Source: a virus
Length of the DNA: 64,000 nucleotides
IMG/VR virus record: IMGVR_UViG_3300025030_000041
Span: 1 to 64,000 of that record
Strand: one strand, 5' to 3'
The notes beneath the pieces are model-generated. The model was given only the letters and a program-made list of their open reading frames with translations, did not search any database and was not told where the DNA came from. This document shows, piece by piece, positions 1 to 64,000 of this stretch. Position numbers and translations under genes: made by a program. Within the stretch, counting starts at the first letter, position 1. The number at the start of each line of letters is the position of its first letter.

Positions 1-762
1 ACTTCCGCCTAATTTAGATAATGCTTGCAAATTTTTAGAAGTCTCTTTATCTTTTTTACCAAATCCTAATACTGTACTTAATAATATGTTAACAGTCTTT
101 CCAAACATCCAAGCCCCAGCCATTGCTGTAATAGATAATGGAATAAATGCAGTTAAGCCTAGTGCTAATTTAATAATAGATGAACTTAAAAATGATAATG
201 ACTCTGTTACTTGATGAAATTTTTTAGCATTAGCTGGAGTTATTTTATTTATTAATGAATCTTTTCCACTCATTAATTTATTCAAAAAATCAATAAATTT
301 GTCTGGCCCTGTTGTTTTTGAAGTTATTGAAAATAATAGTAGCCCTTTACTTAAAGACCCAATTCCTCCGGATATTGCCGTAAATGCCGAGGCAAATCCG
401 CTAAATAAATCACCAATATATTTAGTAGATTTAATAGTTCCGCCTAAAGTAATAGCATCAGTTATATCTTTAATAAATTTAATTAATTTTCCGGTTGGGG
501 CTAACTTAAATAAAAATAAATCGGCCGTTAATTTAGGTAAATCTTTAAGAGAAGATATTACTGAACTTACTCCTTCTAATGGGGTTGTAGCAGATTCTGT
601 AGTATCTTTGCTTTTACCTTTATTTTTAACTCCAATCTTAGCTCCAGATGATACTGCAGTTAGTATCTCTTGTAATAATGCAGTATTAACATCAGTTTGA
701 ACAACTGATTGAGCAAGGTAATTATTAATAGAACTTAATAAACTTATTTGTGCAGCAGCCAA
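1..762 (-). CDS. Partial hypothetical protein, open through the window edge. It is Gly/Ala/Ser/Leu-rich and may be membrane- or tail-associated; no ATG before position 270, so a TTG start at 762 is possible
   Basis: Minus-strand frame open from the TAG at 766-768 down to position 1 (more than 250 codons) in an AT-rich genome. Translation reads as a real protein (...GGIGSLSKGLLLFSITSKTTGPDKFIDFLNKLMSGKDSL...AFIPLSITAMAGAWMFGK...). It is absent from the ORF track only because it runs off the edge. The antisense plus ORF 299-700 is Pro-rich and not protein-like. Confidence 0.35.
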   Translation of the reverse strand, partial: MAAAQISLLSSINNYLAQSVVQTDVNTALLQEILTAVSSGAKIGVKNKGKSKDTTESATTPLEGVSSVISSLKDLPKLTADLFLFKLAPTGKLIKFIKDITDAITLGGTIKSTKYIGDLFSGFASAFTAISGGIGSLSKGLLLFSITSKTTGPDKFIDFLNKLMSGKDSLINKITPANAKKFHQVTESLSFLSSSIIKLALGLTAFIPLSITAMAGAWMFGKTVNILLSTVLGFGKKDKETSKNLQALSKLGGS

Positions 763-784
763 ATGCTAATGTGTATTTTTATTA

Positions 785-824
785 TTTATACAAAAAAGAA
801 AGCCCTTATTTCTAAGGGCTTTCT
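785..824 (-). terminator. Rho-independent terminator for the flotillin gene
   Basis: Perfect 12-bp stem agaaagccctta / taagggctttct (797-808 / 813-824) with a 4-nt loop. It is followed on the minus strand by a T-run (complement of caaaaaa at 791-797), just after the CDS stop at 854. Confidence 0.5.
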
Positions 825-853
825 TAAATCATACGCTATACTAAATTTAACGA

Positions 854-2296
854 TTATTTTTTATCTTCATTCTTTTTAGTAAATCGGTCAAGTAAAGCTA
901 AAAGTCCGGCACCTTCTGTTGTTTGTTTTAAGCTTTCAAAAAGTCCATTAGTAGCAGCTCCACCTTTTGAACTAAGAATATCTGAAAATTTACCAAGTCC
1001 TGAATGAACATCTCCGCTATTTACAAGAAGTTTAAGGTCAGCTCCATTTAACGCTGTAGCTAATGACTGGTATTGCACTTTGTTTACTTCTCCTGTAATT
1101 TCAACTTCACGGATTTTAATCAAGTAGTTTTGATAGCTTTCATTTTCACCGATTTCTTTTGCTAGAGTCGTTTGTGCAGTTACATTAGCTAACTCCATTT
1201 GTTTCTTTGCTTCTGCTTCTGATAAACCTTTAGCTTTAATTACTTCAGCTTGAGCCTCTCCAACACTTTTTATAGCTTCTGCTTCTTTCTTTTTTGCCTC
1301 AAGTTGGGCTTTAGCATCAGTTTCAATTTTAAACTTATTCGCCTCTGCCTCAATTTCTGTTTGGCGTTTTTTCTGCTCTGTATTGATGATTGCATTTTCT
1401 TTATCTATCTCAGCTTGGCGAATTTGGTTTACTTTTACTACTTCCATTTTTTGCTCTGCTGTTAGTTTTTCAGCTTTTGCAATTTCAGAAAGTGAGGTTT
1501 GCTCGGCTATTCCTCTATTTTTTACAGATTCAGCTTGTGCAATTCCAATTGCTTGTACTGATTTTGCCTGAGCTTCACCTGAGATTCGTTCAGTTTCAGC
1601 AGCAGTTAAAGCAACTTCTTTTCTTGCTTCTAATTCAGCTTGTTCAGCACTTTTAGTATTCTTAGCGACTTCCGTTCTGCTCTCCATATCAATAGCTGAA
1701 ATGCGTTTAGCCATTATTTGATGAATAACTTCTGAACCTTGTGCATCTCTAACATCCATCAATTCAATACTTTTTATTGGTTCTACTCCCCAACTTTTTA
1801 AATCTTCCTTTACTGCATCTGTAAATAATTGTCCAAACATTGAGCGCTCCTCCATTATTTGTTCTAATTTTGATTTTGCCAAAATAGAACGAACTGCTCC
1901 CTGAACAACATTATTTAGTTGAAGTAAAAGGTCTTGAAAAGATGCAACTTTTTCTGCAGCTTTATTTGTATCTGCTATATGAAAGAACGCTTTTACATCT
2001 ACTTCAAACGGTACTCTGTCTTTGTCATACGCTGAATACTTAGGTAAATCAACCCCAAAGTTTGAAACTGGTAATTCCCTAACTTCTACTCCGTATTTGG
2101 GTAGCCATTTAGGAAATTCGTAATAAACGTTTGATCCTTTACCTACACCATATGAAACCGTTTTAGAACTTCTTTGAACAATATGGACTACGTTTGTAGG
2201 AACAATTCTCCTTAATGAGAATATATAAAAAATGATATAAATACCAAATACTGAAGGTATTCCATAAATTAGGGCTGTTAAAAGGTTTATTTGCAT
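854..2296 (-). CDS. Flotillin / SPFH (band-7) domain protein with an N-terminal transmembrane segment and a long Ala/Glu/Lys-rich coiled coil
   Basis: N-terminal hydrophobic helix, an SPFH-like core (VVHIVQRSSKTVSYG...VPFEVDVKAFFHIAD...) and an extended EA/K-rich repeat region typical of flotillin/YqiK. GC content here is visibly higher than in the neighbouring genes. Confidence 0.7.
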   Translation of the reverse strand: MQINLLTALIYGIPSVFGIYIIFYIFSLRRIVPTNVVHIVQRSSKTVSYGVGKGSNVYYEFPKWLPKYGVEVRELPVSNFGVDLPKYSAYDKDRVPFEVDVKAFFHIADTNKAAEKVASFQDLLLQLNNVVQGAVRSILAKSKLEQIMEERSMFGQLFTDAVKEDLKSWGVEPIKSIELMDVRDAQGSEVIHQIMAKRISAIDMESRTEVAKNTKSAEQAELEARKEVALTAAETERISGEAQAKSVQAIGIAQAESVKNRGIAEQTSLSEIAKAEKLTAEQKMEVVKVNQIRQAEIDKENAIINTEQKKRQTEIEAEANKFKIETDAKAQLEAKKKEAEAIKSVGEAQAEVIKAKGLSEAEAKKQMELANVTAQTTLAKEIGENESYQNYLIKIREVEITGEVNKVQYQSLATALNGADLKLLVNSGDVHSGLGKFSDILSSKGGAATNGLFESLKQTTEGAGLLALLDRFTKKNEDKK

Positions 2297-2447
2297 TTTA
2301 TTTGTTTTTAATTGTTAAACTTATTTAATTATTGTTTTTTTGTCTATATGTTTTATTTCATATTTAGTAAATATGTTTTTATTGAATGGAGGTGGGGCTT
2401 TGCCTCGTGGAAATAACCAATTAATTTTAAAAGTCATTTAAGTAGGT

Positions 2448-2475
2448 TTAGTATATAGAAAATAATATGTATTAT
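2448..2475. repeat. 28-nt conserved motif ttagtatatagaaaataatatgtattat, copy 1. It lies upstream of the minus-strand flotillin gene and is a candidate promoter/regulatory box
   Basis: Identical 28-mer to 5081-5108. Confidence 0.45.
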
Positions 2476-2514
2476 TGGATGTACAATCTAAAAACAAATA
2501 TTTTAATAAGTGCT

Positions 2515-3048
2515 TTATACTATATTAGTTTTAAATTTTTTATATAAATTATATACGTCGTTAGTATTTTCAGTATTAATATTAATTAATAATGTATTTA
2601 ATTTAGATTTAGTTGCATATTCTGAAAATATGTCTAATTCACTTTGTAGTAAATCTTTATTCATATTAAATAAAGATTTACCATCTTCTCTATTAATTAA
2701 ATCATTTATATTTGGTAATAATATAATGGAGTCTATATTTATATTATTATCTATTAATTTATTTTCAAATGACAATATATCATTTAAAATATTATAATTT
2801 CTATATATTTTACCATAAACATAGCAGTCGATGTGATTTCTTATTGAGGCAAATTGTAGATTTGTATTTTTATGATAAATAATAAAATCATATAAAAAGT
2901 TTAAATATTTTTTTTCGTTTATTATATATGGTATATTAGGTTTAACTGATCTTATTATATTTATATCATAACCTAATTCCTGTATATAATTTTTTACAAA
3001 TGTATCTTTACCTGATCTATTTGGCCCAGTGATAAATAATCCGTCCAT
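2515..3048 (-). CDS. P-loop deoxynucleoside monophosphate kinase, T4 gp1-like
   Basis: N-terminal MDGLFITGPNRSGKDTF matches the T4 gp1 dNMP kinase P-loop signature (G-x-x-R-S-G-K-D-T); length 177 aa. Confidence 0.5.
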   Translation of the reverse strand: MDGLFITGPNRSGKDTFVKNYIQELGYDINIIRSVKPNIPYIINEKKYLNFLYDFIIYHKNTNLQFASIRNHIDCYVYGKIYRNYNILNDILSFENKLIDNNINIDSIILLPNINDLINREDGKSLFNMNKDLLQSELDIFSEYATKSKLNTLLININTENTNDVYNLYKKFKTNIV

Positions 3049-3117
3049 AATATTATGTTTTGTTTTTTATTAAAATTTATTTAATTCCATCGTTTTTTTT
3101 ATAAAAAAAACTATATA

Positions 3118-3891
3118 CTATAGTAGTGCCTCATGAATCCATGATGAATTATTTAAATCATTTATATTACAATTACTATCAAATTTACCCAATAAAATTA
3201 ATTTTTCATTATTAGATAAATATAATTTGCTATTTTTACTCAAAATATAATATTGTGAATTAGATATAGATATTTTATACTTTGCATTTTTAATAAAAAT
3301 AGTTACTTCATTTAACATACTATCAGTTAAACTTAAATTTATTTCATCATTATTCAAATTCAAATATGGTAATAACCTCCATGTATCAGGCGCAACATTT
3401 AATGTATTAAATATAAAATCATATATCTTATCTAAATATAAATAGTTTTTAGAATTTAACATAGTACTTAATCTATATGGTATGCTTGAGTTTTCTCTAA
3501 TATATTTTATACACTCTATTGTTCTATTAAATTGGTCGTTATTACGTATACTAAATTCAGAATCATAATCGAATCCATCTAATGGCAAACCGATATAATC
3601 AATATTATTTTTTAATTTATCGAATTTCTCAATTAATTTATACCCATTAGTTATTAAATAATTATTAAAACCTAAACTCTTTGAAAATTCTAAAATCTCA
3701 TCCAAATCTTTTCTTAATGTTACTTCACCGCCCAAAAAACCAATTGTATCAAACCCTAATTCTTTAGCTATCTCAAGATTTTTTTTAACTATATTAATGT
3801 CATCACCATAATCTTTATATTCGCGATAACAAAACTTACATTTAGTATTGCACATACCAGTAAACCTGTAATATAAAATATTAGTATTCAT
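3118..3891 (-). CDS. Radical SAM enzyme
   Basis: CNTKCKFCY = CxxxCxxC cluster near the N-terminus, and a GGE motif (FLGGEVT) for SAM binding. Confidence 0.7.
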   Translation of the reverse strand: MNTNILYYRFTGMCNTKCKFCYREYKDYGDDINIVKKNLEIAKELGFDTIGFLGGEVTLRKDLDEILEFSKSLGFNNYLITNGYKLIEKFDKLKNNIDYIGLPLDGFDYDSEFSIRNNDQFNRTIECIKYIRENSSIPYRLSTMLNSKNYLYLDKIYDFIFNTLNVAPDTWRLLPYLNLNNDEINLSLTDSMLNEVTIFIKNAKYKISISNSQYYILSKNSKLYLSNNEKLILLGKFDSNCNINDLNNSSWIHEALL

Positions 3892-4133
3892 ATTTAAAAA
3901 ATTAACTACCTATTAATAAATAGTATGAAATAGTTGGTAGGAAACTAAATTATACCTTGAAACATCTTAAAAGGTATACTATTGAAATTAGTGCTCTTGG
4001 TTTATCTGACTAATACGCTTACAATTAAGTTCAACTGACCTATTGTTTTCAGTATACAAATTAGGTATTCCATTTTTTATTATAATAAAAAACTATAAAC
4101 TACCCTATTTGGTTAATACCTAGGTTTTAATAT

Positions 4134-4532
4134 TTATAAGTTTGGTATAGTATAAGCGCTACTAAATTTAGTTGTTAATTCGTGTATTAATGCATTGCCA
4201 GACCAAAAATATGGGTCTTCATCAATACTTACACTATACATTGCACCACCCTCTGGACAATAAAATGTTAAAGGCTTCCATTTATTTTTTGTAAATGCGT
4301 ACCATGTGTCATCTCTCTTTTCATATTTTATAATTTTAGTTGGATCAAACTGTAATTCATGAGTAACGATACTACCCTTAGCATGACACATATATTCATG
4401 CTCACATATTGCATCTATTACAATTCGTTTTTTATACAGAAAATTCTTAAATATGTAGTCGAGTATACGATCACTAAACAGCATTAATGTTAGTAGTATT
4501 AATACAATTGATAAAAATGTAAGTATACACAT
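4134..4532 (-). CDS. Hypothetical protein with an N-terminal transmembrane helix
   Basis: ORF in a co-directional minus-strand block; hydrophobic N-terminus MCILTFLSIVLILLTLMLF. Confidence 0.4.
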   Translation of the reverse strand: MCILTFLSIVLILLTLMLFSDRILDYIFKNFLYKKRIVIDAICEHEYMCHAKGSIVTHELQFDPTKIIKYEKRDDTWYAFTKNKWKPLTFYCPEGGAMYSVSIDEDPYFWSGNALIHELTTKFSSAYTIPNL

Positions 4533-4712
4533 ATCTTTTATTTTTAATATTTTAAAATTATTTTTTTTAATATATTACTATTTTATTTCAATAGTATCTA
4601 TATGGTTAATGCATATTTAATCTATATATTCGTCATAACGAAATATAAATTTTCCATGGAGCCCTTTATATTCACGGGGCATTCTATATTTTTCTACTTC
4701 TTTATGGTCTAT

Positions 4713-4871
4713 TTATTTTTTCTGAGTATAATAGCCTTTACCATTAATATAAAAGTCATAATTAGGATTAGGATTAGAAAATTTACTGCCATAAGCCATT
4801 AATAGTATTAGTATTAACATTATTGAAATACTGAATGCTATAATAAATATAATTTTTGCAGGTATACACAT
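4713..4871 (-). CDS. Small (52 aa) membrane protein, not in the ORF track
   Basis: Minus-strand ATG at 4871; MCIPAKIIFIIAFSISIMLILILLMAYGS... Co-directional with its neighbours and shares the MCI + TM start with ORF 4134-4532. The overlapping plus ORF 4602-4802 is probably spurious. Confidence 0.25.
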   Translation of the reverse strand: MCIPAKIIFIIAFSISIMLILILLMAYGSKFSNPNPNYDFYINGKGYYTQKK

Positions 4872-4902
4872 ATTTTATATTTTTTAAGTTTTTAATAAAA
4901 AT

Positions 4903-5070
4903 ACTAGGAGGTGTAAAATATAGTAATTGTAATAGACGTACTGTAGTTTGTTCCAGCAGTATGGTGAAACCCTCGTGTTATACTTACGTTAGTAGAATCT
5001 AGCCAATTATTTATTGTATGCTCTAAATCACTAATACTAGACTTTGTATAAAATATTTTTACTTTTTCCA
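4903..5070 (-). CDS. Small (55 aa) hypothetical protein, not in the ORF track
   Basis: ATG at 5070 (minus strand) immediately downstream of the 28-nt conserved motif; MEKVKIFYTKSSISDLEHTINNWLDSTNVSITRGFHHTAGTNYSTSITITIFYTS. Confidence 0.3.
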
Positions 5071-5080
5071 TAATTATTTA

Positions 5081-5108
5081 TTAGTATATAGAAAATAATA
5101 TGTATTAT
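5081..5108. repeat. 28-nt conserved motif, copy 2, immediately upstream of the small minus-strand ORF that starts at 5070
   Basis: Identical to 2448-2475. Confidence 0.45.
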
Positions 5109-5195
5109 ATTTGGTGTATAAAAAAGTTTAATATTAAGGGTAAGGGTATTTGAAAGTTTCTACAAGCTACATACGCTTTTAACTATTAGCGACAA

Positions 5196-5450
5196 CTATA
5201 CATGACCTAAAAACTTTAATCCTTTTTTAAGTTTTTCTTTTGCATTACACATATCTAAATATTCTATTTCATCTTTGGATGTTGCTGTTTCTATTTGGTA
5301 TTTAAGTAAACTGGTTGAATAGCTTATCATACTTTCCTTTTCCTCTTCACTACATATATCATTGCAATTTGTGTCTAACGCAAAACATACAAGTCTTAAA
5401 GCAAAGGTTTTATCTTTTACAATTCGACTGTCTTTGATTGGATTTTCCAT
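5196..5450 (-). CDS. Hypothetical protein
   Basis: ORF in a co-directional block. Confidence 0.35.
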   Translation of the reverse strand: MENPIKDSRIVKDKTFALRLVCFALDTNCNDICSEEEKESMISYSTSLLKYQIETATSKDEIEYLDMCNAKEKLKKGLKFLGHV

Positions 5451-5518
5451 AATTATTTAAGTTTAGTTAATTAAAGGGTCTCCGTTATTAAAAAGATTTT
5501 ACTACAATCTTGGAATAG

Positions 5519-5869
5519 CTAATTATAAATTAATTCAGTTTTTACTAAATTGTTATGTGCGTTTTTAAATATAAGAGCTTCATCAACCTCTGAATAATTA
5601 GAGTCTAATGATATAATATCACCCTCTTGTTCTTTTATATAGTAGTTCTTATTACCATTAGATTTATCATAAATACCAGGGCCTTTATACTCCTTAAGTA
5701 TAAATTGATATTCACTTTTAAATTCATCAAACTCAATTTCGTCATTAATATATACTGAATTATTGTAATAACAATAATTACAAATATATTGATAAAACTC
5801 TGAATTATTTGAACTAAATAAATATTGGTTTACTATTCCATCTTTATTTTTTATAATTAAAGCTACCAT
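5519..5869 (-). CDS. Hypothetical protein
   Basis: ORF in a co-directional block. Confidence 0.35.
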   Translation of the reverse strand: MVALIIKNKDGIVNQYLFSSNNSEFYQYICNYCYYNNSVYINDEIEFDEFKSEYQFILKEYKGPGIYDKSNGNKNYYIKEQEGDIISLDSNYSEVDEALIFKNAHNNLVKTELIYN

Positions 5870-5993
5870 GATTTCTAGAGTTTAATTGTTAAACAATAAT
5901 AAAGAACTAATTACAATGTAAAATTAAGCAATAGATTTGATATATAAAAATAAATTTATAATAAAATATATAACTAATTGATACTCAATTTAC

Positions 5994-6557
5994 TTATTTT
6001 CCAGTGGTACCTTCTCCAGATGCTACTTTAAACTTACCAATTTGTGCAAAATCTCCTTTTTCTTTATTATAATCAAAGTATTTTATACCGGGGTTATTCA
6101 TTACAAAAGTAATCATTTTTTCAGCAATTGCCGGATCTTTTTTTAACCATTCATTGTAATTTTTATGTTGAGTAGAATGACGCATAATAGAATCTAGAGC
6201 GTCTTTACGTTTTTTAGCAGCCCTTGCTTCTTTTTCTTCTTTAGAAAAACCTAAAATTTCATTTACATCTTCTGAATTTTCCACTTCATTTTTACTAGGT
6301 TCTTCATTAGCCCATAACGTTTCAATAAATTTATTTACTTTTTCAAGTTCTTCTTTAGTTAAACCTTCCATAGAAATTTCTTTAGCTTCTTCTTCTGGAT
6401 CGAGTTCTTCTTTTAATTCGTGTTTAACTAATTTAGTAATTAGAGATTTAAATTCATCTTCTGATATTAAATCTTCTGTTTTTACTTCTTCAGTTTCTAC
6501 TGATACTTCAGAAAGAAACTCTTCATATAATTTAACATATCCCATTTTTATATACAA
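5994..6557 (-). CDS. Acidic hypothetical protein (Glu/Lys-rich)
   Basis: ORF; highly charged composition. Confidence 0.4.
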   Translation of the reverse strand: MYIKMGYVKLYEEFLSEVSVETEEVKTEDLISEDEFKSLITKLVKHELKEELDPEEEAKEISMEGLTKEELEKVNKFIETLWANEEPSKNEVENSEDVNEILGFSKEEKEARAAKKRKDALDSIMRHSTQHKNYNEWLKKDPAIAEKMITFVMNNPGIKYFDYNKEKGDFAQIGKFKVASGEGTTGK

Positions 6558-6575
6558 TATTTTCTTATTATTTAT

Positions 6576-6851
6576 TCATGATATTTTTTGTAATTCTAGT
6601 GTTATTTTTTCAAATTCTTTAAATAATTTTAAAATTTTATTTTTCTGGATAGGTGTAATGGATTCCCAAGTTAAATTAATGAATATTTTTCCATCAATTG
6701 TATGGTGATTGCGTAGGTAATTGTTATTAAATGGATCTATAAATTTAAGAGCTATGCCATCATTATCAATAATTGTTTCAATTGATTTATAAAACTCATT
6801 TTGAAATATTGAATCCAATTCGGGTTTTTTCTTCTTTAAAGTCTTTTTCAT
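6576..6851 (-). CDS. Hypothetical protein
   Basis: ORF overlapping the start of the upstream AAA ATPase gene (operon-like). Confidence 0.35.
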   Translation of the reverse strand: MKKTLKKKKPELDSIFQNEFYKSIETIIDNDGIALKFIDPFNNNYLRNHHTIDGKIFINLTWESITPIQKNKILKLFKEFEKITLELQKIS

Positions 6852-7938
6852 TTAAATTATAAATATCAGTTAATACAAGCGGGTCAGATGAAGTGTATTT
6901 TTTATTAAGTTTATTTAATAATGCATTAGTTTTATTTAATTCTAATTCTTTAAATTCGTATTTAGCAATTAATCTACCCTTACGTAATAGAGCTTTATCT
7001 ATTCTAGATATATCAGCATTAAATGTACAAACAATTTGCATTTTTAGACAATCACTTAATAATCCATCGCTAATATTAAGTAAATTACTTACGGCTTGAT
7101 TATTTGCTCCACTTCGCTCTTCAATTATATTTTCACCATCTTCTATTATTAGAATAGAATTTTGATATTTAATTAAGAACGGTATAAACGACGGACTAGA
7201 TATTTGATGAGCTAAATCAGGAGGTATGAATATTTTTCGTTTTGTCGTTATTGAGCATAAATGTTTTAATAATGTACTTTTTCCTGTACCGGGTTTACCA
7301 TGAAATAATATAATACCTTTATCATTTTGGGTTTCTAGTCTATTAATTGCAATATTATAGATTTCAGCAAAATCGTTATTATAATTATCGTCTATATTAA
7401 AGGATTTATCTAAATTTAAATTAAATTTTTTTAATGATAACCCGTGGGTATTTTGTATTAATAAATTAATATTATTAGTTTGAGTAATTATTTTTTTAAA
7501 TTTAATACATAAATTTAATAATTCTTTTTCTAATTCAATAGCTTTTACAAAAAAACTATTGTTATAATAAATAAGTATTCTATCTATTGATACTAATATA
7601 ATAATATTATATTTTTTTAATTTAATAACTATAGTATATGTAGTTTCTTCAGCTAAAGCGTCGTCTTCATTATCATCAAATTCACTAAACTCACTTAATA
7701 TATTACTAGATTGATAAATATTTTTTTCTATATAATAATCGTCTAGCTGCACTTTATGTTTTTTAATAAAGCATAAAGCTAAATTATAATAGTTTGTATT
7801 TTGAGTAATATTATTTTCTGTAATGAGTTTTGACGGTATTACTCCATATTCTAGAGTAAATAACCTATCTATTACGGATTCAGTTGAAATCTCCGATCCA
7901 ACTAAATTAGATACTGCTATATTATTTGTAATTTTCAT
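6796..7938 (-). CDS. AAA-family ATPase (classical AAA domain) with an unknown N-terminal domain of about 170 aa
   Basis: Walker A GKPGTGKST, Walker B ILIIEDGE, and the AAA-type second region of homology ALLRKGRL. Confidence 0.65.
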   Translation of the reverse strand: MKITNNIAVSNLVGSEISTESVIDRLFTLEYGVIPSKLITENNITQNTNYYNLALCFIKKHKVQLDDYYIEKNIYQSSNILSEFSEFDDNEDDALAEETTYTIVIKLKKYNIIILVSIDRILIYYNNSFFVKAIELEKELLNLCIKFKKIITQTNNINLLIQNTHGLSLKKFNLNLDKSFNIDDNYNNDFAEIYNIAINRLETQNDKGIILFHGKPGTGKSTLLKHLCSITTKRKIFIPPDLAHQISSPSFIPFLIKYQNSILIIEDGENIIEERSGANNQAVSNLLNISDGLLSDCLKMQIVCTFNADISRIDKALLRKGRLIAKYEFKELELNKTNALLNKLNKKYTSSDPLVLTDIYNLNEKDFKEEKTRIGFNISK

Positions 7939-8282
7939 ATTTTTTTAATAATTTGACCGTCAATTGTCACTACAACTAATGCTTTTTTTATTAAGTCATC
8001 AGGCTTGGCATTTTCATTTTCAAATCGACAATCCATTTCATATAAGATATGTAAATCTTCATTTAATATTTTTGCAACACTTATTAATTTATCAGCATCA
8101 ACGTCTATATCTAGATCACCATACCAGCATTTACCAAGTTTCTTAGTAACAACATTTGCATTAAATATTGCTAAATTATTTGGATGTCGCTCTCTATATA
8201 AGCTCTTAGATCCACATATAAGTCTAGATTGTACTAGCTCATTTTCTAAAAAGATTTTATAAATTTTTTTCATTTGTTTCAT
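7935..8282 (-). CDS. Hypothetical protein
   Basis: ORF whose stop overlaps the start of the AAA ATPase gene. Confidence 0.35.
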   Translation of the reverse strand: MKQMKKIYKIFLENELVQSRLICGSKSLYRERHPNNLAIFNANVVTKKLGKCWYGDLDIDVDADKLISVAKILNEDLHILYEMDCRFENENAKPDDLIKKALVVVTIDGQIIKKI

Positions 8283-8793
8283 TATTTTCTATTAAAATAT
8301 TTAATTTGTCTTTTACACTTTTAAAAAATGGAATTGGTAATGATGTGAAACTATTAATAAAACAGTTGTCACTCATGATATTAACTAAACTAGGAATATT
8401 CCTATTATCAATATAATTACCTGAATTTCTAAATAGGGTTGCAAAGCATCCTTGTAATTCATTAACCACATTAATAACAGTATTTAAAGAGTTTAAATTT
8501 ATAGTTAAACCCTCTATATTTTGTTTTAACTGTAAAATCTCATAATTTAGTATTTTAATTTTCAATTCTGGATTAATAATTTGAGATATATCAGTATATA
8601 TATCCCAATTATGTAAGTTTAAATCATCTCTTATCAGTATTTTATATTCGGAGTTGTCATACGCTCCTTTATCAAATGGAGTAGATAATATAATTTCTTT
8701 TCCTGAAATTATATTACTGATTTTACCAATTACCTCTAATTTATTACTAAATATAATTTGTCCGTTAACTAAATTTGTTATAAAAACTGGCAT
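8257..8793 (-). CDS. Hypothetical protein
   Basis: ORF, translationally coupled with its neighbours. Confidence 0.35.
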   Translation of the reverse strand: MPVFITNLVNGQIIFSNKLEVIGKISNIISGKEIILSTPFDKGAYDNSEYKILIRDDLNLHNWDIYTDISQIINPELKIKILNYEILQLKQNIEGLTINLNSLNTVINVVNELQGCFATLFRNSGNYIDNRNIPSLVNIMSDNCFINSFTSLPIPFFKSVKDKLNILIENNETNEKNL

Positions 8794-9216
8794 TTATTTT
8801 TTTATTTTTTCTTGTTCTTCTTGTTGTTTAAGCAATGCATCCACTGATTCTTTAACTCTGAGATATTCTTTCACGGAATATTTTGAAATAATACCACTAA
8901 ATGTAATAACATCAGGCTTAACTAAATTTATTTTATCATTATCTCCGTCATATACAATATGTGCGATTGCTTCATCAAAAAGCAACTTCTGCTGGTCTCT
9001 ATCTAATTGATCAAATATTAATTCATTAATAATAATAACAAAATCATATCCAGTTAAATGATTTAATACATTATTTGCTTTATTAATTTTATAAATGTAT
9101 TTTTGTTTTTCAGCCGCTAATAATTTAAATTTTATAAATTTAGGTAAAGATGTTGTATCAAGTACCTCATTAAATGATTTTTCATTTTCTTCAGAAATGT
9201 CAAAGAATTTTGTCAT
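8794..9216 (-). CDS. Hypothetical protein
   Basis: ORF abutting 8257-8793. Confidence 0.35.
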   Translation of the reverse strand: MTKFFDISEENEKSFNEVLDTTSLPKFIKFKLLAAEKQKYIYKINKANNVLNHLTGYDFVIIINELIFDQLDRDQQKLLFDEAIAHIVYDGDNDKINLVKPDVITFSGIISKYSVKEYLRVKESVDALLKQQEEQEKIKK

Positions 9217-9268
9217 AGCTTTTCAGTTTTAGTTTTAATTAATATTTAAAATTATAGGATTTGTTTTA

Positions 9269-10141
9269 CTAAATTTTATTTTTTATTTTAAAATGATTTA
9301 GCATTAAACAAATATCTTTATAGTGTAATTCACATATTTCATTAATATTATCCCTATATCCACCAAATAGAGATACTGATAAAGGAATAGATTTATTTAA
9401 TTCTTTTTCTAAATTATAAAGCCAATCACAAAATATTTCAGTACATTTAAACCAATTATACTCTGTTAGTTTGCCAGCATGCATATTATCAGTGATTATA
9501 GAGTCTGCGCCATGACAATATACAATATAATGTATTTTATCAGTCTTTATTAACTTTGATAATATATCTAATTTATCTTTAAAATTTTGTATATATTTAG
9601 AGTTTTTACCTGTTGGATTTATATTAGCTAGTTTTGGTATATATGTATTTAAAATTGGAAACATTTTTCTGCTATCTTCAATGGAATTGCCATAGTGAGC
9701 ATCTAAATCTATATATGACCCTGATAATTTATAGTTTTTATATATTAAAGTTGACGCAATAACTTGCCCACTAAATACGCAGAAACCCATTCCTTGGTCA
9801 GGCATAGCATGGTGAAATCCGGCACTCGGAGATACCCCTATTATTTCTGGAGTAGTAATACTTGATTCTATTGAACTATATAAACTGCTACACTGGTATT
9901 CAACTGATTCACTAAACGTATTAGACTGATTAAGTATATTATTTGCATAATCTTTTGTATGAGCTAATAGATATGAGTCTTTTTGTAGTTTATTAAATGC
10001 ATTTAGTTTAAATCTTGAGTCTTTGCTTAAATAGTTATCATATAGAGGCTTACATTTAAACATGCTTTTACTTTCAGAATCAAAATTTAAGTAAGCCATT
10101 TTAGGATGATAAAATAAATTAATCACAGAGGATTTACTCAT
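9269..10141 (-). CDS. Deacetylase of the histone-deacetylase / acetoin-utilisation / acetylpolyamine-amidohydrolase superfamily
   Basis: SAGFHHA (His-His dyad), GFCVFS (GFCY-like) and DLDAHYG (Zn-binding D-x-D-x-H) motifs in the canonical order and spacing. Confidence 0.5.
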   Translation of the reverse strand: MSKSSVINLFYHPKMAYLNFDSESKSMFKCKPLYDNYLSKDSRFKLNAFNKLQKDSYLLAHTKDYANNILNQSNTFSESVEYQCSSLYSSIESSITTPEIIGVSPSAGFHHAMPDQGMGFCVFSGQVIASTLIYKNYKLSGSYIDLDAHYGNSIEDSRKMFPILNTYIPKLANINPTGKNSKYIQNFKDKLDILSKLIKTDKIHYIVYCHGADSIITDNMHAGKLTEYNWFKCTEIFCDWLYNLEKELNKSIPLSVSLFGGYRDNINEICELHYKDICLMLNHFKIKNKI

Positions 10142-10602
10142 ACGATTTCTAAGTTGTAGTCAAATGAATATTCAGTAATTATATTTTCCGCATGTTTTTT
10201 CTCAAAATAAATTTTTCCATTATATTTTGAGAAAACTGGGTATTTTGTGTTTTGATTAGATTTATCAATATAGTTATACCCAGATAAATATAAATCGTTA
10301 TTAATTAATTTTATTTTAAATATTTTTTTATGAATGGCTTCTCCAATAGTATCTATAATAACTCTATTGTCTATACTCATATTATTTTCTAATTTAAATC
10401 TTTTAATTTCAATACCATTTTCAGGCTTATTCATAAATATTAAATTAAAATTATTAATACGACATGATAAACACCATTTTTCATTATAAATTATTGATGG
10501 GGTTGAAGTATCTCCTATTAGCCGTACTGATAAATTTGCTAAAGAAAAAAATTCTTTTATTAAAAAATTTCTTTTATCTATTAAACTGTCATTATTATTC
10601 AT
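10138..10602 (-). CDS. Hypothetical protein
   Basis: ORF, overlaps the start of the deacetylase gene. Confidence 0.35.
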   Translation of the reverse strand: MNNNDSLIDKRNFLIKEFFSLANLSVRLIGDTSTPSIIYNEKWCLSCRINNFNLIFMNKPENGIEIKRFKLENNMSIDNRVIIDTIGEAIHKKIFKIKLINNDLYLSGYNYIDKSNQNTKYPVFSKYNGKIYFEKKHAENIITEYSFDYNLEIV

Positions 10603-10613
10603 ATATACTTAAC

Positions 10614-11942
10614 TTATTTTATTTCTTTTAATGTATTTGCTGTGTTTTTATCTACTCTAATTTCTTTTAATCTTGGTAAAAATAAACTCCAATTATTGTC
10701 TTTATCTTGTATTTTAACATTATATGTAATTGATACAATTTTATTTAAATAAGTAATTTTATCATTACTTATTTCCTTTAATAATTCATTCGAAAATCCG
10801 CTTCCAACATTTACTTTTAATAATTTATCTTCTGATTCGCATGATACTCCTCCTATTAATCCTTCTCTAATACCATTTCCATCATAAAAACCAACTATTC
10901 TTAAATCACAGTCATTTACTTCTTTCATTTTTATCCATCCTAAATCTCGGCCTGAAATATATACTTGGTGTGGGTTTTTACATATTAATCCTTCACCTCC
11001 ATTTATAACAACGTCTTTAAATAAGGAATTAACTTCTTCAATTGTTTTTAATTGCCAAGACTCACTTAATTTTAAAAAAATAGAGTCTATATTACTTAAA
11101 TATTTTATTAAATATTCTCTACGCTGTAAATATGGAATATTTCCAGTGCTTGAATTTTCTATAATTGAAAAATCTTCAAAATCAAATATATTAAATACAA
11201 AATCTTTATCTATATCTTGTTCTGCCGTATCACTTAAAATTTTATTTATTTTGCCACTTACACTTTTTCGGTCTTTATCAGTTAATTCACCATCAAAAAA
11301 ATAATTATGTGGTATATCATTAGTTTCCGCAATTTCTAATAATACTTTAGAAATATTTTGTAAGCACATATTATTTAATTCATTAAAATTTCTTGTAATA
11401 AACTTAAAATAATTTTTATTCTTATCATAAATAGCTAGGCATCTAACCCCATCATATTTTATTTCAGCATGGATTTCATCCCATTTAAATAATTCAGATA
11501 CTTTATCTGTAGCAAGCATAACTGATAAGTCTGGCAAAAAGTCATAACCAAATGCTTTATTAATAGTTTTTATTCCAATTCCAATGTTTAAAGATTTAGT
11601 AACAATTTTTTTTAAAATTTCTTTATTTTCGATAGTCGTATTAAGTCCATATACTAAACTACTTAAGTTACTTCTTAAATCATTTGTTGCAGCTTTAGAA
11701 TCAAAAAGAATATTTATCAATTTTTTAAATTCTTCAAAATGATAATCACCGTCATCATACTCTGAACTATGTGAATTATCTAGTTTATTAACTTTAGTAG
11801 ATTTTGTTGGATAATATGCAATTTCTAATAAAAATTTCATAATATCTGTTGCAGAATTATTTAGTAATTCTTGTTTAATTTTATTACTTCCGGAGCCTTT
11901 ACACTCTGAAATTTGTCTTAATGCTTCTAATTCTCTTATCAT
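10614..11942 (-). CDS. ATP-dependent DNA ligase
   Basis: Motif I EIKYDGVR (KxDG), motif III FFDGEL, motif IV GGEGLICK, motif V GWIKMK. Confidence 0.8.
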   Translation of the reverse strand: MIRELEALRQISECKGSGSNKIKQELLNNSATDIMKFLLEIAYYPTKSTKVNKLDNSHSSEYDDGDYHFEEFKKLINILFDSKAATNDLRSNLSSLVYGLNTTIENKEILKKIVTKSLNIGIGIKTINKAFGYDFLPDLSVMLATDKVSELFKWDEIHAEIKYDGVRCLAIYDKNKNYFKFITRNFNELNNMCLQNISKVLLEIAETNDIPHNYFFDGELTDKDRKSVSGKINKILSDTAEQDIDKDFVFNIFDFEDFSIIENSSTGNIPYLQRREYLIKYLSNIDSIFLKLSESWQLKTIEEVNSLFKDVVINGGEGLICKNPHQVYISGRDLGWIKMKEVNDCDLRIVGFYDGNGIREGLIGGVSCESEDKLLKVNVGSGFSNELLKEISNDKITYLNKIVSITYNVKIQDKDNNWSLFLPRLKEIRVDKNTANTLKEIK

Positions 11943-12122
11943 TTGGATTAGTCTTAAAATAAAATAATATTAAATTAATAGGTATACGTTTAGGTTGCAC
12001 TTTAAAAATCTGTGAAATTGATGTAAATATTAGTATTGTGTGTTGTATCAGCCCCTAACAAAGTATAACTGAAAGAGATGTGCACTTACCGTTATAAGTA
12101 ACATCAACATTTATGCACAACG

Positions 12123-12377
12123 CTACTTGACTGCTCCGAAATCAAAGTATGGAAGAATACGAAATTCACATTGATTTAGCTTGTAAATAGTATTTAGTTC
12201 TGCATCTTTTCTTTGATCTGCAAATTGCTCAATCACAGCAAGGGGGTCTTGTGTAATAATTAGAGTCTGCTTAGGCGTCTTTGAGTTAGTTGCTAAGTCA
12301 AATGTTTCGCCAATTTGAATTTCGAATTTACTCATTGTTTTTAAATTAAATTTAGTGTTGATAAACCCCCAGTACAT
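12123..12377 (-). CDS. Hypothetical protein (the true start may be the internal Met giving MSKFEIQIGETF...)
   Basis: ORF. Confidence 0.3.
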   Translation of the reverse strand: MYWGFINTKFNLKTMSKFEIQIGETFDLATNSKTPKQTLIITQDPLAVIEQFADQRKDAELNTIYKLNQCEFRILPYFDFGAVK

Positions 12378-12624
12378 AACACTCTGTATAATAAATAAAA
12401 ATGTCTATTTTTACGAGTATTTTTTACTTCTCATACCCGCAAAAAAAATATTGCGTCGCACGGGTGTTCGATTCTAAATCGAGATTCAATTTCCAATTTA
12501 GTTCAGTATATAACTTTCTCTATATTTAGTTCATACGCATCTCACTAAACTACACGATATTTATCGTTAACTGCTGTTTTAATTATGAGTAGCTTGTATT
12601 TCGTCTATACTTTTTTTCATATTC

Positions 12625-13026
12625 TTAAATGACGGGTATAGAAAAACCAAATGGAATAGTTTTAACATTGCCTTTTATTTTTAATTTAGCTGAGTCTGAC
12701 GATACTATCTTTTTTATCATGAGTGGATAAATAACCCCTTGTTTTAGACATGTACCTATTAAAGTCGTGGTATAATATGATAAAGGCGACCCACTAACAT
12801 TTCCTAAAAATGTTATAGTTATAGTATCAGAGTCTGTTAAAGTGTTTTTATCTATTAAAATTCCTGAAATAATTTCAGTTCCAGATAATCCACTTGACGG
12901 GTCATGACTATATTCTTTTATAGAATATCCATTTCCAAAATTTGATTGAGTAACTGGAGTTGGCCCATAATCAACATTTTCAACTATATCAATTATTTTA
13001 TAAAATGAATTTACAATATGATCCAT
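12625..13026 (-). CDS. Hypothetical protein
   Basis: ORF. Confidence 0.35.
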   Translation of the reverse strand: MDHIVNSFYKIIDIVENVDYGPTPVTQSNFGNGYSIKEYSHDPSSGLSGTEIISGILIDKNTLTDSDTITITFLGNVSGSPLSYYTTTLIGTCLKQGVIYPLMIKKIVSSDSAKLKIKGNVKTIPFGFSIPVI

Positions 13027-13209
13027 TATTTTTTAATTATTATTTTTTTGTTCTTATATTATTTATTAGAATTATCTGTTTAATTAAATTATTTTTTTTA
13101 ATCACTAAACGTATTTTCCGTTTTTCAAAATTTTAAAATGAATCTTTAAATATTTTTAACTAAATATATTAATAATCAATATTTTAAAGTTAATTGAATA
13201 TATATAATA

Positions 13210-13223
13210 GTTAGCAACAATAA
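13210..13223. repeat. Left arm of a 14-bp perfect inverted repeat (gttagcaacaataa) flanking ORF 13224-13496
   Basis: Reverse complement ttattgttgctaac occurs at 13503-13516. Confidence 0.5.
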
Positions 13224-13496
13224 TTAGAACTGCGGTTCTGGAACAGTATAAGGTAATGTTTTAGAATAGCTTAGTTCCCATTCATCAGTTCCTTTTCCTA
13301 TTAATGTTGGGATGTGTCCAATCATATTAAATATCAACTGTTTTGGTTCAACAAAAACTACATCACTTCCAATGCAAGTGTGTTTTACTTCAACAATAGC
13401 GTCTTCACCCAACATGAGGTTTGTCTGGTTTTTGATTGACCAAAACTTAGTTCCTTTGGGAATTAATCTATTTTCTCCTATTTTAATTTCGTTCAT
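13224..13496 (-). CDS. Hypothetical small protein (90 aa), bracketed by 14-bp inverted repeats
   Basis: ORF. Confidence 0.35.
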   Translation of the reverse strand: MNEIKIGENRLIPKGTKFWSIKNQTNLMLGEDAIVEVKHTCIGSDVVFVEPKQLIFNMIGHIPTLIGKGTDEWELSYSKTLPYTVPEPQF

Positions 13497-13502
13497 AAAA
13501 TA

Positions 13503-13516
13503 TTATTGTTGCTAAC
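13503..13516. repeat. Right arm of the 14-bp inverted repeat (ttattgttgctaac)
   Basis: See 13210-13223. Confidence 0.5.
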
Positions 13517-13518
13517 GA

Positions 13519-13592
13519 GGTATATATGCAATACCCTATTAAAGTTTATACTAAATTTTTATTTTTTGTGCAAGGGTACTGCATATATACCC
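13519..13592. promoter_or_regulatory. Long imperfect inverted repeat: ggtatatatgcaataccc (13519-13536) and gggtactgcatatataccc (13574-13592), with a 37-nt spacer. Candidate operator, long hairpin or replication-associated site
   Basis: Arms are reverse complements over 17-18 nt with 1-2 mismatches, in a minus-strand intergenic region. Confidence 0.4.
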
Positions 13593-13616
13593 AACCATTA
13601 GGTGCAATAAAAATTA

Positions 13617-13844
13617 CTACTTTTGTGCTATTGGATAGTCTGGTTCTCTGAATTTAAATCCTTTTGGTTTAATCAGAAAATCAGATTCGTCAGTTAGCAA
13701 GTGCCACTCACCATCATCAATTTTCATTTCAAATCCCATATCTCTCATACAGATATGTAATTGTTTCCCTTCTATTGTTTCAAGTGTAATTGAGGTATAC
13801 ACCTCTTTCAGAATAATCTGATTTTCTTTAGTTTCTACTTTCAT
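13617..13844 (-). CDS. Hypothetical protein
   Basis: ORF. Confidence 0.35.
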   Translation of the reverse strand: MKVETKENQIILKEVYTSITLETIEGKQLHICMRDMGFEMKIDDGEWHLLTDESDFLIKPKGFKFREPDYPIAQK

Positions 13845-14037
13845 ATTCCGTAATTTTTACAGCTTATAACAGCACCTAACAAAAATGGCTGCTACAAGCA
13901 TTGGTTTATAAATTGAAGTTTTATTTAAGCAGTCACTTCAGTTAGCTGCAAAAACATTATATGTAATTTAAAAACTCACCATGTGCCAAATTTTACATTC
14001 TCTATCTAATTTAATTTGTTGCTCTTTAATTTTGCTT

Positions 14038-14232
14038 TTATAATATTTCATTGTTAAACTTAAAACTAAAAAGTCCTTCAAATGCATTTCTACCCGTTCC
14101 ATCGTTTGAAAATACAGTATAGTTAGTAAATTTTATATTACTCATATCTACATCAGAAAATTCTTTTTCTAATACAATTTTTAATTGCATAGGAGTAATT
14201 CTATTATCAAAATGTAATTTAGTTGATACCAT
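14038..14232 (-). CDS. Hypothetical small protein
   Basis: ORF. Confidence 0.25.
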   Translation of the reverse strand: MVSTKLHFDNRITPMQLKIVLEKEFSDVDMSNIKFTNYTVFSNDGTGRNAFEGLFSFKFNNEIL

Positions 14233-14494
14233 AGCATTATATTATATTATTAAATAGTTAAACAATAAAATTAAATACAATGTAAAATTAAGAAATAGTT
14301 TTGACATTTAAAAATAAAATATTTAAATATTTTGTAACATATTGTCTTATAATACATTATTTTTATTAATTATATAAGAGTTTGGAGTTTTTCATATAAT
14401 TAAATTATGGAAATACTTATTAAAATGAGAATAAAAATAAAACAATTTATCTTATTTTTTATAAGAGATTAGAAACTTAAAAACATTATTCATT

Positions 14495-15391
14495 ATGGCA
14501 AAAATAACAAATTTATCTGATTTAATTATAAAAAAGTTTGAGAATAGTACTGATGTTAAATTAGTAAACACGTTTGCTGATATTAGTGATTATATATCAA
14601 CGGGTAATTACTTATTAAATGCTCAACTTAGTGGAAGTTTATTAGGTGGAATACCTAATAATAGAATTACGACTTTAGCCGGTGATAGCGGGACAGGTAA
14701 AACATATTTAGCTCTTAATATTTGTAGGGAAGCCCAGAGAAATGGATATTTTATAGTATATGTAGATACTGAAGCTGCAGTATCAAAAGATATTATGATG
14801 GATTTTGGTATAGATACTGACACATCTAAATTATTATATGCTGGAATATCAAATATTGAAGACTTCGGATTACTTGGTAATAATATTATACAAATATCGA
14901 AAGACCAAAGAGCTAAGGGAGAGACTCCTAAGATATTAATTATATTAGATTCCCAAGGTATGCTAAATTCAAAAAAAGAAATAGATGATTTAAATAAAGG
15001 AAAGAATGCATCTGATATGGGAACTAGAGCTAAAGAATTAAGAAAATTATACAGAAATATAACTTATGAATTTAGTAATAACGGAATTACCTTTATTCCA
15101 TTAAACCACACTTACTGTTTAACGAGTGGGCATAATATTCAAATGGGAGATAATTCTTTAAAAGATATTAAAGATATACAAATTGGTGAATATGTAAAAA
15201 CGTTAGAAGGTAATAAAGAAGTAATAAATACATTTAATTTTGAAAATTTAGAGTTAATAGAATTAACTTTGTCAGATAATACAGTTGTTAAATGTACAAA
15301 AGACCATAAATTTTTAGTATCTAGTAATAATGAATTAATTTGGAAAAATGCAGATGAATTAAATGAAAATGATGAAATTTTAAGTATATAG
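14495..15391 (+). CDS. uvsX: UvsX recombinase N-terminal extein (aa 1-207) fused to the N-terminal half of a split intein (IntN, aa 208-298)
   Basis: Collinear with T4 UvsX (LSGSLLGGIP..., Walker A GDSGTGKT, ...LDSQGMLNSKKE..., ...IPLNHTY). At Cys208 the sequence switches to a Hint N-terminal domain (CLTSGHNIQMGD..., block B TKDHKF). The ORF ends with tandem stops TAG TAA. Confidence 0.85.
   Translation: MAKITNLSDLIIKKFENSTDVKLVNTFADISDYISTGNYLLNAQLSGSLLGGIPNNRITTLAGDSGTGKTYLALNICREAQRNGYFIVYVDTEAAVSKDIMMDFGIDTDTSKLLYAGISNIEDFGLLGNNIIQISKDQRAKGETPKILIILDSQGMLNSKKEIDDLNKGKNASDMGTRAKELRKLYRNITYEFSNNGITFIPLNHTYCLTSGHNIQMGDNSLKDIKDIQIGEYVKTLEGNKEVINTFNFENLELIELTLSDNTVVKCTKDHKFLVSSNNELIWKNADELNENDEILSI
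15116..15388 (+). mobile_element. UvsX intein 1, N-terminal half (IntN, about 91 aa; standard split position)
   Basis: Starts at the Cys immediately after extein HTY. Contains block A (CLTSGHN) and block B (TKDHKF), then ends at tandem stop codons. Confidence 0.75.
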
Positions 15392-15417
15392 TAAATTATC
15401 TTAACTAATTAAAAAAA

Positions 15418-15543
15418 ATGAAAGACATGAATACAAAAAAAATTATTAAAAAACGTATAATTGAAAAACAAGAAAAAGTTTTTGATATTGAAGTAAAAGA
15501 TAGTCACCATTATTTTTTAGAAAACGGAGTGATTAGCCATAAT
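15418..15543 (+). mobile_element. UvsX intein 1, C-terminal half (IntC, 42 aa)
   Basis: Own ATG 26 nt after the IntN stop, in a different frame. Classic IntC architecture resembling the DnaE and gp41-1 split-intein C-halves. Confidence 0.75.
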
Positions 15544-16524
15544 TCAGGTGGAATGTATGAAGCAACTAAGCAAGGCGGCGGGTGTTTAATACCAGGGACT
15601 AAGATATATACATTCAATAATGTATTAAAATCAATAGAAGGTGTTGAGTCTGGTGATTATGTTAAAACCTTATGTGGATATAAAGAAGTTTTAGAAACAT
15701 ATACATTTGAAAAATCTACTATAAAAATAGAATTTGAAGACACCACAAATATAATATGTTCAGAAGACCATCGTTTTTTAATTTCAGGAGACTATACAAT
15801 TGAAAGTAATTGGAAAAAAGCTAAAGACTTAGCTAATAATGAAAATATTTTAAAAATTGAAAATAATAATATTTTCAATTTAAAAATTAAAAATATTAAT
15901 CATTTATATACACAAAAAGTTCATGATATTAGTGTTAAAGATGTACATCATTATATATCTGAAACTGGTATAATAAATCATAATTCAGGAAATACCTATT
16001 CTGCATCAACTATTTTATTTTTATCTAAGTCATCTCTTAAAGAGGACGGCCAAACTAAAACGGGAATTGTAGTAAGATCTAAAACACAAAAAAATCGATT
16101 AGCTAAACCAATTGATATAGAATTCCATATTAGTCATATTAGCGGAATGAATCCGTATGTTGGATTACAAGATTATATTAGTTGGGAAAATTGTGGAGTA
16201 GTTAGAGGTACTCTACTTACTAAAAAAGAATTTGAAAAAGATAAGTCAAATAACCAAAAAACATATCATGAATTCGAACACAATAATGAAAAGTATTATG
16301 TAATTCCGTCTGATAAAGCTAGAAATATAGTTATAAGAGACGGATGTAAAGAAGTTCCATTTAAAAAACTATTTACATCAGAAGTATTTACAGAAAATGT
16401 TATTAAAGAATTAGATGAAAAAGTAATACGACCTAAATTTAAATATGATAAAATTAAAGACTTATTATCTAATGAATTAACTGAAGTTTTTGGTGATACT
16501 ACAGACGATGAATCAGACGAATAA
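15418..16524 (+). CDS. uvsX: C-terminal half of split intein 1 (IntC, aa 1-42), then the UvsX C-terminal extein, which is interrupted by a second contiguous mini-intein (aa 56-189)
   Basis: IntC MKDMNTKKIIKKRIIEKQEKVFDIEVKDSHHYFLENGVISHN|S has blocks F/G and a terminal HN followed by +1 Ser. Extein SGGMYEATKQGGG and ...SGNTYSASTILFLSK...GIVVRSKTQKNR...IDIEFHISHISGMNPYVGLQDY are collinear with T4 UvsX. Intein 2 is CLIPGTKIY...SEDHRF...VHDISVKDVHHYISETGIINHN|S. Confidence 0.85.
   Translation: MKDMNTKKIIKKRIIEKQEKVFDIEVKDSHHYFLENGVISHNSGGMYEATKQGGGCLIPGTKIYTFNNVLKSIEGVESGDYVKTLCGYKEVLETYTFEKSTIKIEFEDTTNIICSEDHRFLISGDYTIESNWKKAKDLANNENILKIENNNIFNLKIKNINHLYTQKVHDISVKDVHHYISETGIINHNSGNTYSASTILFLSKSSLKEDGQTKTGIVVRSKTQKNRLAKPIDIEFHISHISGMNPYVGLQDYISWENCGVVRGTLLTKKEFEKDKSNNQKTYHEFEHNNEKYYVIPSDKARNIVIRDGCKEVPFKKLFTSEVFTENVIKELDEKVIRPKFKYDKIKDLLSNELTEVFGDTTDDESDE
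15583..15984 (+). mobile_element. UvsX intein 2: contiguous mini-intein (about 134 aa) with no endonuclease domain
   Basis: Cys1, block B SEDHRF, C-terminal block G IINHN, +1 Ser. The flanking sequence restores the UvsX alignment. Confidence 0.8.
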
Positions 16525-16576
16525 GCAATTAATTTTATAAAAAACCTTAATGAATACTAAAAAATATTAAAATTAA

Positions 16577-17032
16577 ATGAAAAGAAAAATATTATTAATT
16601 TGTTTATCACTATTTTTAGTTGGAAAAACTTTTTCACGTAATACATTTAAAGATACTACAAACGTATTAAATAATTTAGAAACAATACTTTTTCATGTAA
16701 CTTTTTCTAAATTAAATTCAGAATTTAAAAATGAATTAAAATTTAGAGAAGATTTAGTTGTTGGTAATCTAAGTATAGCCGAATTATATTTTTCTAATAA
16801 AAAATCAAAATACTCTAAAATATCATTTTTATTTAAAAACGATATTTTCATAGGATATACTATATATTTTAGAAAAACAAAAAGCCTAAAATATTATAGA
16901 AAGATATATGGCCCTTGTATAGAAATTAGGAAAAATGATAATCAAATAATATGGGCAAGCTCTAGTGGTAAAATACGAGCTATAGTTTCATTAGAAAAAC
17001 GTAAAGAATTAACAATTTTATTTAAAAAATAG
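16577..17032 (+). CDS. Hypothetical secreted protein (N-terminal signal peptide)
   Basis: MKRKILLICLSLFLVGKTFS signal-like N-terminus. Confidence 0.4.
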   Translation: MKRKILLICLSLFLVGKTFSRNTFKDTTNVLNNLETILFHVTFSKLNSEFKNELKFREDLVVGNLSIAELYFSNKKSKYSKISFLFKNDIFIGYTIYFRKTKSLKYYRKIYGPCIEIRKNDNQIIWASSSGKIRAIVSLEKRKELTILFKK

Positions 17033-17034
17033 AT

Positions 17035-17331
17035 ATGAGTTTAAGAAAAAGTGTTCCAATAAAATATCATTTAAATTTACATAAATACCTTCCAAATTAT
17101 CCTACTAAAAATGATTTAATATTTGATTTAATAGACAAATTATCTAAAAACGATAAGCTTAAGTTTTCAATATCAACTATAAACCAAATTTATAAAGAAA
17201 AATTAGAAGATGAGTCGTTTAAAACAAAAATAAAAAAATACATAAATGAATTAATTGAAGACAAAAAAATAATTCAAGACGGGAATTTTTTTATTTTAAC
17301 TGAGCCCCTTATAAATTCATTCATAGAGTAA
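17035..17331 (+). CDS. Hypothetical protein
   Basis: ORF, tightly packed between uvsX and gene 41, as genes 40/40.x are in T4. Confidence 0.35.
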   Translation: MSLRKSVPIKYHLNLHKYLPNYPTKNDLIFDLIDKLSKNDKLKFSISTINQIYKEKLEDESFKTKIKKYINELIEDKKIIQDGNFFILTEPLINSFIE

Positions 17332-17332
17332 A

Positions 17333-17518
17333 ATGAAAAAACTAATAATATTTTTATTTTCGCTTATCCTACTAATGGTAGTAGGAGAAATTCGTTGTAT
17401 TTATAAAGCTATAAATTGCAATTGGGAACCTATTGGCAAAGCTGAAATAATATATACAATGTCGTCATTTACTGGATTAGGAAGTATTGTTGGATGGACG
17501 AATATTAAAGATAATTAA
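17333..17518 (+). CDS. Small membrane protein
   Basis: Hydrophobic N-terminus MKKLIIFLFSLILLMVVG. Confidence 0.3.
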   Translation: MKKLIIFLFSLILLMVVGEIRCIYKAINCNWEPIGKAEIIYTMSSFTGLGSIVGWTNIKDN

Positions 17519-17527
17519 AAAATATTT

Positions 17528-18235
17528 ATGTTAGAGTTTAGTCAAAATATAAATTACCTCGAAAAAGTATTCTTCTTTTATATATGTCAAAGTAAAGACT
17601 TAATTAGTATATGTAATCCTACTTTTTTTGATAATGAGAAAATAGGAATTACTTTTAAAATAGTTAAATCATTTACTGAAAAATATGAGAAGCCCCCATC
17701 TTCAAATCAAGTTAAACAAATTATAAAATTAAAGGGGTTTGAAATAACTGACCAAGATATTGATTTATTATATAGTGTAAATTTAGATGAATATGACCCG
17801 TCATGGTTAGAAGAATATACTAATACATTTTTATTACTTCGTAATTTAAATGTAAATATGATAGATCTTCTTACATATTTAAAAACTACTACAATAACTC
17901 CAAGTAATATTCAAGAAGTAGTTGATTATGTAAGGAATTTCGTAAGCAAAAAAATTAATTCTAATGTAGTTATTGGTAAAGAAGATGGACTAGACTTTTC
18001 TAAAGTAGAAGACCATTACCAACTTACAAAAACTAATAAATTTTCTACTGGATATACTTACTTCGACAAAGTCCTCGGAGGAGGTTGGGAGAAGAAAACT
18101 TTTAACGTTACAATGGCGCGTCCAAAATTAGGTAAGTGTTTTTTAGGAAATACTATGATTAAAATAAGAAATAAAAAAACTAATATAATTCAAGAAATAT
18201 CAATAGAAGATTTTTATAAATTAATAAAAAAATAA
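17528..18235 (+). CDS. 41: gp41 DnaB-like replicative helicase, N-terminal extein (aa 1-203, ending in the P-loop ARPKLGK), fused to a short IntN (32 aa) of an atypically split intein
   Basis: ...YFDKVLGGGWEKKTFNVTMARPKLGK aligns with T4 gp41 ...LNKITKGGAETGTLNVLMAGVNVGK. It is then followed by CFLGNTMIKIRNKKTNIIQEISIEDFYKLIKK (Hint block A only) and a stop. Confidence 0.8.
   Translation: MLEFSQNINYLEKVFFFYICQSKDLISICNPTFFDNEKIGITFKIVKSFTEKYEKPPSSNQVKQIIKLKGFEITDQDIDLLYSVNLDEYDPSWLEEYTNTFLLLRNLNVNMIDLLTYLKTTTITPSNIQEVVDYVRNFVSKKINSNVVIGKEDGLDFSKVEDHYQLTKTNKFSTGYTYFDKVLGGGWEKKTFNVTMARPKLGKCFLGNTMIKIRNKKTNIIQEISIEDFYKLIKK
18137..18232 (+). mobile_element. gp41 split intein, N-terminal fragment (IntN, 32 aa; atypical split site before block B)
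   Basis: Cys immediately after the Walker A GK, at the canonical DnaB/gp41 P-loop intein insertion point. Block A is present, block B is absent. Confidence 0.7.
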
Positions 18236-18300
18236 ATTAAATCGTTTTCCAAGTTTTCCTCTTCCAATTTTTATATAAATAATAAAAAATAAAAAAAGTT

Positions 18301-19470
18301 ATGAAACTTATAAAGATTGTAGACGATGTGCCAAGAATTAGTAAATTTGGTGTATATGACGAATATGAGTGTCAGTTGTGTGGAAAAAAATGTAAAAAGA
18401 AAAATAGTTTATCTAAGCATTTGTCTACTATTCATGGTTTAAACAATAATGATAAACGTAAAGACTATTATGATAAATACTTAAAAGTTGATGGAGAGGG
18501 AATATGTGTAATATCAGGCAAACCTACTAAATTTATTAATTTTAGTGGTTATAACAAATATATAAATACTCCAGAGGTTAATAAAATAAAATTAAATACT
18601 AAAGGGATAACTTATTTAATGAAAGTTAAAAAACTTTCATACGACGACGCATTAATAGAAAGACAAAATATTGTAAAAAGAAATTCCGAAGGGGTTAAAA
18701 AAGCATTTAGTGAAAAAATAAAGAAAGATCCACTTTGCTGGAATAAGTCTAGCATATATTGTAAAGAATACTGGATTAATAAAGGATATTCTAAAGAAGA
18801 CTCTATTCAATTAGCCAATGATAAGATAACTAAAAATAGAGAAAAACTACAAAAAATTTTAAAAGACGATCCGTCTTATATGAAAAATAAATTAAATACA
18901 TCTTTAGACTATTGGTTAAAAAAGACAAATGGAAATGAAGAAGAAGCTAAAAAATTATTATCTGAACGCCAAACTACTTTTAATTTAGAAAAATGTATAG
19001 AAAAATATGGCGAAGACGACGGAAGAAAAAGATGGGTAGAAAGACAAGAAAAATGGTGTAAAAACTATAAAAAAAGTAATTATTCTAAAATTAGTCAAGA
19101 ATTATTTTGGAGTATTTATGATAAATTAGAGGTTTCTTATAAAAATAATAAATCTATATATTTCGCGGAATTATTAAATAATCGTAAAGACGAAAGCGAA
19201 AAAAATAATGAATACCGATTAAAATTAAAAAATAGGGTTATTATTCCAGATTTTTTCATTTTAGAAAATAAAAAAATAATAGAATTTGATGGAGTGTATT
19301 GGCATAATGAACATAAAATAAAGTATCCAAATCAAAACCGAGATAATGAAAAGTCTAACGACTTAATTAATGAGGGTTATTCTATTTTAAGGATTGTTGA
19401 GGACTTGTATTATAAAAATAAAGAAGAAATAGTTAAACAATGTTTAGAATTTATATATAAGGATTTATGA
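18301..19470 (+). mobile_element. Free-standing homing endonuclease gene between the split-intein halves: N-terminal C2H2 zinc finger plus C-terminal Vsr-like / DUF559 (PD-(D/E)xK) nuclease domain
   Basis: YECQLCGKKCKKKNSLSKHLSTIH = C-x2-C-x12-H-x4-H zinc finger. C-terminal IIPDFFILENKKIIEFDGVYWHNEHK resembles the Vsr/DUF559 catalytic core. The position between intein halves matches the 'fractured gene' arrangement reported from marine metagenomes. Confidence 0.6.
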
Positions 19471-19829
19471 GTAAAAATAATAGTGCTATACGTAAATTTA
19501 TAGATTCAATTAATATTGATGAGTACGATGTATTAACTGATACTGGGTGGGAAGATATTAAATCTATTAATAAGACTATAAAATATAGAGCATTTAGAGT
19601 AGAAACTAAATCTTTTTATTTAGAAGGGGCCGACGATCATATTATTTTTGATAAAGATTATAATGAAATATATTTAAAAGAATTAAGTATTGGCGATAGT
19701 GTATTAACTGAAAATGGAATTGAAATAGTTTTAAATATAAAAGATTTAGAATATTCAGATAATATGTATGACTTAGAAATTAATTCTGAAAATCACAGGT
19801 ATTATACGAATGGTATTTTAAGTCATAAT
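19467..19829 (+). mobile_element. gp41 split intein, C-terminal fragment (IntC, 121 aa)
   Basis: Starts with an ATG that overlaps the HEG stop (ATGA) and ends ...ILSHN immediately before the extein. Confidence 0.7.
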
Positions 19830-20690
19830 AGTACAATTCTTTCAAATTTTGCTGCAAATTCAATACGTAATGGAAAAAATGCAGCCGTTATTACACTAGA
19901 GTTATCTGATAGGAAATATATGAGGCGAGTGGGGGCTAATCTTTTAAATATTACAACTGGCGAATATAAAGATTTTGATGAAACTAGAAAAGATTTAATT
20001 AAACATAAACTTGATAATTTTTATGGAATGTTAGGGTGGCCTGCTGGTAATTTATGGATTAAAGAATTTCCGACTGGAACTGCGTCATTTATTGATATTG
20101 AAAATTCTTTGCTTAGGCGTGAAGATAAAACTGGAATTAAATATGACTTAGTAATAGTTGACTATCTTAATTTGATGAAAAGCGATGGCAATTCTAATCA
20201 AAATATGTATGAAAGAATAAAACGAATATCAGAAGGATTAAGAGCAATAAGCCAAAGAAATGAATGGTGTGTAGTATCAGCAACACAAGTTAGAAAAGAG
20301 TATTTTGATAAAGACGTTTTAGGGATGGATGCTGCAGCAGAAAGTAGTGGATTAATTGCAACAGTCGACTCTTTATTTGCTGCCTCTAGGGATTCTCTTA
20401 GTGATATTGCAAGAATAGAATTAATAGCAAACAGAGATGAAGGATATACCGGTAGTTCTTGTAATTTTAAGATGCAATTTAAAAATGCAAAGATGATTGA
20501 GACAAATGAGTTTCAGTATTATGGCGATGAAGACGGCACTAACTTAGAAAAAGAGATGCTAGAATCTTATAAGAAAAATGAAATTATAAGTGCTATTGCA
20601 GGACAATCAATAGGAACTAATATTGAAATACCTGAAGTTAATAAAAATAATAAAGAAACAGATTACGAATCAATTTTAAATTCTATTTAG
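19467..20690 (+). CDS. 41: Long IntC (aa 1-121) of the atypically split intein, fused to the gp41 helicase C-terminal extein
   Basis: IntC carries block B (GADDHIIF) and blocks F/G (MYDLEINSENHRYYTNGILSHN) followed by +1 Ser. The extein STILSNFAANSIRNGKNAAVITLELSDRKYMRRVGANLL... aligns with T4 gp41 SLGLCSLAADYLQLGHNVLYISMEMAEEVCAKRIDANML... Confidence 0.8.
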   Translation: MSKNNSAIRKFIDSINIDEYDVLTDTGWEDIKSINKTIKYRAFRVETKSFYLEGADDHIIFDKDYNEIYLKELSIGDSVLTENGIEIVLNIKDLEYSDNMYDLEINSENHRYYTNGILSHNSTILSNFAANSIRNGKNAAVITLELSDRKYMRRVGANLLNITTGEYKDFDETRKDLIKHKLDNFYGMLGWPAGNLWIKEFPTGTASFIDIENSLLRREDKTGIKYDLVIVDYLNLMKSDGNSNQNMYERIKRISEGLRAISQRNEWCVVSATQVRKEYFDKDVLGMDAAAESSGLIATVDSLFAASRDSLSDIARIELIANRDEGYTGSSCNFKMQFKNAKMIETNEFQYYGDEDGTNLEKEMLESYKKNEIISAIAGQSIGTNIEIPEVNKNNKETDYESILNSI

Positions 20691-20691
20691 T

Positions 20692-21186
20692 ATGTGTTTT
20701 TGTTTAGAATATGAACGGCTTATAAATGATAAATATGACTATTGTATAGATCATGCGTTTGATGATTGTGTATGTGGAAACCTAAAACAACGAAACAAAA
20801 ATGTGTGCAGTGAATGCGACTATAATATTACTAAAAAAGAAATTGGTTTTTCTATATGCCCTTTATGTAATGATGAATTCATTTTTAGTAAATTTTTAAA
20901 TACTGCAATTAAAAATGAAAAAACTAGATTAATTGCAAATTTAATAACTCATTATAGACATGTACATCAATCTTCTTGGAATACCTCATGTCATTTTATA
21001 TCAAATAGTTGGGGTCAATTAGCATACGCAAAAGCTAAAGATGAGCATAACAATCGAGCAAAAAGACAAATACTCAGAAAATGTTTTAATTGGGTAAATA
21101 ACAATGGTATTAAAAAAGAAAATTTTCTTGAATTACAAAATAATGATGAAAAAACTATTGAATTAATTAATAAAATATATAAATGA
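20692..21186 (+). CDS. Cys/His-rich putative zinc-binding protein
   Basis: Multiple CxxC / HxxC clusters (CVCGN, CSECD, CPLCND...). Confidence 0.35.
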   Translation: MCFCLEYERLINDKYDYCIDHAFDDCVCGNLKQRNKNVCSECDYNITKKEIGFSICPLCNDEFIFSKFLNTAIKNEKTRLIANLITHYRHVHQSSWNTSCHFISNSWGQLAYAKAKDEHNNRAKRQILRKCFNWVNNNGIKKENFLELQNNDEKTIELINKIYK

Positions 21187-21443
21187 TGAAATACTATAAT
21201 CAAAAATTAGAGCGAGGCCTTATAAAAATAGGGTGCAAAAGAGTCTGGTTTAGTGATAAATCTGGGTATTGGTTAGAGAAAAATTTTAAATTTAAAGATT
21301 TAAATTTAAGGTTATATATTGAACCTGACCAGAAAAAGTTCTATTTTAGTATAAAGCTAGAAACTCCAGAGCAATACGAAACTATTAAAACTTATAAATT
21401 GACTTTATCTAATGTTAAAAAACTTTTGAAAAAGTATTCATAG
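21183..21443 (+). CDS. Hypothetical protein
   Basis: ORF. Confidence 0.3.
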   Translation: MMKYYNQKLERGLIKIGCKRVWFSDKSGYWLEKNFKFKDLNLRLYIEPDQKKFYFSIKLETPEQYETIKTYKLTLSNVKKLLKKYS

Positions 21444-21498
21444 AGCTAAATCTTTTTAAAGATAAAATAAATAAATAAAGGATTACGTATTTTATCTT

Positions 21499-24400
21499 AT
21501 GGATATATCAAAACTTTTTTTCTTTAATAAAAACGGTGAAAATATAAATTTCACGTTTAATTCGTCTTTAAATAAGTATGAGAGTACTATTTATTTTGAT
21601 AAATTATCAAGTTCTCTATTTGATAATGAAAATCTTTATATTCTAGAAAAGTCCGGTGACTCATATATTTATCCTACTTTTACTGCTACCCAATCCTTAA
21701 AATTTAAATGGAAAACTCTATCTGATAAAGAGAATATCTTTTTATATGATATTGAAACAAGTAATGAAGATAATAACGACTATATTATAACAAAAGACGA
21801 AGTTTTAATATCATATGACCCATCGTTATATGGTGATAAAATTCCATTAAATATTAATATAGCATTTAACCCCTTGGATGAAACTAATTATGAAAGAGTA
21901 TTAGAAATATACTTGCTTGATATAGCTTCACCTGGAACATCCGATTTAATTGGAGAAATAAGTTTTTATGGTGAAGGAATAGACGAAGACGAAAGATATA
22001 GAATATGGTTAGCTAATTTTGGTATTAAATTTAATAGAGAGGATGCTTTAATATTAAAGGATTATGATATAAAAGAGGCTTTACCAAATTGGGAAATTAT
22101 TAATAACAAGCGGAAAGAAGCATTATTAACTAGGCCAGAGGTATACCCATATGTTGGAACATATAAAGGATTGACTAATATTATTAATTTTTTAGGGTTC
22201 AGAGATTTTTTATCAGTAAAAGAGTATTGGCAAAATAAAAACACAGATTCGCCATACTTTAATAAATTTACATTAATTGATATAAGTGATTTATTAGATG
22301 ATGGAAAAATAAATTCTATTGATTTAACTACATATAATAATAACGTTAAATTTACTCCTGAATTTAAAAAAACCGGATTATTAGGATTATATTATAAAAT
22401 AACAGATACAACGGGTGTAGAAGATGCTGACGGAATACCAGAGGTAGTACGAACTACTGAATTCAGCAATGACGAGATTTTATATAAACTTAATAGATTA
22501 AAAGATAAATTAAAAGATGAAATACTTCCAATTAATGTTAAAATTATAGATATAGTTGGTGAGTTTTTATTTTTTCAAAAATTTTCAATTAGAACTTGGA
22601 ATAATAGAGTTGAAATAAAAGATTTTCAAATTAACGAAAATTATGATATATCAGTTTATCCTTTAAATGATACTGAAGCATATTTATATGATCTTAAACC
22701 TCTATTAATAAAAATAAATCAATCTTCTACTAATGTAAATTTCGGAAATTATATATTTAATAATAGCCAGTCAAATCCATATGACTGGTCTCAAAAATAC
22801 CCGCCAACTGATATTCCTTTATTAATTGAATCAATAAAGACTTTTTATAATGAAATACAACAGTCTAAAAAAGATGGATTAAATGAACCATTACCGTGGA
22901 ACTTCGGAGATGAACCTGAAAATATAATTGGATGTCCAGTTATATTTAAAGTTAAGTTTGACGAAATTACATGGGATATATTATCAAATTCAACATGGGA
23001 TAGTCTAGACGATTTTTATACATGGGATACTATAAACTTTAAATCAATTTATGAAATAGAATGGAATATAAGTAAAAAAATCGGAACACCTTACTCTTTT
23101 ACTTATCGAGGATATATAAAAGATTTACATACATTACCTCATTTTTTACCATATGAAGGAGAATATGACGTCTTTGCTAAACTATATGATCTTAACTCTG
23201 GTCATAGCATAAATTATGAAAATAAAATTATAAATGTTAAAAAAATAGAACCTGAAATAATCGCATTATCTAGAATTGAAGATAAATTTGGCGATACTTG
23301 GGATGACTTATCTAATGTAACATGGGATGAAATAGAATCATCATACTGGTATAATCCTATTGTAAACATAGTTAATCAAAATAATAACGAGATAGATTTA
23401 CAAAGAAATTTATACGAGTGGGATTTTTATAAAGATAAAATAAAAGATGCTAAAATATTTAATGACGACACTTTTATATATGAATCCTTAAATACTAGCC
23501 TGCATTCTCTTAAAAATTTATATGGTATACCTAAAAAAGGAGGAAGTGATGTATACGAATGGACATGGGATGATTTTGAAAATGCAACATGGGATGACTT
23601 ATTTCATATGAAATGGTATCATATGGTATATCACTCTGATTTTTTAGCAGGTTTTCTTATTAAGAAACTTCCAAGAAAAGGAGATATTATACAAATGAAT
23701 AAATATTCAGATTTTGTATTTCAAACTACTATGCTAACTTTACAAGATGCAATCGATGAATTGAATTTATCTAGCCATAATGGAATATCGTTATTTAAAT
23801 ATGAGGTTCAAAGTTATCATAAAAAATATAAAGTAACATTAACAAAAAGTACAACTGATTTTACATATGACTTAACGATTAATGAATCTAATATTATATA
23901 TATTGCAACTCCTTTACAAGATATAAATGAAATTAGAGACGCATTGATTAATCTAATTAATAATGAAATTACCCAACATGTTACGGCAATTAGTGCTTCA
24001 AATGATAGTTTTTTAATAATCGGTGATGTGGAAGAAGATGACTATATATTATCAGTAACTAGCCCAAGTTTAATAGATTTTGAATTAATACAAGATCCTG
24101 GTCCATTTATTAGTGCGACTGCAAAAGACTTTGGAAAAGAAAGTTATGTAATTATAAATTATATTTCATCTGGCGATGACGACGACTCTAGTCCATTCTC
24201 ACCAAGAACCTCTAATTTCTTAGAAGGCAACAAATACTCGTATAACGAACCTATTTGGATTTATAATAAATCTCAAATTGAATCTTTAAATAATAAATAT
24301 ATAAGTCTAGATATTGAAAATTTATTTGTTGATGCACCATTTAGCGATATTGCTAATGGAAATACTAATAATATTCAGTATTGGATAGATAATAAATATA

Positions 24401-24804
24401 TTAAGCATAATACTGAAACTGATGAACAGACTGGATTTATACCGTCTATAGTAGATACAAATGTATTTAATTTAATACAGCTTAAAGTATATGAAGATTC
24501 GTTCATTATACCTAAATGGTGTCCGGTATTTTTTGTTATTAATAATGTTCCAGGTAAAACTGAATTTGTATGGACATTATATGATGAGGATAATAATAAA
24601 AAATTAATTCAGATTAAGGATGTTCCATTTTTTATATGGAGATTTAATGAATTAGGGCAGTATAGAATAGACGTACAAATTACAGATAATAAAGGAAATA
24701 TTTATAATAAAAGTTTTTCTAAATTTGTAAATGTTAAATCTAAAAATGATTATATTTCTTTTATAGAACGAGAAATTAATAAGCTTTCCAAATTAATTCT
24801 TTAA
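21499..24804 (+). CDS. Large (1101 aa) putative virion structural protein (baseplate or tail-fibre class) with recurring aromatic TWD[DE] motifs
   Basis: Long ORF with repeated motifs (ITWDILSNSTWDSLDDFYTWD, NVTWDEIESSYWY, DTWDDLSNVTWDE, ATWDDLFHMKWYHM); no enzymatic motifs were seen. Confidence 0.45.
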   Translation: MDISKLFFFNKNGENINFTFNSSLNKYESTIYFDKLSSSLFDNENLYILEKSGDSYIYPTFTATQSLKFKWKTLSDKENIFLYDIETSNEDNNDYIITKDEVLISYDPSLYGDKIPLNINIAFNPLDETNYERVLEIYLLDIASPGTSDLIGEISFYGEGIDEDERYRIWLANFGIKFNREDALILKDYDIKEALPNWEIINNKRKEALLTRPEVYPYVGTYKGLTNIINFLGFRDFLSVKEYWQNKNTDSPYFNKFTLIDISDLLDDGKINSIDLTTYNNNVKFTPEFKKTGLLGLYYKITDTTGVEDADGIPEVVRTTEFSNDEILYKLNRLKDKLKDEILPINVKIIDIVGEFLFFQKFSIRTWNNRVEIKDFQINENYDISVYPLNDTEAYLYDLKPLLIKINQSSTNVNFGNYIFNNSQSNPYDWSQKYPPTDIPLLIESIKTFYNEIQQSKKDGLNEPLPWNFGDEPENIIGCPVIFKVKFDEITWDILSNSTWDSLDDFYTWDTINFKSIYEIEWNISKKIGTPYSFTYRGYIKDLHTLPHFLPYEGEYDVFAKLYDLNSGHSINYENKIINVKKIEPEIIALSRIEDKFGDTWDDLSNVTWDEIESSYWYNPIVNIVNQNNNEIDLQRNLYEWDFYKDKIKDAKIFNDDTFIYESLNTSLHSLKNLYGIPKKGGSDVYEWTWDDFENATWDDLFHMKWYHMVYHSDFLAGFLIKKLPRKGDIIQMNKYSDFVFQTTMLTLQDAIDELNLSSHNGISLFKYEVQSYHKKYKVTLTKSTTDFTYDLTINESNIIYIATPLQDINEIRDALINLINNEITQHVTAISASNDSFLIIGDVEEDDYILSVTSPSLIDFELIQDPGPFISATAKDFGKESYVIINYISSGDDDDSSPFSPRTSNFLEGNKYSYNEPIWIYNKSQIESLNNKYISLDIENLFVDAPFSDIANGNTNNIQYWIDNKYIKHNTETDEQTGFIPSIVDTNVFNLIQLKVYEDSFIIPKWCPVFFVINNVPGKTEFVWTLYDEDNNKKLIQIKDVPFFIWRFNELGQYRIDVQITDNKGNIYNKSFSKFVNVKSKNDYISFIEREINKLSKLIL

Positions 24805-24824
24805 GTAGAATTTTTTTAATTTAT

Positions 24825-24832
24825 TATAAATA
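24825..24832 (+). promoter_or_regulatory. T4-type late promoter box TATAAATA, about 22 nt upstream of the tail-fibre-like gene
   Basis: Exact TATAAATA octamer; a gp55 late sigma homologue is present in the window. Confidence 0.3.
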
Positions 24833-24853
24833 ATAAAAAAGATTTAATAAAAC

Positions 24854-25687
24854 ATGGCATTTTCTATAAATTTAACAGATATTTTAGGAGCATCTGGCTT
24901 TGGCCAATCTAGAACCAATATTAATAGTAATTTTTTAACTTTAAAAGATACAATTGAAGATTTATTTAATGGATTTTCTGTTGATATTACTGGAAATAAA
25001 TTTGGAACAAGTTCATTAGATATTACAGGAAAAAGCATTAATATTATTAACGGTAAATATAAAGTAACATATACACAAGGTACTACTGATATTACTAGAG
25101 ATATTATTAGTATTACTGGAGTAAATTCTAATGAAATAAAAATAGATAACATTGACCATCTTACTGTTAATATAGACTCGTTTATTAATGTATTAGAAGT
25201 AAATGAATTAGTAATATCTAATAGTGGCGACGGATTAACGAATGATGGAGTTTCTATACTAAATGGTGCAACATCATTTGGTAGTTCATTAACTGAATCA
25301 TTAGTAGATGTTAATATAGAATTGGATAGTGCAGGAGAAGGAACACTTAATATTAATGCTAATACCCAAAACAATTTATTTTTAGTATTAGATGCAACTA
25401 ATGCAACTTTAGCTTCTAATTTTAATATTAATCCTGTAATTGATTCTAATACTCCAGACGGATTAGTATTTACTGTATATTTAAAAGACATTAATGGCTC
25501 AACGACTTTTGAAACTTCTCCAGCAAATTTAGTTAATATCTATTATGATAGAGATAAGACTATTATAACAAGTGCCGGACAATATAAAATACAAGAAACC
25601 CCGTATAATACTGCAATTTCTTGTATGGTTATTAATAACGGAGTTGGAAAAAGACTAATTATAAAATCTGTGCATAACTTAGAATAA
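24854..25687 (+). CDS. Tail-fibre / baseplate-like structural protein (Thr/Ser/Asn/Gly-rich, predicted beta-rich)
   Basis: Composition and repeats such as TDITGNKFGTSSLDITGKSINIINGKY. The antisense ORF 24844-25491 is low-complexity and rejected. Confidence 0.4.
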   Translation: MAFSINLTDILGASGFGQSRTNINSNFLTLKDTIEDLFNGFSVDITGNKFGTSSLDITGKSINIINGKYKVTYTQGTTDITRDIISITGVNSNEIKIDNIDHLTVNIDSFINVLEVNELVISNSGDGLTNDGVSILNGATSFGSSLTESLVDVNIELDSAGEGTLNINANTQNNLFLVLDATNATLASNFNINPVIDSNTPDGLVFTVYLKDINGSTTFETSPANLVNIYYDRDKTIITSAGQYKIQETPYNTAISCMVINNGVGKRLIIKSVHNLE

Positions 25688-26259
25688 TGAAACATATAAA
25701 ACTATTTGAACAATTTATATCTGAGGAAGAATCTCCTAAGCCAAGCGCTAAAGATATATTTATACCTAGAAGGCTTAAAGAAAGATGGGATGATTTGCTC
25801 ATTCCTTACCTAAATAAAGGTTATACTAAAGAACAAATATTTGTAGTGAAACCAATTGATGAAACTTTTATTATAAATATGGGTAATATTGAGAAATTTA
25901 AGAATATTAAAGTTATAATTGGTAATATTGAAATAAAAAGAATAAGTGATTTAAGTATATTGAATATAGAAGAAATATCAGGAGATTTTGATTGTGTTGC
26001 TACTGATCTAATTAATTTAAAAGGGGTACCTAAAATAATAAATGGAAATTTTTATTGCTATCGTAGTCATTTAACTAGTTTAGTTGATGGTCCTAATATA
26101 GTTACTGGAGATTTTGATTGTTCTTATAATAAGTTAACTAGTCTTGAAGGAGGTCCTAGTACAGTAGGAGGAAGTTTTAGTTGTTCTAATAATACTAAAA
26201 AATTTACAGAAGAAGAAGTACGAAAAGTAGTTGATGTAAAAGGAAAAGTTTATGTTTAA
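25687..26259 (+). CDS. Protein with three tandem repeats of about 22 aa resembling bacterial leucine-rich repeats
   Basis: ISGDFDCVATDLINLKGVPKII / NGNFYCYRSHLTSLVDGPNIV / TGDFDCSYNKLTSLEGGPSTVGGSFSCSNN. Confidence 0.4.
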   Translation: MKHIKLFEQFISEEESPKPSAKDIFIPRRLKERWDDLLIPYLNKGYTKEQIFVVKPIDETFIINMGNIEKFKNIKVIIGNIEIKRISDLSILNIEEISGDFDCVATDLINLKGVPKIINGNFYCYRSHLTSLVDGPNIVTGDFDCSYNKLTSLEGGPSTVGGSFSCSNNTKKFTEEEVRKVVDVKGKVYV

Positions 26260-26665
26260 AATGAAAAGATATTTAATATTAGAATATAATGAATTTGTTA
26301 CTCAAAAAGTAAATAGACTTTTTCCATATACTTGGACAGGTAATCCAACTGACGCAATTAAGTCTAAATTTCTACAATTAAAAGATTTAGCAAGACCTCA
26401 AGAGTATGAAAGAACAGAGTTTGAGCAAACTATAAATAATTTTAACTTAAATTTTAGAGTTGGAGAAAAAGTAAAAGCTATTAGAATGAATGCTCCATTT
26501 AAAAAAGGGTATAATGAAACTGATTATGTTTATGGAAATATTAAAGAAATAAAAGTGGATTTAGATAATAAAACACTTAGAGTATTTTTAGTTAAACCTT
26601 CTACTTTAGAAAAATTTGAAGTATACCCAGAAACTTTAGAAAAATACAATAAATACTTCGAATAG
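26252..26665 (+). CDS. Hypothetical protein
   Basis: ORF. Confidence 0.35.
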   Translation: MFKMKRYLILEYNEFVTQKVNRLFPYTWTGNPTDAIKSKFLQLKDLARPQEYERTEFEQTINNFNLNFRVGEKVKAIRMNAPFKKGYNETDYVYGNIKEIKVDLDNKTLRVFLVKPSTLEKFEVYPETLEKYNKYFE

Positions 26666-26726
26666 TTTTCTTTATTGAAAACAATTTTATATTTTTTTTA
26701 TATAAAACAAAAAACCCAATTTATTA

Positions 26727-27752
26727 ATGGATAATACAAAAATTTCTGATGAAGACGCTGCTAAATTTTTGTCTGAAAAAGATAAAGAGTTATCACAAAC
26801 TATTAAATTAAATGATATTGAATCTAAATTTGTAGATAAAACTTCCAATGGTTTAGGAAAAATCAAAGAGTTACAACCACAAACTGGGTCTAATATATCA
26901 AGTGTTGCCGATGCTGGATGGAAAAATATTCCATTAGAAAACTTAGAAACAAAAGGATTATTTTATGAAGATGATATTGAAATTACGATTAAATCAGCGT
27001 CAGTTGGAGAAATACGGCAATGGTCTACTATAGATGAAAACGATTTCGTAGATATTGATGATAAGCTTAATATTATAATGGAAAAGTGTGTTCGTATTCG
27101 TAAAAAAGGAGATACTCCTAAATTCTTATCATGGAAAGATATTAAAGAAATAGATAGGATTGCCTTAGCTTTTTTAATACATGAAATTACATTTCCAAAT
27201 GGCGAGAATAAATTAATGATTACTTTTAAATGTAATCAAAGTTGTGCCGGAGATGGCCAATATTCTGAAAAAGTTAAAATGGAATCGAATATGCTTAGCC
27301 TATTTGATTTTGATAATGCTTTAATGCAATATTATAGTCAAGAGGATAAATGTTTTATATTAAATGATCCTAGAATAGGAAAACCTCAAAAAATATTTAT
27401 TCCATCACTTGGAATATCTCAGAAAATTAAAGCATATGTGAAAAATAAACAAGATAATAATCTTTTTATAGATAAGGCGTTTATTAGGTTATCTCCATTT
27501 ATAATTGATAAATATCAAACACTTAATAATAATGAATTAGATAGGATGCAACAAGAGTCATTACTATGGGGCAAGGATAAATTTCTATTAATCTCTTCAT
27601 TTATTGATAAAATAGAAAAGAGTGCAAGAGGAGTAGTGTCAAAGGAATGTCCTAAGTGCTCAGTTCAATTGGAGACTCCTTTGTTTTTTCGCGGAGGATT
27701 TAAAATCAAAGATCTTTTCTCTCTTTCAATTGGATTTAATGGAGATAATTAA
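26727..27752 (+). CDS. Hypothetical protein with a C-terminal zinc ribbon (CPKCS)
   Basis: ORF. Confidence 0.35.
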   Translation: MDNTKISDEDAAKFLSEKDKELSQTIKLNDIESKFVDKTSNGLGKIKELQPQTGSNISSVADAGWKNIPLENLETKGLFYEDDIEITIKSASVGEIRQWSTIDENDFVDIDDKLNIIMEKCVRIRKKGDTPKFLSWKDIKEIDRIALAFLIHEITFPNGENKLMITFKCNQSCAGDGQYSEKVKMESNMLSLFDFDNALMQYYSQEDKCFILNDPRIGKPQKIFIPSLGISQKIKAYVKNKQDNNLFIDKAFIRLSPFIIDKYQTLNNNELDRMQQESLLWGKDKFLLISSFIDKIEKSARGVVSKECPKCSVQLETPLFFRGGFKIKDLFSLSIGFNGDN

Positions 27753-28002
27753 ACTTAATAAGATTATAGCCGAACAGCTTAATCAGAACTTTGATTCAAT
27801 ATATTCTTTGCCTTTTTATGAATATGTCTTCCTATTGGAAGTGATAAAAGAGGACGCTGAAAAACAAAAACGAAAAGACGGTGAATATACAAACCAAATG
27901 CCTAATATTAATCAAATGCAAAATCAAGCAATGAAAAATATGCCTAGTATTAGTAATATTAAACCGCCAAGCATGCCATCTCTTCCTAGTAACTTTAAAT
28001 AA
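27730..28002 (+). CDS. Hypothetical protein (Gln/Asn/Met-rich C-terminus)
   Basis: ORF. Confidence 0.3.
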   Translation: MDLMEIIKLNKIIAEQLNQNFDSIYSLPFYEYVFLLEVIKEDAEKQKRKDGEYTNQMPNINQMQNQAMKNMPSISNIKPPSMPSLPSNFK

Positions 28003-28006
28003 TTTA

Positions 28007-28032
28007 AAAGCTGGTAAAATTACCAGCTTTTA
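28007..28032 (+). terminator. Hairpin terminator
   Basis: aaaagctggta-aaat-taccagctttt: 10-11 bp perfect stem, 4-nt loop, directly after the CDS stop. Confidence 0.45.
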
Positions 28033-28054
28033 AAGTTTAAATAAATAAAACTAT

Positions 28055-29416
28055 ATGTTTAAAGACATTACTAATCATAAAGTATATGAAAATACTATAG
28101 TTGGACTAGAATTTGAATTCTTTTCGCCGCTATCCCGTAAAGTATTAGCAAGTAAATTAAGTAAATTGCTTAATAAAAAAGTCATTGCGAGTGATGTGTA
28201 TCACTCTAATATTAAAGTTAGTGATTTTATATTTAAGATAGAACCCGACTACTCTGGGGGCAAGAGAATGAACGAGTTAATAACAGGTCCATTAAGTTAT
28301 TTTGAAGCTATTAATATTTTAATTAAGGTTTATAAATTTATAGATGAATACGGATTTACTAATGAAAAAAGCGGGTGTCATATTAATATTTCATTAAATG
28401 ATTTTGGATTAAATTTAAAATATAAAACGGAAAATCTTAATGTATTTAAATTTATACTTAATTATAATGAAGATGAGATACTAAAACTATTTCCTAATAA
28501 GGAATCTATTCAAAAGATTTATAAAAATAGTATTTACTATATTTTTCCAAGGAATAAATTTTTAAGTACTTATGATATTAGTGCTATAAAAAATATGAAT
28601 CATTTAGACTTTATTTTTCCAAGTAGTAAGTATTTTGGAGTTAATTTTAATAAATTAAATAGCGAATCTGGCGGGTATTTAGAGGTACGATATGTAGGTG
28701 GTAAAAACTATCATTTAAAATTAAATGAAACTATTAAAATAATTAATTATACTGCAATTAAATTATATGAAGTTTTAAATAATAATGTAGTATACTCACA
28801 AAAAGAATTAAATGAAATTCAAATTATACTTAAAAAGCAAAAGGACTTTTTGTATAATATTAAAACCTATGAATTATTAAAATTTAATTATAAAGATATA
28901 AAGCTTTATATAGATTTAAAGCAGGATCCTAATACAATTAATTTTTTTTATGATAAAATTAAAAATATAATACTTGAACTTTTAATATATGGTAATATTA
29001 AAAAAGGAGTAATAAATTTTAATTCAGATACTGGTATTTTACAAGTTAAAGACACTACTATTAAAAAAGGTTTTATGTTAAATAATATCGAGTTCTTTGA
29101 TTCACAATTAGATGGAGATTTTGAAAATTGTAAATTTCATAATTGCAAAATAAATTCAAGCCGGATTATTAATTCTAATTTAATTTCGAATAACGAAATT
29201 AAAAACTCATATATAAAAGACTGCATATTTAATACTTATACTAATGATATTATTAATTCATTTATTTCAAATAAAAAGGATTTAGAAATTAGGGCAAATA
29301 TTAAAAAAAGTATTATACGAGCCGGAAATATGGGGTTATATACCATAATTGATGATGATACTGAATTAGTACTTTTTTCAGTAGAAACTATAGATAAAGC
29401 AAAGCCTTCCAAATAA
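28055..29416 (+). CDS. Putative amidoligase (glutamine-synthetase-like fold)
   Basis: N-terminal GLEFEF strand and a later SGCHINISL motif resemble the G-x-E-x-E and S-G-x-H-V-H signatures of phage-associated amidoligases. The call is weak. Confidence 0.3.
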   Translation: MFKDITNHKVYENTIVGLEFEFFSPLSRKVLASKLSKLLNKKVIASDVYHSNIKVSDFIFKIEPDYSGGKRMNELITGPLSYFEAINILIKVYKFIDEYGFTNEKSGCHINISLNDFGLNLKYKTENLNVFKFILNYNEDEILKLFPNKESIQKIYKNSIYYIFPRNKFLSTYDISAIKNMNHLDFIFPSSKYFGVNFNKLNSESGGYLEVRYVGGKNYHLKLNETIKIINYTAIKLYEVLNNNVVYSQKELNEIQIILKKQKDFLYNIKTYELLKFNYKDIKLYIDLKQDPNTINFFYDKIKNIILELLIYGNIKKGVINFNSDTGILQVKDTTIKKGFMLNNIEFFDSQLDGDFENCKFHNCKINSSRIINSNLISNNEIKNSYIKDCIFNTYTNDIINSFISNKKDLEIRANIKKSIIRAGNMGLYTIIDDDTELVLFSVETIDKAKPSK

Positions 29417-29461
29417 GTTTTACACACTAAAACAATTTTATTTTTTTTAATATAAAAAGGT

Positions 29462-29893
29462 ATGCTAAGCGACTTTATTAATAAATTTTTCAATAAAGAT
29501 TATAATAAATGGAATTCTATATCTTCTAAAGATAAAGATGGTTTTTATATAATATTAAATAGAATGATGAGTATTAAGCATCCTATTTTAGCGAATGACT
29601 TAAACCTAATGTATATAAATAAAAATAGAGCAATAGATTGGTGGCATGATGTAATGAGTAAACAATATTTTAAAGTGCCAGGATGGGTATGGACCAAAAC
29701 TAAATTTAGTAAGACTGATAAAGAAGACATAACTGTAAAAATAGAAAATTATCAAGACGATATTATAAAAAAATATTTAGAATATAATAAAATAAGTAAA
29801 AAAGAATTAAACGATGCATTTAAATTATTTAATACTGACATAATATTAGAGCTAAATAAGTTTGAAGAATTTATGAAAGGAATTAAAAAATGA
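29462..29893 (+). CDS. Hypothetical protein
   Basis: ORF. Confidence 0.35.
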   Translation: MLSDFINKFFNKDYNKWNSISSKDKDGFYIILNRMMSIKHPILANDLNLMYINKNRAIDWWHDVMSKQYFKVPGWVWTKTKFSKTDKEDITVKIENYQDDIIKKYLEYNKISKKELNDAFKLFNTDIILELNKFEEFMKGIKK

Positions 29894-29905
29894 TCTAATA
29901 TTAAT

Positions 29906-30718
29906 ATGAAAACCGCAAAAATAGATAAATCTACATATTCATTAGTATTAGATCCGTTATATTTAATTAATTCAAAATGCTCAACTGATAAAGAATGGTT
30001 AGAATATACTATACTAGGAGCATTACAAAAATATAAAGAAAAACTAGATAATAATAATATACAAGTATTCAGTGAAATATTTTTACATTATTTTAATCTG
30101 TCGTCTTTAATTAACCTTAGTATAATTTTTGATAAAAAACACAAGTCACATGATATTTATACTAATAAAGATTTATCAAAAATAATAGATATTTTAAAAT
30201 ATGATACATCAGAACGAGAATACCTTATTAATATATACAATTGGATAAAGGAAAAGTTAAGAGATGTTTTCATTGAGGCAATAGAAAAACATATTAAAGT
30301 ATATGGTGGGTTAAATCTTCTTGTTAAGAATAAACAAATACATTTAACAGACGACATTTATATATTCTGCAAAAGTAATCCAAATTTATATTCAGAAATA
30401 TGGAGAATAAAAATAGATGAACGGTGTAATTTTATGTCATCTATTAAATTTATAGATGTTATAAAAGAAGATTCTAATTCTAATTATACTAAATTATCGC
30501 AATATGTTAATAAATTAAAGAATATTGAAAATAAAATTAATAATAATAATATAATAATAGTAAATAATGAATCTGCTATTAATTATAATGATATAATCTA
30601 TATAATTAGAGATATTTTATTTTTAAATAGAAATTTAGATGAAATTTTTGAAACAAAAGGTTTCGATAATGACATCCTTTATATATTATTAGAATTTATA
30701 AATAATGGTGGATTTTAA
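29906..30718 (+). CDS. Hypothetical protein
   Basis: ORF. Confidence 0.35.
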   Translation: MKTAKIDKSTYSLVLDPLYLINSKCSTDKEWLEYTILGALQKYKEKLDNNNIQVFSEIFLHYFNLSSLINLSIIFDKKHKSHDIYTNKDLSKIIDILKYDTSEREYLINIYNWIKEKLRDVFIEAIEKHIKVYGGLNLLVKNKQIHLTDDIYIFCKSNPNLYSEIWRIKIDERCNFMSSIKFIDVIKEDSNSNYTKLSQYVNKLKNIENKINNNNIIIVNNESAINYNDIIYIIRDILFLNRNLDEIFETKGFDNDILYILLEFINNGGF

Positions 30719-30768
30719 AACATTTTATAGTATTTTGAATAAATAAAATAGTAAAAAAAACAAAAACA

Positions 30769-30939
30769 ATGAAAAAACTATTATTTTTAATTACAGTATC
30801 ACTTACTGCATGTAATTCAAATCAAACAACAAATACTGCTGTTAATGGCTCTACTACTACGCCTTGTGTAGATACTTCTATTAAATTAGAAATTCCTTTA
30901 ACTGATAGTATTAAGCTTGATACTTCTGCTATAAAATGA
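30769..30939 (+). CDS. Small lipoprotein (56 aa), not in the ORF track
   Basis: MKKLLFLITVSLTAC|NSNQTT...: signal peptide ending in the lipobox L-T-A-C, then a Thr/Ser-rich mature peptide. Confidence 0.45.
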   Translation: MKKLLFLITVSLTACNSNQTTNTAVNGSTTTPCVDTSIKLEIPLTDSIKLDTSAIK

Positions 30940-31109
30940 CAAAGAACTAGTATTTTTACTCGTTCTTTTGCCAGCATAATTTGCTATACATTTTAATAAA
31001 ATTCAAAAAATGATAAAAATATTAATAAATGATTTTTTGTGTGATTTCTATTATGGAATAGTTTTTACATGGGTAAAAACGTCTAAAATCATTAGTAAAT
31101 TAAAGAAAC

Positions 31110-32177
31110 TTATTTATTAAATCGATTAAAGTATTGATATGATATTAAATTGTATTTTGCTTTACCAACAAAATCTTTTAAGGTTTTAGCATTACAATAG
31201 CTCATTGCTGATTTTAAATAATCAACAAAGTTATTAGTCCATCCTTCTACTGTATATTCTACTTTATTATATTTTACTATGCCTTCACTTGTAGTTAATT
31301 TAAGTTTACCCCAAGATTGTTGAACCTCTTTAGTAGACATTCCTCTATATTTTTTATATAGAGGAATTTTATTTTTAAATAAAAAATGTTTAATATCTGG
31401 AAATTTATCAATTTTTATTTTTTTAAATAATAAAGTATCTCCGCATGATTCTATTGATTTATTAAAAATAGAACCTACCATAACGTAGTCGGCTCCTAGA
31501 CATATTACTTTTATAATATCACTGAAATTTTTCATGCCGCCATCTGCCACAATTTTAGCAGGTGAGCTTAACGTACAACTTATATCATAGCATTCTTTTA
31601 TTAAAGATCCCATTGGATAACCAATTGAAACGTTAGAGGACGTCGTGCATGCCCCACCGGACCCGATTCCGCACCGTATATAATCAGCACCAGCTTCGCT
31701 TAATATTCTATAAGTTTCAGGATTAGCGATATTTCCAACCATTAGCATAATAGAATTTCCATACATGTCTTTTGCTAATTTAACAATTTCTAATAACTTG
31801 GACATATGCCCATTTGCCATATCTATTAAAATATATTTATGGTCTATCGTTATTTTATTACGAATATATAAAGTAGTAAACTCATCTAATGAATATGACT
31901 TAAAAATTGGCATAGTAGTCATTAGCTTTGATATATCTATATTGCATCCTCTTGGAATACAAACTGGAATTTTATTCTTAATAAATATATCAATATTATT
32001 TTTATCTATTACAGTATCCATTGGAGCAGCTATAATAGGTAAATAATTTTGACATATTAAATTTAAGTGATTATAATATGGATTAACTTGCTTTCTTGAA
32101 TTTATTTTAGAAATGGCATCTGGCATTATTAAAATGTCATTTAAATCAAATTTTATTTTGTCTATATTAAAATCCAT
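31110..32177 (-). CDS. IMP dehydrogenase / GMP reductase family protein; the size and the absence of a CBS pair favour a GMP reductase-like enzyme
   Basis: PIIAAPMDTV, GADYVMVG and the active-site loop GIGSGGACTT (catalytic Cys) of the IMPDH/GuaC TIM-barrel family. The gene is contiguous, with no intein. Confidence 0.7.
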   Translation of the reverse strand: MDFNIDKIKFDLNDILIMPDAISKINSRKQVNPYYNHLNLICQNYLPIIAAPMDTVIDKNNIDIFIKNKIPVCIPRGCNIDISKLMTTMPIFKSYSLDEFTTLYIRNKITIDHKYILIDMANGHMSKLLEIVKLAKDMYGNSIMLMVGNIANPETYRILSEAGADYIRCGIGSGGACTTSSNVSIGYPMGSLIKECYDISCTLSSPAKIVADGGMKNFSDIIKVICLGADYVMVGSIFNKSIESCGDTLLFKKIKIDKFPDIKHFLFKNKIPLYKKYRGMSTKEVQQSWGKLKLTTSEGIVKYNKVEYTVEGWTNNFVDYLKSAMSYCNAKTLKDFVGKAKYNLISYQYFNRFNK

Positions 32178-32183
32178 AGTATC

Positions 32184-32681
32184 TTAATTATTTTTTAAAA
32201 TAAATTCTTTAATTTTATTAAAAATAAAAGTAGGGTCTAGATGTTTTAAATTTTTTATAGTATCAACATACTTATTTGAGATACTTACCCAATCTAAATA
32301 CATATCTTCTTCTTTTATAAAAAAATTAGAATTACTAAACAAATTCATATTTTCTGGATACCCATATATTGTTGGATTACTTAATGTCCAAATTACTACT
32401 CCCGGTATATTGTAATATTTAGCAAAATGCTGAAAATATGAATCAACAGAAATCCAACAATTGACTTGTAATAGAATATTGTATTGTTTATCTTCGTCAT
32501 AGTTACATAACATCTCAACATTATTAAAGGTGGGTTCATCTTGTCCAAATACTAATTGATATACTTTAAAATTATCATTTATAAGTAAATTAATTAAATC
32601 TTGCCATTTACTATAATTTTTAGGATTTTCTATTTTATTTGGTAAAGTTCTACTATAAGGAATAATTAAAATAGATTTCAT
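32184..32681 (-). CDS. Hypothetical protein
   Basis: ORF. Confidence 0.35.
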   Translation of the reverse strand: MKSILIIPYSRTLPNKIENPKNYSKWQDLINLLINDNFKVYQLVFGQDEPTFNNVEMLCNYDEDKQYNILLQVNCWISVDSYFQHFAKYYNIPGVVIWTLSNPTIYGYPENMNLFSNSNFFIKEEDMYLDWVSISNKYVDTIKNLKHLDPTFIFNKIKEFILKNN

Positions 32682-32923
32682 TTAGTTTTAGACTTTTTAA
32701 AAGAATCTGCATAATTATTTATATCATTCGGAGATAAATGTGTAATAATTGATATGGGGTTTAATGCAATCTTTATTATAAATATTACTAATAAAAAATA
32801 AAACGCTTCCAGAATTGATACATCTATTGCCATACTTAATATAAAACTTAGAGGTATTGAACACATAAATAGAATACTTATCCATATTAAAATAATTAGC
32901 AAAAATCCAAATACAGTTTTCAT
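32678..32923 (-). CDS. Small membrane protein (two predicted TM helices)
   Basis: Hydrophobic segments FGFLLIILIWISILFMCSIPLSFILSMAI and FYFLLVIFIIKIAL. Confidence 0.35.
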   Translation of the reverse strand: MKTVFGFLLIILIWISILFMCSIPLSFILSMAIDVSILEAFYFLLVIFIIKIALNPISIITHLSPNDINNYADSFKKSKTK

Positions 32924-32930
32924 ATTTTTA

Positions 32931-33440
32931 TTAAATTTTTATGTAAATTAATGATATACCTATTTTATTTAAAGTATCTAACCCTTCTAAATCTCTATAA
33001 AAATCTGAAAATATTACAGCAGTTATTCCAGACTGTATAATTAATTTACTGCATTCTTTACATGGTGATGATGTAATATATAAAATAGAGTCATCTGTCC
33101 TATTTCCATTTTTTGCAGCCTTTAAAATACAGTTAGCTTCAGCATGCAAAGTATACCAGTAGGTATTTCCAGTTTCATCTTCTGTAATATTAGGCATCCC
33201 GCTTGGTGTTCCATTATATCCATCTGAGATAATATTGCCATTCTTTACTAATAATGATCCAACTTTTAGCCGTGTAGCGTATGAGTTGTCTGACCATATT
33301 TTACACATTTGCAAATATCTAATATGTTTATTTAATTGCTTTTCCTCAATACAATTTTCGCAAATTATATTATTTTCAGCAATTAACGATTTTATAGTAT
33401 CGTTACTAGACCTACTGTAAAAATTTTTTATAATGTCCAT
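32931..33440 (-). CDS. dCMP deaminase (cytidine/deoxycytidylate deaminase zinc-binding family)
   Basis: HAEANCI (H-A-E zinc/catalytic motif) and SPCKECSKLI (PCxxC). Confidence 0.75.
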   Translation of the reverse strand: MDIIKNFYSRSSNDTIKSLIAENNIICENCIEEKQLNKHIRYLQMCKIWSDNSYATRLKVGSLLVKNGNIISDGYNGTPSGMPNITEDETGNTYWYTLHAEANCILKAAKNGNRTDDSILYITSSPCKECSKLIIQSGITAVIFSDFYRDLEGLDTLNKIGISLIYIKI

Positions 33441-33739
33441 TATTCTGGTAATAATGTTTCTAATTTATCTAATGAATACTTATTAAAAACTTTAGCAAGA
33501 TGCTCGTATTTCATTAAATCATTTAAATTTTCTATTTTTATCTGATACTTAGTACTAGCAACATTCCTAAATAATTCATTTAAACTATTGTTTGCATCTC
33601 GTAATTCTTCTATTAAGGATTTAGAAATATTATTTTTTCTAAAGCGGTCGGCTATTTCTGATACTAAGTCAGTAGTATCAATATCAGCTAGACAGACCTC
33701 TACTTCAGTGTCTACTTCAACTGTAACATATCTTCTCAT
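33440..33739 (-). CDS. Hypothetical protein
   Basis: ORF. Confidence 0.35.
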   Translation of the reverse strand: MRRYVTVEVDTEVEVCLADIDTTDLVSEIADRFRKNNISKSLIEELRDANNSLNELFRNVASTKYQIKIENLNDLMKYEHLAKVFNKYSLDKLETLLPE

Positions 33740-33756
33740 TGTTTTTAGTTTTTAGT

Positions 33757-35430
33757 TTATAAATTTGTTTCTATTTCAATATCGCTAAAATTTCTTTCGT
33801 ATATTATATTATATTGTTTATTAAAAAGTTCTTTTGGTAAAATATTATGGCTTACTACAAATAAGTTCATATCAGTAGTGTTTATAAAATCTTTTAATAT
33901 TAAACTAACTTTTTCTATACTTCTATGATCTAAACTAGAAAATATTTCATCTAAAAATAATAAATTAATTGATGGTAATTTCATTTTAATAAGTTTCAAA
34001 ATAGATATAATAATAATAATATCCATCTTTTTTCTTTGTCCAGTTGATAATGAGTCTGATGAAATTTCAAATCCAATTTGTCTTATTACTGGATTGAATT
34101 CTTCATCAAAGAAAAAATCAAATTCATATTCTAGATTGTCTATTAGCTCTTTAATATAGGTATTAAACGTTGGAAGTATTTGTGATAACAATATTTTTTT
34201 AATTCCATTTTCACCAAGTATTTCTCCAGTAATAGAGTATATATTATTCTTTTGTTCTATTATTGTTTTTGATTTTTTTAATTCTTTTTGTTTATTTTCT
34301 AAATTAGAAATAATATTATTTAGACTTTTAACTTGTTCATTCGTATTAATCTTAGAATCTATTTCAGCAACTCTATTAATAATTTGTTTTATAGAACTTT
34401 CAGTTTTCCAGTGTTCTTCTTGTTTTATATTTTTATTTTTATTTTCAGTTTCTAATTTTTTTTCATAATCTGTTAAAGATAGTTTTAATTTGGAAATATT
34501 CTTTTTTCTTTCTTCTATAAATTCTTTAATTGACTTGCGTATTTCTTCATGGAAATCGCCATGCAAATCACTTTGGCAATGTGGACACTGTCTTTGCTCT
34601 AGAAATTTTAATTTATTATTATCTGATGTATTTTTATATTCTAATTCATTAATTTCCTTTGTAATTATATTAATATCGCTTTTTATTTTATTAACTTTAT
34701 TATTTAATTCAGTATATTCACTGGCAATTATATTTTTAGTATTAGTTAATTCATTTTTTTTATTTAATAATTCTTCTTTTTCTTTTGCTAATCCATCTTC
34801 AACTTGTTTTATAAGATTTTCTTTTTCTTGTATTGTACTACTAATTTGAGTTGTATTTGAGTCTAATTGAATATCTATTTTATTAATAGACGATTTAACG
34901 TCTTTTACTTTTTCTTTTAAAATATCATTCATTAAATTAATAAGGTCATACCCAAAAATCTTATCAATTATTTTTTTTTTGTCAGTATTATTAAGTTTAA
35001 TAAAACTTTTAAAATCATTAACTGAAAGAGAAATTGTATTTGTAAATATATTAAACGGTAATTTTAATAATTCATTCTCTATATAACTATTAATATTTCT
35101 TTTATCTGGTATATCATAAACTTCTCCATTTATTTTAAGTAATAAAAATCCAGGGTCTAACCCTCTTTCTATTTCTATTACTTGTGAAGATTTAGAAATA
35201 AATTTAGTATAACACCATAAATTTTTATTAATTCGATTTGGTAAATCTTTGTTTTTACGACTAGCACATTTGCCATATAAAACATATGAAATAACATCTA
35301 AAATTGAGCTTTTCCCGCTTCCAGATTGGCCTAATATAACATTAAATTCTTTATCAGTATTGAAATATATTGTCTGTTTTTTATTTCCATATGATGCAAA
35401 ATTTTTCCAAGATACTTCTAATAGTTTCAT
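33757..35430 (-). CDS. 46: gp46-like recombination ATPase (SbcC/Rad50 family)
   Basis: N-terminal Walker A GQSGSGKSS, long central coiled coil with a CPHCQSDLHG zinc-hook-like motif, and a C-terminal ABC signature LSTGQRKK followed by the D-loop LLFLDEIFSSLD. Confidence 0.8.
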   Translation of the reverse strand: MKLLEVSWKNFASYGNKKQTIYFNTDKEFNVILGQSGSGKSSILDVISYVLYGKCASRKNKDLPNRINKNLWCYTKFISKSSQVIEIERGLDPGFLLLKINGEVYDIPDKRNINSYIENELLKLPFNIFTNTISLSVNDFKSFIKLNNTDKKKIIDKIFGYDLINLMNDILKEKVKDVKSSINKIDIQLDSNTTQISSTIQEKENLIKQVEDGLAKEKEELLNKKNELTNTKNIIASEYTELNNKVNKIKSDINIITKEINELEYKNTSDNNKLKFLEQRQCPHCQSDLHGDFHEEIRKSIKEFIEERKKNISKLKLSLTDYEKKLETENKNKNIKQEEHWKTESSIKQIINRVAEIDSKINTNEQVKSLNNIISNLENKQKELKKSKTIIEQKNNIYSITGEILGENGIKKILLSQILPTFNTYIKELIDNLEYEFDFFFDEEFNPVIRQIGFEISSDSLSTGQRKKMDIIIIISILKLIKMKLPSINLLFLDEIFSSLDHRSIEKVSLILKDFINTTDMNLFVVSHNILPKELFNKQYNIIYERNFSDIEIETNL

Positions 35431-36560
35431 TCCTCAGACATTATTAGGTTTTTATTCATTTCGCTAGCCTCTTTATATAACTTTTCAAAATAATTAGATA
35501 CAATTGTTTTAGTATCAGTATCTACTTTAATTGAATCTAAAAATAAATTAACAGCATCAAATGTATTTAAATTTTTTATATCAACGTTTTTTAATGCGTC
35601 ATTAATTTCAATATTTTTTTCACTATCATAAGGAAAAAAATCTATTTTTCTAATTTTAAAATCTTTAATTAATTCTAAAAACTGACTTATTATAAATTTT
35701 CCACTATACTTATTATCTACATAAATATCAACTAAATTATTTTTTAGTAAGGACTCGGATTCTTCTAAAGATAATTCTATTAAATCATGTAAATTCGTTT
35801 TAATAAAAACTGGTGAATACTTATTTTCTATAAATTCTTCTTTAAAATTATTACCAGTAAATTTAAGGGTATACCATCCTTTTTGATTATTACAATCGCT
35901 TCTTTCCATTGCGTATGGAATACCTGTATAAACTACCCAATCTTTTTCTTGTCTATAATGAATATGACCAGAAAATATCTTTTTAAATTTACGTATATTT
36001 TTTAGGTTTAATCCTTGGTCTATTATTCTACTTTTATCAAATTTCATATTTTGAATATCAGCATGACATAATAAATACTCACAATCTTTACTATATTCAT
36101 TAATTATATTTTCAAATTTTTCATAGTCATGTTCGTATGGCATCATGAAAAATTTATTATTGTTAATTTCAAGAATATCATAACTTTCAATAACATGAAT
36201 ATTAGTAGATAATAATTCAAATTGCTTAACTGAATTAATTTCAGTCGTGGACTTATTAAACAAATCATGATTACCTAAAATAATAATTACTTTATTAAAA
36301 TATCCAGATAACTCTTTAAATAATTTTTGAGCTTCGTATAACACCTTAATATTTAAAAATTCTCTTGAATGAAAAATATCGCCCATTAAAAATAAAGTGT
36401 CCTCATCTTTATTATAATCAGATGTTTTTATAATAGTAGGAATAAAATAATTTCTCCAAAAATCCAATTGAATATTTAACCATTCAGATGAGTTACTTCT
36501 AATTCCAAAGTGTAAATCTCCAACTAAATGTAAATTTTTAATTTTATCTAATTTAATCAT
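35427..36560 (-). CDS. 47: gp47-like recombination nuclease (SbcD/Mre11 family metallophosphoesterase)
   Basis: N-terminal phosphoesterase motifs (LHLVGDLHFG, GDIFH, GNHD). Its stop overlaps the start of the gp46-like gene. Confidence 0.8.
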   Translation of the reverse strand: MIKLDKIKNLHLVGDLHFGIRSNSSEWLNIQLDFWRNYFIPTIIKTSDYNKDEDTLFLMGDIFHSREFLNIKVLYEAQKLFKELSGYFNKVIIILGNHDLFNKSTTEINSVKQFELLSTNIHVIESYDILEINNNKFFMMPYEHDYEKFENIINEYSKDCEYLLCHADIQNMKFDKSRIIDQGLNLKNIRKFKKIFSGHIHYRQEKDWVVYTGIPYAMERSDCNNQKGWYTLKFTGNNFKEEFIENKYSPVFIKTNLHDLIELSLEESESLLKNNLVDIYVDNKYSGKFIISQFLELIKDFKIRKIDFFPYDSEKNIEINDALKNVDIKNLNTFDAVNLFLDSIKVDTDTKTIVSNYFEKLYKEASEMNKNLIMSEE

Positions 36561-36735
36561 TATTTTTTATTTAATACATTTAATGTTACACAATGTGTAG
36601 TCTCATCATAAACAAATTTTACTCCATACTCAATTAAAATAATATTAACATCTTTTATAAACTCACGTATGCAGTATGGACATTTCCCATCTATATTTTC
36701 TATGGCTGGAGTTAATCTCCTAAGAATTTCAGTTA

Positions 36736-37320
36736 TCATTGTGTTATTAAATTTTTAATAGAATCTTTTAATGAGTCTTCATTAATTGATTTAATTAATT
36801 TGTTTGTTATTATATTTAAAAATTCGTCTTTGTTTTCACTTGAATTATACATCATTTTTAAAACATCAATTGGAGGTAATTTTGATTTTATTTTAATAGG
36901 AAAGTCAAATTCATTAATTTGAAACATATCAAATATATCAACCTTATTTTCTGTTTTAATTTCAGGTTTAGTCGTGGTATTTTGAATTGTTTTTTTAATA
37001 GCATCATTTAAATTCTTACTCATAACTGGAGTTTCAATAGGCGGATTGTTAATATCATAAACTTCAGTTAAATGGTCGCTTAGTATTTCTAAATTTATTT
37101 TAGAGCCATCCTCAAATATTAATCTAGTCATTCCTTGAGAATTTTTAACATCATTACATTTAACAATAATACCTAATTTTAATGGATCTATTGGTTTAGT
37201 CCATTGAAATGATTTTCCAATATAGTGTTCTCTTAACTCTGTGGTTTTAGTATTAGTTTCTAAATTCATTTTAAATATTTTTTTTAGGAAGTTTATTAAA
37301 AAATCATTATTTTTAATCAT
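36736..37320 (-). CDS. Hypothetical protein
   Basis: ORF. Confidence 0.35.
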   Translation of the reverse strand: MIKNNDFLINFLKKIFKMNLETNTKTTELREHYIGKSFQWTKPIDPLKLGIIVKCNDVKNSQGMTRLIFEDGSKINLEILSDHLTEVYDINNPPIETPVMSKNLNDAIKKTIQNTTTKPEIKTENKVDIFDMFQINEFDFPIKIKSKLPPIDVLKMMYNSSENKDEFLNIITNKLIKSINEDSLKDSIKNLITQ

Positions 37321-38130
37321 TTAAAGTATTGCACAAATGTTAGTATATCTGTCATTTTCACCTATTACAACTGGATGTAATTCTCCTATTCCAGAATATC
37401 CACACCCACTGTCGGCTAATACTACTGTTTTAGGTACGCCACTGTGTATATAGTTATGAAATCTTGGAAAATTTATTCCTTCGTCTAATCTATTATAATG
37501 TCCGTGTACTGACACCAAATATGGTTCAGGTACTTTAAATATAGTATCTTTCTTTTGATTTCCAAAATCCGAGGATTTTCCCCATAATAAGTCAGAATCA
37601 CCTATATTTTTTATATCACTAAGAGGAGCATGACTAAAAAATATAGTATTAGTAGAATACCTAGTTTTTCCATATTTCTTTAAAAAAGAATAATATTCAC
37701 TATTTAATATTTTTTCTCTCCAATCACTCACTTTACTTGAAATATTATAATGATTATCAAATACTACGCCAAATAAATCTTTGCATGTTATAATTCCATC
37801 ATTATACTCCCATAAATCACTCCATTTTATGAGTTTATTATCTAACAATATTGAAGTATCTTCAGCCGTTCCTATAATAAACATATCATGATTTCCAAGT
37901 AAACATATTGCGTTCCTATTAATAACATAGTCTTCAATCTTTTTTAATACTGCACCTGAATGATTACCTCTATCAATATAGTCACCTAAAAATACATACT
38001 GAATAGTATCATATTTAGATATTATACCAAACTTTCTTTGAAATTTTACCCAGGCATTACATGTTTCTAATGCAAAATTTAATTTGAAAATATCTCCATG
38101 TATATCAGGAATAGCTATATAATAATTCAT
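37321..38130 (-). CDS. Ser/Thr protein phosphatase of the PPP / lambda-phosphatase-like metallophosphoesterase family
   Basis: DIHGD, GDYIDRG and GNHD motifs in the canonical order. Confidence 0.7.
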   Translation of the reverse strand: MNYYIAIPDIHGDIFKLNFALETCNAWVKFQRKFGIISKYDTIQYVFLGDYIDRGNHSGAVLKKIEDYVINRNAICLLGNHDMFIIGTAEDTSILLDNKLIKWSDLWEYNDGIITCKDLFGVVFDNHYNISSKVSDWREKILNSEYYSFLKKYGKTRYSTNTIFFSHAPLSDIKNIGDSDLLWGKSSDFGNQKKDTIFKVPEPYLVSVHGHYNRLDEGINFPRFHNYIHSGVPKTVVLADSGCGYSGIGELHPVVIGENDRYTNICAIL

Positions 38131-38191
38131 TTTATCAATTAAAATTTATACAATATCTTATACTAGATTTATAGTAAAATGTTTTATAAAT

Positions 38192-39628
38192 TTATTTATC
38201 TAATTCATTTAGCCTATCAGACAATGCCTTACGCAAAGCTTTATTTTCGAGTCTTTCATTATAAAAATAATTTAATATTTTTCGTGAGACTGAATCAATA
38301 TCCATCCTAAAATATGTATCAAATGCCGTTTTACATATTTTTCTATCTATTAGCTCCTCAATAGATAAATTAAGGCCTTTCCCTAAATATGTATCAGGTG
38401 ATATATTATTGCTACAAATTATGTTCGGATATAGACTAGAAAAGTCCTGACATACTACAGTTTTATAATATCCAGGAATCGGTTCCTTAACGAATGCGCC
38501 TTCATATTTTGGGCCACCTTCATTTTTTTGATACTTTGAGTTATATATTAGTTGTTTTTCTTCTTCTGTTTTTTCAGGTACTTTTAAATTTTGTTCTATG
38601 TATTTTCTAAATATTAGAATTTCACTTATAAATACTGGGCTATTATATTTATTAATATCACATATACTTAAGTTTACCATTTCAAATACAACATCAAGAA
38701 GAAATTTAGAGTCTTCTATTTCTTTTACTAAAATAGAGTCGATAGCATTGTATATTGCAAATTTGCGATAATTTGTTTTATACATTTCTAGTATATTTTC
38801 ATTATCATTTTTAAATTTTTTAACTCCAAGTACTTCTTTTGAAATATAGTCTAATGTATAATTCTCTACAATTTTTAATGGCGACCTGCTTCTAAATAGT
38901 TCAAGGTAGTCTATAACAGCAGTATGAGCTGGAACTAAATATTTTGTTACTCTTTTATTTGTTGCTATATTTTTTGTTGGATTTATTTTTAAATTTTCAC
39001 AGCGTTTCATTAGATATTGCCAGTCAAAATTTAAGAAATTCCATCCAGTTAATAGCGGTATTTTTGGTAGAAATTTATGAAAGAAATACTCTAACATTTC
39101 TATTTCAGTTTTGAACCAAAGATATTTTAAAGTATAGGTTTTTAAATTTGGATTACTTTTTTTAAGATATGTATTCATTTCATTTTCCATATCTTGTTCT
39201 TGACTTCTCAAGTCTTCTCGACACGACAATATATATGCAATATTAGATTCGTTTACTACTGATATTAGAAGAACTTGGTATTTTGCTTCTGATGGTTCTG
39301 GGAATTCATTATTTTCTCCAGTTTCAGTCTCAATATCACAATAATATTTTTTAGGAGTATTAAATTCTGACATTTTATTTTTTTCATCTAGTGTGAGATT
39401 ATTATATAAGAATTCTTCTTGTCTAAAACGTCCTAAATACTCTGTAGGTTTTTTTCTTACATTTTTATTATCCCAACTTTTTAATCCAGTATTTTCTTCA
39501 CAATATTCGTAGTTATATAAATCAGAACTTGGTATATTTTTAATAATAAAGTCTATTTCTTTATTTTTATTAATGTATGATATATACATTTTACTTTTAT
39601 ACTTATTAAATTCAACTCCTACTACCAT
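38192..39628 (-). CDS. 43: Family B DNA polymerase N-terminal portion: N-terminal domain plus 3'-5' exonuclease plus polymerase motif A. It terminates before motifs B and C, so it resembles a split 43A-type gene
   Basis: Exo I YYCDIETE, Exo II NFLNFDWQYL, Exo III YNAIDSILV and pol motif A VCQDFSSLYPNII. The ORF then stops about 75 aa later, with no KxxxNSxYG or YGDTDS motif. Confidence 0.8.
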   Translation of the reverse strand: MVVGVEFNKYKSKMYISYINKNKEIDFIIKNIPSSDLYNYEYCEENTGLKSWDNKNVRKKPTEYLGRFRQEEFLYNNLTLDEKNKMSEFNTPKKYYCDIETETGENNEFPEPSEAKYQVLLISVVNESNIAYILSCREDLRSQEQDMENEMNTYLKKSNPNLKTYTLKYLWFKTEIEMLEYFFHKFLPKIPLLTGWNFLNFDWQYLMKRCENLKINPTKNIATNKRVTKYLVPAHTAVIDYLELFRSRSPLKIVENYTLDYISKEVLGVKKFKNDNENILEMYKTNYRKFAIYNAIDSILVKEIEDSKFLLDVVFEMVNLSICDINKYNSPVFISEILIFRKYIEQNLKVPEKTEEEKQLIYNSKYQKNEGGPKYEGAFVKEPIPGYYKTVVCQDFSSLYPNIICSNNISPDTYLGKGLNLSIEELIDRKICKTAFDTYFRMDIDSVSRKILNYFYNERLENKALRKALSDRLNELDK

Positions 39629-39821
39629 TATTTTCTAAATTAATTAAGGTTTTTAATTTTTCTTTTAATATTATTTTATTTTTTATTTCTTCTATACGAT
39701 TATTAAAATCTGTAGTAACGTCATCTCCATCAAATACTTTATAGTTTTTAGTACTTTTATCAAAAAAAATTTTGCCAATTATATAATTAGGTTCGTCAGT
39801 ATCACCAAAAATAACTTCCAT
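39612..39821 (-). CDS. Hypothetical small protein
   Basis: ORF. Confidence 0.3.
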   Translation of the reverse strand: MEVIFGDTDEPNYIIGKIFFDKSTKNYKVFDGDDVTTDFNNRIEEIKNKIILKEKLKTLINLENNGSRS

Positions 39822-40002
39822 GGATTATTTTAGTATTTTTTAATTTAAGCTTTAATTTTTTATTTGGGCATATTGGTTCAGCCAATATTTTACCGTTAGA
39901 ATTTATTGTAATTTTCCAAGTACTACCCGTTTCATCTCTCATTATAATGCCAGATTTTTCACTTAGTATATGGACATTTCTGTCATTATCTACTGAAAAC
40001 AC
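39802..40002 (-). CDS. Small protein, paralogous to the C-terminus of ORF 40059-40406
   Basis: DETGSTWKITINSNGKILAEPICPNKKLKLKLK versus DEDGDAWSLKISRDGTLKVKPLNESKKTKLKVK. Confidence 0.35.
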   Translation of the reverse strand: MFSVDNDRNVHILSEKSGIIMRDETGSTWKITINSNGKILAEPICPNKKLKLKLKNTKIIHGSYFW

Positions 40003-40058
40003 AGGGGGTCTGATAAATTCATTATTTTAAAGAAATGATTATCCATTTTTAATTATTT

Positions 40059-40406
40059 TTAAAAATCCAATAATATCTTTACTTTAAGTTTAGTCTTTTT
40101 AGATTCATTTAATGGTTTAACTTTAAGAGTTCCATCTCTTGAAATTTTTAAACTCCAGGCATCTCCGTCTTCGTCAGCTAAAAGCATTTCACTAGCCGGG
40201 TTATAATGATAGGTTCCTATAGAACTAGGTGTATGACTGGATGTGCTGATTACACTACCTATTGAAGTATTATAAGTAGGAATAACTCTATTGTTATCAC
40301 TTATATAAGTATGGGTACGAGTATCTCCTGAAATTAAAGCACTATCATTTCTAATATGCATATTTGAATTATTATTAGATGAGTCTTTTTTTATTTTTTT
40401 AGCCAT
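40059..40406 (-). CDS. Hypothetical protein; its C-terminal domain is duplicated in the downstream small ORF
   Basis: See the paralog comparison. Confidence 0.4.
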   Translation of the reverse strand: MAKKIKKDSSNNNSNMHIRNDSALISGDTRTHTYISDNNRVIPTYNTSIGSVISTSSHTPSSIGTYHYNPASEMLLADEDGDAWSLKISRDGTLKVKPLNESKKTKLKVKILLDF

Positions 40407-40420
40407 TTTTTATCTTATTT

Positions 40421-40873
40421 TTAAATATGATTTGTACTTCCAAAACCGCCAGTTCTTGTTGTTTTTTGAAATGCAAAACATTCATCATCATTTTTACATT
40501 TAATTAAACTAGGTTTAATATATGGTAAATACATAAACTGAATTATCTTTTCTCCCGGATTAATATCAATACTATATTTACTCGTATTATATAAATGCAA
40601 GTGTACTTCTAAATGATAATCTGGATCAATTAAACACGCTCCGACTTGCAGTCGTTTTTTAGTAGCAACTCCACTTTTATTTACTGCTAATAGACATGTT
40701 CCAATTGGTATATTAAATTTAATTCCAGACGGTATTAGTACGTCTTCTCCTGGTAATAAACTTTTTTGTTGAAAATCGTTTGGAACATACATATCAATTC
40801 CAACAGAGTCTGATGTTCCTATTGATGGGTCTTTCACATCTCTGGTTTTTACATATTTTAATTTCTGATTCAT
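40421..40873 (-). CDS. dUTPase-family protein (trimeric dUTPase / dCTPase-dUTPase)
   Basis: Motif 3-like ACLIDPDY and C-terminal motif 5 RTGGFGSTN. Confidence 0.65.
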   Translation of the reverse strand: MNQKLKYVKTRDVKDPSIGTSDSVGIDMYVPNDFQQKSLLPGEDVLIPSGIKFNIPIGTCLLAVNKSGVATKKRLQVGACLIDPDYHLEVHLHLYNTSKYSIDINPGEKIIQFMYLPYIKPSLIKCKNDDECFAFQKTTRTGGFGSTNHI

Positions 40874-40884
40874 AAGTAGTGCTA

Positions 40885-41322
40885 TTATTTTTTATTTTTA
40901 CATTTTTTACATAAAATAGATACCCAGCGACTGTTTACTACTTCTACGTCAGTCATACTTCCACATTCCATACAAGTAGTATCACAAAGATTTTCGGCCA
41001 TTTCTATAATTGCATTTATTTTTTCATTACCGTATGTATATATCCTTAGTGTTGCATATTTTTCTTTAATATCAGAAATCATGCAACTATCAGTTAACTT
41101 AGATCTTAATTTATAAGCCCATTGATACTTTATTTGAACCACTGAATTTCCAGTAGCTAAATAATGTATAGCTTTTTTTATAAAAAACGGAATCCATCTT
41201 GGCCACATTTCTTTTTCTATTTCTACTATTGCATTTTTTACAATAGGCTTCCATCCCTTGGGAACACTTGGATATGAATACCCTACATGCCTATATTTTT
41301 TATAAAAATTAGAGTCGTTCAT
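40885..41322 (-). CDS. Hypothetical protein with a C-terminal zinc ribbon (CMECGS...CKKCKNKK)
   Basis: ORF. Confidence 0.35.
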   Translation of the reverse strand: MNDSNFYKKYRHVGYSYPSVPKGWKPIVKNAIVEIEKEMWPRWIPFFIKKAIHYLATGNSVVQIKYQWAYKLRSKLTDSCMISDIKEKYATLRIYTYGNEKINAIIEMAENLCDTTCMECGSMTDVEVVNSRWVSILCKKCKNKK

Positions 41323-41962
41323 TTAAATTAAAATGTTTTTTATAAATATGTAAATTTACTATAAAATGGTAATACCATCCAACTTCTATACTTAATTTAT
41401 TAGAGACTAATTCTTGTAATTTAGAGAAACAATACTGGTCATTACAAAAGCCATAGACTAAATCACACGACCTCATTAATACTGACATACATAATTTATT
41501 ATCGATTATAGTAAAATTAATAGAATATGTGCATGGAGTATCTTTACTATATAATTCTATTTCTTTAGCATCATAAATTGATATGGATGCTTTGCGAGTA
41601 TCCTTTTTGTTTTTTAATATATCTACTATTTTATCTAACTGGCTATTCCTGGACCATTGATACCCATAATTTGAGTTTACGTTTCCAGCATCATCCATCA
41701 TATTATACCAAATTTTCGCTTTTTTAGCAATTTCTATGGCCGACGGATCTCCTGATAAATACCATTGCCATTCATATTCAGCGTAATCTTTTTTCCATTT
41801 TCTCCATGGAACTTCTATTAGATTATCTAATGGATTTAATAAATAAAAGCCAGTATTAAATAGGGCCTTTGTATTATCAAAAGATATTCCTTGTGCCATT
41901 ATAGTATTATATAATGTTAAGAACGCGTCAGATGAATTTTTAAATGTATTAGTTTTTATCAT
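41309..41962 (-). CDS. 42: dCMP hydroxymethylase-like enzyme (thymidylate synthase superfamily; T4 gp42-like)
   Basis: EYEWQWYLSG, GNVNSNYGYQWS, TPCTYSINF and MRSCDLVYGFCNDQY match T4 gp42 ELEWYKSKS, GEINSNYGWAIWS, FMCTNTVQY and MRSNDVVFGFRNDYA. FG(F)xND replaces the LGxPFN of true thymidylate synthases, and the length (217 aa) fits the hydroxymethylase rather than TS. Confidence 0.6.
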   Translation of the reverse strand: MIKTNTFKNSSDAFLTLYNTIMAQGISFDNTKALFNTGFYLLNPLDNLIEVPWRKWKKDYAEYEWQWYLSGDPSAIEIAKKAKIWYNMMDDAGNVNSNYGYQWSRNSQLDKIVDILKNKKDTRKASISIYDAKEIELYSKDTPCTYSINFTIIDNKLCMSVLMRSCDLVYGFCNDQYCFSKLQELVSNKLSIEVGWYYHFIVNLHIYKKHFNLNERL

Positions 41963-42527
41963 TATTTAATAAAATAAGTATTTCATCAATATTAAATGGC
42001 CGATATTCTCCTAAAATATTTTTAGCATTATCTATACCTACGTCCATTGATTTTCCTATTCCTTGCAATGCTCCATGGCTATGCCCAAATAAATGAATGC
42101 TTCCTTTATGTGAAGTAGGCCATACTCTATGTGAATAATGACTTAAAAATATATTAATATTATTATGAGTAATTGATAAAGTGTTTTGTACTGAAGAAAA
42201 TAAGTCTTTAGCATAAATAATTCCAGTTTCTATTATGAATTTTTTATTAGTTCGTATGTATGAATCATGATTGCCTAAAATAAAATGTATAGTTTTACAG
42301 TTAATTTGGTCTCTAAATCTTTTAATATTATATGGATGGCCAAATGACCAATCACCTAAAAAATATAAAATATCATTATCTTTTACATTTTCATTTATTT
42401 TTTCTATAAAGAAATTAGTCATTTGAATCTCATCAACGAAATCTCTATATCCAGTTTTCCATTCAGATATAGTCGGGCCAGAAATATTCTTATGATAAGC
42501 GTGTAAGTCGGAAGTAAACCAAATCAT
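41949..42527 (-). CDS. Calcineurin-like metallophosphoesterase
   Basis: FTSDLH, GDW, GNHD and GHSH motifs. Confidence 0.7.
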   Translation of the reverse strand: MIWFTSDLHAYHKNISGPTISEWKTGYRDFVDEIQMTNFFIEKINENVKDNDILYFLGDWSFGHPYNIKRFRDQINCKTIHFILGNHDSYIRTNKKFIIETGIIYAKDLFSSVQNTLSITHNNINIFLSHYSHRVWPTSHKGSIHLFGHSHGALQGIGKSMDVGIDNAKNILGEYRPFNIDEILILLNNDKN

Positions 42528-43033
42528 AGATTGTTTATTATAAAAGTAAGTTGTTCATTTAAATTTTCGGATTCAGTATTTACCTTTAAATATTTACAAT
42601 TAGTTTTTGTTAAATATTCTTCATAAAATGAATTTATGTCTTTTATTTTATTTAAAGGTATTATCTCATCATTATACTCTTTATAATTATCTTTATAACA
42701 AAAAACAATTATTGTTTTATATTCTGCGTATAATTTGTCTAATTCAAAAATAAGGGGTTCATTTATATTTCGGTTAAAACATTTTCCATATACATATTCA
42801 CATATATTATGCCTATCAAATATAATATTTTTAGTTTGAGTTTGTTTAATAAAATCAAACAAAAAAGGAGCATGATTTTCAAAATGGGTTTTATGATTTT
42901 CTATTTTAAATAAAGAGTGTTCTAATGTATTTTTATAATATTTCCAACCTAAAATATTGGATAATTTCTTTGATATTGTGGTTTTTCCAGTATTATCAGC
43001 TCCACAAAAAATTATTAAGTTATAATTTAGCAT
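42524..43033 (-). CDS. P-loop nucleoside/nucleotide kinase-like protein
   Basis: IIFCGADNTGKTT P-loop; small size and DRH-like mid-motif resemble dNK/thymidylate-kinase-like enzymes. Confidence 0.45.
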   Translation of the reverse strand: MLNYNLIIFCGADNTGKTTISKKLSNILGWKYYKNTLEHSLFKIENHKTHFENHAPFLFDFIKQTQTKNIIFDRHNICEYVYGKCFNRNINEPLIFELDKLYAEYKTIIVFCYKDNYKEYNDEIIPLNKIKDINSFYEEYLTKTNCKYLKVNTESENLNEQLTFIINNL

Positions 43034-43344
43034 TCTATATTGTATACTCCTGAGTTTAAATCAATAGTTGTTTTAATTGATGACGACGCTATTCCAGTTG
43101 AAGTAGAAGATGTTCCACACGTAATATTAGGAGTATTCCACCATGGATAAACTGGAGTTGGATTATAAGGGTAATCTCTAATTACAATAGGATTAGCCCA
43201 GTTAATAGTATTATTAGTTTCTATTTTAAAGTTTTTCCATTCATTATCAGGAAGAAGTTTTTTTATAGTATTATAAAATTCTCCTAGATTTATAGATTCT
43301 TCAATTCTTATAATTTTTTCTATTGTATCTAATTGTATTTTCAT
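43027..43344 (-). CDS. Hypothetical protein
   Basis: ORF. Confidence 0.3.
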   Translation of the reverse strand: MKIQLDTIEKIIRIEESINLGEFYNTIKKLLPDNEWKNFKIETNNTINWANPIVIRDYPYNPTPVYPWWNTPNITCGTSSTSTGIASSSIKTTIDLNSGVYNIEC

Positions 43345-43931
43345 GAATTTATTATTTTTTTTAATTCTATTGATTGCTTAATATTTTTATCCTTATCATT
43401 AAATCTTTTTACGTATGATGGATGATAAAGCTTATAAAATTCATAATCTATATTATTTATAGATTTTATAGTTTTTTCAAAAAACTTTATATTTTTATTT
43501 AAAATGTGATTAGTTGTTTCATTTCCTAATAAAAATATTTTTTTAGGATTTACTAACTGTATTTGTTCATATAAAAAGTTACAGCAATTATAAATTTCAG
43601 TTGAATTTAAATTTGAATTATTTGGAGAAGAACATTTACATAAATTTGTAAAAAATACTTTTGTCATTATAGTTTCTATTCCTAATTCACTTATTAGGTA
43701 TTTTCCTAATTTGCAATTAAGCCAATCTAATTTATACTTTTCATAAAATTCATTACTATTTGTAATGGCGGTATAATCGTGTTCTATTCCTGGGTTTTGA
43801 ACAATTATAAAAATTTCTATTTCATTTAAATTGTCATTAAAATAAACATGCGGAAATGAAAAAATACTATTTTGGTTTAGCCTAGGACATTTCTTACATT
43901 TTAATATTTTATTTTGTAAAGTCTTAAGCAT
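43341..43931 (-). CDS. Uracil-DNA glycosylase-like protein (family 4/5 type, with an Fe-S-like CxxC...C pattern)
   Basis: CKKCPRL near the N-terminus, motif-A-like VQNPGIEHD (GE[AG]PG position), C-terminal LYHPSY (HPS motif). Confidence 0.5.
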   Translation of the reverse strand: MLKTLQNKILKCKKCPRLNQNSIFSFPHVYFNDNLNEIEIFIIVQNPGIEHDYTAITNSNEFYEKYKLDWLNCKLGKYLISELGIETIMTKVFFTNLCKCSSPNNSNLNSTEIYNCCNFLYEQIQLVNPKKIFLLGNETTNHILNKNIKFFEKTIKSINNIDYEFYKLYHPSYVKRFNDKDKNIKQSIELKKIINS

Positions 43932-45015
43932 TAATCATAGTTCTATTGTGTTGGGCTTCTAAAATTTGTTTTATAGTTTCATGTAATGAAATAGTAATTT
44001 TCCAATTTGGATAATCTTTTTGAAATTTAGAATAGTCAGTTACATAAAAAATATGGTCGCCTATTCTAGGGTCATCTAAAAAAGTGTAGTTATTCCATTC
44101 TTTTACATATTTAAATGAATTCATTATATTTATAGCTTCTATAATTGAGCATTCATTTCCGCGCCCGCCACCTGCATTATATACTTCGCCTTGTTTAGGA
44201 TTTTGATAAAAATTCCAAAACATATTTATTAAATCATAACTATGTATATTATCTCTAACTCTTTTTCCTCTATCTCCGAAAATATTATAATGATTTCCTG
44301 TTATTACACATTTAGCCAAATATGATAAAAATCCATGTAATTCAGTTCCAGAATGGGCCGGGCCAGTCAAACACCCGCCTCTAAATATACCAATATTCAT
44401 TCCAAAATATTTACCATATTCTTGACACATTATATCGGCTGAAACTTTAGATGCACCAAATACAGAGTGCTTACTGTTATCAATAGACATAGATTCGTCT
44501 ATTCCATTTTTATAAAATTTATGTGATTGGTCTATTTCAAATCTATTTTCTTTCTCGATTAATGGAAGATAATTTGGAGTATCCCCGTATACTTTATTTG
44601 TACTTGTAAATATAAACACTGCATCTTTACTATAAGTTCTAGTTGCCTCTAATAAATATAAAGTTCCTAGTGCATTAACACTAAAATCTTTAATAGGGTC
44701 CGTCGCTGCCCAATCATGTGACGGTTGTGCTGCCGTGTGAACCACTAAATGTATATCTGAATTATATAATTCAAATATCTTATTTAATTGTTCAACATTT
44801 CTAATATCAATATTATAGTGAATAAATTTTTCTGGATATTTCGTTTTTAATTTATTCGTATTCCATAAGGTAGAAGCCGTTTTACCAAAAAATTCTTCAC
44901 GCATATTATTGTCTATTCCAATAATAATATCAAATTTATTAATAAAAAAATCAACAGCCTCTGACCCAATTAATCCGCCTGATCCAGTTACTATACATAC
45001 TTTATTCTTTTTCAT
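43924..45015 (-). CDS. NAD-dependent nucleotide-sugar epimerase/dehydratase (extended SDR)
   Basis: Rossmann VTGSGGLIGS, catalytic S...FGASK (YxxxK-type) and a GGRGNE-like region; length 363 aa. Confidence 0.75.
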   Translation of the reverse strand: MKKNKVCIVTGSGGLIGSEAVDFFINKFDIIIGIDNNMREEFFGKTASTLWNTNKLKTKYPEKFIHYNIDIRNVEQLNKIFELYNSDIHLVVHTAAQPSHDWAATDPIKDFSVNALGTLYLLEATRTYSKDAVFIFTSTNKVYGDTPNYLPLIEKENRFEIDQSHKFYKNGIDESMSIDNSKHSVFGASKVSADIMCQEYGKYFGMNIGIFRGGCLTGPAHSGTELHGFLSYLAKCVITGNHYNIFGDRGKRVRDNIHSYDLINMFWNFYQNPKQGEVYNAGGGRGNECSIIEAINIMNSFKYVKEWNNYTFLDDPRIGDHIFYVTDYSKFQKDYPNWKITISLHETIKQILEAQHNRTMINA

Positions 45016-45183
45016 ATTTTTTATTTTTGTTTTTCAGATGAATACGCTATGAGTGTTGTCGAAATGATAACTAACATTTCGTAATTAGTTGGCTGAACTC
45101 CATACATTAAAAGATTTAGAGTTACATAAATGTCTAGTAGTACTACTAAACTTAAAATAATAGTATTTAATAAATTTTTCATG

Positions 45184-46482
45184 TTATTTGTTTTTAATTA
45201 ATTCTTTTAAATCATTAATAATTATATGAGCTGACTTTTCATATGACTCGTAATCATATCCTATTTTTTTACAAAGACTACTATAGTTAGTATACTCGGT
45301 ATTATTTGTATTTATTATTTCAACTGCTTTTATAATACATTCTGATAATGAGTTAACCTCAATTTCATTAGATTCATTTACTTCACAAAAGAATGGGTAA
45401 TTTGTATTATTTGAATGTTTAAATTTATACCAATAATTATTAACTTTTGGCATAATTGTAATATTTCCTGCTATTAGGGCTTCACAATGAGTTACTCCGC
45501 CATGAACCTCATTTGTAAATAAATTACAACTCACACGTGCTCTATTTATAAAAGTTAAATAATCTTCTCTTGACCAATTTAAATTATTAGGTAGTACCTC
45601 TACTGTATTATTAGATAAAGTATTAATTAAACTTAATTGTTCTTCTGTTACCTTTCTAGTTGGATTAAGCATTATTGCTTTAAATGGTATATTAGTTTTA
45701 GATTTTGCAAGTCCTACTGCTTCAGCGAACTTATGATAATTATTATATCTATTCGCTGAATCTGATATTCTATTACCAAAATAGATAGTTGTTTCATCAA
45801 ATTTCGAAACACTAGAATATTTTAATACTTCTTTAGCCCATACCCCAATATTCCAGCTTGTTGTTTTTTTAATTAAATTTCTATTTTTATAAAATGTATC
45901 ATACGCGTCTAACGATTCTCTTTCATTTTCTTTAGATTGAAATGCTGTTAAATTTGAATTATTAAAGCTTTCCATTTGTCTTTCAAAATATGTAATCTGT
46001 TCTGACACTTTTTTAGATACAGGAGTATCCATAAAATAATTAGTACTAACAATTGGAATATTTAATTTTAATTCATAAAATAAAGTATTCCAGTTTTTAG
46101 TTAATGTATTTTGGTCATTAATCATTACGTCACATTCTTTTAATAAATTATATTGTTTTTTCCAAAATATATAATCAAAATGGTATCTAGTATTAGACGG
46201 CCCAACTGGAGAATCAAATTCTATAAAAGTTATTCTAGAGTGATATTTTTGTTCAAACATACTATAGTATGTCCAATACTCTTTGGATAATCTAATGTCT
46301 GGAATAGCAATTAAAAAAGATATATTACTATCATTTTCTAAAATTTCTGATATTATTCCAATACATATATTCATACATGCGTCTGTACTTAGTATAAAGT
46401 TCTTTCCATCATTATTACTTATTTGAGTAGCATAAAATACTTTCATAACACTTTTTTTGAAACAATATATTTGAAAACTCAT
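45184..46482 (-). CDS. Putative glycosyltransferase (GT-B-like C-terminal half); candidate DNA or surface-glycan sugar transferase
   Basis: C-terminal NEVHGGVTHCEALIAGNITIMPK resembles the E-x7-E / nucleotide-sugar binding region of GT-B enzymes. The call is weak. Confidence 0.35.
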   Translation of the reverse strand: MSFQIYCFKKSVMKVFYATQISNNDGKNFILSTDACMNICIGIISEILENDSNISFLIAIPDIRLSKEYWTYYSMFEQKYHSRITFIEFDSPVGPSNTRYHFDYIFWKKQYNLLKECDVMINDQNTLTKNWNTLFYELKLNIPIVSTNYFMDTPVSKKVSEQITYFERQMESFNNSNLTAFQSKENERESLDAYDTFYKNRNLIKKTTSWNIGVWAKEVLKYSSVSKFDETTIYFGNRISDSANRYNNYHKFAEAVGLAKSKTNIPFKAIMLNPTRKVTEEQLSLINTLSNNTVEVLPNNLNWSREDYLTFINRARVSCNLFTNEVHGGVTHCEALIAGNITIMPKVNNYWYKFKHSNNTNYPFFCEVNESNEIEVNSLSECIIKAVEIINTNNTEYTNYSSLCKKIGYDYESYEKSAHIIINDLKELIKNK

Positions 46483-46590
46483 ACAATGTTTTATAAAATT
46501 TTAGCGTTTTTAGAAATAATGTGTATAATTAAATAATATAATGTATTAAATGCCAATCATTTATAGTATACTATTATATTTAATTTGGGA

Positions 46591-46641
46591 AAATATTTTA
46601 ATATATTAAAACTATTTCTTATTTTTGTATTAAATATAACG
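46591..46641 (+). repeat. 51-nt conserved box, copy A: aaatattttaatatattaaaactatttcttatttttgtattaaatataacg
   Basis: 49 of 51 nt identical to 49677-49727. It is followed by a GC-rich structured segment (46642-46700). Confidence 0.6.
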
Positions 46642-46798
46642 GCCGGTACTTTATGCCCAGTTTGCCATACGGACACTTAACATTTAGCAGTAGAGTTGAT
46701 GACAAACTTGTATAAAGTAATTGTTATAAAATCGGTGTGGTTAGTTTAGTAGAATGTTAATTAAAAATTTAAACAAAACTATTTAAAACAAAAAAAAG

Positions 46799-47212
46799 AT
46801 GACGACAAATAATTTAAGAGAAAAAACAGTTTTACAAATTACAGAAATTGTAAAAGAATATTGTAAAACTGCAGAACCAACAAATGTGTATTTGGCTTTC
46901 AAAAAAGAGGTGGACAAACCATTGATGATTGAAACAAAATACCCAATACCTAATGAAAATATTACAGTAATGATTTCGGATATTAGAAAAGATTGGCAAT
47001 TACCATTAGCAGGAACAAAGGATATTGGAAACCCAAAATTAAAAGAGATGAGCCGAGAAGATTTTGAAAAAACATTTGATATATTATCATATACTGTACA
47101 GGAAGAAAGCCAAATAATTATGAAAGTAATTGATAAATTGGGATTACATAAATGGGAACATGAAGGAAAATTAAAACAGTTTCATTACTATCAAGGAAGT
47201 TATAACAAATAG
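46799..47212 (+). CDS. Hypothetical protein
   Basis: ORF; GC content higher than the window average. Confidence 0.4.
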   Translation: MTTNNLREKTVLQITEIVKEYCKTAEPTNVYLAFKKEVDKPLMIETKYPIPNENITVMISDIRKDWQLPLAGTKDIGNPKLKEMSREDFEKTFDILSYTVQEESQIIMKVIDKLGLHKWEHEGKLKQFHYYQGSYNK

Positions 47213-47224
47213 GGTGTAGGCTTT

Positions 47225-47395
47225 TTATTTATTAAATTTTTTAAAAGAAATGATAATACGACGTGATAAAGTAAGCCTTTTTGCCGAGCCTGTGTTATAA
47301 GGCGAAGCGAACAGTTGGTTTTTCGCCAATGGCTTATAATGGTGTCAGGCTTGGCGAAGTGATTAAACCTGAAGCTAAATAGAATAACTAAACTT
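47225..47395 (+). ncRNA. Candidate structured RNA: a GC-rich intergenic element with multiple local stems
   Basis: ggcgaa...ttcgcc and cgccaa...ttggcg 6-bp stems, aagcc/ggctt pairings, and locally elevated GC in an otherwise AT-rich genome. No family assignment is possible by eye. Confidence 0.25.
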
Positions 47396-47410
47396 TAAAA
47401 TTAAGAACAA

Positions 47411-47746
47411 ATGACAAATAGAATTACTGAACATTCATTTTGCCAAACACATGTTAGTGGCAGTTTATCTTTGGAAACGATTGCTGATTATGTTACAAAA
47501 AAAGATTTATCTGTGCATAAAAAAATATGTAATTTGTGGTTAAAATCAGGAAACAAAGCAGAAGATTTTCCTAAACTACCGCCTTGTTGGATGGATGTTG
47601 AAATAACATTAAAAAATGGTAAAAAATATAAATCTTTTTTAGTGAGTATAAATAATTGTGGTGATACTCAATTCGTGATTAATAGAATGTTTAAAGAAAG
47701 GATTTATTTAGATATGGATGAAGTTGTTAGTTGGGAGTTCGTTTAA
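47411..47746 (+). CDS. Hypothetical protein
   Basis: ORF. Confidence 0.4.
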   Translation: MTNRITEHSFCQTHVSGSLSLETIADYVTKKDLSVHKKICNLWLKSGNKAEDFPKLPPCWMDVEITLKNGKKYKSFLVSINNCGDTQFVINRMFKERIYLDMDEVVSWEFV

Positions 47747-47873
47747 ATTGCAACTAGCAGTTTTGCGTATAAAAAATCGTTTTAATGTTTTTTATACGAT
47801 GTTAGCAGTATGTATTATTTTTGTTTTTACCTTATTAAAAAAATAACTATGGAAGTATTTATCAAAAAAACAT

Positions 47874-48215
47874 ATGACTATAAGTGATATACCTGAAAAA
47901 TGGGTAATTATAAAAATAGATGGCCCTATTGGAACATTTTATAAAGTATTTAGTACTTGGGCAGGTGGGTATTTAGGTACAGATAAGTGGAAGCTCAATT
48001 CTGGAATTGATAAAGTTAATACGGATGATGAGTATTATTATTTTATTGGGTTTAGTGGAAGCTGCTATAAGTGTCACAAAAAAACATATGGATTAGCTAC
48101 TCAATTTGGGTTTAGAGTTTTAAATAATATTGTAGAAAAAAGCGATAGGAAGATTAGCGTATTAGAAGATAAGCCAGATTGGGAGTCTTTTTTTAATTTA
48201 ATAAATAATTTTTAA
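47874..48215 (+). CDS. Hypothetical protein
   Basis: ORF. Confidence 0.4.
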   Translation: MTISDIPEKWVIIKIDGPIGTFYKVFSTWAGGYLGTDKWKLNSGIDKVNTDDEYYYFIGFSGSCYKCHKKTYGLATQFGFRVLNNIVEKSDRKISVLEDKPDWESFFNLINNF

Positions 48216-48217
48216 AT

Positions 48218-48787
48218 ATGAAATTTAACGACTGGTTTACTACTAGATTAATTGTTAATAAGTTTCCATTACCTTCTGAAATTTTAAAAGCACACTATGA
48301 CTACATTATTAATGTTAGTGATGAATACTCAGGTGAGTGCCATGACACTGCAATGGAAAGAGGTATTAAATATTTTTGGTTTCCAATGAATGAGCGAGTA
48401 GGTGATATGGGTTTAAACAGTTTATATGCAGCATTAAAAATAATATGGCAAGTCGAACAAGAGGGAGCTTCTGTATTACTTCATTGTCATGCTGGAGTTA
48501 ATAGAAGTCCAACAGTGAGAGATGCGTACTATTTTTTACGTACAAAAAAACATAGAGAAGAAATTGTGTTTGATGAAGAAATTGAAGAACGATTAACTGA
48601 ATGGTTAAATTTGGGTAAATCAATTAATGGAAAAAATAACATGCTACTTGAAAACATTAGAAAAGGACACTTACCCTCTATTAATAAAATGGAATCTTTT
48701 TTGAGACATTGTGAAGTTCAATTTAAAAAAGAAGAAACTGATAACAGCGGCGGACTTGACAAGTGTAAAGGTAATGCTGGGATTTAG
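48218..48787 (+). CDS. Dual-specificity / tyrosine protein phosphatase (CX5R)
   Basis: LLHCHAGVNRSPT = HCxxGxxRS P-loop of PTP/DSP enzymes. Confidence 0.65.
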   Translation: MKFNDWFTTRLIVNKFPLPSEILKAHYDYIINVSDEYSGECHDTAMERGIKYFWFPMNERVGDMGLNSLYAALKIIWQVEQEGASVLLHCHAGVNRSPTVRDAYYFLRTKKHREEIVFDEEIEERLTEWLNLGKSINGKNNMLLENIRKGHLPSINKMESFLRHCEVQFKKEETDNSGGLDKCKGNAGI

Positions 48788-48847
48788 CAATTAAAAGAAT
48801 CAGTAAGTATTTTGAAATAAATAAATTTATAAAAAATATTTTTTTGT

Positions 48848-49597
48848 GTGAAACCTAAAAAAAAGAAATTAACCCGAGAAGATGAACAAGAATTATTAGA
48901 AATAACTAATAAAACATTTAATCCAGACATTTTATCAAGTATACATATTGAAATAAAATGTAAATCAGAAAATCAAAAGAAATTATTAAATTCAATAAAA
49001 GAAAATGATGTTACTATATGTATAGGACCAGCTGGATGTGGTAAAACTATATTATCATGTGCGGAAGCTTTAATTTTATTAAAAACACATAGAGACATAT
49101 ACTCAAAAATTGTTTTAACTAAATCTATAACTCAACTTCGTAATGAAGATATAGGAATATTACCAGGGGATGAGAAAGATAAATTAAAATTATATATGGC
49201 ATCATATATGGATTCATTTAATAAATTAATTGGTGAGTACTTAACTAATAAATTAATTGAGTTAGGCCTAATTAAATTTGAAGCTCTAGGTACATTAAGA
49301 GGACGGTCTTTTGATAATGTTATTCTAATAAGTGATGAATTTCAAAATGTTAATCATGATAACGCTAAAACTCTATTAACTAGAATGTCACAAAATAGTA
49401 AATTTATTATTTTAGGGGATACTGACCAAATAGATATTAAAAATAAAAAAGATAGTTCTTTAGAGTTTATTCATAAAAAAATAAATGAAAATCCAATGGA
49501 TGGGGTTGGAGCAGTCGAATTAACAAATAGTGATATTGTAAGACATAAATTAACTTCATATTTTATAAATTTATTTAACGAACTTAAAACTTTATAG
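48848..49597 (+). CDS. phoH: PhoH-like ATPase
   Basis: ICIGPAGCGKTILS Walker A, DEFQN Walker-B-like, and overall PhoH layout and length. Confidence 0.75.
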   Translation: MKPKKKKLTREDEQELLEITNKTFNPDILSSIHIEIKCKSENQKKLLNSIKENDVTICIGPAGCGKTILSCAEALILLKTHRDIYSKIVLTKSITQLRNEDIGILPGDEKDKLKLYMASYMDSFNKLIGEYLTNKLIELGLIKFEALGTLRGRSFDNVILISDEFQNVNHDNAKTLLTRMSQNSKFIILGDTDQIDIKNKKDSSLEFIHKKINENPMDGVGAVELTNSDIVRHKLTSYFINLFNELKTL

Positions 49598-49676
49598 CGT
49601 AATCATTTATTATTTAGTAGATTGATTATCAATTAATTATATTTACTTGTTATATTTAGTTCAAAAATAAAGTACT

Positions 49677-49727
49677 AAATATTTTAATATATCAAAACTA
49701 TTTCTTATTTTTGTATTGAATATAACG
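49677..49727 (+). repeat. 51-nt conserved box, copy B
   Basis: See copy A. Confidence 0.6.
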
Positions 49728-49737
49728 TTTTGCAGGT

Positions 49738-49830
49738 AGGCGATAGTGAGGCTTACCACAAAGTTTAAATCAAAGCACTCAGGCTCATAACGGCAATATC
49801 GCCTACCTGATGTTAGGTGTCTGTAAAAAA
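49738..49830 (+). ncRNA. Candidate structured RNA: a 13-bp perfect stem (caggtaggcgata / tatcgcctacctg) enclosing about 50 nt of GC-rich sequence, immediately downstream of conserved box B
   Basis: Perfect long-range complementarity 49741-49753 / 49805-49817. Confidence 0.3.
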
Positions 49831-49864
49831 ATAAATTTAGTGTGGCAATTAAACAATTTACAAA

Positions 49865-50092
49865 ATGAAAATTAAGAAACTTATCAGCCAACACCGCAGG
49901 GATTTCACCGCCTTAATGGAATGTGAATTTTGCCAACATCAAGAAATGGATAATTCAGGTTATGATGACCGATATTATCACGACAATGTAATACCAAATA
50001 TGAAGTGTAAAAAATGCGGTGAATCAACGATAAGTAAAGGCGGTGAAATTGAAAGGACCCCAACTAAATATCCAGAGGGATTCCAAATTTGA
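49865..50092 (+). CDS. Small zinc-ribbon protein (CxxC...CxxC)
   Basis: CEFCQH ... CKKCGE. The antisense ORF 49661-49894 is rejected. Confidence 0.35.
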   Translation: MKIKKLISQHRRDFTALMECEFCQHQEMDNSGYDDRYYHDNVIPNMKCKKCGESTISKGGEIERTPTKYPEGFQI

Positions 50093-50125
50093 GTGTTGGG
50101 TGCAGTTGGAAAATAAAATAAAAAT

Positions 50126-50677
50126 ATGATTGATTACAAAATAATATCAGATTCAATTAATTACTATGAAAGTAAAGGGTTTATTAGGATTGAAACCCCT
50201 TGGACTGTTTCAGAGTATATTGATAATTTAACTAAGCCAAAAGACATGTTATCTTTTCAATTAAAACATAACAGTAAGTGCTTAGTAGCTTCTGGCGAAC
50301 AGAGTTTTTTATACCTATATTTAAAAGACTTCTTACCAAAGGGACAATTTCAAACAACAACACCATGTTTTAGATTTGAAAGTTTTGACTATTCACACAC
50401 TAAGTATTTTATTAAAAATGAACTAATAAAAACCGATGTTGTAAATAATGCTGAACTTGATAAAGTAGTAGAATATTGTTTTAATTTTTTGAAAGGATGT
50501 ATACCTGAAATAGAAATAATTCAAACTAGCATAGGGTTTGATATTGAGTATAAAGGTAATGAATTAGGTTCATACGGAATAAGAGAAAATGAGTTTTTGA
50601 AATGGATATATGCAACTGGTTGTGCTGAACCAAGATTGAGTAAAATAATTAATTTGTATAAAAATGGGTTATCATAA
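50126..50677 (+). CDS. Small protein with class-II aminoacyl-tRNA-synthetase-like core motifs (AsnA / aaRS-core-like)
   Basis: TPCFRFESF (motif 2-like fRxE) and C-terminal ATGCAEPRLSKI (motif 3-like G-x-G-x-x-x-E/R). Tentative. Confidence 0.25.
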   Translation: MIDYKIISDSINYYESKGFIRIETPWTVSEYIDNLTKPKDMLSFQLKHNSKCLVASGEQSFLYLYLKDFLPKGQFQTTTPCFRFESFDYSHTKYFIKNELIKTDVVNNAELDKVVEYCFNFLKGCIPEIEIIQTSIGFDIEYKGNELGSYGIRENEFLKWIYATGCAEPRLSKIINLYKNGLS

Positions 50678-50909
50678 AAGAAAAATAACAAAAGGAGTTT
50701 TAGGTGAGTATTCTAAAATACAAGAAGAAATGGAAGAACTAAAAGATGCGGTTGAATAAGAAGATAAAGTTCTTCAAATATGCGAATTGACCGATTTAAT
50801 TGGGGCTATTGAAAGTTTTTCTGAACTAAAATTTGGATTAAATTTAGAGGATTTGAAGAAATTTTCTGATAAAACAAAATCCGCATTTAAAGAAAAAAAG
50901 AGAGGGTAG
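50664..50909 (+). pseudogene. MazG-like nucleotide pyrophosphohydrolase ORF interrupted by one in-frame TAA (at 50757-50759)
   Basis: MGYHKRKITKGVLGEYSKIQEEMEELKDAVE * EDKVLQICELTDLIGAIESFSELKFGLNLEDL... in one frame. The EExxE...ExxD pattern is typical of MazG/HisE-type NTP-PPases. Confidence 0.35.
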
Positions 50910-51163
50910 AAAAAAAAAAGAAAAAGATTCACAGGCAGGAACTCTATTTGGGAACGAAATGTAGCACTTGTTTATAATGGCTGACGATATGTTTAAACTA
51001 TAATAAAATCAGTATTATGAACGAAAAAATTATAAAGATTTGTAAACAAAACTTATATACACTATGATTTACACCTTTTTTATGAAGCGCTAATTAAATT
51101 TAAAATAATGAAACAAATATTATTTTTTTTAATATAATAATTTTTAAAATTATTCAAATGTAG

Positions 51164-51850
51164 TTGTCATCTATTTTCATAGGCATTGATTATTCAATAA
51201 AAAACTCTTCTTTTTGCTGCACTGACTTTACTACTTTTAAGTGGGGTTCAATAGTATCTGATTATAAATTCACAAAAAATAAAACTAGATTATTAGAAGA
51301 GTTAGATTCATTATCTGATACTTCTATAAAAATATGTGAGGAAACTAAGCCTCACTTTGTTACATATTCAGCTGAACAAAGGTTTAAATTAGATAGATAT
51401 TCAAAGAATATTACACATTTTATAAATTTAATTAAATCTAATTTAAATGGTAAACTTCCTATTGTAGCAATTGAAGGAATTTCATTTGCGTCTAAAGGTA
51501 ATATTTTAATTGATTTATCTATTTCTACTGGTATTTTGCGGTATAAAGTCTTGACTGAATTATTAAATAATGATTCATCAAGACTTTTTATTTTTTCACC
51601 AGGTGAAATGAAAAATGCTATGACATGCAAAGGTAATGCTGATAAATTTGCAATTTTTAATAAATTTAAAGTTGACCCAGAATTAGATACTGTAAAAAAG
51701 TCAGAGCTTTATAAATTTATTATAGAAAATGAAGACCGAATTAATAATGGTAAATTAATAGAAAGCCCAATAAATGACTTAATTGACTCATATTTAGGAG
51801 TATTGACTCTTTTTAAGAGCATTAAAAATAATATAAAAAATAATGGTTAA
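51164..51850 (+). CDS. Putative RuvC-like Holliday-junction resolvase (RNase H fold); TTG start
   Basis: N-terminal IFIGIDYS (catalytic Asp strand) and later VAIEGISF (second acidic residue), as in RuvC-family resolvases. Weak. Confidence 0.35.
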   Translation: MSSIFIGIDYSIKNSSFCCTDFTTFKWGSIVSDYKFTKNKTRLLEELDSLSDTSIKICEETKPHFVTYSAEQRFKLDRYSKNITHFINLIKSNLNGKLPIVAIEGISFASKGNILIDLSISTGILRYKVLTELLNNDSSRLFIFSPGEMKNAMTCKGNADKFAIFNKFKVDPELDTVKKSELYKFIIENEDRINNGKLIESPINDLIDSYLGVLTLFKSIKNNIKNNG

Positions 51851-52253
51851 AAGAAAACGGCTAGTTAAAACTGATAAATATTATATTTCAAATAAAGAAT
51901 TTAGCGATGAGATTATTTTATGTAAAGAGAAAAATGAATTGACACCTGCTGCTGTTAATTTTTTTATAAAATTAGCAAATCGTACAATACGAACAAAAAG
52001 GCTTCATCATAAAAATCAAGAAGATATGGAAGATTGTATACAAACTGCTCTTGAAAATTGTTTAAAGTATTGGAGAAATTTTGATCCAACTGTTTCTCAA
52101 TATGGGCCTAATGCTTTTTCATATTTTACAACTGTTGTAAATAATGCATTTGCTTTATCATATAATAAAATGTATAAACTAAAGGGATCAGACGGTCCAG
52201 TTAAGCATATCTCACTAAATTTATCAGGTGATGATGAAATATACTCAATTTAA
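51843..52253 (+). CDS. 55: Late-transcription sigma factor, T4 gp55-like
   Basis: GPNAFSYFTTVVNNAFALSYNKMYK matches T4 gp55 [23 protein letters not shown]; an upstream NFD block and the size (136 aa) also fit. Confidence 0.6.
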   Translation: MVKRKRLVKTDKYYISNKEFSDEIILCKEKNELTPAAVNFFIKLANRTIRTKRLHHKNQEDMEDCIQTALENCLKYWRNFDPTVSQYGPNAFSYFTTVVNNAFALSYNKMYKLKGSDGPVKHISLNLSGDDEIYSI

Positions 52254-52264
52254 AAATTTGAATA

Positions 52265-52804
52265 ATGAGAAATATTAAAGACTTAAAGCCAAATAAAAAT
52301 GGTAGATTTAATCAAGGATTTTTTAATCCAGTAAATAAAGAAAAATATAGTGGGGACTTGTCTAGCCTCCCGATATATAGGTCATCCTGGGAATATAAGT
52401 TTATGCATTTTTGTGATATGAATCCTAATATTGTAAAATGGAGTAGTGAAAAAATTGCAATACCTTATATTTCGCCTATAGATATAATAAAAGAAAATTT
52501 AACTCCAACATACAAAGATATTAAATACCGAAATTATTATGTAGACTTTATAATAAAAGTAAAAACTCCAAATGATACCAATGTTACATGGTTAGTTGAA
52601 ATAAAACCTCTTAAACAAACTAAAAAACCTGAAAATATAAAAGGAAATACTACTACCAAAAAAATCAATAATTATAATAAAGATATGATTACATATTTAG
52701 TAAACAAAGCTAAATTTGAAGCTGCTCTTAAATACGCTAAATCAAAAAATATGAAATTTGGAGTTTTAACAGAAGATAAAACGGGTAATTTCACAATAGG
52801 ATAA
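52265..52804 (+). CDS. 4: Head completion protein, T4 gp4-like
   Basis: YRSSWEYKFMHFCDMN matches T4 gp4 FRSSWELKVMNFLDEH. Confidence 0.55.
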   Translation: MRNIKDLKPNKNGRFNQGFFNPVNKEKYSGDLSSLPIYRSSWEYKFMHFCDMNPNIVKWSSEKIAIPYISPIDIIKENLTPTYKDIKYRNYYVDFIIKVKTPNDTNVTWLVEIKPLKQTKKPENIKGNTTTKKINNYNKDMITYLVNKAKFEAALKYAKSKNMKFGVLTEDKTGNFTIG

Positions 52805-53418
52805 TGGAAAGATTTGATGATTTTTTTAAAGAGTTTATAGATGCGTCAGGATCCATTGGAGCGGCAAAAAACGAATCTGAAAAAATATATAACGAAAAAT
52901 ACGTAAATAACGGAAAAAACTATATAAAAACTTTACCTTCTAAACTTATAAGTAACATGTTTTATACTTTTTATTATAATGAAAAAATTGATTCAATAGC
53001 CCTTGCTCAAACTGAAAACAAGTATATAGACAAAAGACCAATTATATTAAGTTTAGGAAAAGACCAATCAGGTAAAGAGATAGGATTAAACTTTAATGTT
53101 ATTCCATATCCTCTTAAACTAAAATTATTAACAATATACTGGAAAACTATGTATAAAGGATATATTTCATATAATATAGACGAAGAATTATCTAACTGGA
53201 AAATTGTACCTATAAATAAAAAAACAATTTTAGATTTATTTAATATTAATTTAGGACCTGCTATAAACTCATATGATAAAAAGAAAATGGTTAAACTTAA
53301 AATATTAGAATGGGAAGATTTAACTATATTACCGCTATTATATACTAAAAGTATAGTCACACATAAAAACATTGGAATTAACCAAATTTATGACATGATT
53401 TTAAAGAATGCCAGTTAA
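52804..53418 (+). CDS. Hypothetical virion-associated protein (possibly a gp53-like baseplate wedge, judged by position only)
   Basis: ORF abutting the gp4-like gene. Confidence 0.3.
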   Translation: MERFDDFFKEFIDASGSIGAAKNESEKIYNEKYVNNGKNYIKTLPSKLISNMFYTFYYNEKIDSIALAQTENKYIDKRPIILSLGKDQSGKEIGLNFNVIPYPLKLKLLTIYWKTMYKGYISYNIDEELSNWKIVPINKKTILDLFNINLGPAINSYDKKKMVKLKILEWEDLTILPLLYTKSIVTHKNIGINQIYDMILKNAS

Positions 53419-54473
53419 TGAAAAATCCAAAAAAACTAGTAGAACTAGGAATATCCCACTACCATACTGGAAATTATAAAGAAGCTTTAAATTTTTATAA
53501 AAAAGCAATACCCTATCTATACTATAATGATTTAGGAATACTATATTATAACATGGGACTTTGCTATTTATCATTATATTCTTATGATAATGCAGAACGC
53601 TTATTTAAAAAATCTTTTTATGAATATGACTATAAATCGTCTGGATATGAACTTGCCTTGTCTTATTTGTTTAATAATAAATTAAATGAAGGTTTATCAT
53701 TATACCAGTATAGATATTACGGAGATAGATTTAAATTTCCAAGATTACCGATTACCCAATTTACAAATATTGAACAACTAAAAAATAAAAACGTTTTAGT
53801 ATTAAATGAACAAGGATTTGGTGATGAAATATTATTTTCTAGAGTATTACCAACATTAGATACAATAGTAAATAACTGTCATTATCAGATTTATCCAGAA
53901 ATGTTTACATTATTTCAAAATAATTTTAAATTAAATAATATAACTCTTTTTCAAGAACGACAATTTGATTTAAAATTTATTCAACAGTTTGATGGATGGA
54001 TAGCATCAGGAGATCTTTTTAGCTCATATACATTAAACTATGGTACACGACATTATACTTTTAATAATACAACAAACAAGTCTAATATTAAAAAGATAGG
54101 TATTGTTTGGAAAACTAATGCAATATCTCCTAATTCAAATTTAAGGTCAATCTCTTTAGAAAAAATAAAAAAACAATTATCATTTAATACTATAGAATAT
54201 CATAATCTACAAAAAGATGAAAATATAGATTGGATGATTAAACATACGATTAATAATTTTCAAGATACAACATCTATAATAAATGAAATGGATTTAATAA
54301 TATCAGTTGATACCTCTACTGTACATTTAAGTGCAAGTATGAATAAACCTACACTTTTAATATACGATACATATTTAGATTGGAGATGGAAATATAATTT
54401 TTATTCTACAATTACTCCAGTTCAAATTGATAATTTAATAAATGAAATAAATAAAATAATAAAAAATAATTAA
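53418..54473 (+). CDS. TPR-repeat protein with a glycosyltransferase family 9 (heptosyltransferase)-like C-terminal domain
   Basis: N-terminal TPR-like repeats (YHTGNYKEALNFYKKAI...). KNVLVLNEQGFGDEILFSRVLPTL resembles the GT9 N-terminal G-x-G-D motif region. Tentative. Confidence 0.3.
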   Translation: MKNPKKLVELGISHYHTGNYKEALNFYKKAIPYLYYNDLGILYYNMGLCYLSLYSYDNAERLFKKSFYEYDYKSSGYELALSYLFNNKLNEGLSLYQYRYYGDRFKFPRLPITQFTNIEQLKNKNVLVLNEQGFGDEILFSRVLPTLDTIVNNCHYQIYPEMFTLFQNNFKLNNITLFQERQFDLKFIQQFDGWIASGDLFSSYTLNYGTRHYTFNNTTNKSNIKKIGIVWKTNAISPNSNLRSISLEKIKKQLSFNTIEYHNLQKDENIDWMIKHTINNFQDTTSIINEMDLIISVDTSTVHLSASMNKPTLLIYDTYLDWRWKYNFYSTITPVQIDNLINEINKIIKNN

Positions 54474-54474
54474 C

Positions 54475-56304
54475 ATGGCAGGATTCTTTGATTCGTTTAG
54501 CAGTACATCCTTTGGCAATGCATTAGATAAATTATCTAGATTTGGAATGAAATATGACGACCTTCTACTAACTAATTCAAAATCAATTGGTTACATACAG
54601 GGAGAATTAAAGGCCAAGATGTCAGGTCAGTATGTTGGTAATGATTTATTGAAGTATACTTTGGCATTAAGTGATACGACTAGTGCTTTAAAGAATAAGG
54701 CTATTGCATTTTTTCAATTAGATTATAAGAGTAGAATAGAAAGATTAAGAGAGGTTGCATCAAATTCTGAGATTGAGTTTGCGATAGAGACTATTGCTAA
54801 TGATTTAGTTGTATATGATGATAATAATAGGTTTTGTTATCCAATCGATTTAACAGGTGGATTTGATGAAAAATTGGATAAAGGAGAAAAACCTAAAACT
54901 CATAAGGTTGGTAAAGAGAAAGAAATAGATAAAAAGAAAATTAAATTTTCTGATAAAGTATTAGAAGGATATGAGAGGGCATTTGATAAAATATATAATG
55001 CATGGGGATTTAATATTGGCGACAGCGCATGGATGTATGCGTATCAATATTTAATAGATGGTTTTTTAACATTTGAGATAATTTATGATAATCCGTCTAA
55101 TCCAAAGGAGATAATTGGATTTAAAGAAATTGATCCTAGTACAGTATCACCGAGAGTAGAGAAGGGGTCTAATGGAAAACTACATTTAGAGTGGATACAG
55201 TTAGACAAATCAACAGGAAAACAGATAATATTAAAAGATAGTCAAATTATATATATATCATTTTCTAATGCATTTAAAACTAGAAGAATTAGTTATGTTG
55301 AACGGCTAATTAGATCTTTCAATTTAGTTAGGGTAGTAGAAAATAGTAAAATTATTTGGCATACGATGAATGCCCCAATACGATTAAAAACTACTGTTCC
55401 TATTGGAAGTAAGTCAATTCAAAAAGCGTGGCAAGATGTTGTTGAATACAAAAATTTATATAAAGAAGATATTTTCTTTAATCAAGATAGCGGAGAAGTT
55501 ACAGTAGACGGAGAGGCTAAACTTTTATATTATAAAAACTATGTAATACCTCAAAATGATCAAGGGCAGAATATTAATATAGAAGCTTTAGAATATCCTG
55601 GACCAAATTTAAGTGATTCTCAGTTATTAAATTATTTTAGTAATAAATTAAAAATGGATACTAAAATACCGTTTAGCCGATTTGATTCTAAAAGCGGTAT
55701 GGGAGAATGGAAAATTGGAGCTGATGGCATTAGTCGAGATGAAATACGGTATGGCAAATTTATAAGAAGGCTTAGGACAGTATTTCAAGAGATAATACTA
55801 AAGCCTGTATATTTACAGATGTGCATTGATATACCCGCTTTACAAAATGATGCTGAATTTAAAAATAGTATAGGCGTTAGATTTAATAATGATAACTTAT
55901 TTGAAGAAATGAAAGACGCTGAAGTAAATAAATTAAGAGTTGCTACAGTTAATGATTTATCGGCTGTTAAAAATGATATTGGCCAGCCATATTTTTCAAC
56001 AGAATATTTATTAAGAAAATTTGGTAAGCTAACTGATGATGATATAAAACAAAATGATGCATATAAACGACGTTTTTTAAGGCCTGATGAAGAACTAAAA
56101 GGTTCTGAAGAATTAGGCGGAGAATTTGGCGGCGGATTTCCAGAAACTACAGCTGGAGGAGAAGGCCTAGCTGGGCCTGATTTAGGAGGAGAGCCTACTC
56201 CAACTGGAACAGCTGAGGTATCAGCTCCTGGAACAGAAACTGCTGGAGCGGGTGGTGGATCTGAAACAGCTGAAGCTGGATCTGAAACAACCGGAGCTTT
56301 TTAA
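54475..56304 (+). CDS. 20: Portal vertex protein (T4 gp20-like) with an unusual Gly/Thr/Glu/Ala-rich C-terminal tail
   Basis: ETIANDLVVYDDN / YLIDGFLTFEIIYD / DGISRDEIRYGKFIRRLRTVFQEIILKPVYLQMCID match T4 gp20 SEIVSDAIVYEDD / WYVDSRIFFHKIID / [37 protein letters not shown]. Confidence 0.8.
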   Translation: MAGFFDSFSSTSFGNALDKLSRFGMKYDDLLLTNSKSIGYIQGELKAKMSGQYVGNDLLKYTLALSDTTSALKNKAIAFFQLDYKSRIERLREVASNSEIEFAIETIANDLVVYDDNNRFCYPIDLTGGFDEKLDKGEKPKTHKVGKEKEIDKKKIKFSDKVLEGYERAFDKIYNAWGFNIGDSAWMYAYQYLIDGFLTFEIIYDNPSNPKEIIGFKEIDPSTVSPRVEKGSNGKLHLEWIQLDKSTGKQIILKDSQIIYISFSNAFKTRRISYVERLIRSFNLVRVVENSKIIWHTMNAPIRLKTTVPIGSKSIQKAWQDVVEYKNLYKEDIFFNQDSGEVTVDGEAKLLYYKNYVIPQNDQGQNINIEALEYPGPNLSDSQLLNYFSNKLKMDTKIPFSRFDSKSGMGEWKIGADGISRDEIRYGKFIRRLRTVFQEIILKPVYLQMCIDIPALQNDAEFKNSIGVRFNNDNLFEEMKDAEVNKLRVATVNDLSAVKNDIGQPYFSTEYLLRKFGKLTDDDIKQNDAYKRRFLRPDEELKGSEELGGEFGGGFPETTAGGEGLAGPDLGGEPTPTGTAEVSAPGTETAGAGGGSETAEAGSETTGAF

Positions 56305-56350
56305 TTAATTATTTTTAAAACATTAATCTTATTATCTACTATAAGAGTAA

Positions 56351-57523
56351 ATGGATATTAATTTTGTTAAAGTAATAACTAAGGAAATTTTAAAGAGAAA
56401 ATTTCCTAATGACTCTAAAAAACAGCAATTAGACGAAGCAACCTCACATAAAAGAATTGACATAGCGTGTCCAATTTGTGGAGATTCTAAAAATAATTCA
56501 ACTAAAAAACGAGGAAATATTTATATTAAAAGTAAAACATATAAATGTTGGAATTGTGGGCATTTTAGTTCTCTTAATAAATTTTTATTAAATACTTCCA
56601 AAAAATTAAGCATAAATTTATCTTCATATTTTTCATTAGATCAAATTAATACATTTATATCTGAGGCCGATGAAGAAATTAAGTCTGAGTCTGATAACTT
56701 TTTTAAAGAAACTGATTTTTATTCTAGTGATAATCCAGTAATTCGGCAACTACAAAATAAAAAAATATTTGAAAGACTTTTTACTATAGATGATTTTAAA
56801 GCAAAATTAAATTTAATTTCACTTATTGAATTAAATAAAGAAAGTAAAGCTTATAAATTTTTGGAATCTAGGTGCCTTACTGAAATACCCATTGAATTTA
56901 CCTCTAATTTTATATACGCCGATTCCAGTGATTCAAAAATATACTCATTTAATATTGATATTAACACTAAAAAAGTTATTGGAGTAACAATTAGGCCAAT
57001 TACATATAAGAAATATATAATATGTAATTATGATAAAATAATAGAAGATTGGTTTAAGGAATCAAAGGATTTATTTAATGAAGATGAGTTAGTATTAATT
57101 GGTAATATAAATCAATATTGGAATATTTTAAATGTTAATTTTAAAGAAAGGGTATATGTAGCAGAAGGGACATTTGATTATCCGTTCGTATATAACTCAT
57201 TATGTATAACTGGAGTAAATAAGGGGCATGAATTATTAAATAAAATAAGTAATTATTATTTATTATTAGATAATGATAAAGAAGGTATTTTAGCTAGTAT
57301 AGAATATCTTAAAAATGGGAAACATGTTTTTTTATGGAAAAAACTACTGTCTAAATATAAAAATGTTTCTAGCCCTACTGCTAAATTAGAATTAAATAAA
57401 ATAAAAGATATTAATGATGCATTTAAATGGTTATTTAAATGGAATAAAACAAATTACGTAGAATTTAATAAAATTATACAGGAGTTTTTCAGTAATAATA
57501 AATTTGACTTATTATTTTTATAA
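56351..57523 (+). CDS. 61: DNA primase (T4 gp61-like): N-terminal zinc ribbon plus TOPRIM
   Basis: CPICGDS...CWNCGH zinc-binding motif; TOPRIM-like YVAEGTFD and LLLDNDKEG. Confidence 0.7.
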   Translation: MDINFVKVITKEILKRKFPNDSKKQQLDEATSHKRIDIACPICGDSKNNSTKKRGNIYIKSKTYKCWNCGHFSSLNKFLLNTSKKLSINLSSYFSLDQINTFISEADEEIKSESDNFFKETDFYSSDNPVIRQLQNKKIFERLFTIDDFKAKLNLISLIELNKESKAYKFLESRCLTEIPIEFTSNFIYADSSDSKIYSFNIDINTKKVIGVTIRPITYKKYIICNYDKIIEDWFKESKDLFNEDELVLIGNINQYWNILNVNFKERVYVAEGTFDYPFVYNSLCITGVNKGHELLNKISNYYLLLDNDKEGILASIEYLKNGKHVFLWKKLLSKYKNVSSPTAKLELNKIKDINDAFKWLFKWNKTNYVEFNKIIQEFFSNNKFDLLFL

Positions 57524-57543
57524 AAATAAGATAAACCGTTTAA

Positions 57544-58014
57544 ATGTCAGTACGTATTTATAATTGTAGATATTGTTCTTTAAAAAATTGTGATATTAAA
57601 AATAAATTAAAATCATATAAAATAAAAGAGCAAGTTTCATATAAATGTAAAGATGTTAAATCTAAATATGAAGTCGGAGATGTTGTACAATTTAATTATG
57701 GGTATTATGAAAGTACTTTTAAATTTAATATACAAGAAGACGACGACATTACTCTTACTGGAGAAATAATTGGGGATTTCAAGAAAAAAATGTATTTACT
57801 TAAAATATCATTAGCTGAATATAATAAAATTAAACACATTTATTATATAAAAGGTAAGTGTAACGCATACCACGAAACTATTTTTAATAAAGATGGCAGT
57901 GTTGAAATTATTGAAACTTCATTTTTTCAAATACCAGTTAAAGAATCAAATTTTATAAGCGTTAGTACAGCTAAGCGCAAATTAAATACTCTAATAAATA
58001 AAATTGATGAATGA
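57544..58014 (+). CDS. Hypothetical protein (N-terminal Cys pairs)
   Basis: ORF. Confidence 0.35.
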   Translation: MSVRIYNCRYCSLKNCDIKNKLKSYKIKEQVSYKCKDVKSKYEVGDVVQFNYGYYESTFKFNIQEDDDITLTGEIIGDFKKKMYLLKISLAEYNKIKHIYYIKGKCNAYHETIFNKDGSVEIIETSFFQIPVKESNFISVSTAKRKLNTLINKIDE

Positions 58015-58145
58015 TGTTAAAATAACAGAAATATTAGAGGAACTATCTGAATTAAAATCTAAATTAAAAATATCAGAAGACCTAGGCTTTAAAATAAAAA
58101 TTGATGATAACTTAAATTTATTAAATAATTTTAAAATACAAAAAG

Positions 58146-58601
58146 ATGGAAGACGAAGTAAAAAATAATAAAGACTCACTAGAAAATAAATTAAAGAAGA
58201 AACATAAAGAAATAAATGAAGAAATTAATATTAATATATCATCATTAAAAGATATTAAGAACTTAGTTAATATACAAATTAATCTATTATCACTTAGACA
58301 ACGCTTAATAGAAGAAAACCATGAATTATATGACATATATAATTTATTACAAAAGAAATTTAGAGAAGAGAAACAAAAAGAATTTAAAAAATTAGGAGAG
58401 TCTTTTCAATATAGGTATCAGCAAAATGAAAAAAATGCAATTATAGAAGGAACTCATTCTGAACTTAAACATAAATTAGATTTATTTGAAAATCAAATAA
58501 ATTTTTATGAAGGAACTATAAAAACTCTAGACTCAGCGTTATTTGGACTAAAAATGAGATTAGATATTGAATCAATGTTTGGGGCCGTTCCTGGAAGATA
58601 G
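58146..58601 (+). CDS. Hypothetical coiled-coil protein
   Basis: Lys/Glu-rich heptad-like sequence. Confidence 0.35.
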   Translation: MEDEVKNNKDSLENKLKKKHKEINEEININISSLKDIKNLVNIQINLLSLRQRLIEENHELYDIYNLLQKKFREEKQKEFKKLGESFQYRYQQNEKNAIIEGTHSELKHKLDLFENQINFYEGTIKTLDSALFGLKMRLDIESMFGAVPGR

Positions 58602-58836
58602 TCATTAAGTATATACCTTATAACAACTACTCAAATAATACCTATATAAAAATAAATGATAAAACTTAGAGTTTCAGATTGTAAGTCATACTTACAATTA
58701 ATACATTACGAGTTTAAACAAGAGCTAAACGCTTTTAAACTTCATTTTAAAAAGAGAGCCCCAGGATATTTTTTCGACTGGCGGTTCAAAAAAAAAAATA
58801 TGGGACGGCTATGACAATTTTTATGAAGATGGAAAA

Positions 58837-60198
58837 GTGTCTATTGGTTTTTGGGCTGAAGTAATTCGTTTTTCAGAATCTAATAATATAGAAGTACAAA
58901 TAGAAGGTTTAGAAGATATATTCGATAATAACGTTATTGAAGATGATATTAATAAGTTTAGTGATGTATTTTTTAAAAATTCTAAAATAAACCCGTCAGA
59001 TAGGCCATACCAAATTCAAGCAGCATATAAAATGCTTAAATATAAGTATTGTATAGGAGAGCTTGCAACGTCTGCTGGAAAAACTTTAATTGCATTTATA
59101 ATATATGCATACTTACATCATAAAAGAGAAATAACAAAAGATAAAAAACTATTAATAATAGTACCCAATAAAACTTTAATTGGCCAAATTGAAAATGAGT
59201 GGATAGAATATAATAATGAAATTTTGCCATTAAATGTAGTAAAAATTGGAGGCGGCCATAAAAAGCCAAGTCAAGATGAATTAGATAATTCAAATATTAT
59301 AATAGCGACATATCAAACCCTTATTAATTTAGAAGAAGGTTTTTATGAAAAAATTAATAATATTATAATTGATGAATGCCATAGAAGTAAATCAGATAGT
59401 ATTCCTAAAATATTAGAAAAGATTAAATCTCCTAATATACTGTTAGGTTTATCCGGAACAGTCGATTTAAAAACAGATGATTCTACATATTTTAAAATAC
59501 AAAAAACAATTGGACCAATTGTATATATAGTTAAAACTGATTATTTAATACAGCAAAAAATAAGTCCAAATGTTAATATACATCAAATGTTTCTCGAGTA
59601 CGACAAAACTGATCCGGTAATTGCTAATTATTTAAATATAAAAGATAATGGACATACTATGTTCAAAGATAAAAACAAATTTGGTCAATTTTTATATAAA
59701 ACTGAGAAAGACTTAGTAATACAGAATGACAGTAGATTTAAATGGGTAACTGATTTCTTAAAAAAGACAACTAAAAATACATTAGTATTATTTAGTAATA
59801 TTAAGGATGGTTATGGATTACAAATTAAAGATGAATTAATAAAACATAAAACGTGCAGATATATTGACGGCTCAGTTTCAAAAGATGATAGAGATTTATA
59901 TATAAAAGAAATGGAGAACGGAGATAATATAGTTATTGTTGCAAGTTTTCCAACGTTTTCTACTGGTATTAATATTAAAAATTTATTTAATATAATTTTC
60001 GCGGAATCTTATAAAAGTGAAGTACTAATTCGTCAAAGCATAGGTAGAGGACTTAGAAATTACACAGGAAAAACTGAAATTAAAATTATTGATATAATAG
60101 ATGATTTAGACGGATATTCAAATAAGCATTCTAAAGAAAGAGAAAAAATTTATAAAGAACAAAATTTCAAAATTTTTAAACATAAAATAAAACTATAA
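58837..60198 (+). CDS. SF2 DEAD/DEAH-type helicase (UvsW-like)
   Basis: Motif I ATSAGKT, motif II IIIDECHRS, motif III LSGTVD, motif VI QSIGRGLR. Confidence 0.7.
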   Translation: MSIGFWAEVIRFSESNNIEVQIEGLEDIFDNNVIEDDINKFSDVFFKNSKINPSDRPYQIQAAYKMLKYKYCIGELATSAGKTLIAFIIYAYLHHKREITKDKKLLIIVPNKTLIGQIENEWIEYNNEILPLNVVKIGGGHKKPSQDELDNSNIIIATYQTLINLEEGFYEKINNIIIDECHRSKSDSIPKILEKIKSPNILLGLSGTVDLKTDDSTYFKIQKTIGPIVYIVKTDYLIQQKISPNVNIHQMFLEYDKTDPVIANYLNIKDNGHTMFKDKNKFGQFLYKTEKDLVIQNDSRFKWVTDFLKKTTKNTLVLFSNIKDGYGLQIKDELIKHKTCRYIDGSVSKDDRDLYIKEMENGDNIVIVASFPTFSTGINIKNLFNIIFAESYKSEVLIRQSIGRGLRNYTGKTEIKIIDIIDDLDGYSNKHSKEREKIYKEQNFKIFKHKIKL

Positions 60199-60200
60199 CT

Positions 60201-60848
60201 ATGAAAATATGGTGTATAAGTGATACTCATAATGAGCATAATGAATTAGAAATTCCAAATAATGTTGATATGGTAATTTGCGCAGGAGATGCTGGAACCT
60301 GCCGAAACCCAGCATTAAATGAAGCTCCATTAAAAGACTTTTTTAATTGGTATAAAAATTTACCTATTAAATATAAAGTATATTCTGCTGGAAATCATGA
60401 TACTAGTATAGACACTGGCTTAATTTTAAGAGGAGATATTCCAGAAGAAATTATTTATTTAGAACATGAGTTAAAAGAAATTAGTGGGTTAAATGTATTT
60501 GGTAGTCCATATACTCCATCATTTGGACATGGCTGGGGGTTTAATGTACCAAGAAATAAGCTTAAACCGTATTGGGATGAAATACCTAGTAATACTGATA
60601 TATTAATAACTCATGGACCGCCTAAAGGTATATTAGATTTTACTATTACGACTAATGAGTCAGTCGGGTGTGAATTTTTATATGAAAAGATAATGGAAAT
60701 ACAACCAAAATACCATATATTTGGTCATATTCACGAAGACGGTGGCAAAACTAAAAAAATAGACAATTGTAATACTGAATTTATTAATGCCTCAGTGTTA
60801 AATTTATATTATAGAAAATCAAATAATGGAGTAATTATCGAAATATGA
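60201..60848 (+). CDS. Calcineurin-like metallophosphoesterase
   Basis: ISDTHN, AGDAG, GNHD and GHIH motifs. Confidence 0.7.
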   Translation: MKIWCISDTHNEHNELEIPNNVDMVICAGDAGTCRNPALNEAPLKDFFNWYKNLPIKYKVYSAGNHDTSIDTGLILRGDIPEEIIYLEHELKEISGLNVFGSPYTPSFGHGWGFNVPRNKLKPYWDEIPSNTDILITHGPPKGILDFTITTNESVGCEFLYEKIMEIQPKYHIFGHIHEDGGKTKKIDNCNTEFINASVLNLYYRKSNNGVIIEI

Positions 60849-61717
60849 AACAGAAAATAATTCAGTTTGACCAAAAACAATTATCTAATTTAATTTCATG
60901 TATAGAATCGTTTAATAAATTAGGTGAAACTACTAAGTTTACATTAAGCCTGGATAAAGATAATGATTATTTAATATTACTATCTGGTACAGGAAAAAAT
61001 TGTGTTAGAACCATTAAATTTAATCTTAATAATTATTCAAGTAACTATATTAAAGACACTAATACTGGATTATTTTCTTCTACTTTAAATCTTAATAAAG
61101 AATCTATAAAGATACTAAACTTTATTAAGAAAACTATGAAAAAGGAATTATTAAATTTTATACTTAATTATGATTCTGATAGTAATGAGCTTAGATTTAT
61201 TTCATTAATATTAGATAGTTCTACTCATAAATTTAATTATAATATTAGTTTAGGATATTCTGAATATTTTCCAATTGATAATCAAAAAATGTTAAATTTT
61301 TTAAATTGGGAAAACCTAAATATAAAAGATTTATATGCCGAACTATTATTAAATGCCGAACATATAAATGATTTAATAGACTCAATAGATATTATAAAAA
61401 CAACAAGAGCCGGAGATGATGATAACGTGATAATTTTATCTATTGACAATAAATTATTATCAGTAAAAGATGAAAAAATTAAATCTGATATAATATTTAA
61501 AAATTTTGATATAAAAACATTTAAGAATGAATCGTTTTCTATTAAAATAAAAATTGATGACTTTATTAAAATTACGGATTGTATTAATAAGTTTAAACTA
61601 CTTGATAAAAACTATATAAAAATAAATATATACAGAAACACTCTTCTTTTAACTTATCAAGATTTATATGACTATAATAATATAGATAATACAATACTAA
61701 GTTCAGTTATTGCATAA
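60845..61717 (+). CDS. Hypothetical protein
   Basis: ORF, start overlapping the upstream stop. Confidence 0.35.
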   Translation: MKQKIIQFDQKQLSNLISCIESFNKLGETTKFTLSLDKDNDYLILLSGTGKNCVRTIKFNLNNYSSNYIKDTNTGLFSSTLNLNKESIKILNFIKKTMKKELLNFILNYDSDSNELRFISLILDSSTHKFNYNISLGYSEYFPIDNQKMLNFLNWENLNIKDLYAELLLNAEHINDLIDSIDIIKTTRAGDDDNVIILSIDNKLLSVKDEKIKSDIIFKNFDIKTFKNESFSIKIKIDDFIKITDCINKFKLLDKNYIKINIYRNTLLLTYQDLYDYNNIDNTILSSVIA

Positions 61718-61719
61718 CT

Positions 61720-62124
61720 ATGAAATTTATAAAAAGTATAAATGATTTTACAAAAAATAAAATTTATTATACATCAAAAAACTTTGTTACATTAAACGGA
61801 TGTACCAATGCTATGACGCAATACCCACTGGGTCTTGGATTCAGCTCTTTTTTTAAAATAGTTAGTGTTAAAGGTAATTCTATTTTTATAACTACCCCAA
61901 CATATTTTTATAATAATGCTATATTTGGTAAATTACATGATTCACCAATTATATTAGACTTCACTCTACTAGAATCTTTAAATATAAAAATAATTGAAAT
62001 TAATAATATCAAGTCTTTTCCTTTTAAATACACAGACCCTGATGGATTTTATATGGCAATTGAATATAACGAACATGAAATGACTAAATTTAAATTAAAA
62101 ACCTTAATTAAATATAAAAAATAA
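61720..62124 (+). CDS. Hypothetical protein
   Basis: ORF. Confidence 0.35.
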   Translation: MKFIKSINDFTKNKIYYTSKNFVTLNGCTNAMTQYPLGLGFSSFFKIVSVKGNSIFITTPTYFYNNAIFGKLHDSPIILDFTLLESLNIKIIEINNIKSFPFKYTDPDGFYMAIEYNEHEMTKFKLKTLIKYKK

Positions 62125-62236
62125 TTAATTTAATATCAATTAGTTATATTTTTATTTAAAAATAGGTGAAACAAATTAAAGATAAATTAATATATTTGCA
62201 GTATAACAATCATTATTAACTTAAAACAATTAAAAA

Positions 62237-62458
62237 ATGAAAACAAACAAACTGAAAACTGCTGTTAAAGCCGTTGCAAAAGTAACAAAAGGAAGTAGTG
62301 ACGTAGTTCGTAAGATTAAAGTAGGTGATTATACTAAGATTGCTAGAGCGACTGGGTATGACTACAGCCATGTATGGAGAGTTATTAATGGAGAGTCTAG
62401 TAATCCATCAGGAGAAATTATGAAATACACCGCTACGGTTATTAAAAACAGAAAATAG
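62237..62458 (+). CDS. Hypothetical small basic protein
   Basis: ORF, followed by a strong terminator. Confidence 0.35.
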   Translation: MKTNKLKTAVKAVAKVTKGSSDVVRKIKVGDYTKIARATGYDYSHVWRVINGESSNPSGEIMKYTATVIKNRK

Positions 62459-62479
62459 TGAGTATTTTTTAAATTTATA

Positions 62480-62516
62480 AAAATAGCCTAATTTTTAATT
62501 AGGCTATTTTTATTTT
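62480..62516 (+). terminator. Rho-independent terminator (potentially bidirectional)
   Basis: aaaatagcctaatt-ttt-aattaggctatttt: 14-bp perfect stem, 3-nt loop, then tatttt. The A-run on the 5' side would serve the opposite strand. Confidence 0.55.
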
Positions 62517-62873
62517 AATGCTTATACGTATACCAATAGTTAAATTCAAATGATTATAGAACTAATAATTTTCTTTTTAAAAGTTTGGTCTATTTTATGG
62601 ACTATACTTTTAGTTTTAATAATATATTCTAGTGCTGTGTTAAACTTAAAAAGACTAGAATTTAACCTTAATTTGAAAACCTGTGCGGAATTATCGCTGT
62701 ATATTACTTCAATATACACATGGTTTTTATAAAAAAGATAAAAATACCAACTATTGATTATAAATAGCAAGTTGCAACGGAAACTTAATGGTGTCAAAAA
62801 TGTCATTTCAGAGTATTATCATAGATATTTTCTTTACTACGTTATATATAGGGGTGATTTAAAACTATAAAAA

Positions 62874-63116
62874 ATGATAACAGAAAAAGAATACTTAAAA
62901 GCAAAAATGATTGTTGAAGCATATGAATGTGAGCAATTGAATAAACCTGCTAGTATAAGCCATATGAAGTGCTGCGACAACCAAGATATAGAAATATTTT
63001 ATAAAAACACCAGTAATAAGGATGGGAGTGGAAGAATGGGTGTTACTCATAAGATATTTAAATGCAAGAATTGTGTTATGCAATCGGCTTTTATTTGTCA
63101 AATGTTTAATAATTAA
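62874..63116 (+). CDS. Small Cys-rich protein
   Basis: MKCCDNQD...CKNCVMQ. Confidence 0.3.
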   Translation: MITEKEYLKAKMIVEAYECEQLNKPASISHMKCCDNQDIEIFYKNTSNKDGSGRMGVTHKIFKCKNCVMQSAFICQMFNN

Positions 63117-63131
63117 ATACTTAAAAAATAA

Positions 63132-63429
63132 AAACAGAATTATGTTAGAAAACGAAAACTTGAATGAACCACAAAAAACGCAATTGAATATAAGTGAGGT
63201 TAGCCACAATTGTATTTGTTGCGGAAAAGAAATAAAGAAACTTGATGGACTGCCAAAAGATAAGGATTGGGAAGGTATGTGGAATGGTGGAATAGTTGAA
63301 AAGATAAGTGCTGGGTATGGCAGTTTACTTGATGGAGATATGTATGTTTTGGCTATATGCGATGACTGTGTAAAGTTGAAACAGCTAAAATACGTTGGTA
63401 ACTATATGTTCCCAGACAATTGTGACTAA
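63132..63429 (+). CDS. Small zinc-ribbon protein (CICCGK...CDDC); the track ORF 63022-63429 probably starts at this internal Met
   Basis: MLENENLNEPQKTQLNISEVSHNCICCGKEI...LAICDDCVKL. Confidence 0.3.
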
Positions 63430-63675
63430 CTGATGACACTAACAGTCAGGTGGGGATTAAATGCACCGTACTTTCACTTGACGATAAGCTTCATTAGACA
63501 CAAGATAGCTTCAATGTGACACAAGCCCCCACTTGCTGTTATTGTATGTTATGGAGCGTTTATTGCCATCACAAATAATTATAAAAGATAATATGATTTA
63601 ACATTTAAGAATCCTAAAAAGTTAAGCAAAATAAAAATAGTAATCTAAATAAATAAAAAGAAAGGGATTAATTTA

Positions 63676-63996
63676 ATGAAAAAATATGTTAAAATCTTTG
63701 AAGATTTTATAAAAGACTCCGCCAATAATATTTATAATGAAGATTTAACTGAAATTATAGGCTGGCTATTAAAATACGGAAAATCTAAATCTGGAGAATC
63801 TGTAGAAGATGAATTAATTAAATTTAAAAAAGAGTTAAATACTAAAGGCATTGGCCAAGAGACTACTGATTTTTATGAATTAGAACAATACATTAGCAAA
63901 GATGAAAAAATAGTAATTATAGACAGCCTATTTAATATATTTTTAAATTTAAATGATTATTATAGAATTAATATGATAGGTAAAAACATCAGTTAG
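63676..63996 (+). CDS. Hypothetical protein
   Basis: ORF. Confidence 0.35.
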   Translation: MKKYVKIFEDFIKDSANNIYNEDLTEIIGWLLKYGKSKSGESVEDELIKFKKELNTKGIGQETTDFYELEQYISKDEKIVIIDSLFNIFLNLNDYYRINMIGKNIS

Positions 63997-64000
63997 CATT

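Follow-up and report, generated by a model that had tools for sequence, protein, structure and literature searches.

The window analyzed here is a 64,000-nucleotide stretch of DNA from a huge, T4-like and very A+T-rich groundwater phage. Its uvsX recombinase gene is divided between two co-oriented open reading frames on the + strand, ORF1 and ORF2, that are separated by 26 nt (Table 1). ORF1 (14495..15391, 298 aa) encodes UvsX residues 1-207 followed by a 91-aa intein N-half (IntN). The junction reads ...FIPLNHTY and then C208 LTSGHNIQ...DEILSI, after which the frame is closed by TAG (15389-91) and TAA (15392-94). ORF2 (15418..16524, 368 aa) is read in another frame (14495 mod 3 = 2; 15418 mod 3 = 1) and begins with the corresponding C-half (IntC), MKDMNTKK...VFDIEVKDSHHYFLENGVISHN, followed by S. 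We refer to the intein composed of these two halves as intein a. Downstream of IntC are a 13-aa extein, SGGMYEATKQGGG, a 134-aa second intein that extends from C56 to ...IINHN and is followed by S (intein b), and 179 aa of UvsX.

Table 1. Features of the divided uvsX gene, with positions in the window.
Feature	Position	Strand	Remarks
UvsX N-extein, residues 1-207	14495..15115	+	Walker A GDSGTGKT, Walker B ILIILDS; ends ...FIPLNHTY
Intein a N-half (IntN, 91 aa)	15116..15388	+	Cys1 (C208), block B CTKDH, acidic tail NADELNENDEILSI, net charge -9
Tandem stops TAG TAA ending ORF1	15389..15394	+	
A/T-rich spacer (26 nt from TAG)	15395..15417	+	Probable scar of lost endonuclease cassette; ORF2 translation-initiation region
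Intein a C-half (IntC, 42 aa)	15418..15543	+	Basic head KKIIKKRIIEK (+5), block F VFDIEVKDSHHYF, block G VISHN
13-aa mini-extein SGGMYEATKQGGG	15544..15582	+	Equivalent to RecA/UvsX L2 DNA-binding loop; first Ser = +1 nucleophile of intein a
Intein b, contiguous mini-intein, 134 aa	15583..15984	+	C56 ... CSEDHRF ... VHDISVKDVHHYI ... IINHN; no endonuclease domain
UvsX C-extein (179 aa) and stop codon	15985..16524	+	Starts with +1 Ser of intein b: SGNTYSASTILFLSK...

A previous sequence-only reading of this DNA had proposed a UvsX carrying two inteins, the first split without an endonuclease gene and the second contiguous, and every element was found where that reading had placed it. The IntN of about 91 aa running to the tandem TAG TAA and the new ATG 26 nt on in another frame were confirmed to the base, and the uninterrupted 134-aa mini-intein that follows the second Cys and leads into the UvsX C-terminus was recovered at 15583..15984. 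The text of the reading correctly counted 13 residues between the inteins, whereas the 12 of its title was wrong. The 42-aa IntC that it described presumes translation from the ATG at 15418. Public gene callers placed the start at the ATG at 15427 instead, which would shorten IntC to 39 aa.

No terminator was found between ORF1 and ORF2, and a promoter and terminator scan gave nothing above shuffled expectation. ORF2 is preceded by an A-rich leader without a Shine-Dalgarno sequence, and similar leaders precede other genes in the window.

The recombinase and its two inteins

ORF1 matched the RecA family of Pfam (E 5.9e-14) and the UvsX family of PHROG (1.9e-45), and the C-extein matched a PHROG recombinase family (7.1e-27). 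The N-extein is 70% identical to the intein-free UvsX proteins P0002-P0004, and the C-extein is 73% identical to P0002. When the exteins were joined in silico, the resulting 399-aa protein aligned in one piece with uninterrupted UvsX of huge phages, and straight across both junctions with E. coli RecA and the solved phage UvsX 9gbg. In the PDB, the extein matched phage UvsX 9gbg with an E of 1.5e-44 and T4 UvsX 3io5 with an E of 6e-25. P0002 reads NHTY-AGGMYEGAKMGGG-DGALYSS across both junctions, and at the junctions the intein-free relatives (70% identical) show no differences other than A->S and D->S, the positions of the +1 nucleophiles. The clear UvsX alignment that had been claimed for both sides was thereby borne out, with junctions that are exact against intein-free homologs. 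The extein has the RecA ATPase core, including Walker A and B, the NH allosteric-switch motif, the L2 loop and the GGG...Y.AS motif; from the T4 UvsX literature, we take the UvsX His to be equivalent to RecA Gln194. As judged from these alignments, the two inteins bracket the L2 DNA-binding loop of UvsX.

Searches with intein profiles, a check proposed along with the sequence-only reading, matched the ORFs. Pfam Intein_splicing matched ORF2 above its curated cut-off (E 8.2e-11) and ORF1 with 33.6 bits (E 4.2e-8), just under the cut-off of 35.8. Our own intein HMM recognized the IntC domain (E 8.4e-11) and the intein b domain (E 2.7e-53). When the window was scanned for further inteins with this HMM, only the two UvsX ORFs and a weak match were obtained, the latter being the IntC of a helicase. 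The helicase gene, 1 kb downstream of uvsX, is also fractured and carries a VidaL-like split intein with an intact endonuclease gene between its halves. Its intein is split 32 + 121 aa, which is the atypical type, and its best PDB match was VidaL (E 9.2e-8); its fused halves, modelled with AlphaFold from the single sequence, gave an uninformative prediction (pLDDT 35).

The position-1 nucleophiles of inteins a and b are C208 and C56, respectively. Block B reads CTKDH in intein a and CSEDH in intein b, and blocks F and G read VFDIEVKDSHHYF...VISHN followed by S in intein a and VHDISVKDVHHYI...IINHN followed by S in intein b. We aligned 12 contiguous UvsX mini-inteins with the fused halves of intein a. 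C1, the block-B His, the block-F Asp (D114) and the terminal His-Asn (H132, N133) were invariant across all 13, and the 91 + 42 aa split of intein a fell in variable linker columns relative to the contiguous forms. The fused halves also matched the solved gp41-1 split intein (E 5.6e-10) and Npu DnaE (E 1.6e-7); Tako8 and WD-repeat matches in this search were rejected as repeat artefacts. AlphaFold2, run on the alignment of 13, predicted a HINT domain for fused intein a (pLDDT 94.9, pTM 0.85) in which the only dip in confidence was at the fusion point. The strongest Foldseek matches of this model were inteins and closely related HINT domains such as the bacterial intein-like domain 2lwy, and included the Mtu RecA mini-intein (TM 0.85) and gp41-1 (TM 0.82/0.85, rmsd 2.1). 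The fold prediction applies to intein a, whereas intein b was classed by sequence, from the Pfam match to ORF2 given above; site-b inteins from other phages share 49-52% identity with it.

By these sequence features, inteins a and b are class-1 inteins that are predicted to splice, and intein a is canonically split (DnaE or gp41-1 type) over two ORFs, with the break between blocks B and F. An atypical split of the VidaL or AceL-TerL type, in which the N-half is ~15-30 aa, was rejected for intein a on the 91-aa length of IntN. Against a charge of -9 for IntN, the whole of IntC has +2 and its 22 N-terminal residues +5, a trend toward complementarity that is modest; the corresponding halves of the contiguous intein b have charges of -4 and 0.

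In the mechanism that we propose, the ORF1 product would be UvsX(1-207)-IntN, and the ORF2 product would consist of IntC, the 13-aa L2-loop extein, intein b and UvsX(221-399); the two precursors would be of 33 and 42 kDa. The acidic IntN and basic IntC would come together as a single HINT domain that performs class-1 protein trans-splicing through Cys1 (C208 of ORF1), the block-B His, and Asn42 and +1 Ser43 of ORF2. Intein b would excise itself in cis through C56, N189 and +1 S190 of ORF2. We infer that these splicing reactions take place and that their end product would be a 399-aa, 44.7-kDa UvsX with a ligated junction on each side of the L2 loop, the predicted junction peptides being NITYEFSNNGITFIPLNHTYSGGMYEATK and QGGGSGNTYSASTILFLSK.

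States of the split site in relatives

At the DNA level, the phage collection yielded no near relative, only stretches of 70-115 nt with 73-79% identity in huge phages, and comparison was therefore made through proteins. About 20 other UvsX intein N-halves aligned with IntN and stopped at the same position. The UvsX break lies at the same point in at least 20 relatives. In most of them, a free-standing homing endonuclease gene (HEG) lies between the halves, and the others contain decayed HEG remnants, a short scar only, or a contiguous mini-intein. The types of ORF between the halves were DUF7487 with a TnsA-like end, HNH with NUMOD3, HNH, and a weak GIY-YIG match. The proposal that the break falls where endonuclease domains sit agrees with the position of these genes, which occupy the variable linker between blocks B and F. 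Internally deleted endonuclease remnants were found in four relatives (L089, L013, L012 and L142), and one lineage retains the linker codons of its contiguous allele (K-LNLNG-M) on both sides of a cassette scar.

The best intein match was ~50% identical, and no close relative of the window's lineage was found in another state. L144 and L145, the nearest relatives of intein a, carry an endonuclease gene; L144 also provided the nearest IntC, ...VYDVTVEDAHHYFLENGVISHN followed by T. The same architecture of split intein a plus contiguous intein b is present in L143, with an endonuclease gene. The 26-nt spacer of the window has no visible similarity to the cassette flanks of L143, L144 or L145.

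The sequence-only reading had considered the presence of two inteins so close together to be unusual. This was overstated, as both of these UvsX sites are occupied together in at least six further protein clusters or loci. Phage recombinases have at least three insertion points within 14 residues at the L2 loop and a further one in the P-loop, where VidaL-like C-halves are found in UvsX of relatives. The L2 loop of phage recombinases is thus a dense landing zone for insertions.

Origin of the break

Taken as a whole, we consider it likely that uvsX in this phage is a two-ORF fractured gene, with a trans-splicing intein a and a cis-splicing intein b, that has lost its endonuclease gene. A free-standing HEG would have inserted in the linker of a contiguous mini-intein, thereby splitting it and generating the fractured gene, and later deletion of the HEG would have left the 26-nt scar.

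We weighed several other explanations of the break. An assembly or sequencing error in a gene that truly encodes one contiguous mini-intein might be suspected from the extreme A+T content of the region and from the A8 homopolymer (15411-15418) right before the ATG. However, stop codons in the spacer cover all three frames (TAG/TAA, TAA 15402-04, TAA 15406-08 and TAA 15410-12), which means that one indel alone could not open a continuous frame. The same DNA was found in three independent assemblies from different runs. The assemblies of SRR1658462 and SRR1658465 agreed with the window without a mismatch along 8897 nt and 6239 nt, respectively, and assembly ERZ27254728 did so along 1465 nt. This agreement answers indirectly the question of read support for the spacer and frame change that the earlier reading had raised. 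Together with the ~20 diverged homologs that stop at the same place, these results make an artefact extremely unlikely. A single frameshift or programmed slippage at the A8 run was rejected because of the stops in all three frames upstream of it. Stop-codon recoding is known in some huge phages. Recoding that would allow readthrough of ORF1 was rejected in this case because of the TAG TAA tandem, the frame change of ORF2 and the use of all three stop codons; long ORFs in the window end in TAA (33), TGA (10) and TAG (7), indicating that the standard genetic code applies. It is also very improbable that uvsX is a decaying pseudogene in which the break inactivated the recombinase and the halves no longer splice. 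Although elements of this type lose their endonuclease gene as one step of their decay cycle, the ORFs are intact over 298 and 368 codons, all catalytic residues of both inteins and the RecA motifs are kept, and the fused halves gave a confident HINT model. In addition, the homologous IntN and IntC halves in relatives are under purifying selection (dN/dS 0.05-0.44, values that are rough since dS was saturated), and UvsX is a core gene with no second RecA-like gene among the ~20 large ORFs scanned in the 64 kb.

A more serious alternative is a primary split, in which a nonsense mutation and a small indel broke the linker, an existing Met was used to start IntC, and no endonuclease gene was ever inserted in this lineage. 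The sequence-only reading had offered endonuclease loss and primary split side by side. The alleles L139 and L004 provide a precedent for the latter, as a 5-nt indel and a T>A change (TTA to TAA) are all that separates the linkers of the contiguous and the HEG-less split allele, and the Met from which IntC starts is already present in the contiguous one. Furthermore, no endonuclease-gene remnant is recognizable in the 26-nt spacer of the window. However, the L139/L004 lineage also includes L142, in which 72 nt of the endonuclease cassette leader remain at the exact spot, and L005, which keeps the whole gene. All nearest relatives of the intein in the window carry an endonuclease gene, and the positions of the ORF1 stop and the IntC ORF start are common to lineages that are only ~45% identical, most of them with the gene. 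We therefore regard a primary split as possible but doubtful. Endonuclease loss is favored by the comparative data because the nearest intein relatives carry the gene and decay intermediates occur in other lineages; by extrapolation from those lineages, the gene was probably lost in the window's own lineage as well.

One could also imagine that the two interruptions are retained because they delay recombination post-translationally during infection, or act on it as a conditional switch, and are not purely selfish DNA. With both inteins bracketing the L2 loop, there would be no DNA binding until two independent splicing reactions had ended, one of them bimolecular and dependent on concentration, and conditional splicing of archaeal RadA inteins, a possible analogue, has reportedly been observed. 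We consider such a role very improbable.

Our knowledge of how inteins work is unchanged by these findings. Intein a is a natural, small (91 + 39-42 aa), canonically split Cys1/Ser+1 intein that is related to gp41-1 and has dozens of diverged orthologs. The gp41-1 group is the fastest known class of split intein, and inteins of this kind are raw material for orthogonal protein-ligation tools. The UvsX family also shows in one gene, and sometimes in near-identical alleles, every stage of the proposed split-intein life cycle: contiguous mini-intein, endonuclease cassette in the linker, fractured gene, endonuclease decay, and a short scar between the halves. Because DNA-level footprints support this series of stages, the model of Dassa et al. 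(2009) is directly testable.

Comparison with known split inteins

Fractured genes with split inteins were described for gp41-1 to gp41-9, NrdJ-1, IMPDH-1 and NrdA-2 (Dassa et al. 2009, PMC2677866); UvsX appears in that study only as a neighbouring ORF. Like those genes, uvsX of the window is a phage DNA-metabolism gene divided into co-oriented neighbouring ORFs by a canonical split of ~90 + 40 aa. Its halves lie in one locus on the same strand, each with a split-intein half, as in the definition of a fractured gene by those authors. The HEG that the definition places between the halves is absent from uvsX, where there are 26 nt and no ORF, and is present in many relatives. The gp41-7 locus also has no endonuclease gene between its split-intein halves (Dassa et al. 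2009, PMC2677866), and it is in this respect that it resembles the uvsX gene of the window. Thus, uvsX in the window is a fractured gene of an already known kind, like the gp41-7 locus. The differences from the loci of Dassa et al. are that the host protein is UvsX, that a second, contiguous intein follows 13 residues on, and that the source is a huge groundwater phage and not a marine cyanophage. Among solved inteins, gp41-1 is the closest to intein a by sequence and among the closest by fold, although the two are only ~26% identical.

The cyanobacterial DnaE split inteins (Ssp, Npu) share the canonical split site with intein a and the class-1 chemistry that is predicted for it. Their halves bear opposite charges, toward which intein a shows a modest trend, and Npu DnaE matched intein a by sequence and by fold. 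However, the DnaE halves are encoded at distant genomic sites with no endonuclease history at the locus, whereas 26 nt separate the two halves of intein a and the endonuclease gene persists in relatives.

According to Taylor et al. (2011, PMC3239194), the M. leprae intein and a phage intron are known to insert in the region of the L2 loop. The mycobacterial RecA inteins (M. tuberculosis, M. leprae) and the I-Bth0305I intron of 0305phi8-36 recA are, like inteins a and b, mobile elements in a RecA-family recombinase. Those elements are single and contiguous, either a large LAGLIDADG intein or a group I intron, whereas UvsX of the window contains two inteins, one of them split, that bracket the loop. 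VidaL inteins have reportedly been described in a T4-like helicase and in UvsX. VidaL (PDB 6vgv) is, like intein a, a naturally split intein of an environmental T4-like phage. Its N-half is 16 aa (PMC13014065). In contrast to intein a, which is canonically split (91 + 42 aa) and located at the L2 loop, the VidaL-like elements are atypically split and in UvsX occupy the P-loop.

Two inteins in a uvsX gene divided between two ORFs

UvsX in the window is encoded by two neighbouring ORFs in different frames. The RecA/UvsX ATPase core occupies residues 1-207 of ORF1, ending ...FIPLNHTY (Pfam RecA E 5.9e-14; PHROG UvsX 1.9e-45), and Cys208 begins a 91-aa intein N-half (IntN) carrying block B (CTKDH), after which come the stops TAG TAA. 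ORF2, starting 26 nt past the TAG, encodes in order a 42-aa C-half (IntC; ...VFDIEVKDSHHYFLENGVISHN), a 13-residue extein of Ser plus 12 residues (SGGMYEATKQGGG), the contiguous 134-aa intein b (CLIPG...CSEDHRF...VHDISVKDVHHYI...IINHN) and 179 residues of UvsX, the first being Ser. Either the ATG at 15418 or that at 15427 could start ORF2; the latter, taken by public gene calls, would shorten IntC to 39 aa. The ORF2 leader is A-rich, as are those of other window genes, and a scan found no transcription terminator between the ORFs. The sequence-only reading had described a two-ORF split intein (intein a) plus a contiguous mini-intein, which the coordinates, frames, motifs and domain matches bear out; its interpretation of intein a as a split intein with neighbouring halves and no endonuclease gene is supported.

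The spacer and frame change had been flagged for checking. Because the spacer contains stop codons in all three frames, neither a single indel nor slippage in the A8 tract (15411-15418) could join the ORFs. The window had no mismatch to assemblies of groundwater runs SRR1658462 (8897 nt) and SRR1658465 (6239 nt) of project PRJNA268031 or to ERZ27254728 (1465 nt), which represent different runs or pipelines, and an identical ORF1 protein is recorded on 10 contigs. Moreover, some 20 divergent N-fragments of UvsX, 42-51% identical, carry the same IntN and share its stop position. The split is not an artefact. Stop-codon recoding was rejected because TAA directly follows TAG and each of the three stops terminates long ORFs in the window.

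In silico joining of the 207, 13 and 179 residues produced a 399-aa, 44.7-kDa protein that aligns as one piece with uninterrupted UvsX proteins from huge phages (Lak phages, LR7565xx records; 34-40% identity) and matches solved phage UvsX 9gbg (E 1.5e-44), T4 UvsX 3io5 and E. coli RecA across both junctions. Its closest relatives (proteins P0002-P0004; 70% identical, 402-405 aa, intein-free) read NHTY-AGGMYEGAKMGGG-DGALYSS, and the window differs at the junctions only by A to S and D to S, the +1 nucleophiles required by inteins. By alignment, the 13-residue mini-extein corresponds to the L2 DNA-binding loop, which places intein a two residues past the allosteric-switch His of the NH motif and intein b past the GGG that closes the loop. 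The loop assignment also draws on the correspondence of this His to RecA Gln194.

Over their whole length the fused halves of intein a can be aligned with 12 contiguous UvsX mini-inteins. The break lies inside a variable linker, and the invariant residues are C1, the His of block B, the Asp of block F and the terminal His-Asn. AlphaFold2 modelling of the fused halves on this alignment gave pLDDT 94.9 and pTM 0.85, the sole dip (85) being at the fusion point. The strongest Foldseek matches of the predicted structure are inteins and closely related HINT domains: bacterial intein-like domain 2lwy, the Mtu RecA mini-intein (TM 0.85) and gp41-1 (TM 0.82/0.85, rmsd 2.1) at the top, followed by the DnaB, Npu DnaE and NrdJ-1 inteins. 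The closest solved intein by sequence is also gp41-1 (E 5.6e-10). The charge of IntN is -9 (acidic) and that of the IntC head +5 (basic), whereas the matching parts of contiguous intein b are nearly neutral. Among relatives, dN/dS of IntN and IntC was 0.05-0.44, values of qualitative use only as dS is saturated. Judged from sequence and model, both halves look functional. Trans-splicing by intein a and cis-splicing by intein b would yield the 399-aa UvsX, a mechanism that sequence, predicted structure and comparison support well and that we regard as likely.

Intein states and endonuclease genes in UvsX relatives

Searches of environmental metagenome and viral contigs with ORF1, ORF2 and an IntN profile recovered a large UvsX family whose members show, between them, every possible occupancy of the same region. 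This comparison with metagenomic UvsX inteins, proposed in the sequence-only reading, returned many split and contiguous homologs.

Intein states in UvsX proteins (P) and loci (L) of relatives
Site	State	Members
a (after NHTY)	absent	P0002-4, P0166
a	contiguous mini-intein	P0009, P0021, P0124, L084
a	split, free-standing ORF between halves	L005, L006, L011, L088, L143, L144, L145, P0022 contig
a	split, spacer 210-333 nt	L012, L013, L089
a	split, spacer 17-87 nt	window, L004, L014, L142
a'	split, intervening ORF	L009, L095
b (after GGG)	absent	some relatives
b	contiguous	window, P0122-P0128, P0187
b	split, intervening ORF	P0025, P0026, L015, L016; L010, L091

A third insertion point, a' (NHTYxxxG/C, the slash marking the junction), lies four residues into the L2 loop in L009/L086 (NHTYKQVG/C) and in L095 (NHTYDVVG/C). 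The endonuclease gene at a' is on the opposite strand (274-aa SegE-like GIY-YIG in L009; 208-aa HNH in L095). The fourth point, in the P-loop (GxSG/TGKT), goes with a very short N-half. This break (GESG/C...) comes on top of the site-a split in L006, L008 and L089 and divides their UvsX among three genes. In these loci the N-half is about 27 aa, the intervening ORF 380-437 aa and the C-half long. P0128 and P0198 are C-fragments of the P-loop type, whose block F/G (VYDFEVLHDNHRYW...SSHN/TGKT) resembles VidaL.

Two inteins within 13 residues had been considered an unusual density; the same double occupancy recurs in P0009, P0122, P0123, P0125, P0132 and L009, and is thus a clade feature rather than a singularity. 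Inteins a and b of the window are 44% identical, compared with 45-49% between a and the site-a inteins of other phages and 49-52% between b and site-b inteins. Each thus has marginally closer kin at its own site elsewhere than in its neighbour. They are related members of one UvsX intein family and not a recent tandem duplication.

By their domain matches, the intervening ORFs of relatives are homing-endonuclease types: DUF7487 with a TnsA-like or endonuclease-I-like end (E down to 1.8e-38), HNH with NUMOD3, HNH, and SegE-like GIY-YIG (weak match). DUF7487, the commonest, has a C-terminus with weak similarity to TnsA-like nucleases and to phage endonuclease I. Pfam annotates it as of unknown function; its position between UvsX halves argues that it is a homing endonuclease family.

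Intermediates of endonuclease decay can be seen in several spacers. In L089 the spacer joins the first 290 nt of the L006 endonuclease gene (77% identical) to its last 52 nt (83%). L013 retains 5' 154 nt and 3' 82 nt of the L011/L088 gene, and L012 retains 3' 154 nt. The 38-nt spacer of L014 matches the two flanks only. One lineage allows all states to be lined up on the DNA. In its contiguous allele L139 the linker reads TGT AAA TTA AAT TTA AAC GGT ATG (C-K-L-N-L-N-G-M); L005 has the whole cassette inserted behind TGT AAA; L142 has 72 nt of cassette leader, then the K-L-N-L-N-D codons of the former linker, which share the frame of the Met of IntC; and L004 is left with a 5-nt scar plus a change of TTA to TAA. 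This line-up indicates that the cassette entered the mini-intein linker and was later lost, the order of steps put forward by Dassa et al. (PMC2677866). L139 (P0124) and L142 (P0019), 88% identical over the first 897 nt, are closely related alleles differing only in intein state, contiguous versus split with an 87-nt cassette remnant. Likewise, L141 (P0021) is contiguous whereas the P0022 contig, otherwise a closely related UvsX allele, has a 346-aa DUF7487 gene between its halves.

In the window, a cassette would once have occupied the linker of intein a and been deleted, leaving the 26-nt spacer. No recognisable endonuclease remnant was seen in this spacer, as would also fit a primary split in which intein a never carried an endonuclease gene. 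Such an origin is unlikely, however, because a DUF7487 gene is present in the nearest relatives of intein a (L144 and L145, which share its insertion point and are about 50% identical) and also in L143, which has the window's architecture of split a, short extein and contiguous b. By this indirect analogy, loss of the endonuclease gene in the window's own lineage is the reading we consider probable.

A second fractured gene and its genomic setting

The DnaB/gp41-like helicase 1 kb downstream of uvsX is also fractured. Its intein is atypically split, has VidaL as best solved match (6vgv, E 9.2e-8) and has kept its endonuclease gene. Naturally atypically split inteins are few, and this one may merit separate study. 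The phage therefore carries a VidaL-type intein with an endonuclease gene near a canonically split intein (a) that has probably lost its own.

Coordinates of features in the window and in relatives' loci
Feature	Position	Strand	Description
ORF1	14495-15391	+	298 aa; UvsX core, IntN from residue 208
ORF2	15418-16524	+	368 aa
Fractured helicase	17528-20690	+
Helicase N-part	17528-18235	+	ends in Walker A ...ARPKLGK/C and intein N-half
Helicase intein N-half	18137-18232		32 aa
Helicase endonuclease gene	18301-19470	+	389 aa; C2H2 zinc-finger, DUF559/Vsr-like
Helicase C-part ORF	19467-20690	+	intein C-half, then rest of helicase
Helicase intein C-half	19467-19829		121 aa; ends ...NHRYYTNGILSHN/S
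Family-B DNA polymerase ORF	38192-39628	-	478 aa; exonuclease domain, about first 140 positions of polymerase domain (Pfam)
Histone-deacetylase-like protein	9269-10141	-	Pfam E 5.2e-15
SPFH/Band 7 protein	854-2296	-	3.2e-18
IMPDH/GMP-reductase-like protein	31110-32177	-	3.1e-38
Three-gene UvsX, L006, L008	2770-7197
Three-gene UvsX, L089	2770-6473
DUF7487 gene, L005	5427-6485		between UvsX halves
DUF7487 gene, L011	5462-6685		between UvsX halves
DUF7487 gene, L088	5449-6675		between UvsX halves
DUF7487 gene, L143	3954-5078		between UvsX halves
DUF7487 gene, L144	3960-4964		between UvsX halves
DUF7487 gene, L145	3736-4659		between UvsX halves

The window (about 25% G+C, 22-33% along its length) is part of a contig of at least 265 kb and encodes a T4-like portal protein, DNA ligase, Rad50/Mre11-like proteins, thymidylate synthase, PhoH and an SNF2 helicase. 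Among about 50 ORFs of at least 150 aa that were checked, leaders are A/T-rich and Shine-Dalgarno sequences are absent. The 64 kb contain no tRNA genes. GC skew changes sign alongside gene-strand blocks near 14, 30 and 46 kb. The polymerase ORF matches a PHROG of ~500-aa polymerase N-halves; as the next ORF downstream encodes a Metallophos protein, the C-half is encoded elsewhere or missing. No intein motif was seen at this break in the window HMM search. The histone-deacetylase-like, SPFH/Band 7 and IMPDH/GMP-reductase-like proteins are unusual phage cargo.

Relation to known split inteins

No description of a UvsX intein came up in full-text literature searches. A 'VidaL UvsX' intein has reportedly been described. 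The L2 loop is an established insertion site, used by the M. leprae RecA intein and a phage recA intron (PMC3239194). The window's uvsX is a 'fractured gene' interrupted by a canonically split intein, an arrangement known from Dassa 2009 (PMC2677866), where UvsX appears only as a neighbouring ORF and the gp41-7 locus was already known without an endonuclease gene. To this known type of fractured gene the window locus adds one UvsX case as a new member, its chief value lying in the comparative series of intein states and in new split-intein parts.

Follow-up and report, generated by a model that had tools for sequence, protein, structure and literature searches.

Introduction

Fractured genes, in which a split intein breaks the host gene and a free-standing endonuclease gene separates the two intein-bearing parts, were first described in 2009. 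A conserved RNA hairpin and a T4-late-promoter-like element lie upstream of the endonuclease ORF in those loci (PMC2677866), and it was in fractured genes that the EDxHD (Vsr-like) family of homing endonucleases was first found. One of the genes described by Dassa 2009, a terminase, has its intein broken at an unusual N-proximal point, and the 122-residue C-terminal intein fragment (IntC) holds all motifs except N1 (PMC2677866). The N-terminal fragments (IntN) of atypically split inteins range from 15 to 37 aa, with 25 aa in AceL-TerL and 16 aa in VidaL (PMC13014065). The ATP-binding P-loop of DnaB is itself a known intein site, insertion point b (PMC4760082).

Here we describe a helicase gene fractured inside its P-loop, on a stretch of viral DNA of 64,000 nucleotides (the window, along which all positions are counted). 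An earlier, sequence-only reading had proposed that the locus combines an atypically split intein with a homing endonuclease gene (HEG); its claims are taken up below where the evidence bears on them.

Layout of the locus

The helicase gene is carried by two ORFs, each with one half of the intein, and a nuclease gene lies between them. ORF1 (17528-18235, 235 aa) ends in TAA, ORF2 (18301-19470) encodes 389 aa and ORF3 (19467-20690) encodes 407 aa, with the ATG of ORF3 overlapping the stop codon of ORF2 (ATGA). The features, with the evidence for each, are:

17528..18136, + strand: helicase N-extein, 203 aa (PHROG 19 match, intein-less homologues)
18137..18235, + strand: IntN, 32 aa (codons 18137-18232), and TAA stop (IntN HMM, AF2)
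18236..18300, + strand: spacer, 65 nt, AT-rich (sequence between the IntN stop and the HEG start)
18301..19470, + strand: free-standing HEG, 389 aa, putative (Pfam, PDB, Foldseek)
19467..19829, + strand: IntC, 121 aa (PDB sequence match, AF2, Foldseek)
19830..20690, + strand: helicase C-extein, 286 aa, and stop (Pfam DnaB_C, PHROG 19)

The order is that of a fractured gene: host N-terminal part with IntN, non-coding spacer, free-standing endonuclease gene, and IntC with the host C-terminal part, all on the same strand. IntN and IntC belong to separate ORFs in different frames, 1,234 nt apart. The sequence-only reading had a helicase split over two ORFs around a HEG, an ORF1 ending in ARPKLGK, 32 aa of intein sequence and a stop, and an ORF3 that opens, through the ATGA overlap, with about 121 aa bearing intein blocks B, F and G; every one of these features lies where it had been placed, with the ORF1 stop read as the TAA that ends at 18235 and IntC as 19467-19829.

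A layout of this kind could also arise from a sequencing or assembly error, or from stop-codon recoding, the real gene encoding one unbroken intein that has an endonuclease domain nested in it. The nearest named relatives of the helicase are Lak megaphages, which have been reported to recode a stop codon, and in three related IMG/VR loci (L057, L075 and L086) the intein frame is open across the HEG region. Against this, ORF1, ORF2 and ORF3, and with them IntN, the HEG and IntC, occupy three different frames of one strand, and the ORF1 frame beyond IntN runs into TAA, TAA, TGA, TAA and TAG within 90 nt. Every stop codon is used to end long ORFs across the window (35 TAA, 13 TGA, 8 TAG). Exact copies of all three proteins are also found on 5-8 contigs drawn from three mutually independent sets of assemblies (JGI/IMG, ENA and Logan), the longest contig being 265,665 bp. 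The three frames, the stops and the identical proteins in separate assemblies together argue that the locus is not an artefact of reading or assembly. The artefact or recoding explanation is effectively refuted, its remaining chance being negligible. The fractured-helicase layout is real and probably functional.

Host protein and exteins

The N-extein ends in ...VTMARPKLGK, where ARPKLGK supplies the opening seven residues of Walker A. It matches PHROG 19 (DnaB-like helicase, E=2e-16) over profile positions 179-366 and is colinear with residues 1-203 of the intein-less homologues P0132-P0134. The C-extein begins at 19830 with STILSNFAANS, whose first residue (Ser+1) is the Walker A Ser/Thr, and continues into the RecA-like ATPase core; it matches Pfam DnaB_C (E=1.8e-11) and PHROG 19 (E=2e-36, profile positions 367-607). 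Since the PHROG 19 match reaches position 366 in ORF1 and resumes at 367 in ORF3, the two helicase parts abut exactly. This register and the DnaB_C match agree with the earlier placement of the C-extein, which had STILSNFAANS follow IntC with Ser at +1.

Splicing in silico yields a 489-aa helicase with Walker A restored (GK joined to S). Intein-less homologues of 491-495 aa are 71-74% identical to this product at 100% coverage and are colinear with it, their junction reading ...IGK followed directly by S. The tblastn alignment of the spliced product with Lak phages is likewise unbroken across the junction. At E<=1e-10, 357 helicase homologues were found; the matches listed carry DnaB_C, and many are named 'replicative DNA helicase'. 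By homology, the host protein is a DnaB/gp41-type replicative helicase.

The best named-phage matches of the helicase come from Prevotella Lak megaphages (about 35% identity) and from other huge uncultured phages, over a range of 30-35%; at the nucleotide level, the window has no match among 50,697 phage records. The source is a large AT-rich phage. Identity with the gp41 of T4-like cyanophages was considered and rejected, the nearest named phages being Lak megaphages and not T4-like cyanophages. The locus had been assigned to a 'T4-like replication module', and that description fits in one respect, UvsX being encoded just upstream of the helicase locus, and fails in the other, the helicase being nearest to Lak megaphages at about 35% identity. 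A canonical split intein and a mini-intein in UvsX are also present in this phage. With that canonical split intein and the pair in the helicase, at least two split-intein pairs must function alongside each other without cross-reacting.

Intein halves

IntN (CFLGNTMIKIRNKKTNIIQEISIEDFYKLIKK, 32 aa) comprises block A with Cys1, two beta-strands and helix alpha1. Cys1 directly follows ...ARPKLGK and aligns with Cys1 of 59 related IntN sequences. IntN is the best match of an IntN HMM (59.3 bits, E=1.6e-16), partly by construction, because the HMM was built from this IntN and 14 related loci. IntC contains block B (GADDH), block F (MYDLEI...NHRYY) and block G (NGILSHN, followed by Ser+1), and its C-terminal part reads NHRYYTNGILSHN. 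Residues A55, D56, H58, D102, H120 and N121 are invariant in the alignment of the intein family. The class-1 catalytic positions (Cys1, block B His, penultimate His, terminal Asn and Ser/Thr+1) are all present and family-invariant across homologues with 34-55% identity, and the IntC homologues at 44-55% identity all start with the IntC module. The two halves carry complementary net charges (IntN +4, IntC -11).

An AF2 model of the fused IntN and IntC shows a confident HINT fold (pLDDT 90.1, pTM 0.83), with the lowest pLDDT at the artificial joint (64 over residues 31-40). Its secondary structure (E7-12, E18-22, H23-33, the helix extending one residue into the fused IntC) places the break point directly after helix alpha1 and before block B, at the S2 site. 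VidaL is both the best PDB sequence match of IntC (6vgv, E=9e-8), ahead of CatC (6dsl) and gp41-1, and the first Foldseek match of the fused model (E=2e-12, TM 0.81/0.86). After VidaL, the top 50 Foldseek PDB matches are almost entirely inteins or intein-like (BIL) HINT structures. By its residues, its predicted HINT fold and its colinearity with the host, the intein is of the class-1 type, and alignment and model place its split at an atypical, N-proximal site of the S2 type (IntN 32 aa, IntC 121 aa), in line with the earlier proposal of an N-proximal split. The profile searches suggested for the three ORFs gave DUF559 and DnaB_C for nuclease and helicase; for the intein they fell short, Pfam Intein_splicing being below significance on both IntC and the fused intein (E=0.04-0.13).

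The same below-threshold Pfam match, together with the replacement of Thr by Ala in the usual TxxH motif of block B, would fit halves that bind but no longer splice, or a decaying relic, leaving the helicase as a non-covalent two-piece enzyme or inactive. There is a documented parallel, non-covalent assembly of HEG-fractured phage genes, in a fractured ribonucleotide reductase that is reported to be assembled through interaction domains derived from a mobile element (PMC3045599). VidaL, however, aligns with Ala at the same block B position and splices fast, with a t1/2 of about 1 min (PMC13014065). The invariance of Cys1, the block B His, the His-Asn pair and Ser+1 also speaks against loss of splicing, and the break lies inside Walker A, a motif that a non-covalent complex could hardly rebuild. 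Loss of splicing is therefore improbable, and a splicing-competent pair is the reading we prefer.

Endonuclease gene and spacer

ORF2 begins with a C2H2-type zinc finger (CxxC...HxxxH, residues 22-45), continues through a helical middle region and ends in a Vsr-like/EDxHD nuclease domain at about residues 285-389, with the core ...PDF...IEFDGVYWH.... It matches Pfam DUF559 above the cutoff (E=3e-5, 24.3 bits, cutoff 20.6) and, weakly, MTES_1575, Vsr and zf-C2H2. Many of its 739 homologues carry DUF559, MTES_1575 or ROS_MUCR domains and are named 'very-short-patch-repair endonuclease'. I-Bth0305I is its best PDB sequence match (3r3p, phmmer E=0.0016), and the AF2 model (pLDDT 87.7) gives 3r3p (prob 1.00), 3hrl and 1vsr as top Foldseek matches. 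N302, E304, P316-D317-F318, E328, D330, G331, Y333, H335 and E367 fit invariant or near-invariant columns of 31 homologues, which are columns of that alignment and not individual assignments to the published E-D-x-H-D positions; the family-invariant residues among them (P316-D317-F318, G331, Y333, H335 and E367) are all present. By domain identity, ORF2 is a putative zinc-finger and Vsr-like (EDxHD/DUF559) homing endonuclease, which bears out the earlier description of a 389-aa gene with a C2H2 zinc finger and a Vsr/DUF559-like core.

The spacer contains TATAAATA at 18274-18281, an element that occurs 32 times in the window against an expectation of 46.8, hence without enrichment. No significant hairpin (z=-1.18), terminator or Rfam match was found in the spacer, and a T4-late-promoter scan upstream of the HEG gave matches at chance level. 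The hairpin and T4 late promoter of the Dassa 2009 loci are therefore not supported at this helicase locus, and its spacer is longer (65 nt) than theirs (27-51 nt; PMC2677866).

Distribution of the intein family

Rarity had been implied for this arrangement, and that view did not survive the searches: the IntC family is present in 446 IMG/VR contigs and, at E<=1e-10, in 580 representatives of 50%-identity clusters. Among the best 80 of the 446 IMG/VR loci, IntN directly follows the GK of Walker A in 59 (median length 35 aa). In 58 of the 80, IntC is immediately preceded by an HEG homologue, and 62 have a tblastn match to the HEG at some point in the locus. Nineteen of these 80 loci encode a helicase whose split falls at the P-loop site seen in the window, 16 of them with a homologous HEG directly upstream of IntC. 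The host genes of the family encode TerL, helicase, gp46-like SMC_N, ClpB-like and gp44 proteins. Fractured genes of this kind, with an unevenly split intein, are common in viral metagenomes, and the wide recurrence of the three-part layout argues for selection.

In sequence comparison, each step of the gene-breaking model seems to be represented among the related loci. Contiguous mini-inteins at the same P-loop site are found in Ackermannviridae TerL (PhaxI and Kuja) and in two IMG/VR loci (L015, L031), and HEG-split inteins in the window locus and 16 other helicase loci. Split inteins without a HEG occur in three loci (L012, L029, L074). The HEG is fused in frame to IntC in one (L021), and in the three loci named above (L057, L075, L086) the open intein frame spans an out-of-frame HEG.

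Trans-splicing could also persist with an endonuclease that is inactive or serves some other purpose, for instance the exclusion of competitor phages, the locus being fixed and immobile. The HEG has been lost and the split intein kept in 3 of the 19 helicase loci and in several TerL/SbcC-like loci, such HEG-less loci having gaps from -17 to about 400 nt, and the search for a more than 90% related intein-less or HEG-less allele of this phage found none, so nothing points to mobility at present. The HEG model is also disordered over its first 19 residues. On the other hand, ORF2 is intact at 389 aa and conserves all family-invariant nuclease residues, and the presence of the family in five host genes and hundreds of contigs implies recent mobility. 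We consider an immobile locus rather unlikely, and favour an endonuclease that remains active in homing.

A tentative reading, which could well be right, is that these inteins form a large and apparently undescribed P-loop phage subfamily (candidate consensus KFIE..TDTGWEDI...NHRYYTNGILSHN followed by Ser or Thr), in which the loop after alpha1, and not the canonical site, is the landing point of zinc-finger/Vsr-like HEGs. If so, the HINT fold would have a second, independent hotspot for endonuclease insertion, and the subfamily would be a source of many mutually diverged trans-splicing pairs with short IntN.

Proposed mechanism and significance

Taken as a whole, the most likely account, in which we have considerable confidence, is a working fractured gene with a trans-spliced helicase, a homing endonuclease, and an intein broken by the HEG. 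The three ORFs, on one strand with no terminator between them, would be co-transcribed, and the ATGA overlap points to translational coupling of IntC-gp41C to the HEG. The helicase ORFs encode gp41N-IntN (203 + 32 aa) and IntC-gp41C (121 + 286 aa). The basic IntN (beta1-beta2, alpha1 and Cys1) would dock into the acidic, near-complete IntC to form the HINT domain. Class 1 splicing would then begin with an N-S acyl shift at Lys203-Cys1, followed by transfer of the acyl group to Ser+1 and cyclisation of the terminal Asn, aided by the penultimate His. A final O-N shift would form the Lys-Ser peptide bond, giving the Walker A sequence ARPKLGK-S and the 489-aa helicase. Helicase activity would depend on splicing, because neither fragment alone has a complete P-loop.

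The most probable target of the HEG is the helicase gene of co-infecting relatives that lack the intein, with cleavage close to the P-loop codons; recombinational repair would then transfer both intein halves and the HEG itself. At the junction, the DNA of the nearest intein-less alleles agrees with the spliced window sequence at only 55-57/90 positions, so no homing target site can be named. Judging from the related loci, the intein probably originated as a contiguous P-loop mini-intein that was broken by insertion of the HEG after alpha1.

The locus offers a clean, fully assembled case in which an essential phage gene appears to be kept functional by an uneven split intein while hosting a selfish nuclease gene. 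For protein engineering, the family is a pool of candidate natural short-N split inteins with Ser/Thr at +1. For the mobile-element field, the wider pattern is worth more than the window locus alone: hundreds of loci in five P-loop ATPases appear to be broken after alpha1, mostly by one endonuclease family, which bears on how split inteins originate and how the break site is chosen.

Comparison with described systems

Among solved structures, VidaL (6vgv) is closest to the window intein in sequence and fold, and both are atypically split and cysteine-dependent. The two are only 24% identical. The VidaL break comes sooner in the fold, after beta2 (S1 site), and leaves an IntN of 16 aa, compared to 32 aa and a break after alpha1 in the window intein. 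AceL-TerL, from which the consensus intein Cat (6dsl) is derived, has a natural atypical split after alpha1, with an IntN of 25-30 aa; its IntC is shorter (104 aa), its host is a terminase and its +1 residue is Cys. CatC aligns to the window IntC at E=0.005 and 28% identity and is a distant relative from a different subfamily. The window intein is no more than 24-28% identical to any atypical intein with characterised biochemistry. The 'synthetically accessible' IntN put forward in the sequence-only reading is a weak argument, since the N-fragments of AceL-TerL (25 aa) and VidaL (16 aa; PMC13014065) are shorter than 32 aa, and the same caveat applies to engineering, where existing tools (16-25 aa) are no longer than this IntN.

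The contiguous inteins of DnaB point b and the TerL mini-inteins of Ackermannviridae share the insertion logic of the window intein, and in PhaxI and Kuja TerL a contiguous homologue of it follows directly after ...RQSGK; these inteins lack a HEG and splice in cis. I-Bth0305I (3r3p), the EDxHD (Vsr-like) prototype and the closest match of the ORF2 nuclease in sequence and fold, is encoded by a group I intron and carries NUMOD DNA-binding motifs, whereas ORF2 is free-standing and has a C2H2-type zinc finger and helical repeats.

Like the window locus, gp41-1 to gp41-9 (Dassa 2009) are phage helicases of the gp41 type whose genes are broken by a split intein; most, though not gp41-7, have a free-standing endonuclease gene in the gap, and some have UvsX upstream. 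They differ in being canonically split, with an IntN of 88-105 aa and an IntC of 33-54 aa, compared to 32 and 121 aa here. The insertion of gp41-1 to gp41-7 is given as position 356 in the numbering of cyanophage P-SSM2 gp41, in a T4-like cyanophage background.

GOS-TerL is a split intein characterised later from the GOS data used by Dassa 2009, and is perhaps identical with the 'Terminase' locus of that study. It has a 37-aa IntN and is split after helix alpha1 at the S2 site, as is the window intein; by description the two differ, with Ser1/Cys+1 in GOS-TerL and Cys1/Ser+1 at Walker A (GK followed by S) in the window. The sequence-only reading held that the inteins of Dassa 2009 were all canonically split and that the present locus was the first to combine an atypical split with a HEG; the fractured terminase with its 122-aa C-fragment (PMC2677866) predates it, and the novelty claim was overstated. 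With a helicase as host in place of the large terminase, the locus adds another example to the kind of fractured gene first described in 2009.

A helicase gene split over two ORFs

The helicase locus of the window comprises three ORFs. [quoted passage not shown] The layout was based on the ORF list, sequence reads and junction mapping, and it agrees with the fractured helicase gene described in the sequence-only reading.

Features of the fractured helicase locus
17528-18136, + strand: helicase N-extein (flanking host-protein part), 203 aa, C-terminal end ...VTMARPKLGK
18137-18232, + strand: IntN, CFLGNTMIKIRNKKTNIIQEISIEDFYKLIKK, 32 aa; TAA next
18236-18300, + strand: AT-rich spacer, 65 nt
18301-19470, + strand: ORF2 (HEG), 389 aa
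19467-19829, + strand: IntC, 121 aa; ATG overlaps the ORF2 stop (ATGA); C-terminal end ...NHRYYTNGILSHN
19830-20690, + strand: helicase C-extein, N-terminal STILSNFAANS...

Profile searches of the three ORFs gave a mixed outcome. DnaB_C was found in ORF3 and DUF559 in ORF2 (score above the curated cutoff), whereas Pfam Intein_splicing matched the intein halves at sub-threshold levels only (E=0.04-0.13). In the profile of PHROG 19 (DnaB-like helicase), ORF1 covers up to position 366 and ORF3 continues from 367. A 164-aa ORF with many CxxC pairs (20692-21186, + strand) starts 1 nt past the helicase stop codon and had no significant family in Pfam or PHROG.

The three ORFs occupy three different frames, and the ORF1 frame after its TAA contains TAA, TGA, TAA and TAG within 90 nt. 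With Lak megaphages as the closest named relatives, stop-codon recoding was considered. It does not apply, since long ORFs in the window use all three stop codons (35 TAA, 13 TGA, 8 TAG); with three frames in use and mixed stop codons, neither recoding nor a single frameshift can account for the split. A sequencing or assembly artefact is extremely improbable, given that the frames differ and that exact copies of all three proteins are encoded by 5-8 contigs in JGI/IMG, ENA and Logan assemblies (longest 265,665 bp). The window locus is real and neatly assembled. A group I intron or other structured RNA carrying the HEG was also rejected, as Rfam gave no match at E<=1 over window positions 14000-21500.

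Removal of the predicted intein restores the helicase at the sequence level. The in-silico spliced product is 489 aa, with a complete Walker A motif at the junction (ARPKLGK-STIL), and aligned to Lak megaphage helicases at ~35% identity in one unbroken alignment over the junction. Three uninterrupted full-length helicases (491-495 aa) were 71-74% identical to the spliced product over 100% of its length, and their junctions read ...IGK|SAL... and ...IGK|SSL.... The UvsX gene upstream is likewise uninterrupted in these intein-less relatives. No nucleotide-level relatives of the window were found among 50,697 phage records. Inteins are known to insert at the DnaB P-loop, where the insertion point is termed site b (PMC4760082).

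Identity and break point of the intein

Because the Pfam matches were sub-threshold, identification of the intein rests on a PDB sequence search, homologues and a structure model. The fused IntN+IntC sequence (153 aa) matched VidaL, a known atypically split intein (6vgv, E=9e-8), the consensus atypical intein CatC (6dsl, E=0.005) and gp41-1. An AlphaFold2 model of the fused halves reached pLDDT 90.1 and pTM 0.83, and its sole weak stretch was the artificial joint at residues 31-40. Foldseek placed VidaL first (E=2e-12, TM 0.81/0.86), and the rest of the top 50 were inteins or intein-like (BIL) HINT domains. On these grounds the two short modules are assigned as halves of one predicted intein. 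In the model, IntN holds strands 7-12 and 18-22 and helix 23-33, and the natural break therefore falls directly after helix alpha1. The computed net charge was +4 for IntN and -11 for IntC.

The class-1 catalytic positions (Cys1, block B His, penultimate His, terminal Asn and Ser+1) are all present and invariant in homologues. Together with the VidaL and CatC matches and the HINT-fold model, this bears out the earlier proposal of an atypically split intein in the helicase gene. That the locus is a non-splicing or decaying relic is judged quite unlikely.

The intervening endonuclease gene

ORF2 had 739 homologues at E<=1e-3, many with DUF559, MTES_1575 or ROS/MucR zinc-finger domains; in several sources they are labelled 'very-short-patch-repair endonuclease'. 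Its top PDB sequence match was 3r3p, the I-Bth0305I catalytic domain. I-Bth0305I is the prototype of the EDxHD family, and fractured genes are where this family originally came to light (PMC3239194; PMC2677866). ORF2 retains the nuclease core (...NNEY...PDF...IEFDG.YWH...E...), invariant or nearly so in a 31-sequence alignment. Fold comparison of its AlphaFold2 model (pLDDT 87.7) gave 3r3p, 3hrl and 1vsr as the leading relevant matches, at probabilities of 0.97-1.00 but with weak E-values when the multi-domain model is taken whole. The Pfam match to an N-terminal C2H2-type finger was weak, but the alignment shows the finger to be kept in homologues. The DUF559 domain, the 3r3p match and the conserved core thus uphold the expected zinc-finger/Vsr-like nuclease gene between the helicase halves, and ORF2 is assigned as a Vsr-like (EDxHD) homing endonuclease gene with predicted activity. 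Whether it is still a homing enzyme is a separate question from splicing; loss of that function carries a low but appreciable probability.

The nearest intein-less alleles match the spliced window sequence at only 55-57/90 positions of the junction DNA, so no HEG target site can be inferred. The fractured genes of Dassa 2009 (PMC2677866) have hairpin and late-promoter features, whereas neither is supported at the window locus: no significant hairpin was found at the HEG start, and the T4 late promoter TATAAATA does occur, though the window as a whole contains fewer copies than expected. Sigma-70-like sites were at chance level in a promoter scan, and no terminator was found between the ORFs of the locus.

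Two further inteins in the upstream UvsX gene

The UvsX/RecA-like gene just upstream of the helicase (14495-16524, + strand) is also broken and bears two more inteins.

Inteins of the UvsX gene
15116-15388, + strand: canonical split intein, IntN, 91 aa
15418-15543, + strand: canonical split intein, IntC, 42 aa; 26-nt gap between halves, no HEG
15583-15984, + strand: contiguous mini-intein, 134 aa, preceded by a 13-aa extein stretch

In-silico spliced UvsX is 399 aa and 69% identical to the uninterrupted 403-aa UvsX of a relative, with gap-free alignment at both junctions.

The intein family across viruses

IntC homologues (44-55% identity) nearly all start with the IntC module and continue into various P-loop ATPases. 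Among 1.84 billion 50%-identity cluster representatives, 580 proteins matched IntC at E<=1e-10, and in ~128 of the best 150 matches the module lay at the very N-terminus. A scan of IMG/VR yielded 446 contigs encoding an IntC relative. The hosts in the best 80 of these 446 loci were the large terminase (~38), DnaB/gp41-like helicase (19), gp46/SbcC-like SMC_N (18), ClpB-like AAA (2) and gp44 clamp loader (1).

In these loci IntN was located by HMM search and HEG homologues by tblastn, including HEGs that overlap the IntC start. In 59 split loci among the best 80, a short same-strand N-fragment (median 35 aa, range 27-57) came immediately after the Walker A GK. A homologue of the window HEG was present in 62/80 and lay directly upstream of IntC in 58/80, including 16/19 helicase loci. 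L079, the locus most like the full window arrangement, has a 30-aa IntN, a DnaB_C host and an HEG 40.5% identical over 365 aa. The same atypical split without an HEG between the halves, with gaps of -17 to ~580 nt, was seen in helicase genes (L012, L029, L074) and other hosts (L017/L019, L038, L050/L082).

Contiguous versions were found in L015, L031 and the terminases of cultured Ackermannviridae phages; in all, 329 phage records matched the intein. In Escherichia phage PhaxI gp17 (L090:2036-4246) and Vibrio phage Kuja (L091), the contiguous homologue lies in the terminase P-loop, with borders ...ARQSGK|CVKGDT...NGFLSHN|TT.... The annotation of this gene is large terminase and nothing more.

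In the terminase loci L057:3750-5966 (and near-identical L060), L075:3762-6632 and L086:3786-6632, IntN and IntC share one frame, which is stop-free over 540-610 nt where a Vsr-like HEG homologue uses another frame. The equivalent frame in the window HEG and 14 other HEG copies contains 12-72 stops. The open frame looks like an overprinted linker that would keep the intein contiguous. In another terminase locus, L021:3879-5400, an HEG homologue with zinc fingers and an ...IEFDGYFWH... core runs in frame into IntC with no stop, and a short IntN is on a separate ORF just upstream. A second IntN-like module, mostly with a stop after ~30 aa, was observed at another downstream position of the same terminase gene in L005:4028-4126, L015:5287-5376, L018:5595 onward, L057:5877-5966 and L066:5604-5702 (for example, ...SLRYVY|CVDGKTKIQIRNKK...*). 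These modules point to a second, putative same-family intein per terminase in these loci.

Discussion

These analyses establish the anatomy, homology, fold, colinearity, conservation and recurrence of the helicase locus. A functional fractured gene is the best-supported model and is considered probable, with predicted splicing and endonuclease activities. The three ORFs would be co-transcribed, and the ATGA overlap may couple translation of ORF3 to that of the HEG. The two helicase fragments would then be joined by class-1 trans-splicing, rebuilding the P-loop, and the intervening HEG could carry the whole cassette into intein-less alleles.

The sequence-only reading was wrong in holding that known fractured-gene inteins split only canonically. 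Dassa et al. already described a case, in their words 'the one exception', that does not break at the endonuclease-insertion region (PMC2677866), so a fractured gene with an atypical split was on record by 2009. Biochemical characterisation of AceL-TerL, GOS-TerL, Cat and VidaL followed (PMC13014065). The window intein shares its after-alpha1 break, the 'S2' atypical site, with AceL-TerL and GOS-TerL, whereas VidaL and PolB16 break after beta2 (PMC13014065). In the later papers covered, natural S2-type splits are reported for terminases only (PMC13014065). To this the window locus adds a helicase host, Cys1/Ser+1 chemistry with a Walker A junction, and the complete assembled context of a large AT-rich phage. 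Atypically split inteins are reportedly also listed for T4-like helicase genes from Lake Vida.

The family-wide pattern is a more interesting lead than the single locus. One HEG family and one non-canonical break point recur in five host ATPases, with all stages from contiguous to split, including loci with the intein frame open across an out-of-frame HEG; the split loci of the L012 type are similar to gp41-7 of Dassa 2009, a locus that likewise has no HEG.

Follow-up and report, generated by a model that had tools for sequence, protein, structure and literature searches.

The window analysed here, a stretch of 64,000 nucleotides of viral DNA, carries on its minus strand an ORF that is very probably an intact, functional gp43A-like subunit of a non-covalent, two-subunit family B replicative polymerase. 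The polypeptide runs from the N-terminal domain through the 3'-5' exonuclease domain and the beginning of the palm, where motif A lies, to the first fingers helix; it has no thumb and lacks motifs B (KxxxNSxYG) and C (YGDTDS). The palm and thumb half of this genome is likely to lie elsewhere, outside the window and its flanks. The features of the N-half are the following:

38192..39628, minus strand: polymerase N-half (gp43A-like subunit), complete gene of 478 aa with an ATG start, from the ORF, Pfam and the RB69 gp43 match
39329..39337, minus strand: Exo I motif D98-I-E100, with D98, I99 and E100 invariant in alignments of 30 + 42 N-halves
39011..39040, minus strand: Exo II motif N197-FLNFDWQYL-206, with G195, W196, N197 and D202 invariant in the same alignments
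38738..38752, minus strand: Exo III motif Y293-NAI-D297, with Y293 and D297 invariant in the same alignments
38417..38446, minus strand: polymerase motif A D395-FSSLYPNII-404, from a regular expression and the alignment with RB69 D411-LTSLYPSII
38198..38290, minus strand: first fingers helix, residues 447-477, with R459 and K463, a helix in the AF2 model (pLDDT ~90)

The similarity of the ORF to DNA polymerases is evidently far beyond chance. RB69 gp43, its best solved relative both by sequence and by fold (AF2 pLDDT 87.9; Foldseek E 2.5e-23), matched the N-half with an E value of 4.6e-25 in phmmer, and the family profile matched RB69 gp43 with 3e-66. In Pfam, DNA_pol_B_exo1 (PF03104) covers residues 84-223 (E 2.5e-12) and DNA_pol_B (PF00136) residues 356-468, corresponding to profile positions 24-140 of 453 only (E 2.5e-12). 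The original prediction had described an N-terminal domain, the exonuclease motifs and motif A with no motif B or C, which agrees with Pfam and with reading of the translation of an ORF that spans exactly 38192-39628 on the minus strand. It had also placed the stop about 75 residues past motif A, and 74 were counted. Since the chain stops at this distance and the PF00136 match reaches only position 140 of 453, the N-half is not a complete polymerase alone.

All the catalytic residues expected on an N-half are retained, namely those of Exo I, II and III, the catalytic aspartate D395 and steric-gate Tyr400 of motif A, and R459 and K463 of the fingers. The alignments of 30 + 42 N-halves show no variation at D395, Y400 and P401, and R459 is likewise invariant in the N-half alignments. 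R459 and K463 are the equivalents of RB69 R482 and K486, which have a triphosphate-binding role (PMC3061061), and the conserved fingers arginine is 19 residues from the C-terminus. Only the region of the motif A strand (residues 365-398) has low confidence in the AF2 model, as would be expected of a palm without its other strands.

The break maps to the tip of the fingers domain, and the 43A-like, split-polymerase reading of this family B N-terminal half held up. The family profile covers RB69 gp43 residues 111-503 and ends there, with the profile stretch 'ynkRkeak' paired with RB69 'FNQRKEHK', thus placing the break at the finger tip; an alignment to gp43 had been proposed for locating it. 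In the AF2 model a 31-residue helix closes the chain, so that the window protein ends past the helix with the R482/K486 equivalents, as an N-fragment of a finger-tip split does. Its C-terminus coincides in the alignment with the end of Aeromonas phage 44RR gp43A, while a stand-alone C-half (P0161) aligns with 44RR gp43B over residues 1-421. On RB69 gp43 the N family and the C family meet end to end, leaving no extra segment.

By all appearances the ORF is no truncation artefact. Closed ORFs of 457-500 aa were found in 80/80 of the nearest IMG/VR relatives, and in a set of 5.8 billion proteins nearly all of the best 120 homologues have lengths of 457-510 aa. The N-terminus agrees with that of the homologues, and the end point is common to hundreds of relatives. 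Compared with a 76%-identical relative (P0002), whose C-terminus extends three residues further, dN/dS was 0.15 overall and ~0.29 over the last 80 codons. An identical protein is encoded on eight independently assembled contigs from several samples.

The end of the gene and its surroundings are as follows:

38192..38194, minus strand: TAA stop codon that closes the N-half, with TGA and TAA further on in frame, as read in the sequence
38131..38191, minus strand: A+T-rich spacer of 61 nt between the polymerase half and the next gene, with no coding continuation and no RNA-family match
37321-38130, minus strand: metallophosphatase, the next gene downstream
36736-37320, minus strand: ORF of unknown function
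36560-36739, minus strand: ORF of 59 aa
35427-36560, minus strand: gp47/Mre11-like gene
33757-35430, minus strand: gp46/Rad50-like gene
14495-16524: RecA/UvsX gene broken inside an Intein_splicing domain, an intein sequence in the window but outside the polymerase gene

Gene calls and Pfam bear out the downstream order given originally, a phosphatase, an unknown ORF and gp47/gp46. The segment 33757..38130 on the minus strand, where close relatives would place a C-half, thus holds five other genes. Stop codons are recoded in some huge phages, including Lak phages, and chimeric metagenome assemblies are possible, so that a truncated pseudogene, or an assembly, frameshift or stop-recoding artefact masking a full-length gene, could be considered. 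This is highly improbable given the purifying selection, the identical contigs, the shared end of the relatives, the further in-frame stops and the lack of polymerase-like coding in any frame over the next 47 kb. No continuation through motifs B and C appears under any frameshift or stop correction, and it was such a continuation that had been named as contrary to the split reading; past the TAA there is only the spacer and the phosphatase gene.

Restoration of a downstream exon by RNA splicing, across a group I/II intron or a large insertion, has a negligible probability. There are precedents in the introns of gene 43 in T4-like phages (PMC2993671) and in the polymerase genes of gut jumbo phages split by intervening endonuclease genes (PMC12880540), but no Rfam family reached threshold anywhere in the window, none was found at E <= 1 around the junction, no second exon occurs within 47 kb downstream, and the next gene starts after 61 nt.

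It had also been suggested that the halves are joined by a trans-splicing element, in keeping with an intein-rich genome. Split-intein PolB is known from Nanoarchaeum equitans and was proposed for Pseudomonas phage MIJ3, a jumbo phage (PMC6892783); the pieces of both carry intein halves and are ligated, whereas the N-half of the window has no intein sequence at the junction. The search for a split-intein half at its C-terminus detected no Pfam domain of the Hint/intein type on the N-half at E <= 0.01. Polymerase homology reaches ~10 residues from the C-terminus, and the tail aligns with 40 other N-halves and gp43A. On the other side, the C-halves of relatives start ~30-55 residues before motif B, with no conserved HN/Cys+1 junction and none of the 35-130 spare residues that an intein C-fragment would take up. 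The broken intein in the RecA/UvsX gene agrees with the intein content attributed to this genome, but that attribution does not apply to the polymerase junction. With no intein, intron or recoded stop there, trans-splicing is not supported, and a post-translational joining of the halves by a split intein, as in N. equitans PolB, is very improbable.

We therefore return to the non-covalent two-subunit polymerase. An ancestral single polymerase gene would have been broken at the tip of the fingers domain, leaving an N-half subunit that would provide the N-terminal domain, the proofreading exonuclease, the motif A palm strand and the first fingers helix with the triphosphate-binding Arg and Lys. 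A second polypeptide of ~380-480 aa, encoded by a separate gene outside the window, would provide the second fingers helix with motif B, palm motif C and the thumb. Both would be translated independently and assemble non-covalently with no protein or RNA splicing, and the interface would consist of the two antiparallel fingers helices and a shared palm sheet.

This is a known kind of split enzyme and no new mechanism is revealed. Bicistronic gp43A/gp43B genes were described in Aeromonas phages 44RR2.8t, 25, 31 and 65 and Acinetobacter phage 133 (Petrov et al. 2006, 2010, as reviewed in PMC2988022 and PMC3061061). Like the window gene, these are T4/RB69-type PolB genes with the same finger-tip break and no intein, and gp43A and gp43B are translated separately, although the window protein has only ~25-28% identity to gp43A. 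The gp43A and gp43B of phage 25 are reported to co-purify and polymerise (PMC2988022, citing Petrov et al. 2010), and Pfu polymerase split at the finger tip behaved like the wild type (PMC3061061). From the phage 25 and split Pfu results, the halves of the window phage would presumably assemble into an active enzyme; the biochemical support for this split family comes from the Aeromonas phages only.

The two systems differ in gene distance. In the gp43A/gp43B phages 43A precedes 43B at a distance of 2 bp to 3 kb (49 nt in 44RR), while the N-half of the window has no partner within ~47 kb downstream or ~27 kb upstream, which is unusually far for the known split type. The statement that known split halves are adjacent is inaccurate, given this range of 2 bp to 3 kb in published T4-like cases and the wider distances in other cases. 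The PolB of Methanothermobacter thermautotrophicus consists of two polypeptides encoded 85 kb apart with no splicing (Kelman et al. 1999, as cited in PMC3061061). It differs from the window polymerase in being archaeal and, according to the same source, in a break in the palm ~83 residues C-terminal to the finger-tip position. In huge phages the halves are 13 to ~280 kb apart, often on opposite strands.

Two-gene PolB is also present in cultured jumbo phages: Sphingomonas phage PAU (gp105 and gp110), Chryseobacterium phage MA9V-1 (135 and 138) and Tenacibaculum phage pT24 (165 and 168). Their N-halves (487-517 aa) and C-halves (404-470 aa) have the domain content and break of the window family, and the halves, which share one strand, are separated by 2-4 genes, among them the sliding clamp in PAU (PMC4889955). 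The window, by contrast, has no C-half in this position: its N-half is followed by the phosphatase, two unknown ORFs, the gp47-like gene and the gp46-like gene. The gp46/gp47-like and T4-type portal genes suggest that the window phage is a tailed phage of the jumbo type with a T4-like core, like these three.

The closest N-half kin among deposited phage genomes are the huge phages of Al-Shayeb et al. (LR745206 and LR756500-LR756504), with 29-30% identity and E values of 1e-44 to 1e-51; these and the Lak megaphages were compared as the closest deposited kin group. Their N-half ORFs end likewise (472-513 aa), in genomes of 460-735 kb whose records are without annotation. The distances between the halves are:

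LR756500: 13 kb
LR745206: 101 kb
LR756502: 132 kb
LR756504: 281 kb
LR756501: 115 kb if circular, 618 kb if linear

The halves on IMG/VR huge contigs are 7.8, 41, 94 and 112 kb apart. In relatives other than huge phages the two genes lie on one strand, 2-22 kb apart; this includes ~25 metagenome loci with distances of 2-6 kb and seven IMG/VR contigs with distances of 4-22 kb. A search of the literature for unlinked PolB halves in huge phages retrieved only adjacent or near-adjacent, intein-associated and endonuclease-associated splits.

Stand-alone C-halves of ~380-480 aa, carrying motifs B and C together with the thumb, make up a family as large as that of the N-halves. There were 106 word-indexed matches, and an exhaustive profile search returned 664 representatives at E <= 1e-30; among the best 150 of these, most are 370-480 aa long and motif B begins 28-55 residues from the N-terminus. 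The stand-alone halves of the exhaustive search fall into hundreds of 50%-identity clusters. Every complete N-half genome examined contains exactly one C-half (PAU, MA9V-1, pT24 and six huge-phage records representing five distinct genomes). On comparative grounds, a very large group of jumbo and huge phages natively encodes the polymerase as half-genes.

The genome is at least 265 kb long, and ~74 kb of it were searched for the partner. Regular expressions for motifs B and C had no match in the six frames of the 64-kb window, nor did tblastn with the stand-alone C-half gp110 of phage PAU. Of two C-half profile HMMs run against the six-frame window, one gave a best E value of 1.2 and the other no match at E <= 1, with positive controls of 1e-119 to 1e-139 for the latter search. 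Profile searches of the window with ~9.1 kb of left and ~2.7 kb of right flank extended this result to ~47 kb downstream and ~27 kb upstream of the N-half. The partner was also not among the PAU gp110 matches or the 22-sequence-profile matches in protein collections, nor, by cluster look-up, among the 20 C-half candidates of the exhaustive search with the strongest AT-rich-type amino-acid composition, and a scan of JGI metagenome contigs with the C-half profile detected 47 loci, none from this genome. Scanning IMG/VR with the window protein did not return this genome either, and an exact 28-mer used on the GTDB genomes had no match. Two partner candidates, P0175 and P0315, were rejected as belonging to other phages. 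An ORF of 432 aa at 45184-46482, likewise considered as a C-half candidate and, judged by eye from its sequence, a putative glycosyltransferase, matched neither C-half profile and had no Pfam match.

No C-half occurs within 10 kb of the N-half in the closest relatives, P0002, P0005 and P0025, so pairing for their sub-clade is extrapolated from relatives with ~30% identity. Together with the result for the window, this leaves some room for a lineage with no canonical C-half, in which the N-half would either act solo, for instance in exonuclease proofreading or DNA binding, or be combined with some unrelated polymerase module; Lak-type jumbo phages have an additional split mini-Pol III (Iyer et al., PMC7824862). 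We consider such a lineage improbable, because motif A, the steric-gate Tyr and the dNTP-binding Arg and Lys of the fingers are conserved and would be useless without motifs B and C, because of the single C-half in each complete genome, and because the segment searched is a minor part of the genome. The two-subunit reading, with the partner presumably elsewhere in this genome, is preferred.

In this groundwater phage lineage the halves could be fully unlinked genes, with more than 47 kb between them if the partner is downstream and more than 27 kb if it is upstream, and with the partner possibly on the opposite strand or transcribed as part of a different unit, as in the 460-735-kb phages; this is a tentative reading to which we attach a low probability. 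If true, the replicase would be an obligate heterodimer with subunits regulated or exchanged independently, and the open finger tip might alter nucleotide selectivity, such as how far modified dNTPs are tolerated.

The case widens the range over which the finger-tip split is known, from adjacent cistrons in a few Aeromonas and Acinetobacter T4-like phages to an ancient and widespread arrangement in which hundreds of kb can separate the genes. Such a family could therefore serve as a natural system to study how a replicase copes with, or draws benefit from, a fingers domain that stays permanently open. For annotation pipelines, polymerase phylogenies and marker-gene surveys, genes of this kind would be called truncated or partial PolB and their partners missed or mis-paired, and a neighbouring position of the partner cannot be assumed.

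As a point against the two-subunit reading, the window protein has C405-S406 just after motif A where its relatives have R-Q, a position that is at least 90% conserved.

The polymerase gene of the window was found as a closed reading frame, and its product can be assigned to the front half of a family B DNA polymerase (PolB):

38192-39628, minus strand: PolB N-half ORF, 478 codons from ATG to TAA, closed

Pfam places a family B exonuclease domain at residues 84-223 and the start of the polymerase domain at residues 356-468, where only model positions 24-140 of 453 are covered. The best solved relatives are gp43 of RB69 and T4 (E 4.6e-25 with phmmer; E 3e-66 with the family profile). An AlphaFold2 model based on 42 homologues was confident (mean pLDDT 87.9, pTM 0.86), and its top Foldseek matches were RB69 gp43 chains (E 2.5e-23), which are covered over roughly their N-terminal half, with TM-scores of 0.64 by query length and 0.37 by target length. 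The exonuclease motifs (D98-I-E100, N197/D202 and Y293/D297) and motif A (D395-FSSLYPNII) are invariant among relatives, and the protein ends 74 residues past motif A; these are the motifs and the early end described in the original prediction. Directly past motif A, at C405-S406 (38411-38416, minus strand), the protein reads ...YPNIICSNNISPD; position 405 is R in the consensus of the family, Q occupies position 406 in at least 90% of 42 relatives, and P0002, a 76%-identical relative, reads ...RQF... at the matching positions.

The N-half ORF is not an artefact. Behind its TAA stop come two further in-frame stops, TGA and TAA, and a metallophosphatase gene starts 61 nt past the ORF. Several assemblies of groundwater project PRJNA268031 together contain eight contigs with the identical protein, the largest being 265,665 bp. 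Nearly all of the best 120 homologues among 5.8 billion proteins have 457-510 aa, and the nearest 80 IMG/VR relatives are closed ORFs without exception (80/80; 457-500 aa, median 467). Comparison with P0002 gave a dN/dS of 0.15 for the whole gene and ~0.29 over its final 80 codons, dS being saturated (about 1.2-1.5). No Rfam family reached its gathering score in the 64-kb window, and therefore no tRNA, intron or riboswitch was recorded there; around the N-half junction none matched even at E <= 1.

The N-half family profile aligns to RB69 gp43 residues 111-503 and ends there, its consensus '...LtdlynkRkeakk...' pairing with RB69 '...ITKVFNQRKEHKG...'. By this alignment, R459 and K463 of the window protein are the equivalents of RB69 R482 and K486, which contact the gamma-phosphate of the incoming dNTP (PMC3061061). 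Residues 447-477 form a single long helix at the end of the model, which is the first member of the antiparallel pair of fingers helices. Confidence is low in one stretch only (residues 365-398, leading into motif A), as would be expected for a palm strand without its sheet partners. The C-terminus aligns with that of gp43A from Aeromonas phage 44RR2.8t, and the break is the 'finger-tip' split of the T4-like phages 44RR, 25, 31, 65 and 133 (Petrov et al. 2006, 2010, as summarised in PMC3061061 and PMC2988022).

Sphingomonas phage PAU is annotated with two polymerase genes: gp105 (487 aa), which is homologous to the window protein, and gp110 (404 aa), which has the motifs KLSANSLYG and YGDTDS. 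The two are separated by four genes, one of which encodes the sliding clamp (PMC4889955). The same layout is present in Chryseobacterium phage MA9V-1 (genes 135 and 138) and Tenacibaculum phage pT24 (genes 165 and 168). Searches seeded with gp110 recovered 106 stand-alone C-halves of about 400-460 aa. When 1.84 billion cluster representatives were searched exhaustively with a profile, 664 C-half proteins reached E <= 1e-30; among the top 150, most are 370-480 aa long and have the start of motif B 28-55 residues into the chain. One stand-alone C-half aligns with 44RR gp43B from residue 1. The N- and C-families thus abut on RB69 at about residues 505-520, with no domain missing and none added.

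A C-half was sought in the window genome with two profiles on six-frame translations, one of them broad and including the huge-phage type (positive controls, E 1e-119 to 1e-139), and flanks were recovered by look-up of the terminal window proteins. None was found in the 64-kb window, in ~9.1 kb past its left end or in 2.7 kb past its right end, and the partner must therefore lie beyond ~47 kb on the downstream side of the N-half or beyond ~27 kb on its upstream side, unless it is absent. None of the candidate C-halves that were checked derives from a 265,665-bp contig. In the nearest relatives, P0002 and the about 35%-identical P0005 and P0025, no C-half was detected within 10 kb of the N-half. 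We infer that the partner gene is present elsewhere in the genome.

The window protein is very probably a gp43A-like subunit of a split polymerase with its partner elsewhere. The original prediction suggested that the halves could be joined by trans-splicing in an intein-rich genome. The intein premise was correct, as a RecA/UvsX gene in the window is broken inside an intein domain; the joining itself is not supported, since the N-half has no Hint/intein match and neither side of the N/C junction has spare residues. A non-covalent two-subunit polymerase is the best-supported reading. The gp43A and gp43B proteins of phage 25 co-purify and polymerise (PMC2988022), and a finger-tip split of Pfu polymerase, whether co-translated or reconstituted, cannot be told from the wild type by chromatography, kinetics or PCR (PMC3061061). 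In such an enzyme the window protein would supply proofreading, the motif A aspartate, the steric-gate tyrosine and one fingers helix, and the partner would supply the second fingers helix with motif B, the motif C aspartates and the thumb.

The distance between halves varies among relatives. In PAU, MA9V-1, pT24 and ~25 metagenome loci they lie 2-6 kb apart on one strand, N-half first. The same arrangement at 4-22 kb was found in seven IMG/VR contigs with N-halves about 29-32% identical to that of the window, including IMGVR_UViG_3300042558_003926 (14.6 kb) and 3300044655_003531 (21.5 kb). The best N-half matches among deposited phage genomes are huge phages (29-30% identity, E 1e-47 to 1e-51), in which the halves are unlinked. 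Lak megaphages have a likewise truncated N-half (473-aa ORF), and a C-half was matched in 15 of 15 records.

Separation of the polymerase halves in LR records and IMG/VR contigs
LR756500: 13 kb apart, same strand
LR745206: 101 kb apart, opposite strands
LR756502: 132 kb apart, opposite strands
LR756504: 281 kb apart, opposite strands
LR756501: 618 kb apart if linear, 115 kb if circular, opposite strands
Four IMG/VR contigs: 7.8, 41, 94 and 112 kb apart, mixed strand relation

Finger-tip-split PolBs have been known since 2006 (Petrov et al., as summarised in PMC3061061 and PMC2988022), an archaeal PolB has halves 85 kb apart (PMC3061061), and cultured jumbo phages have annotated two-gene PolBs with a few genes between the halves. 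No published account was found of the size of the split-PolB family or of huge-phage halves that lie tens to hundreds of kb from each other. Both are survey-level results from public genomes, not demonstrated as a property of the window.

In LR756500.1, a 462-kb phage, the C-half match near 248786-249598 spans only query residues 121-408 and a second place in the record also matches; this C-half may itself be interrupted or split further. Two metagenome loci of other phages, L398 (ENA ERZ781397 NODE_5748, 1475-11072) and L058 (10001-21446), share the order PolB piece, 3-4 small genes, UvsX, DnaB, ..., gp47, gp46, the piece being the C-half in one and the N-half in the other; the halves may have become unlinked by rearrangement around the replication module.

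The broken RecA/UvsX-like gene (14495-16524, plus strand) and a nearby helicase region comprise:

14495-15391, plus strand: RecA/UvsX ORF, 298 aa; RecA at residues 10-204, N-part of Pfam Intein_splicing at 240-296
15418-16524, plus strand: next ORF, 368 aa; C-part of Intein_splicing at residues 99-189
18301-19470, plus strand: 389-aa ORF with a DUF559/restriction-endonuclease-like C-terminus
19467-20690, plus strand: DnaB-like helicase ORF, its start overlapped by 4 nt by the 389-aa ORF

The first two ORFs are separated by 26 nt, the second being in another frame, and the break could be a split intein, a 'fractured gene' or a frameshifted intein. The DUF559-like/DnaB-like pair may be a further case of a gene reached by a mobile element; the DnaB homologue of the relative L058 has a faint intein match.

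G+C content is about 22-33% throughout the window, and the sign of the GC skew flips near 13-14 kb, 30-31 kb and 46 kb, where the coding strand switches. Unusual phage cargo maps to 854-11942 and 31110-32177, both on the minus strand:

854-2296, minus strand: Band 7/SPFH protein
3118-3891, minus strand: radical SAM protein
9269-10141, minus strand: histone-deacetylase-like protein
10614-11942, minus strand: ATP-dependent DNA ligase
31110-32177, minus strand: IMPDH/GMP-reductase-like protein

In the region 52265-56304 (plus strand), an ORF with a TnsA-like endonuclease N-terminal domain precedes the T4-type portal gene by a few genes, and a TnsA-like ORF is likewise found a few genes upstream of a T4-type portal in L314 (17233-21314), an unrelated split-PolB phage contig.
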